NCBI GenBank assembly: GCA_964504455.1
Contig: CAZDDY010000003.1
Span: 1 to 38,742, forward strand
Direction of reading: 5' to 3'
Source of the DNA: an uncultured Candidatus Saccharibacteria bacterium
GTDB lineage: Bacteria; Patescibacteriota; Minisyncoccia; Phycocordibacterales; UBA9973
Length of the DNA: 38,742 nt
Shown here: in pieces, positions 1 to 38,742 of the stretch
Position numbering within the stretch: the stretch's first letter is position 1
Layout: the number at the start of each line of letters is the position of its first letter
Translations under genes and position numbers: made by a program
Notes under the pieces: generated by a model
What the model was told of the DNA's origin: nothing
Seen by the model: only the letters and a program-made list of their open reading frames with translations
Databases searched by the model: none

Positions 1-907
1 TCTTAATTCGAAAGAAAAGAAACATGAGGGTTGTTGCACATCCCATAATTCCTATGATCATCCAAAAGTCGTTTGGTTGACCAATGATTGGCATATGTAC
101 GACATTCATACCAAATATTCCTGCGATAAGTGTAAGTGGAAATATCACAAACGACATAAGGGTAAGTGTCTTCATTGTATGGCCTGTTTTAACTGAAAGA
201 AGGGAGTCGTTTGTGTCTCGTAGGTCATTTAGGATTTCCTTATGACCAGCAAGAAGTCTGTCAATTTTGTTATATTCACCTAAAATTGCAGTTGTGTAAT
301 ATGTATATGATTCACCGAAAAAATGAAGGGTTGTCTTCTCAAAAGACTCAAGTATTTCTCTGTGGAAACGCAGCGCTTGCTTGTAATCTATGAGATGTCT
401 GTTTATATTTGAGATTTTTTTGACCATACCACCTTCTTCGTTATGAAAAATTTTATTTTCAATTGAAATGAGCATGTCATTTAAGTTTTCCAAATCAATC
501 TCAACGTGCTTATAGAGCTCTTTTATGATCTGGTAAAAAAGTATACCTGCATGAAACTTAGAACTTTTCTTTGACAAGACTGAGTCAACTTCGAGTCTTT
601 TCGAAAGCTCGTGGAGTGCATTCACTGGTTCATAGTGAGCTGTGATAATGAAATCTTTTCCAAGTACTATATCAACTTCTTGGTCAGTTTTTATTTTATT
701 TGGTTTTCCTAGGCCTGTAGGAAAGTGGAAAATTGTATATATAATTTGGTCATATAAATCAACTTTTGACCTCACCGTCTCAGAAAGCAATTCGTCACAG
801 ACGACATTGGGAAGAGAGAAATCATGGAGCAGAGTTTCAGCTTCTTCTTTCGTCGGTCTTTCTAAATCTATCCAGGTAACTCCTTGATAAACATATTTTG
901 AAATCAT
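1..907 (-). CDS. corA: Magnesium/cobalt transporter CorA, C-terminus cut by the window edge
   Basis: Hand translation of the minus strand from ATG at 907 gives MISKYVYQGVTWIDLERPTKEE... and ends ...LIAGIFGMNVVHMPIIGQPNDFWMIIGIMGCATTLMFLFFRIK. This contains the CorA GMN signature followed by the last TM helix. The frame stays open to position 2. It is absent from the ORF track because it has no stop inside the window. Confidence 0.8.
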   Translation of the reverse strand, partial: MISKYVYQGVTWIDLERPTKEEAETLLHDFSLPNVVCDELLSETVRSKVDLYDQIIYTIFHFPTGLGKPNKIKTDQEVDIVLGKDFIITAHYEPVNALHELSKRLEVDSVLSKKSSKFHAGILFYQIIKELYKHVEIDLENLNDMLISIENKIFHNEEGGMVKKISNINRHLIDYKQALRFHREILESFEKTTLHFFGESYTYYTTAILGEYNKIDRLLAGHKEILNDLRDTNDSLLSVKTGHTMKTLTLMSFVIFPLTLIAGIFGMNVVHMPIIGQPNDFWMIIGIMGCATTLMFLFFRIK

Positions 908-914
908 GACTATA

Positions 915-920
915 ATTATA
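915..920 (-). promoter_or_regulatory. -10 box TATAAT, 7 nt upstream of the corA ATG
   Basis: The reverse complement of 908-920 reads TATAAT-tatagtc-ATG. Confidence 0.4.
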
Positions 921-949
921 CGCTTATATTCAAAAACAGTCTATAATTA

Positions 950-978
950 TTGACTTTTTAGCTAAAATGGCATACTAT
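950..978 (+). promoter_or_regulatory. Sigma70-like promoter for rplU
   Basis: TTGACT at 950-955, a 17-nt spacer, then TACTAT at 973-978. The -10 ends 7 nt before the ATG at 986. Confidence 0.45.
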
Positions 979-985
979 GCGAGCT

Positions 986-1303
986 ATGGAATTTGCAGTA
1001 ATAAAAACAGGCGGAAAACAATACAAAGTCTCAAAAGGGGACGTACTTAGAGTTGAGAAAATTAAAGGTGAACATGAGACAGGGGACAAGATTACCTTTG
1101 ACAAGGTTCTGTTGGTGGATAATGGAAAAGATACAACAATAGGCACCCCATATATTGATGGTGCGACTGTAGAGGCTACAATAAGTAAAATTGGGCGTGC
1201 TCAAAAAATTATGGTTGTAAAATATAAGCAAAAAAGCCGATACCATAAGAAAAACGGCCACAGACAGCCATTCTTTGAAGTCAAAATTGAAAAGATAGCA
1301 TAA
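986..1303 (+). CDS. rplU: 50S ribosomal protein L21
   Basis: MEFAVIKTGGKQYKVSKGD... is a typical L21 N-terminus. The ORF track starts at 977, but that ATG lies inside the predicted -10 box, so 986 is preferred. Confidence 0.9.
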   Translation: MEFAVIKTGGKQYKVSKGDVLRVEKIKGEHETGDKITFDKVLLVDNGKDTTIGTPYIDGATVEATISKIGRAQKIMVVKYKQKSRYHKKNGHRQPFFEVKIEKIA

Positions 1304-1305
1304 TA

Positions 1306-1330
1306 AAACACCCGACGGGTGTTTTATTTT
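1306..1330. terminator. Bidirectional intrinsic terminator between rplU and recR
   Basis: Hairpin aacaccc-gac-gggtgtt is flanked by an A-run on one side and a T-run on the other. It overlaps the recR stop. Confidence 0.7.
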
Positions 1331-1953
1331 TGCTTTCTATTCTCTAAAGCATATTTTAGTGTTTCAGAATCAGCATACTCAAGCTCACTACCTGTAGAAA
1401 GACCTCGTCCCAAACTTGTTATTTTTACTTTGTTTGGGTCAAGAAGTTTCTCAAGCTGACTTCGTATATATCTATCAGTAAATTCTCCTGAAGGATTCAT
1501 AGAAAAGCCTAGGACAATTTCTTCGAGTTCATTAGTAGAAACTTTATCTTCAATTTTCTTCATTAGCTCAGTAAAACGAACATATGAAGGCAACTTTTTT
1601 TCAATGACAGGTATAAGCCCTCCTAGTACAAAATACGTACCCTGATAAATTTTACTTCTTTCAAGTGCCTCCATATCAACATCTTTCTCCACGATAAGGA
1701 GCACTGTCTTGTCTTTAGACTGGTCACTGCAAATTGAACAGATATTTTTTCCGGAATCTTTTTTTGTATAAAAACGCATACACTCTTTGCACTGCAATAC
1801 ATTTTTTTTTAATTCATTAATTTTCCTAATTAAACTTTCTGTATAGGCAGGTGACTGATACAGTAAAAAATAAACAAACCTTTTTGCTTGCCTTTCTCCA
1901 ATACCTGGAAAACGTTTAAACTGCTCGGTCAACTCTCTTATGAGTGCGTCCAT
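1324..1953 (-). CDS. recR: Recombination protein RecR
   Basis: N-terminus LIRELTEQFKRFPGIGERQAKRF (HhH), a CxxC...CxxC zinc finger (CKECMRF...CSICSD) and a Toprim-like C-terminal half. Confidence 0.9.
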   Translation of the reverse strand: MDALIRELTEQFKRFPGIGERQAKRFVYFLLYQSPAYTESLIRKINELKKNVLQCKECMRFYTKKDSGKNICSICSDQSKDKTVLLIVEKDVDMEALERSKIYQGTYFVLGGLIPVIEKKLPSYVRFTELMKKIEDKVSTNELEEIVLGFSMNPSGEFTDRYIRSQLEKLLDPNKVKITSLGRGLSTGSELEYADSETLKYALENRKQK

Positions 1954-1968
1954 ACGAGCCTTAGTATA

Positions 1969-3351
1969 CTAGAATGTCCCAAAATCGGCATTTCCACCTT
2001 TTGTGAGGACTTCAAACCCTTTACTGTTTTCAACATCCAAAAATGTTCCTGTTTTTTCATCAAAATATAGTTCAGCTTTTCCAACAGGACCGTTTCTGTG
2101 TTTTTCAATTAAAATTTCAGCGATATTTGGTTTGTCAGAATTTTCATTATATTTGTCTTCTCGGTGAATAAACATAACAACGTCTGCGTCTTGTTCAATA
2201 GAACCTGAGTCTCGAAGATCAGAAAGTCTCGGTTTACCACCACGCGACTCAACTGCTCGAGAGAGCTGGGAAAGCGCTAAAACAGGAACATCTAAGTCGC
2301 GCGCGAGTGCTTTGAGTGATCGTGAAATTTCTGTGACTTGATTCACCATTGAGTCATAATTTTTTGAAGGCATCATAAGTTGCAAGTAATCTACAACAAT
2401 AAGCTTAAGCCCTTTTTCAACTTTTAATCTTCTGGCAAGAGATCTCATGCGTGCAATTGTATTGGATGGTTGATCGTCAATGTATATTGGTGCTTTGGAA
2501 AGCCTATCGAGAGCATCTCGTAAACTTGAAAACTCTGTGTCAGCATTTAGTCTTCCAGTACGAAGACTCCACGCGTTGACTCTTGCCTCAGCCGCAAGCA
2601 TACGATCAACAAGTTGTTGTGTGGCCATTTCAAGAGAAAAAACAAGCACTGGTGCATTATTTTTTGTAGCTGCTTTTCTTGCAATATCCAAAGCTAAGGT
2701 GGTTTTTCCCATAGAAGGACGTGCAGCCAAAATAATCAAGTCTGAAGGCTGGAATCCTGCCAAAAGACTATCCAAATTTGCATATCCAGTAGAAATGCCA
2801 CGAATGTCACCTTGATGCTCATGAAGATGCTCGATTCGAGTCCATGCTTCATCCAAATTATCTTTCAAGCTAGTGACTGCTTTACCTTTTGGAGAATTAC
2901 TAATATCAAAAATCTTTTTTTCTGATTGATCAATAACTTCTTCAACATTTTCTACAGAAGCATCCATCCCAAGTTCAGCAATATATTCACCAGCAGAAAC
3001 GAGATTACGGAGTACGTATTTTCTGTCTATGATATCCGCATAATATCGAACGTTTGTTGAAGCGGGGACATCTTGTGCAAGCTCAGAGAGATATGATGCG
3101 CCACCAGCTTGTTCGAGACGTTTGTCTTCAGTAAGCCTGTGAGTTATCGATAAGATATCAATAGGCTCGTGACGGAGAGCAAGCGTTTGCATCGCTTCAA
3201 AAATTATTTTGTGCTTACCCACATAAAAAGCATCAGAAACAAGTGTGCCTTCAATTTCATGTATTCCTTCTGGTCGAAGCATTATCGCTCCAAGCAATGC
3301 TCTTTCGGCATCAATGTTTTGTGGAGGTACTCTTAATTCCTTTCTTGTCAT
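1969..3351 (-). CDS. dnaB: Replicative DNA helicase DnaB
   Basis: PPQNIDAERALLGAIML N-terminus, Walker A ARPSMGKTT, and the IVVDYLQLM and SQLSR motifs. 460 aa with no intein. Confidence 0.93.
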   Translation of the reverse strand: MTRKELRVPPQNIDAERALLGAIMLRPEGIHEIEGTLVSDAFYVGKHKIIFEAMQTLALRHEPIDILSITHRLTEDKRLEQAGGASYLSELAQDVPASTNVRYYADIIDRKYVLRNLVSAGEYIAELGMDASVENVEEVIDQSEKKIFDISNSPKGKAVTSLKDNLDEAWTRIEHLHEHQGDIRGISTGYANLDSLLAGFQPSDLIILAARPSMGKTTLALDIARKAATKNNAPVLVFSLEMATQQLVDRMLAAEARVNAWSLRTGRLNADTEFSSLRDALDRLSKAPIYIDDQPSNTIARMRSLARRLKVEKGLKLIVVDYLQLMMPSKNYDSMVNQVTEISRSLKALARDLDVPVLALSQLSRAVESRGGKPRLSDLRDSGSIEQDADVVMFIHREDKYNENSDKPNIAEILIEKHRNGPVGKAELYFDEKTGTFLDVENSKGFEVLTKGGNADFGTF

Positions 3352-3357
3352 ACAAAG

Positions 3358-3366
3358 ATACTACCA
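3358..3366 (-). promoter_or_regulatory. Extended -10 (TGgTAGTAT), 6 nt upstream of the dnaB ATG
   Basis: The reverse complement of 3352-3366 reads TGGTAGTAT-ctttgt, followed by the ATG at 3351. Confidence 0.4.
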
Positions 3367-3454
3367 TGCCAAAAATGCAAAACTATCCTAAGTCGTGGGT
3401 AATGGTGTTTACAGAGTGTGTACAAGTTGTACTGCTGTATAAAAGCGCCTAATT

Positions 3455-3463
3455 TGCTATACT
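3455..3463 (+). promoter_or_regulatory. Extended -10 (TGcTATACT), 6 nt upstream of the trpS GTG
   Basis: TGC TATACT at 3455-3463, tttttt, then GTG at 3470. Confidence 0.4.
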
Positions 3464-3469
3464 TTTTTT

Positions 3470-4471
3470 GTGAAAGATATACGAGTTTTAACAGGTGATA
3501 GGCCAACCGGAAAGCTTCATTTGGGGCATTTTGTTGGTTCGATACAAAACAGGATTAAGTTACAAGACGAAGCTACAAAAACTTTTTACATGGTTGCAGA
3601 TATTCAGGCACTCACTGATAATTTCTCAACACCTGAAAAAGTACGTATGAATGTTAAAGAAGTAATTCTTGATAATCTCGCGTGCGGCGTTGATCCAAAC
3701 AAAACATTTTTCTTTATACAGTCAGAAATTCCTCAGATTGCAGAGCTAACAATATTTTTTCTAAACCTGGTCACCGTTGCGCGACTCAAAAGAAACCCGA
3801 CAGTTAAAGATGAGATTCAACAAAAAGGATATGGGGAAAATGTTACTGCGGGATTTCTTATGTATCCAGTATCTCAAGCTGCGGACATTTTATTTTGCAA
3901 AGCAAATACCATACCAGTTGGAAATGACCAGCTACCAATGATTGAGCAAGTGAACGAGATTGCCGCTGCATTCAATAGGATATATGGAGAAACATTTCCA
4001 TATGTAAAAGCAACTATTTCTGATTTTGGAAGATTGCCAGGTATAGATGGTGGAGCGAAAATGTCAAAATCACTTAATAACGCAATTTTTCTCTCAGATA
4101 CAGATACTGAAATTGAAAAGAAGGTCATGCAAATGTACACAGACCCAAATCATATTCATGTAGATGATCCTGGAAAAATTGAAGGGAATGTTGTTTTTAC
4201 ATATCTTGATATCTTTGACCCAAAAAAAGAAGAAGTTGCTGAGCTAAAAAAACAGTATAAAAAAGGTGGGCTCGGTGATGTTATAATTAAAAAAAGACTA
4301 GTAACTATTCTCCAAGATTTAATAAGACCAATACGCGAAAAAAGAGAGGCGCTCGCTCAAGATGATATGTACATCGAAAAAATACTCGAAGACGGAAGAA
4401 AAGAAGCTGAGAAAATTGCTCAAAGTGTGATGAAAGAGGTCAGAGAAAAAATGCAAATAAACTATACATAA
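3470..4471 (+). CDS. trpS: Tryptophan--tRNA ligase
   Basis: Class I HIGH-type motif (TGKLHLGH) and KMSKS present verbatim. Length of 333 aa and overall sequence are typical of TrpRS. GTG start. Confidence 0.92.
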   Translation: MKDIRVLTGDRPTGKLHLGHFVGSIQNRIKLQDEATKTFYMVADIQALTDNFSTPEKVRMNVKEVILDNLACGVDPNKTFFFIQSEIPQIAELTIFFLNLVTVARLKRNPTVKDEIQQKGYGENVTAGFLMYPVSQAADILFCKANTIPVGNDQLPMIEQVNEIAAAFNRIYGETFPYVKATISDFGRLPGIDGGAKMSKSLNNAIFLSDTDTEIEKKVMQMYTDPNHIHVDDPGKIEGNVVFTYLDIFDPKKEEVAELKKQYKKGGLGDVIIKKRLVTILQDLIRPIREKREALAQDDMYIEKILEDGRKEAEKIAQSVMKEVREKMQINYT

Positions 4472-4472
4472 T

Positions 4473-4736
4473 ATGTGGTGGTGGATACTGGGAATTTTAA
4501 TAGGAATTTTTATACTCACAACTACTCATTTTGGGAGAATGATTTTTGTTGTTCTCATTGGACTCATATATTGGCCACTTAACTGGATGGTTGTTAATTT
4601 TGGTGCAAATGTGAATCCTCTCAAAAAAGATGAGAAGGTGCTTTTTTACGTACTATGGGCACTTTTCTCGCCAGTATGGATGCTGACAACTATCATCTCG
4701 ATACCGTATGAAGCGGTTCTTGAAAAAGCACACTAA
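4473..4736 (+). CDS. Small hypothetical membrane protein (87 aa)
   Basis: Starts 1 nt after the trpS stop. Three hydrophobic helices (WWWILGILIGIFIL..., FVVLIGLIYWPLNW..., LFYVLWALFSPVWMLTTII). No recognisable family. Confidence 0.5.
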   Translation: MWWWILGILIGIFILTTTHFGRMIFVVLIGLIYWPLNWMVVNFGANVNPLKKDEKVLFYVLWALFSPVWMLTTIISIPYEAVLEKAH

Positions 4737-4759
4737 ATTATATATATTAATTATGTAAC

Positions 4760-4890
4760 TAAAGATCCGGCTGACACCGGGGAAGTTGAGGGAAGAAAGC
4801 ATTTGTGTGAGTAGAACCCTCCGTACTACGCGAAGTAGGAAATGAGTGCAAAGTAAGGTGGCACCGTCCCTGTCTAGGGGCCCTTACATG
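4760..4890 (+). promoter_or_regulatory. T-box-like riboswitch leader (Asp specifier) upstream of aspS
   Basis: This is a GC-richer non-coding island. AAGUAAGGUGGCACCGUCCC at about 4850-4870 matches the T-box consensus AAnnnGGGUGGnACCGCG. It folds into an antiterminator-type helix: gtaagg/ccttac, a 7-nt bulge UGGCACC, gtccc/ggggc and a loop tgtcta. Hairpin ccgg-CUGACA-ccgg (4767-4780) displays GAC followed by a purine. Confidence 0.6.
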
Positions 4891-4924
4891 TTTGAATTAT
4901 TAACCTAAACTTTATGCACCATAT

Positions 4925-6220
4925 ATGATTTCCTATATTCCTATTAAAGAACTCTCTTCACGAATTGGACAAAAGGTAACTATTGTCGGTTTTGTTCACG
5001 CATTGAGAGACCAAAATAAAATTGTATTCCTAAATTTAAGAGACAGAACAGGAATTGTTCAGTGTATATCTTTTCACACATCTGATTCATTTGAACAAGT
5101 AAAATCGCTCAGCTATGAATCTGTCATAAAAATTGAAGGTCAAGTAAAAGAAGCACCGCAAGCGCCAAACGGGTTTGAAGTTGATATAGAAAAAATTGAA
5201 ATATTATCGGTTGCAGCACCTGAACTCCCAATTCCAGTAAATATCCAAAAAGGTGGAGGTGAAATTGAACAACCGACGAGACTTGATTTTAGATGGCTTG
5301 ATTTAAGACAACCAGAAAAAACAAGAATATTTGAAGTTTGGGGTGAACTTGAAAAAGGTTTTAGAGCTTTTTGGGATGCAGAGCGGTTTATGCAAATTTA
5401 TACTCCTTCATTCATGAGCACTCCTTCAGAAACAGGAGCTGAAGTATTTGAGGTAAATTATTTTGAAAAAAAAGCATATCTAGCTCAATCTCCACAATTT
5501 TACAAGCAAATGGCGATTGCGTCAGGTTTCGAACGTGTATTTATGACTGGGCCTGTCTTTCGTGCAGAACTTTCTTTTACAACAAGACATTTAACAGAAT
5601 TTACTGGTTGGGACTTTGAAGTCGCATATATTGACTCACATCACGATATTATGGATCTTGAAGAGGGAATGATAATTTCTGGATTTGAATCTGTAAAAAA
5701 AGCGTTTCCAGAAATCTCAATCGAAATTCCAAAAAAAGGATTTCCACGAATACCTATTGCTGAAGTTAAAGATATTTTAGCAAAAAGAGGTATTGAATCA
5801 TCTGAAGAGCATGATCTTTCACCTGAAGAAGAAAGAGCGATTGCAGAATATGTAAAAGAAGTACACAATCATGATTTTGTTTTTATTACTGATTATCATA
5901 AATCGAAAAGTGCTTTTTACCACATGAGGTTAGAAGAAGGCTCAGATCGATCAAGGCGGGCGGATTTACTCTACCGAGGACTTGAAGTTACTACTCTTGC
6001 ACAAAGAGAACATAGACCTGAAATTTTGGAGAAGCAAGCTATAGAAAAAGGTATGAGTCTTGAAGCGCTTTCTGACTACTTAAACTTTTTCAAATATGGA
6101 TGTCCGCCACATGGAGGAGCTGGTATAGGTCCCGCTCGTTTTGTTATGAAAATGCTTGACTTACCAAATGTGAGAGAAGCCACATACTTACCAAGAGATG
6201 TGAAGCGATTAAACCCCTAA
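4925..6220 (+). CDS. aspS: Aspartate--tRNA ligase, short archaeal/eukaryal-type class IIb (431 aa)
   Basis: N-terminal OB fold, the AspRS signature AQSPQFYKQM, motif 2 FRAE...TRHLTEF, and motif 3 GGAGIGPARFVM...RDVKRLNP. It lacks the roughly 130-aa insertion of bacterial-type AspRS. Confidence 0.9.
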   Translation: MISYIPIKELSSRIGQKVTIVGFVHALRDQNKIVFLNLRDRTGIVQCISFHTSDSFEQVKSLSYESVIKIEGQVKEAPQAPNGFEVDIEKIEILSVAAPELPIPVNIQKGGGEIEQPTRLDFRWLDLRQPEKTRIFEVWGELEKGFRAFWDAERFMQIYTPSFMSTPSETGAEVFEVNYFEKKAYLAQSPQFYKQMAIASGFERVFMTGPVFRAELSFTTRHLTEFTGWDFEVAYIDSHHDIMDLEEGMIISGFESVKKAFPEISIEIPKKGFPRIPIAEVKDILAKRGIESSEEHDLSPEEERAIAEYVKEVHNHDFVFITDYHKSKSAFYHMRLEEGSDRSRRADLLYRGLEVTTLAQREHRPEILEKQAIEKGMSLEALSDYLNFFKYGCPPHGGAGIGPARFVMKMLDLPNVREATYLPRDVKRLNP

Positions 6221-6951
6221 TGCCTACTGAAAATCACTACATTGTAAAAACACAAAGCTTTGAAGGTCCGCTTGAACTTCTTTTAGAGCTTATTGAAAAG
6301 CGAAAGCTTTTTATTAATGAAGTAAGTCTTAGTGAAGTCACCAATGACTACATTACGTATGTTAAACAACTTGAAAAATATAATTTCGCACTAGTTACTA
6401 GTTTTCTCATAGTTGCTGCAACTCTTATTTTAATAAAGTCTAAATCATTACTACCAACAGGTGAACTTACGGAGGACGAGACAAACGCTATTGGAGATCT
6501 AGAACTTCGACTTGAGTTGTATAAGATTTTCAAGGAAGCTGGTGTGGTTATCCAAAATATTTTTGGAAAAAAAATTATTTTTGGTACACAAAAAGTACAA
6601 AACTTCACACCTATTTTTACACCTGACAAAAAAATTACACAGACAATGTGTAAAAACATTATCGATAATATTTTGCAGTCGATTCCGGAAGATACCGCGT
6701 TGCACGAGGTAACAGTTCGCAAGGTAATGAGTATTGAAGAAATGATGAAAAACCTTACAGATAAAATTCAAAACATGGGAACCATGTCATTTACACATAT
6801 TTCAAAGCACGAAAATCCAGAATCTTACAAAGAAGCAAAAATATATACGATAGTATCATTTCTTGCTATGCTTGAATTGGTTAGAAATGGCTTTATAGAT
6901 GTATTACAAAACGAAAAGTTTTCAGATATGAGCATTAAAAAAATTGATTAA
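6220..6951 (+). CDS. scpA: Segregation and condensation protein A (kleisin)
   Basis: FEGPLELLLELIEKRKLFINEVSLSEVTNDY is a typical ScpA N-terminus. The ATG overlaps the aspS stop (TAATG). Confidence 0.85.
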   Translation: MPTENHYIVKTQSFEGPLELLLELIEKRKLFINEVSLSEVTNDYITYVKQLEKYNFALVTSFLIVAATLILIKSKSLLPTGELTEDETNAIGDLELRLELYKIFKEAGVVIQNIFGKKIIFGTQKVQNFTPIFTPDKKITQTMCKNIIDNILQSIPEDTALHEVTVRKVMSIEEMMKNLTDKIQNMGTMSFTHISKHENPESYKEAKIYTIVSFLAMLELVRNGFIDVLQNEKFSDMSIKKID

Positions 6952-6956
6952 TAAAC

Positions 6957-7502
6957 ATGAATCTTGCACAAAAAATTGAAGGATATTTATTTTTTCTTGG
7001 TGAGCCCATAGACAAACACGACCTTGCTTCACTTTTTAAGGTAAGCGAAGATGAGATCCATACTGCCTTGAATGAATTGAAAGAATCTCTTCAACAAAGA
7101 GGTATCGTATTGGTTGAAAATCAGACAACGATTACTTTGGGCACCCACCCGGAGCTGGGTTCGTTTTTAGAGAAAATTCAAAAGGACTCTTTGGATAAAG
7201 ACTTAAGTAAAGCTGCTCTTGAAACGCTTTCGGTTATTTTGTACATGGATATGCCAACAAGAAGTGATATTGATTATATTCGAGGTGTAAATTCACAGTT
7301 CTCTCTTAGAATGCTCCTCGTACGTGGATTAATTGATAGGCAATTGCACCCAAAAGATAATAGAAAGTTTGTGTATCTACCCACAACTGATCTACTATCG
7401 TTTTTAGGAGTAGGCACAGTTCACGAGCTTCCAAATTACATAGATGTAAAAGAGAAAATCGCCCAAAAATTACAAAAACAAGAGGCGCAAGTAGTGGAAT
7501 AA
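6957..7502 (+). CDS. scpB: Segregation and condensation protein B
   Basis: IEGYLFFLGEPI..., LETLSVILYMDMPTRSDIDYIRGVNS... matches the winged-helix ScpB pattern. It is adjacent to scpA. Confidence 0.85.
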   Translation: MNLAQKIEGYLFFLGEPIDKHDLASLFKVSEDEIHTALNELKESLQQRGIVLVENQTTITLGTHPELGSFLEKIQKDSLDKDLSKAALETLSVILYMDMPTRSDIDYIRGVNSQFSLRMLLVRGLIDRQLHPKDNRKFVYLPTTDLLSFLGVGTVHELPNYIDVKEKIAQKLQKQEAQVVE

Positions 7503-7505
7503 CAT

Positions 7506-8429
7506 ATGAGAGAACGAAGTTATCCAACCATCTTACTCGTTGGCATTCTTGCTTGTGTATCTATTTTTGGACTTTTAAGCATACAACAGTCTAAAGAAGC
7601 ACAGCAAGAATACTTCACGGAGTTATCGATAAAAACTGAGAAGAAAATAAACACTTTTTTAAATGTTCCACTTGAAGCAAATAGTGTATATGTGTACGAC
7701 ATGAGCGATAACGAGGTTTTGTTTGAAAAAGATGCCTATATTACAAGAGGTATTGCTTCAATTACTAAACTTATGACTTTTGCAATTGCATGGCCTAAAA
7801 TAAAAGATTTAAATGAAATAACGATTTCAGAGGATAGTGTTGAAACAGAAGGATATTCACCACTCCTCCCGGGAAGCACCTGGTCACCAGAAGACCTACT
7901 TTCATTAATGTTGATAAGCTCTTCAAATGATGCAGCGGAAGCTATCAAAGACTCTCTTGTAAACCAACTTGGTAGCGAATCTCAAGTAATAACATCACTT
8001 AACGAATATGCACAGAACATTGGAATGAAAAACACTTCCTTTAAAAACGTTACTGGTCTTGATGAAATTGATCGTGTTTCAAATATTAGTACTGCATATG
8101 AAGTAACACTTCTAGCAAAATCAATTATAGACAAATATCCTGAAGTACTTGAAGCAACTGCACGACTAAAGCTTTCTCTACCAAAGAAAGATATAGTTGT
8201 AGAAAATACTAATCCTGTAATTGATCAAATTCCAAATATCATACTTTCAAAGACGGGCTACACTGATAGAGCAGGGGGGAATCTTGTCATTGCATACAAA
8301 TCGCCGACAAACCACCATATTGTGATTATTGCAGTTTTGGGTTCAAGTCATGAAGGAAGATTCCATGATACACTGACATTAGTAAATAGAACTGAGGAAT
8401 ATTTCAAACAAATACCAAGTATAGAGTAA
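7506..8429 (+). CDS. D-alanyl-D-alanine carboxypeptidase (S11 / PBP5-like), N-terminal membrane anchor
   Basis: SxxK (SITK), SxN (SSN) and KTG (KTGYT) motifs occur in the right order. There is an N-terminal hydrophobic segment. Confidence 0.8.
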   Translation: MRERSYPTILLVGILACVSIFGLLSIQQSKEAQQEYFTELSIKTEKKINTFLNVPLEANSVYVYDMSDNEVLFEKDAYITRGIASITKLMTFAIAWPKIKDLNEITISEDSVETEGYSPLLPGSTWSPEDLLSLMLISSSNDAAEAIKDSLVNQLGSESQVITSLNEYAQNIGMKNTSFKNVTGLDEIDRVSNISTAYEVTLLAKSIIDKYPEVLEATARLKLSLPKKDIVVENTNPVIDQIPNIILSKTGYTDRAGGNLVIAYKSPTNHHIVIIAVLGSSHEGRFHDTLTLVNRTEEYFKQIPSIE

Positions 8430-8431
8430 TC

Positions 8432-9742
8432 ATGGGTTTTTCTTTAATTAAAAAAAATGTAAAAAAAATTTTGCCTGAAAATATACTTATACAGTACCAT
8501 CGTACGATCGCATGGTTTTCGGCCTTGTATTATGGATTTCCAAGTAAAAAAATGATTATTATTGGAGTAACTGGTACAAAAGGAAAAACAACAACAATAA
8601 ACTATATTGGCAAAATTTTGGATGAAGCTAAAATCCAGAATGCATTTTTAACATCAGCAAATAAAAAAATAGGGAACAAGGAATACTTAAATGACACACA
8701 TATGAGCATGCCAGGCAACGGTGCTATTCAACGTTTTTTAAAAAGCGCCCTCAAAAATGGCTGTACGCATGCAATTCTAGAAGTTACATCGGAAGGACTA
8801 AAACTAGCTCGTCATACTGGAATTGATTTTGATATTGCTATTTTTACAAATCTCAGCCCTGAGCACTTACCTTCACACAAAGGAAGCTTTGCAGAATACA
8901 AAAAAGCAAAAGGGTTATTGTTTGGTTCACTAAGAAAAAATGATAAAAAAATTAAGAATCTTCCGAAAACAACTATTATTACAAACGATGATAGTAGTGA
9001 CAGTGAGTACTTTAAATCATTTAGCGCACAAGAATATATTTCTTTTGGATTACATTCTGGCACTGTGCAAGCTCGTATACTCGAAAGCACACTTCTTGGT
9101 ACAACATTTAAAGTTGGTGATGAAACCTACAAAACATCACTTCCAGGAAGTTTTGTTGTATACAATGCGCTTGCAGCTTTGTGTGTAGCAAAAGCACTTT
9201 CTTTGTCTATAGAACTCTTAAAAAATGCACTCGAAAAAGTAACCCACATACCTGGCCGGATGGAAATTATTGTAACTGAGCCTTTTGTTGTCATTGTGGA
9301 TTACGCTCACGAAAAATTAAGCATGGAATCAATTTTGGAAAGCGCAAAAACATTTGTGCAGTCTTCTGGAAAAATATTAGTGCTTTTTGGTGCTCAAGGC
9401 GGAGGACGAGACAAAGATAAAAGAAAATATATGGGTACAGCATCTGGAAAAATGGCTGATATAGTTATCCTGACTGCTGATGACTCATATGAAGAAAAAA
9501 CTGAAGACATTATTAATGATATTGTCCCTTTTGTTCTACAGGAAGGAAAAATTATGAATCAAAGTGTCTTTTGTATTCCAGACAGAGAAGAAGCAATCAA
9601 AAAAGCATTTGATATTGCAAAGAGAGGGGATGTCGTAATCCTGGCTGGAAAGGGAGCTGAGCAACAAATATATATTAACGGTAGAAGCATTCCATGGGAT
9701 GATAGGAAAGTAGCAAAAAAGTATTTGAACATCCATGATTGA
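8432..9742 (+). CDS. murE: Mur ligase family protein, MurE-like (UDP-MurNAc-L-Ala-D-Glu:diamino-acid ligase), short N-terminus
   Basis: P-loop GVTGTKGKTTT, a central Mur ligase domain, C-terminal DYAHEK and GAQGGGRDKDKR. It sits in front of mraY. The usual DNPR position reads DDSY. Confidence 0.7.
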   Translation: MGFSLIKKNVKKILPENILIQYHRTIAWFSALYYGFPSKKMIIIGVTGTKGKTTTINYIGKILDEAKIQNAFLTSANKKIGNKEYLNDTHMSMPGNGAIQRFLKSALKNGCTHAILEVTSEGLKLARHTGIDFDIAIFTNLSPEHLPSHKGSFAEYKKAKGLLFGSLRKNDKKIKNLPKTTIITNDDSSDSEYFKSFSAQEYISFGLHSGTVQARILESTLLGTTFKVGDETYKTSLPGSFVVYNALAALCVAKALSLSIELLKNALEKVTHIPGRMEIIVTEPFVVIVDYAHEKLSMESILESAKTFVQSSGKILVLFGAQGGGRDKDKRKYMGTASGKMADIVILTADDSYEEKTEDIINDIVPFVLQEGKIMNQSVFCIPDREEAIKKAFDIAKRGDVVILAGKGAEQQIYINGRSIPWDDRKVAKKYLNIHD

Positions 9743-10781
9743 TAATGTACTAAAAATTTTATTACCTGGATTAGTTAGCTTGATTATAGGGTTTGCAATC
9801 ACGCCCACTATTTCAGATTTTTTGTATAGTAAAAAACTCTGGAAGAAAAAAAGTGTAGACAAGTCACTCAGTGGTGAAAATGCCGTAATATCACAAAAGC
9901 TTCACAACGACACTGAAAGAAGAGTACCAAGAATGGGTGGTAGTGTCGTTTGGGCAAGTGTGATCATAACTTCTGGTATTTTCGTACTTTTAAGTTTTGT
10001 TTCTGGGTACAGTGAGATTGATTTTATTTCTAGGGCACAAACATGGCTTCCAATTTTTCTTTTTGTTGCAGGAGCACTTATTGGTCTTGTTGATGATTAT
10101 TTAGTGACGAAGGATCAAGGCGGTTATGTAGGTGGCGGACTTTCTCTTTCCTCAAGATTGCTCGCAATATTTGCCTTAAGTATCGTTTCTGGGTGGTGGT
10201 TTACCTACAAACTGGGAATTGTCACGTTGTACATCCCGTTCTTTGGTGAAATATATATTGGAGCCCTCCTTATAATTTTGTGTGTCATTCTAATGATTTT
10301 GACATATGCAGGAGGAATTATTGATGGCATTGATGGATTAGCTGGTGGCATGTTTGCCATCATGTATGTCGCATACGCTATTATTGCTTTTGCACAAAAT
10401 CAGTATGACTTATCTGCTTTTTGTATGGCAATCGTTGGGGCATTACTTTCATTTCTCTGGTTTAATATTCCACCAGCCAGATTTTATCTTTCAGAAACGG
10501 GGACTATGGCACTCACCATCACACTTGTCGTTGTTGCCTTTCTTACAAACACTCTTATTGTGCTCTTAATTATTACATTACCGCTTATCATTACTGCGAG
10601 TTCAAGCCTTATTCAGATACTCTCTAAAAAATATAGAAACGGGAAAAAGGTGTTTATTGTTGCACCTCTTCACAATCATTTCCAAGCAATAGGGTGGCCA
10701 TCATACAAAGTCACGATGCGGTATTGGATTGTCGGTATGTTTTGCGCTATGGTCGGCGTTATCATAGCTTTAGTTGGTTAA
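9735..10781 (+). CDS. mraY: Phospho-N-acetylmuramoyl-pentapeptide transferase
   Basis: Polytopic membrane protein with the DD motif (LVDDY), NxxNxxDGxDGL-like IIDGIDGLAGG and APLHNHF (conserved HHH-region equivalent). Confidence 0.9.
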   Translation: MIDNVLKILLPGLVSLIIGFAITPTISDFLYSKKLWKKKSVDKSLSGENAVISQKLHNDTERRVPRMGGSVVWASVIITSGIFVLLSFVSGYSEIDFISRAQTWLPIFLFVAGALIGLVDDYLVTKDQGGYVGGGLSLSSRLLAIFALSIVSGWWFTYKLGIVTLYIPFFGEIYIGALLIILCVILMILTYAGGIIDGIDGLAGGMFAIMYVAYAIIAFAQNQYDLSAFCMAIVGALLSFLWFNIPPARFYLSETGTMALTITLVVVAFLTNTLIVLLIITLPLIITASSSLIQILSKKYRNGKKVFIVAPLHNHFQAIGWPSYKVTMRYWIVGMFCAMVGVIIALVG

Positions 10782-10782
10782 C

Positions 10783-11898
10783 ATGAACTCAAAAACAAAA
10801 CCTGTCGATAAAACATTTCTTACTATTGTCATTATTCTTGTTGTTTTGGGGATTGCAATGTTTTTTTCCGCCTCACTGGGAGTCCTTGCAAGAAGTGAAG
10901 AAACATTTTATGCAATCCTCATCAATCAACTTGTATTAGGACTTGTTGGAGGATTTATTTTGTTTGCACTAGCTTTGAAAGTACCGTATCTTTTTTGGAG
11001 AAAACATGCGTTTTATATTTTCGTCGGCTCGTTACTTATTATGCCTTTGGTGTTTATTCCTGGACTTGGTCTAAGCCATGGCGGAGCAAGTAGATGGATA
11101 AATCTAGGAGTGGTTTCTTTTCAACCAGTGGAAATTTTGAAGATAGCATATATTATTTATCTGTCTGCTTGGCTTTCTTGGGTTAAACAAAAAATTGAAG
11201 ATTTTCGTTTCGGTATTTTGCCACTAATTATTATTTTGACTATCATAGCAGGTCTACTGTTTCTTCAACCTGATACAAAAAGTTTCATTCTCATGCTTAT
11301 TGCCGGTGGATGTATGCTTTTTGTTTCGGGTGTTCCAATGAAATATTTTGTTGCCCTTATTATTGCTGGTATTTTGGCATTAGGCATACTTGGATTTACC
11401 ACACCATACGTAAAAAATCGTATACAAACATTTGTTAACCCAACACATGATGTTCAGGGATCTTCATACCAACTTCAGCAATCACTTATTGCATTTGGTT
11501 CGGGAGGACTTTTTGGAAGGGGATTTGGTCAAAGTGTTCAAAAGTTTGGGTATCTTCCTGAGCCACACGGTGATTCGATCTTCGCAGTGATTGGTGAGGA
11601 ATTTGGTTTTCTTGGAACAACAGTTTTTTTAGTTTTGTATGTTTTATTTGCACTCCGAGGATTAAGAATCGCTTATAGAGCGCCAGATCAATTTAGTAGA
11701 CTTCTCGTTGCAGGCATTGTTATACTTTTAACATGTCAGGCATTTCTTAATATTGCATCACTGACTGGATTGTTTCCTTTGACAGGTGTTCCGCTTGTTT
11801 TTGTAAGCCAAGGTGGCACCTCGTTATTATTCTCGTTGTTTGCTGTCGGCATTGTTTTAAATATTTCAAGATATCAAAAAAATCAAAAAATAGTATGA
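10783..11898 (+). CDS. ftsW: SEDS-family peptidoglycan polymerase FtsW/RodA
   Basis: About ten TM helices, with the motifs FQPVEILKI, LQPDTKS, PEPHGDSIFAVIGEEFGF and LFPLTGVPLVFVSQGGTS. The track start at 10774 is a TTG inside the mraY end, so the ATG at 10783 is preferred. Confidence 0.85.
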   Translation: MNSKTKPVDKTFLTIVIILVVLGIAMFFSASLGVLARSEETFYAILINQLVLGLVGGFILFALALKVPYLFWRKHAFYIFVGSLLIMPLVFIPGLGLSHGGASRWINLGVVSFQPVEILKIAYIIYLSAWLSWVKQKIEDFRFGILPLIIILTIIAGLLFLQPDTKSFILMLIAGGCMLFVSGVPMKYFVALIIAGILALGILGFTTPYVKNRIQTFVNPTHDVQGSSYQLQQSLIAFGSGGLFGRGFGQSVQKFGYLPEPHGDSIFAVIGEEFGFLGTTVFLVLYVLFALRGLRIAYRAPDQFSRLLVAGIVILLTCQAFLNIASLTGLFPLTGVPLVFVSQGGTSLLFSLFAVGIVLNISRYQKNQKIV

Positions 11899-13022
11899 AA
11901 ATAGTATTTACAGGAGGGGGTACAGGTGGACACTTTTTTCCGCTCATCGCGGTTGCAGAAGGAGTGCATGAAATTATTGACGAGGAAAGGATTCTTGATA
12001 TAAAACTCTACTTTATGTCTGAGTCTCCGTACGATAAAAAAGCCCTTTTTGACAACCAAATAACTTTTGTACAAGTCCCTTCTGGAAAGCTACGCAGATA
12101 CTTCTCGTTTAAGAATGTAATGGATATGATTCCACTTGCCGTTGGTTGTATTGTAGCTTTAGTAAAACTTTTTATTATTTACCCAGACGTCATTTTTTCT
12201 AAAGGGGGATATGCATCGGTACCGGTTTTATTTGCTGCTCGAATCTTAAAAATACCTGTCATTATTCATGAGTCAGATTCAGTTCCAGGAAGAGCAAATC
12301 TTTGGGCAGCAAAATTTGCGAAAAGAATTGCACTTTGTTACGACGAAGCTGGGAAGTATTTTCCTAAAGATAAAATTGCTGTTACAGGTCTCCCAATACG
12401 AAAAGATATGCTTGAGAAAGCAGGAGAGGGTTCACGTGAATTTTTTGGTCTCCAAAAAGATATACCGACACTTTTTATCATTGGAGGATCACTTGGAGCT
12501 GAGGCAATTAATAATGTGATTGTTGATGCGTTAAAAGATTTGGTGGAAAAATATCAAATCATTCACCAAACAGGAAGAGCAAATTTTGATGATGTATCTG
12601 GAAGAGCGGGTATTGTATTGAAAGATTCGCCTCACAAAGCAAGATACAAACCAATTGACCTTCTTAACCCACTTCAAATGAAAATGGCAGCGGGCGCTGC
12701 GACAATTATTATTACAAGAGCTGGCTCAACACTTTTCGAAATTGCGAATTGGGGAGTGCCTGCAATTATTGTACCGATACCTGAGAGCGTAAGTCACGAC
12801 CAACGAACGAACGCTTTTTCCTATGGAAAATTTGGTGGTGCACAAATAATTGAGGAGGGGAATTTTACTCCATCAATACTTTTAGGAGAAGTGGATCGCC
12901 TTGTAAGCCACCCAGAACTTTTAGAAAAAATGTCCAAAAGTGCAAAGCAAGCATCTCGGCCGGATGCATCAAAAGTTATTGCAAAAGCGCTTGTGCAAAT
13001 TGTCTTAGATCACCAAAAATAA
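11895..13022 (+). CDS. murG: UDP-GlcNAc:lipid I GlcNAc transferase MurG
   Basis: MKIVFTGGGTGGHFFP N-terminus, ...ITRAGSTLFEI..., GT28 family. ATGA overlap with the ftsW stop. Confidence 0.9.
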   Translation: MKIVFTGGGTGGHFFPLIAVAEGVHEIIDEERILDIKLYFMSESPYDKKALFDNQITFVQVPSGKLRRYFSFKNVMDMIPLAVGCIVALVKLFIIYPDVIFSKGGYASVPVLFAARILKIPVIIHESDSVPGRANLWAAKFAKRIALCYDEAGKYFPKDKIAVTGLPIRKDMLEKAGEGSREFFGLQKDIPTLFIIGGSLGAEAINNVIVDALKDLVEKYQIIHQTGRANFDDVSGRAGIVLKDSPHKARYKPIDLLNPLQMKMAAGAATIIITRAGSTLFEIANWGVPAIIVPIPESVSHDQRTNAFSYGKFGGAQIIEEGNFTPSILLGEVDRLVSHPELLEKMSKSAKQASRPDASKVIAKALVQIVLDHQK

Positions 13023-13024
13023 AA

Positions 13025-13067
13025 GGCAGCCCTGTCTTACGACGGTCTGCCTGTCAATCTTTTTTTG
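13025..13067. terminator. Hairpin plus T-run between the convergent murG and the 179-aa ORF
   Basis: ggcag...ctgcc stem with an inner gtc/gac pair and loop ttac, followed by tcttttttt. The stem is imperfect. Confidence 0.45.
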
Positions 13068-13070
13068 TTT

Positions 13071-13610
13071 TTAGTCACCATACACATGTGCTTGTGCAAA
13101 GTTGTGGCCTACTTTGACAATCCTAATGTAATCATTTTTCTGCTCGGGCATTGCATCAATAAAGATAATCATGCCTCTGCTTTTGTATAAAGGATTGGTA
13201 ACGATTGTCCACTGCTCCTTAGTTTCTGAATACGTAATGATGCAGTAGTAACCACCCTTTTCACTGGGCCAGAAAGCAAATTTTGCATTTTCATCTATCG
13301 GAAAAATATTTTCCCCGACAAAAGGCCTGGGTGCTTTCATTTCTGTTAACTGGCCCACCGCATACCCAATTCCTTTTTTAATTATTTTTATTTGCTGTCT
13401 CGGTTGTGGCTTTACACCAAGAAAAACAATGTAGCCATCACTTGCGTAATTTTCGTCTGTAACGGCTTCCATTCTATCTTTTTCGTAGTTGTAAACCAGT
13501 TTTGTAAAAAAACCCCCTCTTCTTGCCGGCCAAGTGGCTATCGGTTTCTTAAAATCATTTGGTTCAATGAGAGAGCCTGTTGTCATGTTTGGCCCCAAAA
13601 TAACAGTCAT
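13071..13610 (-). CDS. Hypothetical protein with an internal tandem duplication (two repeats of about 70 aa)
   Basis: Repeat A ...ATWPARRGGFFTKLVYNYEKDRMEAVTDENYASDGYIVFLGVKPQPRQQIKIIKKGIGYA aligns by eye with repeat B ...FAFWPSEKGGYYCIITYSETKEQWTIVTNPLYKSRGMIIFIDAMPEQKNDYIRIVKVGHNFA. Confidence 0.55.
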   Translation of the reverse strand: MTVILGPNMTTGSLIEPNDFKKPIATWPARRGGFFTKLVYNYEKDRMEAVTDENYASDGYIVFLGVKPQPRQQIKIIKKGIGYAVGQLTEMKAPRPFVGENIFPIDENAKFAFWPSEKGGYYCIITYSETKEQWTIVTNPLYKSRGMIIFIDAMPEQKNDYIRIVKVGHNFAQAHVYGD

Positions 13611-13708
13611 GGTCAGTCATTTTTAGGTTTATCAAATAAATATATCTATAGAATTATACTATTAAATTAGTTCTATGTCAATTACTTTAAATTAAGTCAG
13701 AAAAAAGC

Positions 13709-13714
13709 TATATT
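13709..13714 (+). promoter_or_regulatory. -10 box TATATT, 6 nt upstream of the gltX ATG
   Basis: TATATT at 13709-13714, ttacaa, then ATG at 13721. Confidence 0.4.
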
Positions 13715-13720
13715 TTACAA

Positions 13721-15160
13721 ATGGATTCTAAAAAAGTAGTTACGAGGTTTGCACCAAGCCCAACCGGATATATGCACATAGGAGGAGTACGAACTGCTAT
13801 TTTTGCGTGGGCCTATGCACGAAAACACGCTGGAACATTTATTCTTCGAATCGAAGACACTGACAAGGCACGAGAAGTAGAAGGCTCAATGGAGCATATT
13901 ATTGAATCCTTGAAGTGGCTAGGTATTGAATGGGATGAGGGTCCAGACATCGGTGGACCACATGCACCGTATTTGCAATCACAAAGACTCGATTCATATA
14001 AAAAGTATGCACAAGTTTTAATTGATAAGGGACTTGCATATGCTGATCCATATACAGAAGAAGAAGTTGAAGCTTTCCGAAAAAAATCTGAAGAAAGTAA
14101 AAAGCCATTTCTTTACCGAGAATATAGACCAGAAAATCCACCAACTTGGGATGGTACCAAGCCACTTAGGTTTAAAGTAACAAATGTAAAAACATACGAG
14201 TGGGAAGATGCTGTTCGTGGGAAACTCTCTGCAGGACCTGAAGCGCTCGATGATTTTGTGCTTATAAAAAGTGATGGCTATCCAACATACAATTTTGCAC
14301 ACATTATCGATGATTTAGAAATGGATGTGACGCATATTATGCGCTCAGATGAATTTATTTCTTCAACTCCTAAATTCCTTGCATTGTATGAGGCTTTAGA
14401 AATTACACCTCCAGTATTTGCAACTCTTCCTCCTATAATGGCAGAAGATGGTAAAAAGAAGTTGGGAAAACGTGATGGAGCAAAAGACATTTTGGAATAC
14501 AGAGATGAGGGTTATTTACCTGAAGCAATGTTAAATTTTCTTGCATATATTGGCTGGAATCCTGGGGATGAAAGAGAAATACTTTCTACACAGGAATTCA
14601 TTGAAGTTTTTGACTTAGGTAAAGTACAACGCAGTGGAGGTAAGTACAATACTGAAAAACTAGACTGGATAAATAGAGAACATATCAAAAAACTATCTCA
14701 GGAAGATTTTTTAACTCATATTAAAAAATACACAAAGGGTTTACTTGAGGACAGTCTGCAGAACGACGAAATACTAGGAAAAATAGAAAAAATTTTACGA
14801 GATCATATTACAAAATTCTCTGATATAAAAACCATGCTTGAGAATGGTGAATTAGATTACTTTTTCAAAGCACCTGAAATTATAAAAGAAAAACTTGTCT
14901 GGAAAGAAACAAGTTTGGAGAATACTCTTTTGTATATTAAAGAAACTAAGGACGCTTTGGTTTCGCTAAATAATTGGTCTCTTGAAGAAATTAAGAACAC
15001 CGTCTGGCCATTGACTGAAAAGTATGGAAAAGGAGAGGTTCTATGGCCATTTAGGGTCGCACTAACCGGCAAAGAGAAGTCTCCAGACCCGTTTACTGTT
15101 TCCTCTGTCCTGGGGAAAGAAGAAACACTCAAAAGGCTTGAATTAGTGTACAATGTATAG
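13721..15160 (+). CDS. gltX: Glutamate--tRNA ligase
   Basis: RFAPSPTGYMHIGGVRTA (HIGH region), KLGKR (KMSKS equivalent) and the typical GluRS catalytic core. Confidence 0.92.
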   Translation: MDSKKVVTRFAPSPTGYMHIGGVRTAIFAWAYARKHAGTFILRIEDTDKAREVEGSMEHIIESLKWLGIEWDEGPDIGGPHAPYLQSQRLDSYKKYAQVLIDKGLAYADPYTEEEVEAFRKKSEESKKPFLYREYRPENPPTWDGTKPLRFKVTNVKTYEWEDAVRGKLSAGPEALDDFVLIKSDGYPTYNFAHIIDDLEMDVTHIMRSDEFISSTPKFLALYEALEITPPVFATLPPIMAEDGKKKLGKRDGAKDILEYRDEGYLPEAMLNFLAYIGWNPGDEREILSTQEFIEVFDLGKVQRSGGKYNTEKLDWINREHIKKLSQEDFLTHIKKYTKGLLEDSLQNDEILGKIEKILRDHITKFSDIKTMLENGELDYFFKAPEIIKEKLVWKETSLENTLLYIKETKDALVSLNNWSLEEIKNTVWPLTEKYGKGEVLWPFRVALTGKEKSPDPFTVSSVLGKEETLKRLELVYNV

Positions 15161-15203
15161 GTCAGGTACAGGTAACTATTATTACTAATAAATTAAGTAA
15201 ATT

Positions 15204-15461
15204 ATGCCAGCAAAAGCAAACTCAGCATTTATGAAGCCAATGACGATTAGCGCAGATTTGGCTCAAGTTGTCGGAAAAGGCCCAATGCCTCGATCAGAAG
15301 TGGTCAAAGCGCTTTGGGTATATATCAAGAAGCACAATCTTCAAGATGCTAAAAACAAGAGAAACATTAATGCAGATGAAAATCTAAAGAAAGTGTTTGG
15401 AGGGAAAGGAACAGTCAGTATGTTTGAGATGACAAAACTTGTCTCTAAGCATCTTTCATAA
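15204..15461 (+). CDS. SWIB/MDM2 domain protein (85 aa)
   Basis: LAQVVGKGPMPRSEVVKALWVYIKKHNLQDAKNKRNINADENLKKVFG...VSMFEMTKLVSKHL matches the SWIB fold pattern. Confidence 0.75.
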   Translation: MPAKANSAFMKPMTISADLAQVVGKGPMPRSEVVKALWVYIKKHNLQDAKNKRNINADENLKKVFGGKGTVSMFEMTKLVSKHLS

Positions 15462-15480
15462 TTTTTAAGAATTTGCGAAA

Positions 15481-15507
15481 AAAACGCCTCTTCAGGCGTT
15501 TTTTTTG
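15481..15507 (+). terminator. Intrinsic terminator after the SWIB gene
   Basis: aaaacgcct-cttc-aggcgtttt followed by a T-run. Confidence 0.8.
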
Positions 15508-15575
15508 TTTGACAACATTAATTTTAATGGTTACTGTTACGCATGAATCTTCCTCTATAACCTAAAACTTAGAAA

Positions 15576-16250
15576 ATGGAAACAAATCAGTCCATCAAGG
15601 TTGCCATTGCGGACGACCACACACTTTTCAGGAATGGCCTGAAGGGTGAGCTTCAGAAACACCATGATATCAAGGTGGTTGCCGAAGCAGAAAACGGCAT
15701 GAGTCTTTTAAATCTTATCCGGCAGATACAGCCCGATGTTGTACTTTTAGATATTCAAATGCCGGTAATGGATGGCGAAACAACGCTGTCAGAAATAAAG
15801 AAGCGGTACCCACGCATCAAAGTGGTGATGCTCTCTTTGTATGATGACCACAGTGCGGTTTCAAAAATGATGGAACTGGGTGCCAGCTCTTACCTCACAA
15901 AAAGCATGAAGGCAGAAACAATATACGAAACGATAAAAGGTGTAGTTACAAATAAAGATGGCTTACACTTTAATGAGCTGATCGACAAATCACTCATTGA
16001 TGGGATCCGGACCAAACACACAAACGGAAATGGCACTGTTGATGTTCAGCTGAGTGATAAGGAAACTACTATCCTGAAACTCATGTGCGAGGAGAAAAGC
16101 ACAAAGGAGATTGCAGATATAGTAGAATTGTGTCCCATAACGGTTGAAGCAATCCTGGATAAAATGAAAACAAAAACTGGCACCAAATCAATGGCCGGCC
16201 TGATAATGTTTGCAGTAAAGGCCGGGCTCGTCGCTCATGAGCCTGTGTGA
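15576..16250 (+). CDS. Two-component response regulator, NarL/LuxR family (REC + HTH)
   Basis: REC residues are present: IADDH, the phospho-acceptor in VVLLDIQMPVMDG, MLSLY and YLTKS. The C-terminal LuxR HTH is LSDKETTILKLMCEEKSTKEIADIV...TVEAILDKMKTKTG. No histidine kinase lies in the window. Confidence 0.88.
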   Translation: METNQSIKVAIADDHTLFRNGLKGELQKHHDIKVVAEAENGMSLLNLIRQIQPDVVLLDIQMPVMDGETTLSEIKKRYPRIKVVMLSLYDDHSAVSKMMELGASSYLTKSMKAETIYETIKGVVTNKDGLHFNELIDKSLIDGIRTKHTNGNGTVDVQLSDKETTILKLMCEEKSTKEIADIVELCPITVEAILDKMKTKTGTKSMAGLIMFAVKAGLVAHEPV

Positions 16251-16275
16251 TCAAAAAAAACAAATTTCGGTATAT

Positions 16276-16306
16276 AATCCCGTGCTACATGTGCGGGATT
16301 TTTTAT
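16276..16306 (+). terminator. Intrinsic terminator after the response regulator
   Basis: aatcccg-tgctacatgtg-cgggatt followed by tttttatttg. Confidence 0.7.
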
Positions 16307-16495
16307 TTGTATTGCAAGTTACAAAATTGTTTATCTAAGTTTTTTGTAGTTGAGACCCTACAGAGACCAGTTTCGCTTTATCGGTCCTTACAGGACCAGT
16401 ACACCTTTTCAATCCCGACCCCATTGCGTCGGGATAATGAAAAGCTTTTCGATTCTCCGACGCGAGTAAAGCAGTTTACTCGCTTAGACTCACTC

Positions 16496-16526
16496 TACAA
16501 AAATAGCCCTGGAGTTATCCAGAGCT
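16496..16526 (-). terminator. Hairpin plus T-run downstream of tRNA-Glu
   Basis: On the minus strand: agctctgg-ataact-ccagggct (one mismatch), followed by atttttgt. Confidence 0.5.
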
Positions 16527-16540
16527 CATTTTTGTACGAG

Positions 16541-16612
16541 TGACCCTACGGAGAATCGAACTCCGATTACAGCCTTGAGAAGGCCGTGTCCTAACCGTTA
16601 GACGATAGGGCC
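16541..16612 (-). tRNA. tRNA-Glu (anticodon CUC), 72 nt, CCA not encoded
   Basis: Hand-folded cloverleaf: acceptor GGCCCTA/TAGGGTC, D stem GTCT/GGAC, anticodon stem CGGCC/GGCTG with loop TT-CTC-AA, and T arm CGGAG-TTCGATT-CTCCG. Discriminator is A. Confidence 0.85.
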
Positions 16613-16693
16613 AAGTGACTCATTTGTAACAAAAAAATGCTGTCTTTTCAAGATTTTTATTACGGTATATGATTTAGATGATATTGAAAATAT

Positions 16694-16699
16694 TAAAAT
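16694..16699 (+). promoter_or_regulatory. -10 box TAAAAT, 6 nt upstream of the ATG at 16706
   Basis: TAAAAT-actgtt-ATG. Confidence 0.35.
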
Positions 16700-16705
16700 A
16701 CTGTT

Positions 16706-17242
16706 ATGTACAGAGAATACAAGGACACCAGCGACACTTTTATTGATCCGAGTGGAAATCCTTTAGTACTGATACATGATAAAAGGGTGGAGGGTTTTCT
16801 AAGAGTAGCAAAAGAATCATTTAAAGATATTGATCCATATATGATGCACTCTGTCTGGAATATGGCTTATTCAAGAAGTTATGAAACATTTGAAATTGGC
16901 TTGGGAAACAAGAATCTACTTTCAACAAAAAGAGCGACATTTTTCCGAAATCTCATTTCTTTCTTAACGAAACATAAGTGTAGTATATACGGAATAGGTG
17001 TTGGATATTCTTGCAACTCTCTTTCAACCGTACAAGAACTTCCACTCAAAATCAGGCTATCTAACTTTAGTGAAAATATTGTCACTATTCATCACAAAGA
17101 TAACGCCTTTGAAATAAAACCGTCAAGAAAAAACATCGACTTTTTGAGGAGCTATGAAGAAGAAGGTTTTTATTTTTTGGATGAAGATAATAATTTCATT
17201 ATTTTGTATGAACAATTAAGTGATCTGGCTTTTTACTTTTAA
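16706..17242 (+). CDS. Hypothetical protein (178 aa), very AT-rich
   Basis: Long ORF with no competing frame. No recognisable motif. Confidence 0.5.
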   Translation: MYREYKDTSDTFIDPSGNPLVLIHDKRVEGFLRVAKESFKDIDPYMMHSVWNMAYSRSYETFEIGLGNKNLLSTKRATFFRNLISFLTKHKCSIYGIGVGYSCNSLSTVQELPLKIRLSNFSENIVTIHHKDNAFEIKPSRKNIDFLRSYEEEGFYFLDEDNNFIILYEQLSDLAFYF

Positions 17243-17271
17243 CGACATACTCTCACAAAAAAATTAATCAT

Positions 17272-17808
17272 ATGAAGAAAGGAAATATATTTAATTCTCC
17301 GGACCTAGAATTTGATCTGGTTAATATAAAACATATATGGTCTGATATGTTCTTCGCAAAAACATACTACCCATATGGGAATAAAAGAATAAGAATTAGG
17401 TTAGCAGATTATTTTGAAAGAATACTATTACCGGCAAATCCCTTAGGTTTTGACTTTGTATTACTCAAAAGAAGGAACATATCTCCGAGTTATGAGCTTG
17501 AAATCAATACTGCAGTGGCAATATTAATTAATATCTTAGATCAGTACCAAATACTCCCGCAAGGATTTTACTTCTCAATCCCATACCATAGAAGCCTCAA
17601 GGATGAGTACGGTGGTGAGCTACGGATTGATTTGACGCTTGAATCACCAACGCTGCCTGAGGTCATCTATGATGAAAACAAAATCTGCATGGGTCAATCA
17701 GAATTTCTTTATCCTGAAGTCTATTGGGCTCGACATGGCAAATTGCCCATACAGGAAAACGGGGAAGTCTTTTTCTCCTTTACCGAGCTAACAGGAATGG
17801 CAATATAA
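17272..17808 (+). CDS. Hypothetical protein (178 aa), very AT-rich, possibly a distant paralog of the preceding ORF
   Basis: Same length as its neighbour, with weakly similar C-terminal patterns (LKIRLSNFSENI vs LRIDLTLESPTL; IILYEQLSDLA vs FFSFTELTGMA). Confidence 0.5.
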   Translation: MKKGNIFNSPDLEFDLVNIKHIWSDMFFAKTYYPYGNKRIRIRLADYFERILLPANPLGFDFVLLKRRNISPSYELEINTAVAILINILDQYQILPQGFYFSIPYHRSLKDEYGGELRIDLTLESPTLPEVIYDENKICMGQSEFLYPEVYWARHGKLPIQENGEVFFSFTELTGMAI

Positions 17809-17818
17809 AACATATACA

Positions 17819-17853
17819 AAAGGGGTCATCATTTTGACCCCTTTATTTTTTTT
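17819..17853 (+). terminator. Strong intrinsic terminator
   Basis: aaggggtca-tcattt-tgacccctt followed by tatttttttt. Confidence 0.85.
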
Positions 17854-17854
17854 A

Positions 17855-17863
17855 TGTTATAAC
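17855..17863 (+). promoter_or_regulatory. Extended -10 (TGtTATAAC), 7 nt upstream of the dnaJ ATG
   Basis: TGT TATAAC at 17855-17863, aaatgat, then ATG at 17871. Confidence 0.4.
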
Positions 17864-17870
17864 AAATGAT

Positions 17871-18944
17871 ATGGCAAAAGATTATTATGAAGTTTTGGGC
17901 GTAGCGAAAAACGCCAATCAAGAAGAAATAAAAAAGGCGTTTCGAAAACTTGCTCATCAATATCACCCCGATAAAAACAAGGGGGATGATAAAAAATTTA
18001 AAGAAGTAAACGAGGCGTATCAAATTCTTTCAGATGAAGGTAAGCGAGCACAGTATGATCGTTTTGGAAGTGGATTTGAACAAGCACAGGGCTTTGGTGG
18101 GTTTGGTCAGCAAGGTGGTTTTGACTTCAGTGGATTTCAACAAGGTGGATTTGATATGGGCGATTTAGGAGATATTTTCTCTGATTTTTTTGGTGGCACA
18201 CAACAAAGATCACACCGCCCGCAAAGAGGTAGGGATATTGCAACAGAATTAATAATCTCTTTTGAAGATTCAGTCTTTGGAACTGAAAGGGAGGTAGTTT
18301 TTACAAAAGTAGGTGAATGCGAAACATGTACAGGTAAAGGAGCAAAACCGGGAACAAAAAAAGAAACTTGTGGTACGTGTAATGGAAAAGGTCAGATACG
18401 AGAGAATAGACAAACAATCTTAGGAGCTATTTCTACAACTCGAATTTGTGAAAAGTGTGACGGCATTGGAGAAATTCCTAAGGAAGTGTGCGAAACATGT
18501 AAAGGGAAAGGAGTGTTGCGAAAGCAAGAAACAATCAAAGTATCTATCCCGGCTGGAATTCAAAATGGTGAAATGATTAGACTTGTTGGTAAGGGTGAAG
18601 GGATAAAAAATGGTACACCGGGAGACCTCTATGTGAAAATAAATACAGCACCACATAAAATATTCACACGTGAAGGGCAAAATCTTCGTATGACTCTTGA
18701 GATAAAGCTAACAGACGCACTTCTCGGTACAACATATACCATTGAAACAATTGAGGGTCCGCTTGCTGTAAAAATTCCAGAAGGAGTTTCTCCAAATGAA
18801 GTACTCCGGGTTAAAGAAAAAGGGGTGCCAGGTGGTAGAGGGAAGAGAGGTGACTTGCTTATAAGTATTAAAATAAAACTACCTTCAAAGCTCTCGAAAA
18901 AAGAAAAAGATGTTATTGAAACCCTAAAGACACTTGGACTCTAA
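17871..18944 (+). CDS. dnaJ: Molecular chaperone DnaJ
   Basis: J domain with HPD (YHPDKN), a G/F-rich linker and four CxxCxGxG repeats ([32 protein letters not shown]). Confidence 0.93.
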
Positions 18945-18967
18945 ATTTATACTTAGTTTATAAGGAT

Positions 18968-19003
18968 AAAAAGGGCTTTTTTACTTGCAAAAAGGCCCTT
19001 TTT
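18968..19003 (+). terminator. Intrinsic terminator after dnaJ
   Basis: 15-bp stem aaaaagggctttttt / aaaaaggcccttttt (one G-U pair) with loop acttgc. The 3' arm ends in T5. Confidence 0.8.
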
Positions 19004-19013
19004 CGAATATAAT
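18985..19013 (+). promoter_or_regulatory. Near-consensus sigma70 promoter for tRNA-Ile and the atp operon
   Basis: TTGCAA at 18985-18990, a 17-nt spacer, then TATAAT at 19008-19013. The -35 lies in the loop and 3' arm of the dnaJ terminator. Confidence 0.6.
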
Positions 19014-19063
19014 CCGGACGCACGTCTCGTTAACGTGTATTTCTTTGTATTAAAAGACATTTT

Positions 19064-19135
19064 GCGTGTGTAGTTCAGTGGTAGAACGCTGTCCTGATAA
19101 GACAGAGGTCGTAGGTCCGATTCCTACCACACGCA
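19064..19135 (+). tRNA. tRNA-Ile (anticodon GAU), 72 nt, CCA not encoded
   Basis: Acceptor GCGTGTG/CACACGC, D stem GTTC/GAAC, anticodon stem CTGTC/GACAG with loop CT-GAT-AA, and T arm GTAGG-TCCGATT-CCTAC. Discriminator is A. Confidence 0.88.
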
Positions 19136-19161
19136 CCCGAAGCGTTTTTGTTTCGGTTCAA

Positions 19162-19446
19162 ATGGAAAAAAATAATCCCAAAATTCCTTGGTGGAGAGAC
19201 AGTTTATTATTCTTCTCAAGAATTTCTGGTTGGATTGCTGGACCAATTTTATTTTCTCTGTTTTTTGGTAAATGGTTGGACAAAAAATTCAATTCAGAAC
19301 CTTGGATATTTTTAGGAATGACTGCGATTGCATTTGCTGTGTCACTGTTTGGTCTCCTTAAGGAAAGTAAGACCTACATGCAATCAATAGTGAAGCAAAA
19401 AGAAGTATTAGAAAATGGAAATACAACACACACCACAGATAAATAA
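19162..19446 (+). CDS. atpZ: AtpZ/AtpI-like small membrane protein of the ATP synthase operon
   Basis: Two TM helices (ISGWIAGPILFSLFFGKWLDKKF..., WIFLGMTAIAFAVSLFGL) at the first position of the atp operon. The track ORF (19066) runs through tRNA-Ile, so the internal ATG at 19162 is used. Confidence 0.6.
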   Translation: MEKNNPKIPWWRDSLLFFSRISGWIAGPILFSLFFGKWLDKKFNSEPWIFLGMTAIAFAVSLFGLLKESKTYMQSIVKQKEVLENGNTTHTTDK

Positions 19447-20338
19447 TGAACTCACGAACGAGACTCACGTCGATGAATCTTCTCATGGAGAAGTAGTACA
19501 TGAGGCAACGCTTTTTGCTGAACCAATTATTGAAACCCCATACCTTTCAATAACAAATGCACTTATTACGAGTTGGGTTGCAGTACTTATTATTGTTATC
19601 CTATCTTTTCTCATTAGAAAAAACTTAAAAAAAGTTCCTGGAAAATTACAACATGTATTCGAAATAGTGATCGATGGTGCGCTCTCTTTGGCTGATCAAG
19701 TAACCGGAAACAGAAATCTATCTAAAAAAATTTTCCCATTAGCATTTTCTGTCTTTCTTTTTGTGCTCATAAACAATTGGCTAGGACTTTTACCAATTGG
19801 AGCAATTGGCGTTATTCAAACCCACGGAGGTGTAGAATCTTTCGTCCCTTTTCTTCGTGGTGGTACTGCTGATGTCAATACAACACTCGCATTAGGACTC
19901 CTTGTGGTTATAGGTTCAAATATTTTCGGAATTATTTCAATAGGTGTATGGAAATTCTTTAATAAATACATAAACCTTAAGGCAGTAGGGAAGGCAGTGG
20001 TGCGTGCAAGAAAAGAACCTACCGGACTAATTGTTGGTCCTATAAGTTTTTTTGTTGGGATCTTGGAAATAATTGGTGAAGTTGCAAAAGTTGCATCGCT
20101 ATCTTTTCGACTATTTGGAAATATCTTTGCAGGAGAAGTGCTTCTTTTGTCGATGTCTCTTTTGGTTGCATATGCTGTTCCAATTCCTTTTCTTTTCCTT
20201 GAGGTACTCGTTGGTGTCATTCAAGCATTAATATTTGCAATGCTTACCCTCGTCTATTTCACGATTGCTTCTCAAGATCACGATGCGCATGAACACGAAG
20301 AAAAACATGCGACAGTACACGAACAAAGTCACGCGTAA
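19415..20338 (+). CDS. atpB: F0F1 ATP synthase subunit a
   Basis: Conserved SLSFRLFGNIFAGE with the essential Arg, and a multi-TM topology. It has a hydrophilic N-terminal extension and a His/acid-rich C-terminal tail (QDHDAHEHEEKHATVHEQSHA). Confidence 0.9.
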   Translation: MEIQHTPQINNELTNETHVDESSHGEVVHEATLFAEPIIETPYLSITNALITSWVAVLIIVILSFLIRKNLKKVPGKLQHVFEIVIDGALSLADQVTGNRNLSKKIFPLAFSVFLFVLINNWLGLLPIGAIGVIQTHGGVESFVPFLRGGTADVNTTLALGLLVVIGSNIFGIISIGVWKFFNKYINLKAVGKAVVRARKEPTGLIVGPISFFVGILEIIGEVAKVASLSFRLFGNIFAGEVLLLSMSLLVAYAVPIPFLFLEVLVGVIQALIFAMLTLVYFTIASQDHDAHEHEEKHATVHEQSHA

Positions 20339-20346
20339 TTGTATAG

Positions 20347-20655
<309 letters not shown>

Positions 20656-20660
20656 TTGTA

Positions 20661-20709
20661 CTGTCCGGAGGCCCAATGCTCAAAATATTGAGCATTGCCT
20701 TCCGGACAG
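20661..20709 (+). promoter_or_regulatory. Long stem-loop immediately after atpE, with no U-tract
   Basis: ctgtccgga (20661-20669) pairs with tccggacag (20701-20709). caatgctcaa (20674-20683) pairs with ttgagcattg (20688-20697), with loop aata and a small internal loop. It is followed by an A-rich sequence, so it is not a canonical terminator. Confidence 0.55.
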
Positions 20710-20724
20710 AAAAACAAAAAATAC

Positions 20725-21222
20725 ATGGACGCACTTATCGGAACATTCCACATAGATACAAAATTAATCATTGCGCAAGTTATAAACTTTGCGATTGTAT
20801 TTTTCGTACTCTATAAATTCGCAATCAAGCCACTTGGAAAACTTATGAATGAACGCTCACAAACTATTCAAAAGGGGCTTGATGATGCAAAAGCAAATGA
20901 ATCACTCCTTCTAGATACGAAAAAAGCGTATGATGATGAGCTTGCACGTGCACGAAAAGATGCTCAAGCACTTATGTCAGAAATGAAAGCAACAATTGAA
21001 GAAAAAAGAGTAGAACTTGTTGCACAAGCTGAAAAAGAGTCAGCACAAATAGTGCAAGCGGGTAAGCAAAGACTTGAAGACGAAAAAAATCAAATGCTCA
21101 AAAGCGTTGAAAAAGAACTTGGTATGCTTGTCATTAAGACAACAGAAAAAGTATTGGGTAAGGAAATAAGTGAAAAAATAAATAAAGATATCATTAAAGA
21201 GCAGATGACTCACGTAAAATAG
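20725..21222 (+). CDS. atpF: F0F1 ATP synthase subunit b
   Basis: An N-terminal TM helix (LIIAQVINFAIVFFVLYKFAIKPL) and a long charged coiled coil. The track start at 20695 lies inside the hairpin, so the ATG at 20725 is preferred. Confidence 0.8.
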   Translation: MDALIGTFHIDTKLIIAQVINFAIVFFVLYKFAIKPLGKLMNERSQTIQKGLDDAKANESLLLDTKKAYDDELARARKDAQALMSEMKATIEEKRVELVAQAEKESAQIVQAGKQRLEDEKNQMLKSVEKELGMLVIKTTEKVLGKEISEKINKDIIKEQMTHVK

Positions 21223-21223
21223 T

Positions 21224-21631
21224 ATGACAAAATCTGACGAACGCACAATTGCACATACATTTGCTAACCTGCTTTCAAAAGCAAAGAATGCAAAAGAGGA
21301 AAAAGAGATTACAACTTCTTTGGTAAAAGTTCTTAGCAAAAAGAAAGCAGGGGAGCATGCATATGCAATTATGAAAGAAGTACAGACAATACTGCATGAA
21401 AAAGAAGGATATATCCAAGCACAGGTCACTGTAAGCACACGTTTATCTACTCAAGAAAAAAGTCATATTAAGGAAATTATTAAGAAAAAATACAAAGCCA
21501 AAGACGTACTCTTGGTAGAGCGTCTTGATGAAAGAATCATTGGCGGAATCAAAATACAGGTCGGAGATGAAGTGTTTGATGGAAGTATAAAAAGCAAATT
21601 ACAAGAGTTACGTACACGATTAAAAGTATAA
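21224..21631 (+). CDS. atpH: F0F1 ATP synthase subunit delta (OSCP), short form of 135 aa
   Basis: Its position between atpF and atpA, and the C-terminal pattern [35 protein letters not shown]. Confidence 0.75.
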
Positions 21632-21635
21632 AGAT

Positions 21636-23144
21636 ATGGCAACAGCACAAAATATAATAGAAAACTTAAAAAGAGAGATTGCAAACCTTAAAGCTGATCC
21701 GAAACTCGAAAAAGTGGGTGTCGTTACAGAAGTGTTTGATGGGATAGTTCGCGTATCAGGACTTTCAAATATCAGATCATCTGAGATGGTTGTATTCCCA
21801 AATGGAGTTGAGGGTGTAGCATTAAACCTAGAAGCAGATTCTATCGGTGTAATTGTTCTCGGTCCGTATGTGGGAATTAAAGAAGGAGATGAAGTTAAAG
21901 CTACTGGAAAAATTCTAGACATCCCTGTTGGTGATGGAGACCTCGGAAGAGTTGTTAATGCACTTGGAATCGCAATTGATGGACGTGGAGATATTAAAAC
22001 AACAAAAACGTATCCTATTGAGCGAGTTGCTCCAGGAGTTGTAACACGACAGTCAGTCGACAAAGCAATGCAGACAGGAATCAAAGCAATTGATGCTCTT
22101 ATTCCTATCGGACGAGGTCAGCGTGAACTCATTATTGGTGACCGACAAACAGGAAAAACTGCGATTGCAATAGACACTATTTTGAACCAAAAAGACCAGA
22201 ACATGATTTGTGTGTACGTCTCAATTGGTCAAAAAGACTCAAAATTAAGAAAAATTGAAACACGACTCCGAGAAGGAGGAGCGATGGAATATACTGTGAT
22301 CGTTTCTGCTGGTGCCTCAGAACCTGCAGCACTTTCATATATTGCTCCGTATGCTGGAGTTGCAATTGCGGAATACTTTATGGACAAAGGTAAAGATGTA
22401 CTCATTGTCTACGATGACCTTTCAAAGCATGCTGTCGCATATCGAGAGATATCACTCCTGCTTCGTCGCCCTCCTGGTCGCGAAGCGTTTCCTGGAGATG
22501 TCTTTTATCTCCACTCAAGACTTCTCGAAAGAGCATGTCGCCGAAATCAAAAATATGGTGGTGGCTCTATCACTGCTCTTCCTATTATCGAAACACAAGC
22601 TGGAGACATTTCTGCGTACATTCCAACAAATGTTATTTCAATTACTGACGGACAAATTTTCTTGGAAACTGATCTTTTCTATAAAGGTATTCGTCCTGCG
22701 GTTAACGTTGGTAACTCTGTGTCTCGTGTAGGATCAGCTGCACAGATAAAAGCAATGAAAAAAGTTGCAGGAACACTCAAGCTTGACCTCGCACAATTCC
22801 GAGAACTTGAAGCATTTGCGCAATTCGGTTCAGATCTTGATGATGCAACAAAGCGTCAACTTGAACGTGGAAAAAGGGCCGTTGAAATGCTTAAGCAACT
22901 TCAGTATTCTCCGGTCCCTGTAGAAAAACAAGTTATTGGGCTCTACGCGCTCACTCGTGGATTTATGGATGATATTTCTATTTCAAAAATTAAAGCCTTT
23001 GAGACAACTCTCATTGAGTATGTTGAAACAAATGGTAAGCAATTTATTGATGAGGTGAAAACTTCTGGTATGTGGAGTGATGAAGGAGAAATAATTCTTA
23101 AAAAATTAATCGACGAATGTAAATCTTCATTTCAAAAAGAATAA
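21636..23144 (+). CDS. atpA: F0F1 ATP synthase subunit alpha
   Basis: GDRQTGKT Walker [45 protein letters not shown]. Confidence 0.95.
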
Positions 23145-23145
23145 T

Positions 23146-24027
23146 ATGGCTGTACAAGGTAAAGCAATAAAACAAAGAATAAAGAGTATTAAAAATACTA
23201 AAAAAATTACCAAAGCCATGGAGCTTATTGCTGCTTCAAAAATGAAGAAAGCTGTATCAAAAACCCTTGATGCAAGAGCATATGCTCATTATTCTTGGGA
23301 TGTGCTTCAATCACTTGAGTCAAGAGAAGTTCCACACCCATTATATGAGCAAAAAGATGGAGGAAGAGTGCTTATGGTGGTTATTACCTCAAACAGAGCG
23401 TTCTGTGGTGGGTATAATGCGCAAATTATTCGTTCTATTATTTCTTACATTAAAGAACACGCTGGAGAAACAATTAATTTCATTACTGTTGGAAAGAAAG
23501 GCGATACCGCACTTCGAAGGCTTGGGAAAAACATTGTTGCAACATTTGATGTTGGTGAATCTGTAACCCTCTCCGATGTAGTACCTGTCGGGGGAATCCT
23601 CATGGATGAATTTGAAGCAGACCATTACGACAAAGTTTTTATTGTATATACAGATTATGTGTCAGCACTTCTTCAAAGACCTGTCATCAAGCAAATTCTA
23701 CCTTTTTCAAAACAATCAGTTTTGGAAACAATTGAAGGATTGGGAGAAGAAAAAAACAGAAATAACAAAGCTGAATATTTGTTTGAACCAGGATATGAAA
23801 ATATTCTCAATGTCTTGATTAAAAAAATTTCTCGCATGCAAGTCTATCACACACTTCTTGAATCATTTGCATCTGAGCAATCAGCGCGAATGCTTGCTAT
23901 GAAGAATGCCTCAGATGCGGCAGGGGAGATGATAGAAGATCTGACACTTATGTTTAACAAGGCACGTCAAGCTGGAATTACACAAGAAATATCAGAAATT
24001 AGCGCCGGTATGGCAAGCGTAAGCTAA
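23146..24027 (+). CDS. atpG: F0F1 ATP synthase subunit gamma
   Basis: IKSIKNTKKITKAMELIAASKMKKA N-terminus and the C-terminal NKARQAGITQEISEI helix. Confidence 0.9.
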   Translation: MAVQGKAIKQRIKSIKNTKKITKAMELIAASKMKKAVSKTLDARAYAHYSWDVLQSLESREVPHPLYEQKDGGRVLMVVITSNRAFCGGYNAQIIRSIISYIKEHAGETINFITVGKKGDTALRRLGKNIVATFDVGESVTLSDVVPVGGILMDEFEADHYDKVFIVYTDYVSALLQRPVIKQILPFSKQSVLETIEGLGEEKNRNNKAEYLFEPGYENILNVLIKKISRMQVYHTLLESFASEQSARMLAMKNASDAAGEMIEDLTLMFNKARQAGITQEISEISAGMASVS

Positions 24028-24052
24028 AAATGATTAATTAATAATTTAGTAG

Positions 24053-25426
<1,374 letters not shown>

Positions 25427-25427
25427 A

Positions 25428-25859
25428 ATGAAACAACTTAACCTAAAAATAATAACACCAGAGAAGGTAGTTATAGAAGAAACAGTAGATCAAGTAACTA
25501 TTCCAACAACAGAAGGTGAGATCACCATCTTGCCTGGGCATGTTCCATTGGTTTCGCTTCTTGGTAAAGGAGATATTGTTGCGAAAGTCTCTGGAGAAGA
25601 TGTCCCGTTTATTGCTATTGGTGGATTCATACGAGTACACGACAACGAAGTTGCTATTATGGCAGATTTTGCAGAACATGTTTCAACTGTAGCAACAGAG
25701 AATGCCATAGAAGACGCGAAAAACAAAGCAAATGAACTTCAAAAGAAATTCGAAAATAATGAGATTGTTGACGCAGAACATTTTGAAGCTGAGCTTGAGA
25801 GAAGCCTCATGCGAGCACGTATTGGAGATAAGTGGAAAGTAAAAAAATATAGGAAATAA
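25428..25859 (+). CDS. atpC: F0F1 ATP synthase subunit epsilon
   Basis: LNLKIITPEKVV...VTIPTTEGEITILPGHVPLVSLL is a typical epsilon beta-sandwich. The ATG at 25428 lies 1 nt after the atpD stop and is preferred over the overlapping start at 25407. Confidence 0.88.
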   Translation: MKQLNLKIITPEKVVIEETVDQVTIPTTEGEITILPGHVPLVSLLGKGDIVAKVSGEDVPFIAIGGFIRVHDNEVAIMADFAEHVSTVATENAIEDAKNKANELQKKFENNEIVDAEHFEAELERSLMRARIGDKWKVKKYRK

Positions 25860-25862
25860 AAT

Positions 25863-25884
25863 AAAGGGGAGAACATCCCCTTTA
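25863..25884. terminator. Hairpin shared by the convergent atpC and the 107-aa ORF
   Basis: aaagggga-gaaca-tccccttt. It is T-rich on the minus-strand side. Confidence 0.55.
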
Positions 25885-26205
25885 TGTGTAGAATTTTTTA
25901 AAAATAAAAAAGATATAGGCACAAAATAGAACCCAAGCAAAGATACTTGCAATGATCCTTTCTTTTTTTCTATTTTCACCTTGGCCAGCTTTTGAAAAGC
26001 CTGCTTGTTTAGGTACTTCTATAAGATAGTATACTGCAACACCAAGGGAAGCTATTCCCACTATGCATAAAACTGGTGCTTCAAATCCCGGATTGTTAAA
26101 AATACTTAAAATTTTCCAAAAAGCCAAAAAGATAATTGTAGGAATACAAATTGCTTTTATTCCACCAAGTAAGCCTTGCAAAAGGCCTATACGCATGTTT
26201 TTCAT
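25882..26205 (-). CDS. Hypothetical small membrane protein (107 aa)
   Basis: Three hydrophobic segments. No recognisable family. Confidence 0.5.
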   Translation of the reverse strand: MKNMRIGLLQGLLGGIKAICIPTIIFLAFWKILSIFNNPGFEAPVLCIVGIASLGVAVYYLIEVPKQAGFSKAGQGENRKKERIIASIFAWVLFCAYIFFIFKKFYT

Positions 26206-26265
26206 GGTTAATTTTTGTTAAAGGTGTATCAATAGTAATAATGAGTTATTAAAAATTTGCTGTCA

Positions 26266-26296
26266 AATAAAAAATGCGAGACGTAGTGCCTCGCAT
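26266..26296 (-). terminator. Intrinsic terminator downstream of the 102-aa ORF
   Basis: atgcgag-(9-nt loop)-ctcgcat, followed by a T-run on the minus strand. Confidence 0.65.
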
Positions 26297-26311
26297 GCTT
26301 AAAGTAATATT

Positions 26312-26620
26312 TTATACAGATAGTCCCCAAACAAAGAAAACAAGGAACAGTACGAAAGTAACCCAGATAATTATTAGTGCCCTTTTAGGTGGTCTGTGTT
26401 TTGAGTCAGAGAGTGATCTGTAAACACCGAGCATCACCTCATAGCAAAAAAGTGGTCCAACGAAAACAATAAGTGTCAAAGATCCAAGCAGTGATAATGT
26501 ATGTTGAACATATCGTATACAACATACAAAAAGCACTACTAATATCATAAAAATAATTCCACCCGCAAGTCCTGAAAGAACACCGTCAAGCGAAACCGAT
26601 GAATCATCTTTATTTTTCAT
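26312..26620 (-). CDS. Hypothetical small membrane protein (102 aa)
   Basis: Three hydrophobic helices. Starts 11 nt after the upstream ORF. Confidence 0.5.
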   Translation of the reverse strand: MKNKDDSSVSLDGVLSGLAGGIIFMILVVLFVCCIRYVQHTLSLLGSLTLIVFVGPLFCYEVMLGVYRSLSDSKHRPPKRALIIIWVTFVLFLVFFVWGLSV

Positions 26621-26631
26621 TTGATTTCAAT

Positions 26632-27009
26632 TTAAAAGATTTCAAGTTCTCTTTGACGTACTTCTAATACGTCAGTTACTTTTTTTACATTTTCAATACC
26701 AAGATTGTGAACCTGCTTTATTGTTTCTTCGTCATTACAAATAACCTTTATTTCAGGTACAATATCAACGTTTTTGAAAATTTGCTCTATAAGTAACTTT
26801 GCACCTGAAATTCCCGGTAAATCTATAATGACAAGAATGTCAGGGGTATCTCCAGCCTTAATTTTCTCAATGGATATTTTCATTGTGTAAATTTCCGTAA
26901 TGTTGAAATCTACATATTCACTAAGAAGCTTTTCTTTTATCTTTTGATTTATTTCTCCGAAACCTTCAAAAGCATCAAGAAAACAGAGGAAAACTTTTTT
27001 CATACTCAC
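26632..27009 (-). CDS. Hypothetical protein with a possible degenerate CheY-like receiver fold (125 aa)
   Basis: The alternating beta/alpha pattern and DILVIIDLPGISGAKLL resemble the REC phospho-acceptor strand followed by PGMDG, but the N-terminal acidic pair is not evident. The track start is a GTG at 27009; the ATG at 27003 is an alternative. Confidence 0.35.
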   Translation of the reverse strand: MSMKKVFLCFLDAFEGFGEINQKIKEKLLSEYVDFNITEIYTMKISIEKIKAGDTPDILVIIDLPGISGAKLLIEQIFKNVDIVPEIKVICNDEETIKQVHNLGIENVKKVTDVLEVRQRELEIF

Positions 27010-27087
27010 GTTTTAAGTTTTAAAATTCTGTCATACTATACCTTTTAATAATAAAAAGTCAATATTACTGAAACTGCAGATATCTCG

Positions 27088-27093
27088 TATATT
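27088..27093 (+). promoter_or_regulatory. -10 box TATATT, 7 nt upstream of the trhO ATG
   Basis: TATATT-ttcttgt-ATG(27101). Confidence 0.4.
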
Positions 27094-27100
27094 TTCTTGT

Positions 27101-28006
27101 ATGCAATATCAAATACTTTTGTTTTACAAATACGTAAAGATAAAAGAACCAAAAATCGAAATGGAACGCCAAAAAGCGGTGTGTGAAGCTTTGGGATTGA
27201 AAGGACGCATGATTATTGCAGAAGAGGGGATTAATGGTACTTTTGAGGGCACTTTAGAAAACACCGAGAAGTATGTTTCATGGATAAAGTCCGACAAACG
27301 ATTTAGTGACATTCATTGGAAAAAAAGTGTTGGAACTGGTGATGCGTTTCCCAAACTTTCAATAAAAGTACGCAAAGAAATTGTTTCGCTTCATTTAGAA
27401 GATAAATATGGTGAAGATATCGACCCGAAAAAATTAACTGGTATTCATTTATCTCCAGACAAACTAAGAAAATGGTATGAGACTGGTAAGGAATTTTACA
27501 TTGTGGATATGCGAAATGACTATGAACTCAATGTAGGTAAATTTGAAAATACAATATTTCCTGGCTTAAAAAATTTCAGAGATTTGAGAGACACCGTCCA
27601 CACCCTAAACCACCTAAAGGATAAACCTGTTTTGACTGTCTGTACTGGTGGTGTAAGATGCGAAAAAGCTTCAGGATTTTTAAAACGGGAAGGATTTAGG
27701 GAAGTCTATCAATTAGATGGCGGGATAGTATCATACATGGAAAAATACCCTGGTATTGATTTTAAGGGCTCTTTATATGTCTTTGATAAAAGAATTACCA
27801 TGCACTTTAATGACCCGCATACACATGAAGTAATCGGCGTATGCGAGATGTGCGGTGAAAAGTCTGAAAGATACATAAATTGCCAAAACTTAAACTGTCA
27901 TAGACATTTTATTGCTTGTGAAAAATGTGCACCGGACACTGAATCTCTTTTTTGTAATGACTCATGCAAAGAAATAAGTATAGAGGCTACCTCAACTAAA
28001 AAGTAG
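27101..28006 (+). CDS. trhO: Rhodanese-domain tRNA U34 hydroxylase TrhO (YceA/UPF0176 family)
   Basis: N-terminal ILLFYKY, the rhodanese active-site loop CTGGVRCEKAS and a C-terminal Cys cluster. Confidence 0.85.
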   Translation: MQYQILLFYKYVKIKEPKIEMERQKAVCEALGLKGRMIIAEEGINGTFEGTLENTEKYVSWIKSDKRFSDIHWKKSVGTGDAFPKLSIKVRKEIVSLHLEDKYGEDIDPKKLTGIHLSPDKLRKWYETGKEFYIVDMRNDYELNVGKFENTIFPGLKNFRDLRDTVHTLNHLKDKPVLTVCTGGVRCEKASGFLKREGFREVYQLDGGIVSYMEKYPGIDFKGSLYVFDKRITMHFNDPHTHEVIGVCEMCGEKSERYINCQNLNCHRHFIACEKCAPDTESLFCNDSCKEISIEATSTKK

Positions 28007-28007
28007 T

Positions 28008-28685
28008 ATGAAAACTGGAACACTTTTTGTAGTCGGAACGCCAATTGGCAACTTAGAAGATATTACATATAGAGCTATAAAGACTTTGGCCGAGGTTGAT
28101 TTGATTTTGTGTGAAGATACGAGAACGACACAAAAATTACTCTCTCGTTTCAATATCAAAACTAAAACAATAAGCTATAACGCGCACGCTTCATCAAAAA
28201 AACACGATGATATTGTTTCATTACTCAAAGAAGGGAAAAATATTGCCCTTGTCTCTGACGCAGGAACACCTGGAATTTCTGATCCAGGATCTCTCTTGGT
28301 TTCTAAAGTACGCGAAGAAGGGATTGATTCTATAGTTGCCGTGCCCGGCCCAACAGCCATCACTGCATTGTTCTCAATAGCAGGAATATTCGGTAATGAG
28401 TTTGCTTTTCTTGGGTTCGCACCTCATAAAAAAGGAAGGAAAACATTTTTTGAGTCGCTGCCGAAGTATTCTTTTCCTGTTATTTTTTACGAATCAAATC
28501 ATAGAATATTAAAAGCTCTAGAATCTTTAAAAGAAAATAACGTCAAAAAAGTTGTCATAGGAAGAGAACTTACAAAAATGTACGAAGAAGTACTGATTGG
28601 AACTCCAGAAGAACTCATCTTCACTCTTTCAAAGAATCCGAATAAGCAAAAAGGGGAGTTTACAGTACTTATTGATAATAAATAG
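28008..28685 (+). CDS. rsmI: 16S rRNA (cytidine1402-2'-O)-methyltransferase RsmI
   Basis: GTLFVVGTPIGNLEDITYRAIKTLAEVDLILCEDTR and SDAGTPGISDPG motifs of the tetrapyrrole-methylase-fold RsmI. Confidence 0.9.
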   Translation: MKTGTLFVVGTPIGNLEDITYRAIKTLAEVDLILCEDTRTTQKLLSRFNIKTKTISYNAHASSKKHDDIVSLLKEGKNIALVSDAGTPGISDPGSLLVSKVREEGIDSIVAVPGPTAITALFSIAGIFGNEFAFLGFAPHKKGRKTFFESLPKYSFPVIFYESNHRILKALESLKENNVKKVVIGRELTKMYEEVLIGTPEELIFTLSKNPNKQKGEFTVLIDNK

Positions 28686-28715
28686 ACTTTAACTTTTATG
28701 TTATAATCCATCCAT

Positions 28716-28931
28716 ATGTTTTATATTAGGATTTTAGCAATTTTAGGTATCATAACCCTTTTAGTAACATTTTCAGGTATCCCCGTCGCGTGGAAAGATA
28801 TCTTCCATGTAGTGGTCGGGATAGTTATCCTTGTACTTGCATGGCTTAGATATCAAGTTATGAGAGAAAGAAAAGAGGCAAAGAAAGCATCAATAACGTA
28901 CGAGGAAACGACAACTATAATAAATCAATAG
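28716..28931 (+). CDS. Small hypothetical membrane protein (71 aa)
   Basis: Two TM helices followed by a charged tail. Confidence 0.45.
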   Translation: MFYIRILAILGIITLLVTFSGIPVAWKDIFHVVVGIVILVLAWLRYQVMRERKEAKKASITYEETTTIINQ

Positions 28932-28933
28932 TA

Positions 28934-30175
28934 ATGGAAGAACATCAAGAATTAATTGCAAAAAAATACAGAAAAACGATTGCTATCACGGTAGTCGCGC
29001 TTTTGTGTTTTTTCACCGCCGGTATTTATATTGGCTACGCAAATAGACCTTGGATAGATAAAGTTACTGGCGTAAAAAATCAAGAAAATTCAAAAATACT
29101 TGGCACTGCTGATGCTGACTTTGACTCTTTCTGGAAAGTGTGGACACTTATTGATGAGAAATACCCAAGTGCAAAAGATGTAACAAGCCAGGACAGAATT
29201 TGGGGTGCAATAAAAGGACTCGTTTCGTCGCTTGAAGATCCATATAGCCAATTTTTTGATCCAGAGGAAGCACAGGAATTCGCTGAAGAAATTTCTGGAA
29301 GTTTTTCTGGTATTGGAGTTGAGATTGGCGTCAAAGACAAAATTCTTACTGTCATAAGTCCACTTAAGGACAGTCCTGGAGAAAAGGCTGGTCTAAAGCC
29401 GGGAGATAAAATATTAAAGATAGGTGATGTTGTCGCAACAGGATTAACAACTGATGAGGCAATAAAGTATATTAGAGGTCCTGAGGGTACGGCTGTCACT
29501 CTTACGATCTTGTCTGAGGGAACATCAGAACCAAAAGAAGTTGAAATCATTCGGGCAACAATACAGATACCAACCATAGACTCGCAAACAAAAAATGGTG
29601 TGTATGTTATTTCCTTGTATCAATTCAACGCAAACGCCACCACTCTAATGAGGAAAGAGTTTCAGAATTTTAAGAAAACTGGTCTTAAGAAACTTGTGCT
29701 TGATATGAGGGGTAATCCAGGCGGCTACTTAGATTCAGCGGTTGATATTACAAGTGAATTCTTGCCAGCTGGTGCAGTAATTGTAAGTGAGGATTTCGGT
29801 GGGAAACAAGACCCTGAAATTTATAGGAGTAAGGGGTCTCTCATGATTCCGAAGGATGTTTCGGTTGTTGTTTTAATTGATGGAGGTTCTGCATCAGCAT
29901 CTGAGATTCTAGCAGGTGCACTTGGAGAAAATCAGCGAGCAACAATAATTGGTACAAAAAGCTTTGGTAAAGGTTCTGTACAGGAGCTTGTTCCGGTAAC
30001 GGACGACACTGCGGTGAAAATAACAATAGCAAAGTGGCTCACGCCAAATGGAAACTCTATCTCTCAGAAGGGAATCACGCCACATATTGAAGTATCACTG
30101 ACAAAAGATGATATTGAAAACAAGCGTGACCCGCAACTAGACAGAGCGATTGAATTTCTTAATACAGGAAAATAA
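28934..30175 (+). CDS. ctpA: Carboxy-terminal processing protease (S41) with a PDZ domain
   Basis: An N-terminal anchor, PDZ GIGVEIG...GEKAGLKPGDKILKI, GNPGGYL, the catalytic SASASEILAGAL and the FGKGSVQ lysine. Confidence 0.88.
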   Translation: MEEHQELIAKKYRKTIAITVVALLCFFTAGIYIGYANRPWIDKVTGVKNQENSKILGTADADFDSFWKVWTLIDEKYPSAKDVTSQDRIWGAIKGLVSSLEDPYSQFFDPEEAQEFAEEISGSFSGIGVEIGVKDKILTVISPLKDSPGEKAGLKPGDKILKIGDVVATGLTTDEAIKYIRGPEGTAVTLTILSEGTSEPKEVEIIRATIQIPTIDSQTKNGVYVISLYQFNANATTLMRKEFQNFKKTGLKKLVLDMRGNPGGYLDSAVDITSEFLPAGAVIVSEDFGGKQDPEIYRSKGSLMIPKDVSVVVLIDGGSASASEILAGALGENQRATIIGTKSFGKGSVQELVPVTDDTAVKITIAKWLTPNGNSISQKGITPHIEVSLTKDDIENKRDPQLDRAIEFLNTGK

Positions 30176-30628
30176 ATGAAAGTACTACTTTTAAAACACG
30201 TAAAAGGAATTGGCCAACAGGGTGAGGTCAAGGAAGTCAAAGAAGGCTATGCTATGAATTTTCTCATTCCTCAAAAGCTTGCCGAACCTGCAACAACAAA
30301 TACTGTTAAGCAGTTAGAACTTTTAAAGAAAAACAAAGAGGTCCGATCCGAAATACACAAGGATTTGCTTTTAAAAGAGCTAGAACCTCTAGCTGATAAG
30401 GAGATAGAAATATATAAAAAAGTTAACTCACAAGGATCGCTATTTGGCGGCGTTACAATACAAGAAGTAAGAGACTCTATTGTAAGCCAACATAAAATTC
30501 ATGTACCGGAACACTTAATCCAACTACAAGAAGACATAAAACATACGGGGATATATGAAATCTTCATAGGTGACAAGAAAAAACTAGGCAAGGTTTTTCT
30601 TGTTCACTTGAAAGTTTTGGGTCAATAA
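30176..30628 (+). CDS. rplI: 50S ribosomal protein L9
   Basis: MKVLLLKHVKGIGQQGEVKEVKEGYAMNFLIPQKLA is a canonical L9 N-terminus. Confidence 0.9.
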   Translation: MKVLLLKHVKGIGQQGEVKEVKEGYAMNFLIPQKLAEPATTNTVKQLELLKKNKEVRSEIHKDLLLKELEPLADKEIEIYKKVNSQGSLFGGVTIQEVRDSIVSQHKIHVPEHLIQLQEDIKHTGIYEIFIGDKKKLGKVFLVHLKVLGQ

Positions 30629-30641
30629 AATACAAAAAAAC

Positions 30642-32321
30642 ATGGAAGATAAAATCTGCCAAAACTGCCAAACAAAATTTAACGTAAGCACAACTGACAT
30701 AGACTTTTACCAAAAAATTGACGTACCAACACCAAAACTTTGCCCGACTTGTAGAGTAAAAAGAAGACTTTCTTTCAGAAATGAAAGAACTCTGTATAAA
30801 CGAACTTGTGATTTGTGTAAAAAAGATGGAGTTTCTATATATCCTGCAAATACTCTTTTCCCGGTATTTTGCCACCACTGTTGGTGGAGTGATAAATGGG
30901 ATCCACAAGCGTATGCTCTCGACTTAGATCTTGGGAGACCATTTTTACAGCAATTTGAAGAACTAAAGAATAAAGTACCTAGGATAGCACTTTTGGTTAT
31001 AGATAGCGTTCAATCTGATTACACAAACAATGCTGGAGAAAATAAAAATTGTTATTTAGTATTTGCAGCTGAAAAGAATGAAGACTGTGCATATTCACGA
31101 TTACTCATGAATAGTAAATTCGTGCTTGATGCGTGTTCAGTATATGAATCAGAGTTATCTTATGAACTGACAGATTGTCGAAAATGCTACAAATGCATGT
31201 TTTCAGAACAATGTCAGGAATGTAGTGATGTATATTTTTCTTTCGACATGAGAAATTGTCAAAACTCAATTTTCTGTACTCATGGCAGAAATGTCAGTTA
31301 TCGGATATACAACAAGCCTGTCAGTAAGGAAGAATTTGAGAAGAAAAAAAATGAAATATTTTCTTCATATGAAAATCTTGAGAAAGCAAAAGAGGAATAT
31401 AAAAAACTGAGAGAAAATACCTTCGTACAATTTGCGATACAGACCAAATGTCAAAATGCTACAGGAGATTACATGTACAACTGTTTTGACGGAATAAGAC
31501 TTTTTGATGTTCGAAATGCAAAAGATTCAGCGTATATGGCTGATGCTGAAGATCCAATTGATTGCCAAGACTGTAATAATATTTATTTTAAACCCGAAAG
31601 ATGTTACCAAATAATGGGATCACTTCAAACAAATAACTCAAGAGTCGGCGTCTACATCATGTTTTGCAATAATGTCGATTACTCAGATAGTCTATACCAT
31701 TGCAGTGACTGTTTTGGGTGTGTTGGTTTGAACAAGAAAAATTATTGTATCCTCAATAAACAATATACGAAAGAAGAATATTTTCAATTACGCGAAAAAA
31801 TAATTTCTCAACTCAAATCAGAAGAAATTTACGGAGAATTTTTCCCTCCAAATCTTTCTCCGTTTGGATACAACGAAACACTCACACAAGAGTACTACCC
31901 ACTTAAAAAAGAAGAGGCTATCAACACGGGTTTTCGTTGGCAAGAAGAGACTACTGGCACCTACGGAAAAGAAACAATCACATCGCGGGACATACCTCAA
32001 TCAATCAAGGAAGTAACTGACGCTATCACCACAGAGAGTCTTGCATGTGTTGATTGTGGGAAGAACTACCGTATCACACACATGGAACTTGAATTTTATA
32101 GAAGAATGAACATACCTCTTCCGAGAAGAGATTTTGAGTGTCGTCACAAACTTCGTATGGCAAAACGTACACCAAGAGAACTTTGGACAAGAACCTGCAT
32201 GTGTACTCATGAAAATCATGGACATAATGCCGAGTGCATTAATTCTTTTGATACAGCATACGCCCCAGAAAGAGTAGAGCAAATATACTGCGAGGATTGT
32301 TACCAGAAAGAAGTAATATAA
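30642..32321 (+). CDS. Cys-rich zinc-ribbon-capped repeat protein, paralog 1 (559 aa), function unknown
   Basis: Uninterrupted ORF 13 nt after rplI, with 36 Cys by hand count. N-terminal CQNC..x..DFYQKIDVPTPKLCPTCRVKRRLSFRNERTLYKRTCDLCKK...FCHHCWWSDKWD. C-terminal CVDC..LEFYRRMNIPLPRR...RTCMC..HGH..YCEDCYQKEVI. Confidence 0.85.
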   Translation: MEDKICQNCQTKFNVSTTDIDFYQKIDVPTPKLCPTCRVKRRLSFRNERTLYKRTCDLCKKDGVSIYPANTLFPVFCHHCWWSDKWDPQAYALDLDLGRPFLQQFEELKNKVPRIALLVIDSVQSDYTNNAGENKNCYLVFAAEKNEDCAYSRLLMNSKFVLDACSVYESELSYELTDCRKCYKCMFSEQCQECSDVYFSFDMRNCQNSIFCTHGRNVSYRIYNKPVSKEEFEKKKNEIFSSYENLEKAKEEYKKLRENTFVQFAIQTKCQNATGDYMYNCFDGIRLFDVRNAKDSAYMADAEDPIDCQDCNNIYFKPERCYQIMGSLQTNNSRVGVYIMFCNNVDYSDSLYHCSDCFGCVGLNKKNYCILNKQYTKEEYFQLREKIISQLKSEEIYGEFFPPNLSPFGYNETLTQEYYPLKKEEAINTGFRWQEETTGTYGKETITSRDIPQSIKEVTDAITTESLACVDCGKNYRITHMELEFYRRMNIPLPRRDFECRHKLRMAKRTPRELWTRTCMCTHENHGHNAECINSFDTAYAPERVEQIYCEDCYQKEVI

Positions 32322-34028
32322 ATGGAAACCAAAACCTGCCAAAACTGCAAAAGCGAATTTATCATTGATCAAGATGATTTTGACTTCTATGCAAAAATCA
32401 ATGTTCCACCTCCAACATTTTGTCCGGAATGTAGAGCTATCAGAAGATTAACATTTAGAAATGAAAGGGTGTGGTACAGAAGAAATTGTGATGCAACAGG
32501 TAAACAAATACTTTCAATGTTTTCTCCTGATACACCATATACTGTGTATGAGGAAAAATATTGGAAAAGTGATGCATGGGATCCTATGGATTATGGTAAG
32601 GATTATATAGAATCTGAAACCTTTTTTGATCAGTTAGATAATTTATTTAAAAAAGTACCTCATCCTAACCTAATTCAAAAAAACAACGTAAACTGTGAAT
32701 ACTCAAACTATACACTCAATGGTAAGAACTGTTACTACTGTGCAAGTTTTGATGAAGTAGAGGATAGTGCATATTGCTTCACGAACAATACAAGAATTAA
32801 AAATTGCCTTGATTTGCATGTTACAGCTGAATCAGAATATTGTTATGAACTTATTGACTCAAAAAAATGTAGTCGAGTTTGCTTTGCGCAAAACTGTGAG
32901 TCATGTGTAAATTCAATTTTTCTATATGATTGTCGAAATTGTACAGACTGTTTTGGATGTATTGGGTTGCGAAATAAACAATATTATATTTTTAATGAAC
33001 AATATGACAAGGAAACATACAAGGAAAAAATAAAAGAACTGTGGGACGGTGGTTATACAAAACTGAAAGAATCTTTAAAAAAGTTTAATGAGTTAAAAAT
33101 TAAAGTTCCTCATAAATTTGCAAACATAGTTAATTCTTACAATGTAAGCGGAGATAATATAGCAAATGCTCGAAACTGTCACTTTTGCTACATAGCAAAA
33201 GAAAATATTGAAAATTGTAAGTACTGTTTTCGTGTATGGGAAAATACTAAAGATGGCTGGGATGCTTACTGTGCGTGGAAAGGATCAGAACTTTTTTATG
33301 AGGCACATAGTATAATTGGTCAAAGAATATTTTTTTCACTTTATGTTTGGGGAGGTCATGATGTTGAATACTCATACAATTGTTTTGACTGCAACAACAT
33401 ATTTGGTTGCGTCGGATTGAGAAATAAATCTTATTGTATTTTAAATAAGCAATACTCAAAAGAAGAATATTTAAAGCTGATTGAAAGAATTAAAGAAAAT
33501 ATGCGTATGGCAAAAGAGTACGGTGAATTTCTTCCATCAAGTGTGTCACCATTTGCATATAATGAAACTATTGCTCAAGACTACTTTCCACTATCAAAAA
33601 AAGAAATTATTGAAAAAGGATATAGATTTAAAGAAGCAGAAAAGAAAAATTATGCTATAAGCATGAACAGCAACAGTATTCCTGAAAATATCTCAACTAT
33701 TAACGAATCGATAGTAAATGAAGTACTGGCGTGTGAGCACAATGGAACATGCTCTGAACTTTGTGCTACTGCATTTAAAATTACAAAAGAAGAATTACAG
33801 TTTTATAGAAATTTAAATTTACCTTTGCCTAGACTTTGTCCAAGTTGTCGTCATTTTAGAAGAGTTAATTTAAAGAATCCTATGAAACTTTGGACAAGAA
33901 CATGCATGTGCCAGAATGGTAATCATGGACACGAAAGAACATGCCCTCAAAAATTTGAAACACCGTATGCTCCAGAAAGAAAGGAACTAATTTATTGTGA
34001 AAAATGTTACCAACAAGAGATACTCTAA
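32322..34028 (+). CDS. Cys-rich zinc-ribbon-capped repeat protein, paralog 2 (568 aa), function unknown
   Basis: The ATG abuts the paralog 1 stop (TAAATG). 38 Cys by hand count. It carries two copies of the CxxCxDCFGCxGLRNKxYxIxNxQYxKExY cap (nt 32931-33020 and 33381-33470). Confidence 0.85.
   Translation: METKTCQNCKSEFIIDQDDFDFYAKINVPPPTFCPECRAIRRLTFRNERVWYRRNCDATGKQILSMFSPDTPYTVYEEKYWKSDAWDPMDYGKDYIESETFFDQLDNLFKKVPHPNLIQKNNVNCEYSNYTLNGKNCYYCASFDEVEDSAYCFTNNTRIKNCLDLHVTAESEYCYELIDSKKCSRVCFAQNCESCVNSIFLYDCRNCTDCFGCIGLRNKQYYIFNEQYDKETYKEKIKELWDGGYTKLKESLKKFNELKIKVPHKFANIVNSYNVSGDNIANARNCHFCYIAKENIENCKYCFRVWENTKDGWDAYCAWKGSELFYEAHSIIGQRIFFSLYVWGGHDVEYSYNCFDCNNIFGCVGLRNKSYCILNKQYSKEEYLKLIERIKENMRMAKEYGEFLPSSVSPFAYNETIAQDYFPLSKKEIIEKGYRFKEAEKKNYAISMNSNSIPENISTINESIVNEVLACEHNGTCSELCATAFKITKEELQFYRNLNLPLPRLCPSCRHFRRVNLKNPMKLWTRTCMCQNGNHGHERTCPQKFETPYAPERKELIYCEKCYQQEIL
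32334..32435 (+). repeat. 102-nt near-identical tract, copy 1 (5' end of paralog 2)
   Basis: Identical to 34041-34142 except for 2 positions (agc/ggc and atc/gtc). Confidence 0.9.
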
Positions 34029-35741
34029 ATGAATATTAATACCTGCCAAAACTGCAAAGGCGAATTTGTCATTGATCAAGATGATTTTGACTTCTATGCA
34101 AAAATCAATGTTCCACCTCCAACATTTTGTCCGGAATGTAGAATGAAGCGTAGAATGAATTGGCGTAATGTTAGATCACTCTATAAACGAACTTGTGGCT
34201 TGTGTCAAAAGAACTTAATAAGCATGTATCCAGACGACGGAGCGCCAGTCTATTGTATTGAGTGTTGGAACAGTGATAAGTGGAATCGTTATGAGCATAA
34301 AATGCAATATGATTTTTCGGAAAATTTTTTTACACAACTCAATAAATTATTTAAAAAAAATCCACGACCATATAAGTACGCTTTTGGGAATTTAATCAAC
34401 TCCGAGTATGCAAACTATATAAAAGACAACAAAAACGTTTATTTATCATACTCAATTGTTGTTGGTGAAGATATTTTGTATTCAGAAAGTCTTGATAAAT
34501 CCAAAAATAGTATTGATTGTTACGCTGCTGAAAGCATTGATGGATGTTCTTATAATGTAGATTGTGAAGGCAATTACAATACACATTATGCTGTTAAATC
34601 AGAAAAGTGTATCGACTCTTACTTTATATATGACTGCGTTAATTGTAAAAATTGCTGTCTGAGTTCAAATTTAAGAAATCAATCTTATGTATTTAAAAAT
34701 CAAAAACTAGAAAAAGAAGAGTACGAAAAAGCTGTTTTAGAATTAAAACTTGAGACGTATTCAGGTTTTGAAAATACGAAAAAAATATTCGATAGCATGC
34801 TTGTTACTGACACCATACATAAGTACGCATATGTCTACTCTGTGGAAAATGCAACGGGAGATTACATACACAATGTAAAAAATGGAAAATATATTTTTAA
34901 TGCTACTGAATCTGAAAATGTCGCATATAGCATGAGAATATTGCAAAATGTCAAAGATTCTTATGATCTTCAGGGTGTAGGAGCCAATGTTGAGCTTGTC
35001 TATGATTCTGTAGCAGCAACACAAGACACATATAAGGATTTTTTCTGTTATATAACTATACAAGGTAGTCGTGAATGTGAATATTCAATACATTTGAGAA
35101 ATTGTGCAAATTGCTTTGGTTGTGTGGGTCTAGTAAATGCCCAATATTGTATTTTAAACATGCAATATACAGAAGAAGATTATTTTGTACTTGTAGAAAA
35201 AATTAAAAAGCACATGAATGAAACTCCTTATGTCGACAAGAAGGGAAGGGTATACAGATATGGCGAATTTTTTCCTTATGAAATGTCACCGTTTGGATAT
35301 AATGAAACAAATGCTTTCGATTTTTTCCCGATAACAGAAGAAGAGGCGCTAGAAAAAGGATATAATTGGACAAAGAAAGACAAGAGAGAGTATGAGGTCA
35401 CAATTGATTCAACCAATTTACCTGAAAGTATACACGATGTTAAAGAAGAGATAGTAAAAGAAATAATAAGTTGCCCTAGTGGTGGTGATCAAAGATACCA
35501 ATGCACAAGCGCATACCAAATAAGACCAGAAGAACTTGCATTTTATAGATCAAAAAAACTTCCACTTCCTAGAAGCTGTCCAAATTGTAGACATTACAAA
35601 AGATTAAAATACAGGAATCAGCCACGATTGTACAAAAGAGAGTGTAGTAATAGGTGTGGAAAAATATTTGAAACAACATACACCCCTGATCGTCCTGAAA
35701 AAGTATATTGTGAGGATTGTTATCAGAAAGAAGTATTGTAA
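34029..35741 (+). CDS. Cys-rich zinc-ribbon-capped repeat protein, paralog 3 (570 aa), function unknown
   Basis: The ATG abuts the paralog 2 stop (TAAATG). 30 Cys by hand count. Same terminal modules (CQNC...FCPECRMKRRMNWRN...CGLC...YCIECW and ...LPLPRSCPNCRHYKRLKYRN...YCEDCYQKEVL). Confidence 0.85.
   Translation: MNINTCQNCKGEFVIDQDDFDFYAKINVPPPTFCPECRMKRRMNWRNVRSLYKRTCGLCQKNLISMYPDDGAPVYCIECWNSDKWNRYEHKMQYDFSENFFTQLNKLFKKNPRPYKYAFGNLINSEYANYIKDNKNVYLSYSIVVGEDILYSESLDKSKNSIDCYAAESIDGCSYNVDCEGNYNTHYAVKSEKCIDSYFIYDCVNCKNCCLSSNLRNQSYVFKNQKLEKEEYEKAVLELKLETYSGFENTKKIFDSMLVTDTIHKYAYVYSVENATGDYIHNVKNGKYIFNATESENVAYSMRILQNVKDSYDLQGVGANVELVYDSVAATQDTYKDFFCYITIQGSRECEYSIHLRNCANCFGCVGLVNAQYCILNMQYTEEDYFVLVEKIKKHMNETPYVDKKGRVYRYGEFFPYEMSPFGYNETNAFDFFPITEEEALEKGYNWTKKDKREYEVTIDSTNLPESIHDVKEEIVKEIISCPSGGDQRYQCTSAYQIRPEELAFYRSKKLPLPRSCPNCRHYKRLKYRNQPRLYKRECSNRCGKIFETTYTPDRPEKVYCEDCYQKEVL
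34041..34142 (+). repeat. 102-nt near-identical tract, copy 2 (5' end of paralog 3)
   Basis: See copy 1. The flanking coding sequence diverges sharply immediately after ...gtccggaatgtaga. Confidence 0.9.
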
Positions 35742-35743
35742 TT

Positions 35744-37492
35744 ATGCAAAGTAAAACTCCAAAATTTGATACCTTGCTTGATGAAATACTTGGATCCCTC
35801 ATACCACACAGACGTACATGTGTATGGAAAGGCAAGCACGCATATTGTGAAGAAGAGTTTGAACTTGAAGTAGGGGATATAGAATTTCTTAAATTCTTGC
35901 GAGTACCTCCACCAAATTTCTGTCCTACCTGTAGAAGAATGAGAAGAATGGTTCATATGGGTACGATTCATTTATTCAAGCGTGCATGTGATGCTCCAGA
36001 ACATGATGAAATGATTATTTCAATATTCTCGAAAGAATGCCCGTTTCCTGTCTATGATTATAAATACTTTGTTTCTGAAGAATTTGACGCACTTGCTTTT
36101 GGTAAAAATTATAATGTAGCCGAGAGTCCCATGGAGCAGTTATGGGGGATGCGAAAAACTTTCCCTATGCCATCATTTTTAAATCGTGATCTTCTAAGTG
36201 TAAATAGTGAATATACAAATGGTGGTAGAGATCTGAAAAATGGATACTACACTTCTGGGTGTTTTCATTCTGAAGATATTTGGTACTCAAATCTTGTAAA
36301 CAAAAGCAAAAGTATTATGGATTCAAGATCAATAAATACTTCAGAGTATGTATACAATAGTGCATATTCTCGTAACTTATATAAATGTTCCTTCACATAC
36401 TTTAGCAAAGAATGTAGTGACAGTATTTTTTTATACGATTGTAGGAATTGCACAGACTGTTTTGGTTGTGTTAATTTGCGTAATAAAAAATATCATGTGT
36501 TCAACAAAGAACTTGCGAAAGAAGAATATGCAACGTTTATGAAAAATGTTTACCCACTTACGCGAGAAAAACTTAACGCATATGCTGAAGAATTTTGGAC
36601 GTTAGTACACAGACTGCCGATGAATGCCTCCCAAAATACCCAGACTGAAAACTCAACCGGTATACTACTGTCACGAAGCAAAAATGTATACGATGCCATT
36701 CATAGTGAGAACTCAGAAAATGTACGACATATTGATGGAGCTCTTTCACACAAAGATTCAATGGACTTTTTATTCTCTGGTGGACACTCAAATAATTTGT
36801 ACATGACCACTAACATTGGTTCGGAATCAAGCAAGGTGAAGTTTTCAATTTCATCAAAGTTTTGCCTTGAATCTGAATTTATTTTTAATTCCAAAAGCCT
36901 TACTAATTGCTTTATGTGTTTTGGACTCGAGAATAAATCTTTTTGTATTTTAAATCAACAATACACTCAAGAAGAATATTGGCCACTCGTTGATATAATA
37001 AAAACTGAGATGCTCAAAAGGGGAGAGTATGCTGATGGGCCAGGAATGGAATTTTCTGCCCAGGCATATAATTTCTCTTTAGCGAATATTGCATTTCCTT
37101 TATCTGAGGAGATCATACTCTCGCTTGGTGGGTATGTTGGAAAAGAGCAAGAATCAAATACAGACGGTATAGAAATTATTGACTCTGAAAATATTCCAGA
37201 GAACATTGATGAAGTAAGTGACAAAATAACGACCAAAGCTTTGCGATGTACTCTTAGTGGAAAACCTTTTAAGGTTATTCAAACTGAACTCGATTTTTAT
37301 CGTAGAATGAAACTACCACTTCCAAATATTCACCCAACTATTCGAACAGATAAAATGTATCACATTGGTGCAGTTGGTAAAAAATACAACACTACGTGTA
37401 ATAAGTGCAATACGGATATACTTTCTATTTTTGATCCAAAAGAAAATTATAATTTCTATTGCGAAAACTGTTATCAACAAGAAATTATTTAA
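35744..37492 (+). CDS. Divergent or degenerate member of the same family, paralog 4 (582 aa), function unknown
   Basis: The ATG at 35744 lies 2 nt after the paralog 3 stop (the track start at 35717 overlaps it). It keeps FLRVPPPNFCPTCRRMRRM, CRNCTDCFGCVNLRNKKYHVFN, NCFMCFGLENKSFCILNQQYTQEEY and YCENCYQQEII, but has lost many ligand cysteines (22 Cys). Confidence 0.8.
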   Translation: MQSKTPKFDTLLDEILGSLIPHRRTCVWKGKHAYCEEEFELEVGDIEFLKFLRVPPPNFCPTCRRMRRMVHMGTIHLFKRACDAPEHDEMIISIFSKECPFPVYDYKYFVSEEFDALAFGKNYNVAESPMEQLWGMRKTFPMPSFLNRDLLSVNSEYTNGGRDLKNGYYTSGCFHSEDIWYSNLVNKSKSIMDSRSINTSEYVYNSAYSRNLYKCSFTYFSKECSDSIFLYDCRNCTDCFGCVNLRNKKYHVFNKELAKEEYATFMKNVYPLTREKLNAYAEEFWTLVHRLPMNASQNTQTENSTGILLSRSKNVYDAIHSENSENVRHIDGALSHKDSMDFLFSGGHSNNLYMTTNIGSESSKVKFSISSKFCLESEFIFNSKSLTNCFMCFGLENKSFCILNQQYTQEEYWPLVDIIKTEMLKRGEYADGPGMEFSAQAYNFSLANIAFPLSEEIILSLGGYVGKEQESNTDGIEIIDSENIPENIDEVSDKITTKALRCTLSGKPFKVIQTELDFYRRMKLPLPNIHPTIRTDKMYHIGAVGKKYNTTCNKCNTDILSIFDPKENYNFYCENCYQQEII

Positions 37493-37495
37493 ACT

Positions 37496-37521
37496 AAAAA
37501 ATCCCCGGAAGGGGATTTTTT
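37496..37521. terminator. Bidirectional intrinsic terminator between paralog 4 and rpmA
   Basis: aaaaaatcccc-ggaa-ggggatttttt is a perfect 11-bp stem with A and T runs on both sides. Confidence 0.85.
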
Positions 37522-37523
37522 AG

Positions 37524-37796
37524 TTAGATAACATGTACCATTTTTCTGACTGTGGTTGTGCCATCGTATTTTTTCTTTCGAGAGTTTGTGAATTTTATTA
37601 TTCCAGACTTGAGAGCAAACAATGTGTAATCCTTTCCTGTTCCAACATTTTTTCCTGGAAGGATTTTTGTTCCTCTCTGTCTTACAATAATAGAACCAGC
37701 TTGTGCTTTTTCACCTGCGTAGAGCTTTGTCCCGAGATACTTCGGATTTGAGTCCCGCAGGTTTTTGGCGGTTCCGGCCGCTTTCCTATGTGCCAT
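37524..37796 (-). CDS. rpmA: 50S ribosomal protein L27
   Basis: [44 protein letters not shown]... is canonical L27, with no N-terminal propeptide. Confidence 0.93.
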
Positions 37797-37869
37797 ATTT
37801 GTTAATTAAATAATTAAGAATGAATAATTCAAAATAAAAAAGTAGAGTTATATAGCTAGAGTAACGAGA

Positions 37870-37878
37870 TGCTATAAT
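37870..37878 (+). promoter_or_regulatory. Extended -10 (TGcTATAAT), 11 nt upstream of the ATG at 37890
   Basis: TGC TATAAT at 37870-37878. Confidence 0.45.
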
Positions 37879-37889
37879 AACCGTACCGA

Positions 37890-38330
37890 ATGACTATAGA
37901 TGATTTTAACCCTAAAATCAAGTCCTTTTTTGACAAACCAGCCATTTCTAGGGTCTTATATAGCCTAAGTATTTGCTTGTTAATGGTGGCTTCATTTGGC
38001 CTTGGTAAATTATCTGTTTTAGATCAAAAAACTGATAAAAATGAGTCCTCAGTTGCCATATATCTTCCAAATGGCACAAGATACGTTCCGAATAGGGAAG
38101 AAGGGTCTCTAAATGGCCCAAATTTAGCCAATTTAGAGACTTTCGGGGGCAATCAAGGAAATACTGGGCTTAGTCAAGATTTAAGGGTTTTTGCCTCAAA
38201 AAACGGCAAAAATTACTATTATCTGGATTGCACGGCAGGAAATACAATAAAAGAAGAAAATAAGGTTTGGTTTGCTGATCCTGAAAAAGCAGAAGAGGCA
38301 GGATACACTAAATCAAGTAAATGTAAGTAA
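37890..38330 (+). CDS. Membrane-anchored hypothetical protein with a C-terminal Cys...Cys motif
   Basis: An N-terminal TM helix (VLYSLSICLLMVASFGLG). The C-terminus KNYYYLDCTAGNTIKEENKVWFADPEKAEEAGYTKSSKC resembles the short metal-binding Y-x-x-x-C...N...F...EA..AGY...C motif of the Ada N-terminal type (weak). Confidence 0.5.
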   Translation: MTIDDFNPKIKSFFDKPAISRVLYSLSICLLMVASFGLGKLSVLDQKTDKNESSVAIYLPNGTRYVPNREEGSLNGPNLANLETFGGNQGNTGLSQDLRVFASKNGKNYYYLDCTAGNTIKEENKVWFADPEKAEEAGYTKSSKCK

Positions 38331-38401
38331 TATTGACTTTTGTGGCATTTATTATATTGTAAAGCTGATTTTCAAACTTAAAAACTCAAAAAATAAACCA
38401 T

Positions 38402-38742
38402 ATGCGGAACTTCATTTTTTCTTTTAGAGGTGCTTTATTACTAAGTATTCTTGTGGCCTTAGCCTTAGGAATGTACTGGGGTATATCAATTGATTCTCGT
38501 ATTATTTTACAGTCATCACTGTTTATTCTTGTGATGAACTTTATCACTGCAGCAAGAGGAAACAGAAATATTATAAGAATCGAGGAGGCGGCCAAATCTT
38601 ATGGGGATTTACTACCAAGTCAACTCAAAAAAGGAATCAGGTTTGGGAGCATTCTCACATTCACCATCGGATCGATGCTCGTAATTTTGATGGTAAAACA
38701 ACTTCTTCAGATATCAGCACATGAGGAAGATATTCAAAAATT
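38402..38742 (+). CDS. Hypothetical membrane protein, 3' end outside the window
   Basis: Hand translation from the ATG at 38402 (MRNFIFSFRGALLLSILVALALGMYWG...FGSILTFTIGSMLVILMVKQLL...) is open to the window end and has hydrophobic helices. It is preferred over the antisense 69-aa track ORF. Confidence 0.45.
   Translation, partial: MRNFIFSFRGALLLSILVALALGMYWGISIDSRIILQSSLFILVMNFITAARGNRNIIRIEEAAKSYGDLLPSQLKKGIRFGSILTFTIGSMLVILMVKQLLQISAHEEDIQK

What the first reader, a model, noticed from the sequence alone, without database searches (positions are those of the whole stretch)
30642..37492. Four head-to-tail paralogs of a large cysteine-rich, zinc-ribbon-capped protein of unknown function, joined onto the rplI operon
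Four consecutive ORFs of 559, 568, 570 and 582 aa fill 6.85 kb with essentially no spacers. The gap after rplI is 13 nt. The paralog 1/2 and 2/3 junctions are TAAATG, and paralog 4 starts 2 nt after the paralog 3 stop. The array ends at a perfect bidirectional terminator. It therefore looks like one translationally coupled unit co-transcribed with trhO-rsmI-ctp-rplI. All four proteins align end to end by eye and are very Cys-rich (hand counts 36, 38, 30 and 22 Cys). I see no signal peptide or TM helix, so they are probably cytoplasmic metal-binding proteins. I cannot place them in any characterised family from memory. They lack the CxxxCxxC radical-SAM motif, ferredoxin CxxCxxCxxxCP spacing and any nucleotide-binding loop. 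Two speculative readings (inference only): conserved caps around a variable repeat core are the layout expected of a recognition or scaffold protein family; and the linkage to tRNA/rRNA-modification and ribosomal genes, plus Arg/Lys-rich ribbons, could point to RNA or ribosome binding.
Basis: partly seen in the sequence, partly recalled or inferred. Interest (0 to 1): 0.85.

Follow-up and report, generated by a model that had tools for sequence, protein, structure and literature searches.

The report
Zinc-capped cysteine-ladder beta-helix paralog array
Four adjacent genes encode old, individually conserved copies of a very large, unnamed protein family found only in ultra-small Patescibacteria; each copy is predicted to be a zinc-finger-capped pair of unusually tight beta-helices, and in other genomes the family sits next to orphan VirD4-like ATPases whose role is an open question.

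Summary
Four intact co-directional ORFs (559/568/570/582 aa; 36/38/30/22 Cys) follow rplI and end at a perfect bidirectional terminator.

They belong to a large unannotated family: 5,304 clusters at 50% identity, no Pfam, NCBIfam or PDB match for the core. Every named locus is Patescibacteria, Paceibacteria type.

Each protein reads: zinc-finger cap, core half A, core half B, conserved linker, zinc-finger cap. The two caps are homologous, and so are the two core halves.

The core is about 9 repeats of 12 residues per half. Cysteine and other small residues occupy only every third position. This predicts a tight 12-residue-per-coil beta-helix (AlphaFold pLDDT 92.5), so most core Cys are probably interior packing residues, not metal ligands.

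The four copies are ancient paralogs, not an artefact.

The rplI linkage is lineage-specific (4 of 80 sources). The conserved partner is a soluble TrwB/VirD4-like ATPase, often inside the dnaK operon. It occurs in 27 of 79 family loci. In the reverse test, 66 of 80 ATPase loci carry the family. None lies in this window.

Function is untested. My best inference is cytoplasmic zinc-stabilised adaptor rods working with those ATPases.

The parts
27101..28006 (+). trhO-like gene (UPF0176 N-domain, rhodanese and rhodanese C-domain); first gene of the co-directional run
   Evidence: Pfam PF17773, PF00581 and PF12368
28008..28685 (+). rsmI-type methyltransferase gene
   Evidence: Pfam TP_methylase, 7.9e-31. 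The same gene lies upstream of ctp-rplI-family in L048, L064 and L075.
28934..30175 (+). ctp, C-terminal processing protease (S41 plus PDZ)
   Evidence: Pfam PF03572, 1.5e-48
30176..30628 (+). rplI (ribosomal protein L9), immediately upstream of the array
   Evidence: Pfam L9_N and L9_C. A 13-nt gap separates it from paralog 1.
30642..32321 (+). Paralog 1 (W1), 559 aa, 36 Cys. Fingers 1, 2 and 4 have complete ligand sets; finger 3 has 3 Cys plus His.
   Evidence: Closest relative elsewhere is P0176 at 61%, which is a singleton gene after TrmB.
32322..34028 (+). Paralog 2 (W2), 568 aa, 38 Cys; the copy closest to the family consensus. Finger 2 is degenerate.
   Evidence: 77% identical to the L001/P0003 orthologue. 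AlphaFold models reach pLDDT 88.7 and 92.5.
32322..32564 (+). W2 N-terminal cap (residues 1-81): a treble-clef-like CxxC...CPxCR finger followed by a second, degenerate CxxC-x17-CxxC-type finger
   Evidence: Sub-threshold PF13451 match. hhalign of N cap against C cap: probability 99.7%, E = 3e-26.
32658..33041 (+). W2 core half A (residues 113-240): about 9 coils of 12 residues, with Cys or small residues at every third position, followed by a helix
   Evidence: Autocorrelation, rows of 12, DSSP periodicity. hhalign of half A against half B: 99.9%, E = 2.6e-37.
32931..32960 (+). All-Cys coil of half A (C204, C207, C210, C213), a putative in-coil Cys4 metal site
   Evidence: These positions are 87%, 92%, 95% and 86% Cys across 266 family members. 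Metal binding is inferred, not shown.
33108..33491 (+). W2 core half B (residues 263-390), homologous to half A and ending in the knot C354/C357/C363/C372
33507..33716 (+). W2 conserved linker with the motif YGEF(F/L)P..SPF(A/G)YNET..Q.YFPL
   Evidence: Near-invariant G401, P405, S409, Y413, N414 and E415
33717..34025 (+). W2 C-terminal cap (residues 466-568): a treble-clef-like finger followed by a CxC..HxH..C...CxxC finger
   Evidence: Sub-threshold PF23477 and TIGR04272 matches in the equivalent region of W3 and W4.
34029..35741 (+). Paralog 3 (W3), 570 aa, 30 Cys. All four fingers have complete ligand sets.
   Evidence: 52% identical to the gene immediately downstream of the W2 orthologue in L001, so the gene order is conserved. 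dN/dS is about 0.14 with dS saturated.
35744..37492 (+). Paralog 4 (W4), 582 aa, 22 Cys; the most divergent copy. Fingers 2 and 3 are degenerate, and the N-terminus carries a 26-residue insertion.
   Evidence: Closest relative is the L024 gene at 11749-13503, at 46%.
37492..37525 (.). Bidirectional intrinsic terminator hairpin shared with the convergent rpmA
   Evidence: 15-bp perfect stem, -21.6 kcal/mol, z = -5.8
37524..37796 (-). rpmA (ribosomal protein L27), convergent gene
   Evidence: Pfam PF01016, 1.4e-32

Best explanation
What it is (shown or strongly supported). The array holds four ancient, individually conserved paralogs of a Paceibacteria-specific family of soluble, probably cytoplasmic proteins. 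All share one pseudo-symmetric build: a two-finger zinc cap, a beta-helical core half A, a homologous core half B, a conserved linker, and a second two-finger zinc cap homologous to the first. Each core half is about 9 coils of 12 residues. Every third residue is Cys, Ser, Ala, Gly or Thr and is predicted to point into a very narrow interior. Each half ends in a coil whose inward positions are nearly all Cys. In this window the four genes are most likely transcribed with the rsmI-ctp-rplI housekeeping run and terminated at the shared hairpin.

How it most likely works (inferred). These are non-enzymatic, zinc-stabilised rigid rods that act as binding or adaptor modules. The conserved caps and the conserved helix face (repeat columns 3-8) would dock onto a common partner. 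The variable face (columns 10-2) would give each paralog its own specificity.

The best candidate partner is the family of soluble TrwB/VirD4/TraD-like ring ATPases. These flank family arrays in many Paceibacteria, frequently inside the grpE-dnaK-dnaJ operon, and one subtype carries the same CxxC-x17-CxxC finger. Under this model the family supplies specificity or scaffolding to an ATP-driven machine in the cytoplasm that handles nucleic acid or polypeptide.

The copies in this window are stand-alone members. No such ATPase lies within the 38.7 kb.
For: Family size and lack of annotation.

Architecture: hhalign gives cap against cap at 99.7% (E = 3e-26) and half against half at 99.9% (E = 2.6e-37).

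Beta-helix core:
- Profile autocorrelation peaks at every multiple of 3, with the maximum at 12; a control region is flat.
- Cys is 34% at phase 0 and 0.0% at phases 1 and 2; small residues are 70% against 17%.
- In the window's own four proteins, core Cys fall 49/7/12 by phase, P = 8e-11.
- The second AlphaFold model (pLDDT 92.5, pTM 0.91) shows short strands every 12 residues and E--E--E bridges.
- All top-50 PDB hits in both Foldseek runs are parallel beta-helices, though none is significant; the viral-library run also returns several beta-solenoid proteins.

Conserved and variable faces.

Ancient paralogy and constraint: each copy is 46-77% identical to a protein in another genome but only 30-40% to its neighbours. 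The W2-W3 order is kept in L001 and L081. dN/dS is about 0.14.

ATPase link:
- 46 ATPase genes were found in 27-28 of 79 family loci. Median distance to a family gene is 93 bp, and 45 of 46 are co-directional.
- 23 of 124 arrays have the ATPase as immediate neighbour.
- In the reverse test, 66 of 80 loci fetched through the ATPase alone contain the family, 47 of them within 300 bp. Two layouts recur: DnaK-ATP-FAM-ATP-DnaJ and Sig70-ATP-ATP-FAM(n).
- Long ATPase forms carry PF23477/TIGR04272 above the curated cut-offs.
- 148 of 151 ATPases have no hydrophobic segment before the Walker A motif.
- Published background: about 5,713 VirD4-like genes in 2,918 Patescibacteria genomes, only 148 near virB4, and exaptation 'cannot be ruled out' (PMC12102498).

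Cytoplasmic location: no signal peptide or TM segment.
Against: No experiment or expression data bears on any member.

The window itself has no ATPase, and 52 of 79 family loci show none within 10 kb. Many paralogs may therefore work without it.

Gene adjacency cannot separate partner, substrate and merely co-regulated genes. Part of the adjacency signal reflects shared ancestry among related genomes.

I could not inspect model coordinates. Helix handedness, the geometry of the Cys4 coil and how the caps pack are therefore inferred from sequence periodicity and DSSP strings only. The first, shallower model gave long strands rather than the 12-residue pattern.

The conserved linker motif and conserved polar ladders could be a catalytic or ligand site that I cannot recognise.

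The zinc-finger matches in the window proteins are all below curated cut-offs.
Confidence: 0.45

Rival explanations
1. RNA- or ribosome-binding factors. The Arg-rich treble-clef helices would bind rRNA, tRNA or the ribosome, and the proteins would act in translation or ribosome biogenesis alongside rplI, rpmA, rsmI and trhO.
For: In this window the array follows rplI by 13 nt and shares a terminator with rpmA. The rsmI-ctp-rplI-family block recurs in L048, L064 and L075. Arg residues R38, R41, R42, R46 and R54 after the second CxxC are nearly invariant. An HPF-like gene (3 loci) and L21 (8 loci) occur within 10 kb. Treble-clef fingers often bind nucleic acid (general knowledge).
Against: rplI adjacency occurs in only 4 of 80 sources. 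Other members sit in purL-purQ, RNR, CutA, TrmB and dnaK contexts. Translation genes are abundant everywhere in these small genomes. The N cap is net -2 and the whole protein is roughly neutral. No RNA-binding domain was detected.
Confidence: 0.12
2. Translocated cargo. The family would be the substrate set of the VirD4-like ATPases: effectors kept unfolded by DnaK/DnaJ and exported, possibly through the Patescibacteria type IV secretion system, into host cells. There they would fold around zinc.
For: The family is tightly and reciprocally adjacent to VirD4/TraD-like ATPases and to dnaK/dnaJ/grpE. It has many diversified paralogs with a variable surface. It lacks a Sec signal. The Patescibacteria T4SS lacks relaxases and is thought to have a non-conjugative role (PMC12102498).
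Against: The ATPases lack the N-terminal membrane anchor of canonical coupling proteins: 148 of 151 have no hydrophobic segment, and the Walker A motif sits at about residue 66. Only 148 of 5,713 such genes lie near virB4. The family's C-terminus is a highly conserved structured zinc finger, not a disordered charged tail. Orthologues are conserved at fixed housekeeping positions rather than in variable islands. A protein with several zinc sites is a poor secretion substrate (general knowledge).
Confidence: 0.12
3. Metal or redox proteins linked to stress. The Cys-lined helices and fingers would buffer or store Zn, Cu or Fe, or carry Fe-S clusters. Alternatively they would act as zinc-dependent, redox-switched holdases of the DnaK regulon, in the manner of Hsp33 or the DnaJ zinc domain.
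For: Cys content is 4-7% (22-38 per protein). Each half ends in all-Cys coils and CxxCxxCxxC knots. CutA1 divalent-ion-tolerance genes lie directly adjacent in 5 of 6 loci, at a median distance of 7 bp. The family is interleaved with grpE-dnaK-dnaJ in many loci.
Against: Most core Cys positions are only 20-80% conserved, exchange with Ser/Ala/Gly/Thr, and W4 keeps only 22 Cys. That is what packing residues look like, not ligands. There is no ferredoxin or radical-SAM spacing and no match to the DnaJ CXXCXGXG motif or Pfam model. The large, rigid, highly conserved architecture with a variable face is not what a simple metal buffer needs.
Confidence: 0.15
4. Assembly artefact, pseudogenes or a recently amplified selfish element.
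For: The layout is tandem head-to-tail. The W1/W2 and W2/W3 junction regions share a 189-nt stretch at 85% identity.
Against: The copies are only 30-40% identical at protein level and 60-85% over short DNA stretches. Each has a closer orthologue in another genome. All four are intact and full length. Synonymous sites are saturated while the proteins are conserved. The family is essentially absent from 2.9 million viral contigs and from PHROGs.
Confidence: 0.01

Closest known systems
Tenebrio molitor antifreeze protein (TmAFP, PDB 1EZG): a 12-residue-per-coil Cys-rich right-handed beta-helix
   Same: Both have a 12-residue repeat with a small or Cys residue at every third position. In TmAFP these are the inward-pointing residues. 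Both are very Cys-rich. TmAFP is the best PDB hit of the core-half profile. TmAFP's Cys spacing of 6 fits the same period-3 phase (alignment). Its 7-coil isoform has 16 Cys (PMC6572240).
   Different: This is analogy, not homology: E = 0.12 with high composition bias, and TmAFP is not among the Foldseek top 50. TmAFP is a small secreted protein held together by one disulfide across each coil, and it presents a Thr-x-Thr ice-binding ladder. The family here has no signal peptide, no i/i+6 Cys pair except in the last coil, and no TxT ladder. It has two helices per chain plus four zinc fingers.
Left-handed beta-helix (hexapeptide-repeat) enzymes such as LpxD, LpxA, GlmU and gamma-carbonic anhydrase; also pentapeptide-repeat proteins
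   Same: All are parallel beta-solenoids. These are the only class of structure that Foldseek returns for the core.
   Different: E is 0.005 or worse and TM is 0.21 or lower. The known repeats have 18 or 20 residues per coil, against 12 here. No Pfam Hexapep or Pentapeptide match was found. No acyltransferase or carbonic anhydrase active-site residues were identified.
Pfam zf_Tbcl (PF13451) and zf_Tbcl_2 (PF23477); NCBIfam TIGR04272 (CxxC-x17-CxxC domain)
   Same: The caps have the same CxxC...CxxC spacing and give the only database hits for the window proteins. The phage 'zinc-ribbon domain' models superpose on them at 0.5 A over 37-40 residues. The neighbouring ATPase carries the domain above the curated cut-offs.
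   Different: All window hits fall below the curated cut-offs (15.9-26.1 bits against 24-27; 18 bits against 36). These Pfam and NCBIfam domains have no known function, so membership would explain nothing about the roughly 400-residue core.
Orphan VirD4-like coupling-protein (T4CP) homologues of Patescibacteria (PMC12102498)
   Same: The recurrent neighbour matches TrwB_AAD_bind, TraG-D_C, T4SS-DNA_transf and DUF87 above Pfam cut-offs. It corresponds to the abundant T4CP homologues encoded away from virB4 that the paper reports.
   Different: These are partner genes, not the finding itself. They lack the N-terminal transmembrane anchor. They score far below NCBIfam TraD/VirD4 cut-offs. They are embedded in dnaK or sigma-factor operons. 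None is present in this window.

Membership tests
zf_Tbcl (PF13451) treble-clef finger | Match to the Pfam model at or above the gathering score of 24 bits | tested here: not met
   15.9, 18.5 and 19.3 bits for W1-W3; no hit for W4
zf_Tbcl (PF13451) treble-clef finger | Two CxxC pairs about 24 residues apart, with a helix after the second pair | tested here: met
   C6/C9 and C34/C37 are 94-96% conserved, and a helix spans residues 35-43 in both models. The C-cap equivalent aligns to it at 99.4%.
zf_Tbcl_2 (PF23477) / TIGR04272 CxxC-x17-CxxC | Match at or above the curated cut-off (27 bits for Pfam, 36 bits for NCBIfam) | tested here: not met
   Best scores are 26.1 bits (W3) and 19.7 bits (W4) for Pfam, and 18.1-18.6 bits for TIGR04272. 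The ATPase neighbour does pass, at 38.9 and 41.1 bits.
TmAFP-type 12-residue beta-helix | 12-residue repeat with an inward small or Cys residue every third position | tested here: met
   Autocorrelation maximum at 12 with peaks at all multiples of 3. Cys is 34% against 0% by phase. DSSP periodicity in the second model.
TmAFP-type 12-residue beta-helix | One disulfide across each coil (a Cys pair at i and i+6 in every repeat) | tested here: not met
   Only the last coil of each half has Cys on opposite sides. The other coils pair Cys with Ser, Leu or Val.
TmAFP-type 12-residue beta-helix | Secreted protein with a Thr-x-Thr ice-binding ladder | tested here: not met
   No signal peptide. The outward ladders are Lys/Glu-Asn/Asp and aromatic residues, not TxT.
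TmAFP-type 12-residue beta-helix | Detectable sequence or structure homology | tested here: not met
   hmmsearch E = 0.12 with a bias of 12.3 out of 15.8 bits. TmAFP is absent from the Foldseek top 50.
Hexapeptide-repeat left-handed beta-helix | 18-residue coils built from the [LIV]-[GAED]-x2-[STAV]-x repeat; significant structural match | tested here: not met
   The period is 12, not 18. No Pfam Hexapep hit. Foldseek E is 0.005 or worse and TM 0.21 or lower.
4Fe-4S ferredoxin / radical SAM | CxxCxxCxxxCP or CxxxCxxC motif | tested here: not met
   A regular-expression search finds neither motif in W1-W4. Only CxxCxxCxxC occurs, in W2 and W4. No Pfam hit.
DnaJ zinc-finger domain (PF00684) | CxxCxGxG repeats and a Pfam match | tested here: not met
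   No CxxCxGxG motif and no PF00684 hit. The true DnaJ neighbours do match, at 2.5e-14.
Type IV secretion substrate or effector | Genetic linkage to a membrane-anchored coupling protein and a T4SS channel (VirB4/VirB6) | tested here: not met
   The linked ATPases lack a TM anchor. I saw no virB4-like gene in the loci, but I did not search for one specifically. The literature reports that only 148 of 5,713 T4CP homologues lie near virB4.
Type IV secretion substrate or effector | Translocation into a recipient cell | not testable with these tools
   This needs secretome or host-fraction proteomics.
Known anti-phage defence systems (PADLOC) or phage proteins (PHROGs) | Match to a defence or phage protein model | tested here: not met
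   No PADLOC hit. No meaningful PHROG hit. One marginal fragment in 2.9 million viral contigs.

The most novel reading that the evidence does not exclude
The family, the two or three subtypes of soluble VirD4/TrwB-like ring ATPases that flank it, and DnaK/DnaJ/GrpE together form a previously unrecognised cytoplasmic machine found across Paceibacteria. This would be the real job of the 'orphan T4CPs'. Within it, the family would represent a new metalloprotein architecture: a Cys-lined 12-residue-per-coil beta-helix whose last coil binds a metal with four inward-pointing thiolates. Paralog-specific faces would select different nucleic-acid or protein clients.
Probability: 0.25. Interest if true: 0.85.

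Novelty: categorically new. Interest (0 to 1): 0.72.

Why it matters
Paceibacteria have some of the smallest bacterial genomes, yet they keep many copies of this roughly 570-residue protein. I found up to 9 in one 17-kb stretch, at least 4-7 in several single genomes, and 5,304 clusters at 50% identity overall. That much coding capacity, under purifying selection and embedded in housekeeping and heat-shock operons, implies a function central to their biology. It is currently invisible to annotation.

The finding also gives a concrete, testable handle on an open question raised in 2025: what thousands of VirD4-like ATPase genes, encoded far from any secretion system, do in Patescibacteria.

Structurally, it predicts a beta-helix type so far known only from beetle antifreeze proteins. 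Here it would occur in a cytoplasmic, zinc-capped, duplicated form, which is useful for fold evolution and protein design. A Pfam or DUF entry could be built directly from the alignments made here.

Tried and rejected
**Database searches**
- Pfam, NCBIfam, PADLOC and PHROGs scans of all four proteins gave only sub-threshold zinc-finger hits.
- PDB sequence searches used three profiles: the 4-sequence alignment, the 55-sequence alignment and the core-half alignment. They returned only LIM or MAT1 zinc fingers and TmAFP at non-significant E-values.
- Foldseek on two high-confidence models against PDB and BFVD gave nothing at E of 0.001 or better.
- A viral-contig scan returned one marginal fragment.
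- Seven literature searches found no description of the family.

**Ideas considered and rejected**
- Assembly artefact or recent duplication: rejected on the 30-40% identities and the closer orthologues elsewhere.
- Mobile element or homing gene: the genes do sit inside many different operons, but each paralog has a conserved orthologue and position, and no nuclease motif is present.
- Defence island: no PADLOC hit, and the core-genome context is conserved.
- Disulfide-stapled TmAFP homologue: no i/i+6 Cys pairs.
- DNA-mimic pentapeptide-repeat analogue: the period is 12 and the charge is neutral.

**Not done**
I could not measure handedness, Cys-Cys distances or cap packing.
- I did not use the remaining two large homologue searches. 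The family itself would have saturated their output.

Full report
**1.

The window carries four intact co-directional ORFs at 30642-32321, 32322-34028, 34029-35741 and 35744-37492. They lie 13 nt after rplI. The junctions are TAAATG, TAAATG and a 2-nt gap.

The array ends at a perfect 15-bp hairpin (37492-37525; -21.6 kcal/mol; z = -5.8). The hairpin overlaps the stop codons of both the array and the convergent rpmA.

The Cys counts of 36/38/30/22 are exact. The four proteins align end to end at 30-40% identity. They lack radical-SAM, ferredoxin and P-loop motifs and have no signal peptide or TM segment.

One qualification: near-zero spacers are the norm in this genome, with a median same-strand gap of 3.5 nt. 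Co-transcription with rsmI-ctp-rplI is plausible but was not demonstrated. A 248-nt gap before ctp could hold a promoter.

**2. Not an artefact, and not recent**

Each paralog has a closer relative in another genome than within the array. W1 is 61% identical to P0176, W2 77% to L001, W3 52% to the next gene in L001, and W4 46% to a gene in L024. Within the array the figure is 30-40%.

The W2-W3 gene order is kept in L001 and L081, while the W1 orthologue is a singleton elsewhere. DNA-level similarity between copies is 60-85% over short stretches only. Synonymous sites between orthologues are saturated while the proteins are conserved; dN/dS is about 0.14 for W3.

These are therefore ancient paralogs under purifying selection, brought together in this lineage.

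**3. A very large, unannotated family**

A word-indexed search saturated at 7,890 hits, and every named hit was 'hypothetical protein' from Patescibacteria. An exhaustive profile search of 1.84 billion representatives found 5,304 clusters at 50% identity (2,305 at E of 1e-30 or better). Nearly all are 550-600 aa and match the profile end to end.

None of Pfam, NCBIfam, PADLOC or PHROGs covers the core. Only sub-threshold zinc-finger hits appear at the termini. PDB sequence searches with three profiles found nothing significant. The family is essentially absent from viral contigs. Seven literature searches found no description.

All 79 genome loci come from Parcubacteria/Paceibacteria-type lineages by record title. 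Some are third-party assemblies (labelled TPA in GenBank) titled 'uncultured Candidatus Saccharibacteria'. I did not verify those labels and they may be generic.

**4. Architecture**

Profile-profile comparison shows that the N cap (residues 1-81) and the C cap (466-564) are homologous: 99.7%, E = 3e-26. Each cap is a treble-clef-like finger followed by a CxxC-x17-CxxC-like finger. Core half A (113-240) and core half B (263-390) are also homologous: 99.9%, E = 2.6e-37.

Between half B and the C cap lies a near-invariant linker motif, YGEFFP..SPFAYNET.AQ.YFPL.

Completeness of the zinc ligand sets differs by paralog:
- Fingers 1 and 4 are complete in all four copies.
- Finger 2 is complete only in W1 and W3, and in about 29% of the family.
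- Finger 3 is complete in W2 and W3, partial in W1 and lost in W4.

**5. The core is a predicted 12-residue-per-coil beta-helix with a Cys/Ser interior**

Profile autocorrelation in half A peaks at every multiple of 3, with its maximum at 12. Half B shows the same pattern more weakly, and a control region is flat.

When the sequence is laid out in rows of 12, Cys occurs only at every third column. In half A it is 34% at that phase against 0.0% at the other two. Small residues (C/S/A/G/T) are 70% against 17%. In the window's own four proteins, core Cys fall 49/7/12 by phase, P = 8e-11.

The rows also show in-register ladders: Lys/Glu then Asn/Asp at columns 4-5, and aromatics at columns 7-8. 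The last full coil has all four inward positions as Cys (C204, C207, C210, C213; 86-95% conserved). The matching knot in half B is C354/C357/C363/C372.

The first AlphaFold model (55 sequences; pLDDT 88.7) drew long strands. The deeper one (138 sequences; pLDDT 92.5, pTM 0.91, all five models at 85.7 or above) shows short strands every 12 residues and 'E--E--E' bridges.

Foldseek returns parallel beta-helices for the core: every one of the top 50 in both PDB runs (LpxD, GlmU, gamma-carbonic anhydrase and similar), and hexapeptide-repeat, pentapeptide-repeat and tailspike proteins in the viral library. None is significant: E is 0.005 or worse and TM is 0.21 or lower. The caps superpose on phage zinc ribbons at 0.5 A.

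The only known protein with this 12-residue, inward-every-third pattern is the beetle antifreeze protein TmAFP. It is also the best PDB hit of the core-half profile, although non-significant at E = 0.12. TmAFP's features were taken from PMC6572240 and from general knowledge.

This family is an analogue of TmAFP, not a relative. It lacks the per-coil disulfide pairs, the TxT ladder and a signal peptide.

The consequence is that most core Cys are best read as interior packing residues. Probable metal sites are the four fingers plus one Cys4 coil per half, giving up to about 6-7 Zn per chain. This is inferred, and I could not inspect coordinates.

One face of the helix is conserved (columns 3-8; 1.1-2.2 bits). 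The opposite face is variable (columns 10-2; 2.5-3.4 bits).

**6. Genomic context across genomes**

In 79 loci from named genomes the family forms 124 runs of 1-7 genes, or up to 9 in one 17-kb locus if small intervening ORFs are ignored. Of 197 family genes, 195 are co-directional within their locus.

The genes sit inside many different housekeeping operons: purL-FAM-purQ, rplI-FAM, grpE-FAM-dnaK, CutA-FAM, near RNR, and after TrmB. The rplI context of this window recurs in only three other loci.

One neighbour stands out, a roughly 500-aa P-loop ATPase that matches TrwB_AAD_bind, TraG-D_C, T4SS-DNA_transf and DUF87:
- There are 46 copies in 27-28 loci.
- Median distance to a family gene is 93 bp.
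- 45 of 46 are on the same strand.

Longer forms of the ATPase add a CxxC-x17-CxxC finger, above the curated cut-offs, and a long Pro-rich tail. Of 151 ATPases, 148 have no hydrophobic segment before the Walker A motif, which sits at about residue 66. They are therefore soluble, unlike canonical coupling proteins.

For the reciprocal test I fetched 80 metagenomic loci through the ATPase alone. Of these, 66 contain family genes within 3 kb of an ATPase, 47 of them within 300 bp. Most of the rest are short contigs.

Two layouts recur:
- (GrpE-FAM)-DnaK-ATP-FAM(1-4)-ATP-DnaJ(-FAM)
- Sig70 (region 4 plus HARE-HTH)-ATP-ATP-FAM(1-6 or more)

A 2025 survey reported 5,713 VirD4-like genes in 2,918 Patescibacteria genomes. 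Only 148 were near virB4, and the authors noted that exaptation 'cannot be ruled out' (PMC12102498). The present window has no such ATPase. Its dnaJ lies 12 kb upstream of the array.

**7. Interpretation**

Shown:
- the gene structure;
- ancient paralogy;
- the size of the family and its lack of annotation;
- the internal duplications;
- the period-3 and period-12 Cys pattern;
- the reciprocal ATPase and dnaK-operon linkage across genomes.

Inferred:
- the beta-helix fold, from periodicity, DSSP and the class of Foldseek hits;
- the zinc sites;
- cytoplasmic location;
- a non-enzymatic adaptor or scaffold role with the ring ATPases.

Rival readings remain open. They are an RNA or ribosome factor, translocated cargo of the ATPases, and a metal, redox or holdase role in the DnaK regulon. 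I rank them below the adaptor model for the reasons given under each. An artefact is excluded.

**8. Verdict**

It is partly wrong on the ribosomal linkage and on treating all the Cys as metal ligands.

The family matches no known family or system and predicts an unusual fold. It also ties into an open question about orphan VirD4-like ATPases, so I rate it novel and of high interest. The function remains untested.

Noticed in passing
L004:14144-16450, L035:1509-3590, L012:8576-11584, L013:12166-14586 and similar loci: Long forms of the VirD4/TrwB-like ATPase (620-1,000 aa) carry a CxxC-x17-CxxC finger directly after the ATPase domain. This is followed by a Pro-rich, probably disordered tail of several hundred residues that ends in a conserved E(I/V)PEDVL(R/K)K(I/V)LE motif.
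   Followed up: partly
L130, L137, L139, L145, L146, L150, L151 and L166 (metagenome loci); L017, L018, L047, L057 and L068: A sigma-70 region-4 protein with a HARE-HTH domain regularly precedes two consecutive ATPase paralogs and then a family array. This looks like a dedicated regulator or operon head.
   Followed up: partly
L016, L023, L030 and L038: A family gene is inserted between purL and purQ of an otherwise ordinary purine-biosynthesis operon (purL-FAM-purQ-purF-purN-purD).
   Followed up: no
L001, L015, L017, L024, L048 and L066: A CutA1 (divalent-ion tolerance) gene lies directly upstream of or next to family genes, at a median distance of 7 bp. This is a possible link to metal handling.
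   Followed up: no
L027, L034, L035, L043, L052, L055 and L076: An unannotated multi-pass membrane protein of about 200 aa (no Pfam or NCBIfam hit) recurs just downstream of the ATP-DnaJ-(FAM) block. It could be a membrane component of the same module.
   Followed up: no
It could reflect local gene conversion or unusually strong constraint on the caps.
   Followed up: no
window:37890-38330: A 146-aa ORF with no Pfam hit has an N-terminal hydrophobic segment and a C-terminal ...YYYLDC...W.....AE.AGY..S..C motif. From memory this resembles the small 'sunset'/Ada-type metal-binding domain common in CPR. I did not test this.
   Followed up: no
window:16541-16612 (-) and window:19064-19135 (+): Two tRNA genes flank the dnaJ region (dnaJ at 17871-18944). 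An F1 ATP synthase alpha-gamma-beta block lies at 21636-25426.
   Followed up: partly
L080:5844-5966 (IMG/VR contig IMGVR_UViG_3300025030_000857): The only viral-collection hit is a 41-residue fragment of the family at the very edge of a 6-kb contig. I did not check whether that contig is really viral.
   Followed up: no
L081:10382-10930; L084:3058-3681 and L084:10212-10469: Loci of close relatives carry a DsbB gene a few genes downstream of the W2/W3 orthologues. Near the W1 orthologue there is a Y1 transposase and a YafQ-like toxin pair.
   Followed up: no
locus table (for example L005, L006, L009, L014): Many third-party assemblies (labelled TPA in GenBank) that hold this Paceibacteria-type family are titled 'uncultured Candidatus Saccharibacteria bacterium', and one 2-kb contig is titled Gammaproteobacteria. 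These labels look generic or mis-binned and should not be used to infer the family's taxonomic range.
   Followed up: no

What the first reader, a model, noticed from the sequence alone, without database searches (positions are those of the whole stretch)
30642..32321. Pseudo-symmetric domain plan: a similar Zn-ribbon/basic module at both termini and an internally duplicated core ending in a CFGC cap
Paralog 1 serves as the exemplar; paralogs 2 and 3 have the same layout. (1) The N-terminus reads CxxC-x(10-12)-(D/E)FY-x-K-I-(N/D)-V-P-x-P-x-x-CPxCR-x-x-RR-x-x-(F/W)RN-x-R-x-(L/W)Y-x-R-x-C-x-x-C...(Y/F)C-x-x-CW-x-SDKW. That is two consecutive four-Cys ribbons around a basic stretch. (2) The C-terminus repeats a similar pattern: (C..C)-x-(Y/F)-x-I-x-x-x-EL-x-FYR-x-x-x-(L/I)PLPR-x-CPxCR-x-x-(R/K)-...-L(W/Y)-x-R-x-C-...-YCE-x-CYQ-(K/Q)-E-(V/I)-(I/L), the last residue being the C-terminus. 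(3) The core consists of two blocks of short (about 9-13 aa) Cys/Tyr/Asn-periodic repeats. Each block ends in CxxCxDCFGC(V/I)GLxNxxYCI(L/F)NxQY(T/S)KEEY followed by a charged helical segment. In paralog 2 the two caps lie at nt 32931-33020 and 33381-33470. In paralog 1 the first cap is degenerate (CQECSDVYFSFDMRNCQNSIFCTHGRNVSYRIYNKPVSKEEF). (4) A strongly conserved non-Cys linker, YGEF(F/L)P...SPF(G/A)YNET...(Y/F)(F/Y)P(L/I)..(K/E)E....G(Y/F), precedes an acidic variable spacer with IP(E/Q)(S/N)I. The short periodicity suggests a solenoid-like core (inference).
Basis: seen in the sequence. Interest (0 to 1): 0.7.

Follow-up and report, generated by a model that had tools for sequence, protein, structure and literature searches.

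The report
Mirror-plan zinc/solenoid protein family of Paceibacteria
The gene is one of four tandem copies of a very large, unnamed protein family of ultra-small Paceibacteria (CPR bacteria). Each protein has the same zinc-finger module at both ends and a duplicated beta-solenoid core, and in related genomes these genes often sit next to VirD4-like ATPases that have no known secretion machinery nearby and no known job.

Summary
ORF 30642-32321 (559 aa, 36 Cys) carries homologous N- and C-terminal modules: Smith-Waterman Z = 13.9 in this protein, and profile-profile probability 99.3%, E 2.5e-20. Its core is a tandem duplication of a ~150-aa unit (Z = 6.2 here, 20.7 in paralog 2; profile 99.9%, E 5.4e-37).

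AlphaFold2 gives a confident compact model (pLDDT 92, pTM 0.89). Each core unit ends in coils of about 12 residues. The only fold matches are weak ones to left-handed beta-helices.

Each terminal module holds two treble-clef-type Cys4 sites around an Arg-rich helix. Across 193 relatives, the four Cys of a site are kept or lost together, as expected for metal sites. Core Cys sit at every third residue and are replaced one at a time by Ser/Val/Leu, so they look like packing residues.

- There are four paralogs, not three.
- Several sites and caps are degenerate in individual paralogs.

The family has at least 5,260 clusters at 50% identity, all labelled hypothetical. No Pfam, NCBIfam or PDB entry matches the core. 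It is soluble and forms same-strand arrays of up to nine genes. In 29 of 85 related loci (not in this window) it lies beside VirD4/TraD-like ATPases, and often beside CutA1. Function is untested. My best guess is a rigid multi-zinc scaffold that partners with those ATPases.

The parts
30642..32321 (+). Paralog 1 (p1), 559 aa; the finding's exemplar. Full-length member of the family.
   Evidence: ORF. Family HMM E 6e-206, covering profile positions 2-579.
30642..30776 (+). p1 N-module, site 1: CxxC...CPxC treble-clef-like knuckle, followed by the start of the Arg-rich helix (CRVKRRLSF).
   Evidence: Pfam zf_Tbcl 15.9 bits, below the 24-bit cutoff. AF2 secondary structure E2-5, E12-15, H17-25, H35-45. 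The four Cys are all present in 187 of 193 relatives.
30777..30926 (+). p1 N-module, site 2: CDLC-x17-CHHC (CxxC-x17-CxxC type), then the WWSDKWDP motif.
   Evidence: Sequence. The four Cys are all present in 86 of 193 relatives, and three or all four are lost together in 105. The matching segment of p3 scores 26.1 bits against zf_Tbcl_2, cutoff 27.
30927..31385 (+). p1 core unit H1: helix, beta-meander, solenoid coils, exit helices. Its cap (31248-31337) is degenerate.
   Evidence: hhalign H1 vs H2 99.9%. p1 Z = 6.2. Boundaries.
31386..31826 (+). p1 core unit H2, with an intact cap CSDCFGCVGLNKKNYCILNKQYTKEEY (31692-31781) and exit helix.
   Evidence: The cap is the most conserved stretch of the family (entropy 0.66-1.29 bits per position).
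31827..32033 (+). p1 conserved Cys-free linker (YGEFFP..SPFGYNET..YYPL), followed by an acidic variable spacer containing IPQSI.
   Evidence: Conservation. In the p2 model, pLDDT is 91-97 over the equivalent residues although there is little regular secondary structure.
32034..32318 (+). p1 C-module. Site 1 has 3 of 4 Cys (CVDC...RRDFEC). Site 2 is intact (TC..C...YCEDC) and ends at the C-terminus.
   Evidence: Aligned with the N-module at 25-31% identity. Z = 13.9. Cys patterns.
32322..34028 (+). Paralog 2 (568 aa). Both caps are intact. The Cys of N-module site 2 are lost.
   Evidence: AF2 model.
34029..35741 (+). Paralog 3 (570 aa). All four Cys4 sites are intact. The first cap is partly degenerate.
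35744..37492 (+). Paralog 4 (about 582 aa from the ATG at 35744). It is the most divergent copy. N site 2 and C site 1 are lost, and the linker is degenerate.
   Evidence: Family HMM E 7.5e-169. Start codon context. Sequence features.

Best explanation
Shown. p1 is one of four translationally packed, same-strand paralogs of a large, uncharacterised family carried by Paceibacteria-type Patescibacteria (CPR). The family is soluble. The protein was built by two separate internal duplications.

- Terminal module, about 90 aa, present at both termini. It consists of a treble-clef-like Cys4 site, an Arg-rich helix, and a CxxC-x16/17-CxxC Cys4 site.
- Core unit, about 150 aa, present twice in tandem. 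It consists of a helix, a beta-meander, four to five tight solenoid coils of about 12 residues closed by the CFGCxGLRNKxYCILNxQY turn, and exit helices.
- A conserved 70-aa Cys-free linker joins the second core unit to the C-terminal module.

Inferred. The protein binds up to four structural zinc ions, one per terminal site. Expected numbers are 3-4 in p1, 3 in p2, 4 in p3 and 2 in p4. The many core cysteines mostly pack the narrow interior of the solenoid.

Inferred, main functional proposal. The rigid core acts as a scaffold that holds two equivalent basic zinc modules in fixed positions. They would grip a polyanionic or protein partner. The protein would work together with the VirD4/TraD-like ATPases that lie away from any recognisable secretion genes and are encoded immediately next to family arrays in about a third of related loci. 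It would be either their client or their adaptor. The multiple diverged paralogs would give different specificities.
For: Duplications.

Fold: AF2 pLDDT 92.1, pTM 0.89, with periodic strands. Only beta-helix matches appear among the listed Foldseek PDB hits.

Metal sites:
- Cys of each terminal site are kept or lost as a set. N site 2 shows CCCC 86, C--- 64, ---- 41. C site 1 shows CCCC 172, C--- 15.
- There are sub-threshold matches to zf_Tbcl, zf_Tbcl_2 and TIGR04272.
- Proteins with the CxxC-x17-CxxC domain from Methanosarcina mazei bind zinc by ICP-MS (PMC12704099).

Core Cys: they occur only at every third residue and are replaced singly by Ser/Val/Leu/Ala.

Solubility: no 19-residue window exceeds a Kyte-Doolittle mean of 1.5 in 193 members.

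Charge: the C-module first site averages +3.5 and the N-module first site +1.2, while the protein as a whole averages -5.

Arrays: 91 of 91 adjacent family pairs are on the same strand, with a median gap of 15 nt. There are up to 9 copies per locus.

ATPase link:
- The commonest neighbour, found in 29 of 85 loci, is a soluble ATPase that passes the Pfam cutoffs for TrwB_AAD_bind, DUF87, TraG-D_C and T4SS-DNA_transf.
- 28 of 42 such genes directly abut a family gene. In 18 of them the family gene follows at 4-152 nt.
- Independent contigs show the same arrangement.
- The long ATPase form carries a bona fide CxxC-x17-CxxC domain (49.8 bits, cutoff 36), the same domain type as site 2 of the family module.
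- Published survey: 5,713 VirD4-like genes in 2,918 Patescibacteria genomes, only 148 of them near virB4. The authors say a different function cannot be ruled out (PMC12102498).
Against: - No ATPase or CutA1 gene lies within this 38.7-kb window. Here the array follows an S41 peptidase gene and rplI.
- 56 of 85 related loci have no such ATPase within 10 kb.
- The loci were chosen as the best matches to paralog 2, and many are orthologous positions, so the counts are not independent.
- Adjacency does not show physical interaction.
- No tool here tested metal binding, nucleic-acid binding or oligomeric state.
- The isolated N-module model has an uncertain orientation between its two sites (pTM 0.47).
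- The extreme C-terminus carries a conserved Glu rather than a basic tail.
Confidence: 0.5

Rival explanations
1. Translocated cargo. The paralogs are effector-like substrates that the VirD4-like coupling ATPase hands to a type IV secretion apparatus for delivery into the host cell of these episymbionts. Arrays provide a diversified effector repertoire.
For: Tandem diversified arrays lie directly downstream of coupling-protein-like ATPases. Patescibacteria carry type IV secretion systems that lack relaxases, and their substrates are unknown (PMC12102498). There is no classical export signal, so any export would have to be non-classical. From memory only: effector arrays next to virD4 are known in Bartonella.
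Against: A tightly folded multi-zinc solenoid would be hard to unfold for translocation. All core and terminal features are strongly conserved, whereas effectors usually vary. No basic C-terminal tail was seen, and the last residues include a conserved Glu. No VirB4 gene was recognised among the 15 commonest neighbour groups that I labelled. Most of those were identified by eye, and the less common groups were not examined.
Confidence: 0.17
2. Stand-alone nucleic-acid-binding factor. The two basic zinc modules bind DNA or RNA, for example incoming DNA or ribosomal or other RNA, independently of the ATPase.
For: The Arg-rich helix CRxxRRxxxRNxR is nearly invariant. CxxC-x17-CxxC domains occur in nucleic-acid-related proteins according to PMC12704099. 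In this window the array lies between the rplI and rpmA genes.
Against: Net charge of the whole protein is about -5. Arrays of up to nine paralogs are unusual for a housekeeping binder. Adjacency to rplI is seen in only 3 of 7 loci that carry that gene. No structural match to a nucleic-acid-binding domain reaches significance (best E 0.33).
Confidence: 0.15
3. Metal or thiol homeostasis protein. The cysteine-rich arrays buffer or store zinc or copper, or sense redox state, together with CutA1.
For: Each protein has 22-38 Cys. A CutA1 gene directly abuts a family gene in 7 of 7 cases in the locus set, and again in L086/L087.
Against: Cys content is only 3.7-6.7%. Core Cys are freely replaced by Ser/Val/Leu, and whole sites are lost in many members. 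Many non-Cys residues and a Cys-free linker are the most conserved parts, which a simple metal sink does not need.
Confidence: 0.08
4. Hexapeptide-repeat (left-handed beta-helix) acyltransferase-like enzyme with added zinc fingers.
For: All 50 listed PDB Foldseek matches are proteins of this fold, including GlmU, LpxA, LpxD and gamma-carbonic anhydrase (E from 7e-4, probability up to 0.97).
Against: TM-scores are <= 0.23 and rmsd 8-22 A. There is no Pfam Hexapep hit at E <= 1. The coil is about 12 residues rather than 18. No invariant His is present.
Confidence: 0.03

Closest known systems
Pfam zf_Tbcl (PF13451), zf_Tbcl_2 (PF23477) and NCBIfam TIGR04272 CxxC-x17-CxxC domain proteins, including the zinc-binding small proteins of Methanosarcina mazei (PMC12704099)
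   Same: The Cys spacing is the same: CxxC...CPxC, and CxxC-x16/17-CxxC. The predicted hairpin-plus-helix knuckle is the same. The first site superposes on phage 'putative zinc-ribbon domain' models at 0.5-0.7 A. The neighbouring ATPase carries a true member of TIGR04272.
   Different: Scores stay below every curated cutoff: 15.9-19.3 against 24, 26.1 against 27, and 18 against 36. Only 18 and 5 of 72 members match at E <= 0.01. Here the two domain types are fused around a basic helix into one module, which is used twice and attached to a large core that those families lack.
Left-handed beta-helix (hexapeptide-repeat) proteins such as LpxA, LpxD, GlmU and gamma-carbonic anhydrase
   Same: A solenoid of short parallel strands with small residues pointing inward. 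This is the only fold class among the listed Foldseek PDB matches.
   Different: There is no sequence relationship. TM-scores are <= 0.23. The coil is about 12 residues with inward positions every third residue. Each unit is short and capped by helices. No catalytic residues are conserved.
Cysteine-braced 12-residue beta-helices of insect antifreeze proteins (Tenebrio type); recalled from memory, not tested
   Same: A very narrow coil of 12 residues with cysteines six residues apart facing the interior.
   Different: The antifreeze proteins are small, secreted, disulfide-bonded and right-handed. This family is cytoplasmic, its Cys are replaceable, and Foldseek did not list antifreeze proteins among the matches shown.
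Clients and accessory proteins of VirD4/TraD-type coupling ATPases (conjugation and effector-secretion systems)
   Same: The genes lie directly beside a coupling-protein-like ATPase, in multi-gene arrays.
   Different: No relaxase or recognised effector domain was found in the family proteins. The ATPases lack the usual membrane anchor as judged by eye from their sequences. Most lie away from secretion genes (PMC12102498). No interaction has been shown.

Membership tests
Pfam PF13451 zf_Tbcl | Score at or above the curated gathering cutoff (24 bits) | tested here: not met
   15.9, 18.5 and 19.3 bits for p1-p3, and no hit for p4. 18 of 72 family members match at E <= 0.01; best E 2.6e-4.
Pfam PF13451 zf_Tbcl | Two CxxC pairs, one on a beta-hairpin knuckle and one at the start of a helix (treble-clef geometry) | tested here: met
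   C6/C9 lie in the loop between strands 2-5 and 12-15. C34/C37 lie at the start of helix 35-45. The site superposes at 0.5-0.7 A rmsd on phage zinc-ribbon-domain models. This rests on predicted structure only.
Pfam PF23477 zf_Tbcl_2 / NCBIfam TIGR04272 (CxxC-x17-CxxC) | Score at or above the curated cutoffs (27 and 36 bits) | tested here: not met
   Best scores are 26.1 bits (p3 residues 49-83) and 19.7 bits (p4 C-terminus) for PF23477, and 18.1-18.5 bits for TIGR04272.
Pfam PF23477 zf_Tbcl_2 / NCBIfam TIGR04272 (CxxC-x17-CxxC) | CxxC, a 17-residue spacer, then CxxC | tested here: met
   p1 N site 2 is CDLC-x17-CHHC. p4 C site 2 is CNKC-x17-CENC. p3 N site 2 has x16 (sequences).
Pfam PF23477 zf_Tbcl_2 / NCBIfam TIGR04272 (CxxC-x17-CxxC) | Binds one zinc ion | not testable with these tools
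   The only support is indirect: all-or-none Cys conservation and published ICP-MS on distant M. mazei proteins.
Hexapeptide-repeat left-handed beta-helix transferases (Pfam Hexapep) | Sequence match to the hexapeptide-repeat profile | tested here: not met
   No Hexapep hit at E <= 1 for any of the four paralogs, nor among 72 members at E <= 0.01.
Hexapeptide-repeat left-handed beta-helix transferases (Pfam Hexapep) | Triangular coils of 18 residues | tested here: not met
   The DSSP pattern repeats every 12 residues. Cys occur at positions 3, 6, 9 and 12 of that register.
Hexapeptide-repeat left-handed beta-helix transferases (Pfam Hexapep) | Global fold similarity | tested here: inconclusive
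   All 50 listed Foldseek matches are of this fold, but E >= 7e-4 and TM <= 0.23.
Client or partner of VirD4-like coupling ATPases | Conserved gene neighbourhood with the ATPase | tested here: inconclusive
   Present in 29 of 85 related loci, with 28 of 42 ATPase genes directly adjacent to a family gene. Absent from this window. The sample is not phylogenetically independent.
Client or partner of VirD4-like coupling ATPases | Physical interaction with, or translocation by, the ATPase | not testable with these tools
   No complex prediction or experiment was available.
Metallothionein-like metal stores | Very high Cys content, with Cys as the main conserved feature | tested here: not met
   Cys content is 3.7-6.7%. 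The most conserved segments include a Cys-free linker. Core Cys are individually replaceable.

The most novel reading that the evidence does not exclude
The family arrays are the missing clients of the thousands of VirD4-like coupling ATPases of Paceibacteria that lie away from any known secretion genes. They would be either cargo or substrate-piloting adaptors. Together with the upstream membrane protein, the ATPases and CutA1, they would form a previously unrecognised translocation system used in the episymbiotic lifestyle.
Probability: 0.18. Interest if true: 0.85.

Novelty: new variant of a known kind. Interest (0 to 1): 0.58.

Why it matters
Patescibacteria make up a large share of bacterial diversity, and most of their lineage-specific genes have no known role. 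This family is one of the larger such blanks:
- at least 5,260 clusters at 50% identity;
- up to nine copies in one locus of genomes of about 1 Mb;
- no curated model or solved relative for its core.

A confident structural plan now exists, and it makes the protein tractable. The plan predicts how many zinc ions each paralog should bind, which is directly testable. The gene-neighbourhood link also offers a concrete candidate partner for the VirD4-like ATPases, whose role in these bacteria has been explicitly described as open (PMC12102498).

For protein evolution, the mirrored order (module, unit, unit, linker, module) is an uncommon result of two independent internal duplications.

Tried and rejected
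- Pfam, NCBIfam, PADLOC and PHROGs scans of all four paralogs gave only sub-threshold zinc-finger hits and nothing for the core.
- Sequence and profile searches of the PDB found no credible match for the whole protein, the N-module profile or the core-unit profile.
- Foldseek of the isolated N-module against the PDB gave a best E of 0.33, to generic tandem zinc fingers. This is not informative.
- Foldseek against viral models gave only a weak hexapeptide-repeat hit and the small zinc-ribbon-domain matches.
- A scan of IMG/VR viral contigs found no relatives.
- Literature searches for the Pfam names and accession, and for cysteine-rich Parcubacteria or Patescibacteria families, found no description of this family.
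- The ATPase has no PDB sequence relative at E <= 0.01.
- I considered and rejected a conserved metal site in the CFGC coil, because the equivalent positions in the second unit are mostly Ser and Leu.
- I rejected the TTG at 35717 as the start of paralog 4, because it lies inside paralog 3 and an ATG follows the stop codon of paralog 3 by 2 nt.
- The promoter and terminator scan gave nothing above the shuffled background that would break up the array.
Full report
WHAT IS THERE

The coordinates 30642-32321(+) are one complete ORF of 559 aa with 36 cysteines. It is the first of four head-to-tail paralogs:
- p1, 30642-32321;
- p2, 32322-34028;
- p3, 34029-35741;
- p4, most likely from the ATG at 35744 to 37492. 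The TTG at 35717 listed by the ORF finder lies inside p3.

There is no intergenic space, and each start codon follows the previous stop by 0-2 nt. Pairwise identity is 30-41%.

The array follows an S41 peptidase gene and rplI on the same strand, and it faces rpmA. Further upstream lie ATP synthase, TrhO-like and RsmI-like genes. No RNA family or convincing terminator lies inside the array. The antisense ORFs are shadows of the coding frames.

CHECK OF THE OBSERVATION

Both claimed internal homologies are real and far beyond chance.

With single sequences, using Smith-Waterman scores against 300 shuffles:
- N-terminal against C-terminal module gives Z = 13.9, 17.9, 19.3 and 10.1 for p1-p4.
- The two core halves give Z = 6.2, 20.7, 8.0 and 16.5.
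- Module-against-core controls stay at Z <= 3.3.

With profiles cut from a 72-sequence family alignment, hhalign gives:
- N against C: probability 99.3%, E 2.5e-20 over 78 columns;
- H1 against H2: probability 99.9%, E 5.4e-37 over 134 columns;
- every cross-control: probability below 3%.

A joint alignment of N- and C-modules puts both Cys pairs of both sites and the basic helix in register. The cap coordinates given for p2 are exact, and the degenerate cap of p1 is present. The linker motif is among the best conserved parts of the family, and the following spacer is acidic and variable.

Corrections:
- A fourth paralog exists.
- p2 and p4 lack the Cys of the second N-terminal site.
- p1 has three of four Cys in the first C-terminal site, and p4 has lost it.
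- The first cap of p3 is also partly degenerate.

STRUCTURE

AlphaFold2 on the family alignment gives a confident single-body model for p2: pLDDT 92.1, pTM 0.89, and no disordered segment.

Each terminal module reads hairpin, helix, long helix, hairpin, short helix. The first CxxC lies in a hairpin loop and the second at the start of a helix. That is treble-clef geometry rather than a classical ribbon. A separate model of p1 residues 1-95 shows the same pattern.

Each core unit reads as follows:
- a helix;
- a long hairpin or meander;
- a regular E--E--EEEE-- pattern that repeats every 12 residues for four to five turns;
- two helices.

The conserved linker has little regular secondary structure but high confidence, so it probably packs on the body.

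All 50 listed Foldseek PDB matches are left-handed beta-helix proteins, but they are weak (E >= 7e-4, TM <= 0.23). The viral library adds a hexapeptide-repeat protein, plus very close local matches of the first zinc site to 'putative zinc-ribbon domain' proteins (0.5-0.7 A over 37-40 residues). The isolated N-module has no significant PDB neighbour. I had no access to coordinates, so handedness, Cys geometry and three-dimensional pseudo-symmetry were not measured.

WHICH CYSTEINES MATTER

In 193 full-length relatives, the four Cys of each terminal site are kept or lost as a set:
- N site 1: CCCC in 187.
- N site 2: CCCC in 86, C--- in 64, none in 41.
- C site 1: CCCC in 172, C--- in 15.
- C site 2: CCCC in 187.

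This is the behaviour expected of metal ligands. Distant CxxC-x17-CxxC proteins bind zinc experimentally (PMC12704099).

In the core, cysteines occur only at every third residue, at positions 3, 6, 9 and 12 of the 12-residue register. Their occupancy ranges from about 0.1 to 0.98, and they are replaced singly by Ser, Val, Leu, Ala or Ile. They therefore look like small inward-facing packing residues. The four Cys of the H1 cap coil are 88-98% conserved. The equivalent positions of H2 are mostly Cys-Ser-Leu-Cys, so a conserved metal site in the cap is unlikely.

THE FAMILY

A word-indexed search returned more than 7,890 clusters at 90% identity, all unnamed or 'hypothetical'. An exhaustive profile search of 1.84 billion representatives found 5,260, 3,836 and 2,300 clusters at E <= 1e-3, 1e-10 and 1e-30. 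The best 150 are 428-612 aa, and nearly all match the profile end to end.

Genome records carrying the family are named as follows:
- Paceibacterota, Nomura-, Lipton-, Staskawicz-, Giovannoni-, Sungii-, Jorgensen- and Niyogibacteria, and Minisyncoccia;
- generically labelled 'Saccharibacteria' third-party assemblies;
- a few records from non-CPR bins (two short contigs, and one 268-kb contig labelled Burkholderiales), probably mis-binned or mislabelled.

None were found on viral contigs. No member has a hydrophobic segment compatible with a signal peptide or membrane helix. No Pfam, NCBIfam, PADLOC, PHROGs or PDB entry covers the core.

The p2 and p3 types are adjacent in the closest genome too, at 77% and 52% identity to the window copies. 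The paralogs are therefore old and maintained.

GENOMIC CONTEXT IN RELATIVES

In 85 loci (1.43 Mb) I found 225 family ORFs. Of these loci, 53 have two or more copies within 10 kb, and one has up to nine. All 91 adjacent pairs are on the same strand, with a median gap of 15 nt.

Unbiased clustering of the other 1,148 ORFs shows that the commonest neighbour, in 29 loci and 42 genes, is a soluble ATPase of about 500 aa. It passes the Pfam cutoffs for TrwB_AAD_bind, DUF87, TraG-D_C and T4SS-DNA_transf. It resembles TraD and VirD4-like coupling proteins below the NCBIfam cutoffs.

Twenty-eight of the 42 ATPase genes directly abut a family gene. A longer form of the ATPase carries a true CxxC-x17-CxxC domain. 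CutA1 abuts a family gene in 7 of 7 cases. Contigs obtained by an independent look-up route show the same arrangement.

Three locus types recur:
- dnaK, ATPase, family gene, ATPase, dnaJ, family gene, then cysS and others.
- An HTH regulator, a 460-aa membrane protein, the ATPase, a family array, cutA, and a second ATPase.
- An S41 peptidase, rplI, and a family array. This is the window's type. It has no ATPase or cutA within 38.7 kb.

A published survey counted 5,713 VirD4-like genes in 2,918 Patescibacteria genomes, only 148 of them near virB4, and left their role open (PMC12102498).

HOW IT MOST LIKELY WORKS

Shown: the architecture, the duplications, the soluble nature, the arrays and the neighbourhood.

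Inferred: up to four structural zinc ions per chain, and a rigid solenoid body that fixes two equivalent Arg-rich zinc modules.

My preferred reading (confidence about 0.5 for the whole package) is a scaffold that grips a polyanionic or protein partner and works with the neighbouring VirD4-like ATPase as client or adaptor. Paralog diversity, concentrated in the first part of unit 2 and the inter-unit helices, would give different specificities.

Rivals:
- translocated effector cargo (0.17);
- stand-alone nucleic-acid binder (0.15);
- metal or thiol homeostasis with CutA1 (0.08);
- hexapeptide-type enzyme (0.03).

The mirrored order N-H1-H2-linker-C cannot come from one tandem duplication of a two-domain unit. 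The long conserved linker may be what lets the C-module reach a position on H2 equivalent to that of the N-module on H1. This is speculation and untested.

COMPARISON WITH KNOWN FAMILIES, AND NOVELTY

The terminal sites resemble zf_Tbcl and zf_Tbcl_2/TIGR04272 in spacing and predicted fold, but they fail every curated cutoff. They are distant relatives, not members.

The core resembles left-handed beta-helices only in general fold class. It fails the sequence, coil-length and catalytic-residue tests.

I therefore rate the finding as a new variant built from known kinds of parts, belonging to a large family with no description that I could find.

Interest is moderate to high. The structural claim is solid and the family is big. 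The ATPase link bears on an acknowledged open question, but function remains untested.

Noticed in passing
window 32322-32435 and 34029-34142 (also 32247-32435 vs 33954-34142): The first ~30 codons of p2 and p3 are 92% identical in DNA, with 90% identity at third codon positions. Third-position identity elsewhere is 33-60%. A 189-nt repeat (85% identity) spans the p1/p2 and p2/p3 junctions. This looks like a recent gene-conversion or unequal-crossover tract in the array.
   Followed up: partly
window 35717-35746: The mechanical ORF start of paralog 4 (TTG at 35717) lies inside paralog 3. An ATG at 35744 follows the TAA of p3 by 2 nt and is the likelier start. Even so, p4 keeps an N-terminal extension of about 25 aa that the other copies lack.
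   Followed up: yes
L050 1790-3532; L033 525-2336; L060 5789-7533: In three relatives a family gene is split into two adjacent ORFs, in two of them at or near the boundary between the two core units. These could be frameshifts, assembly errors or genuine half-proteins.
   Followed up: no
L005, L025, L035, L061, L073 and others: In many Paceibacteria loci, dnaK and dnaJ are separated by an insertion of ATPase, family gene and ATPase. Another family gene follows dnaJ, upstream of a conserved block with cysS, perM, L21 and recR.
   Followed up: partly
L003 1069-4680; L051 6500-9895; L042, L057, L062, L072: A 440-460-aa protein with an N-terminal membrane segment and no Pfam or NCBIfam match lies just upstream of the ATPase or of the family array. 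It is often preceded by a Sigma70_r4 plus HARE-HTH regulator. It may be the membrane partner of the ATPase.
   Followed up: partly
L003 2497-4680; L005 3314-5458: The long ATPase form has, after its CxxC-x17-CxxC domain, a tail of about 200 aa that looks low-complexity and rich in Ser, Pro, Lys and Glu. It is probably disordered.
   Followed up: no
L015, L019, L073: Family genes occur on contigs binned as Gammaproteobacteria (2.2 kb), Bacteroidales (1.8 kb) and Burkholderiales (268 kb). These are probably mis-binned or mislabelled CPR contigs. Many hosts are labelled 'uncultured Candidatus Saccharibacteria' in third-party assemblies, which may be a generic label.
   Followed up: no
window 27101-28006: The TrhO-like rhodanese protein upstream has its own Cys-rich C-terminal tail (Rhodanese_C). 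It is unrelated to the family's modules.
   Followed up: no
window 16541-16612(-) and 19064-19135(+): These two tRNA genes are the only Rfam matches in the window.
   Followed up: no
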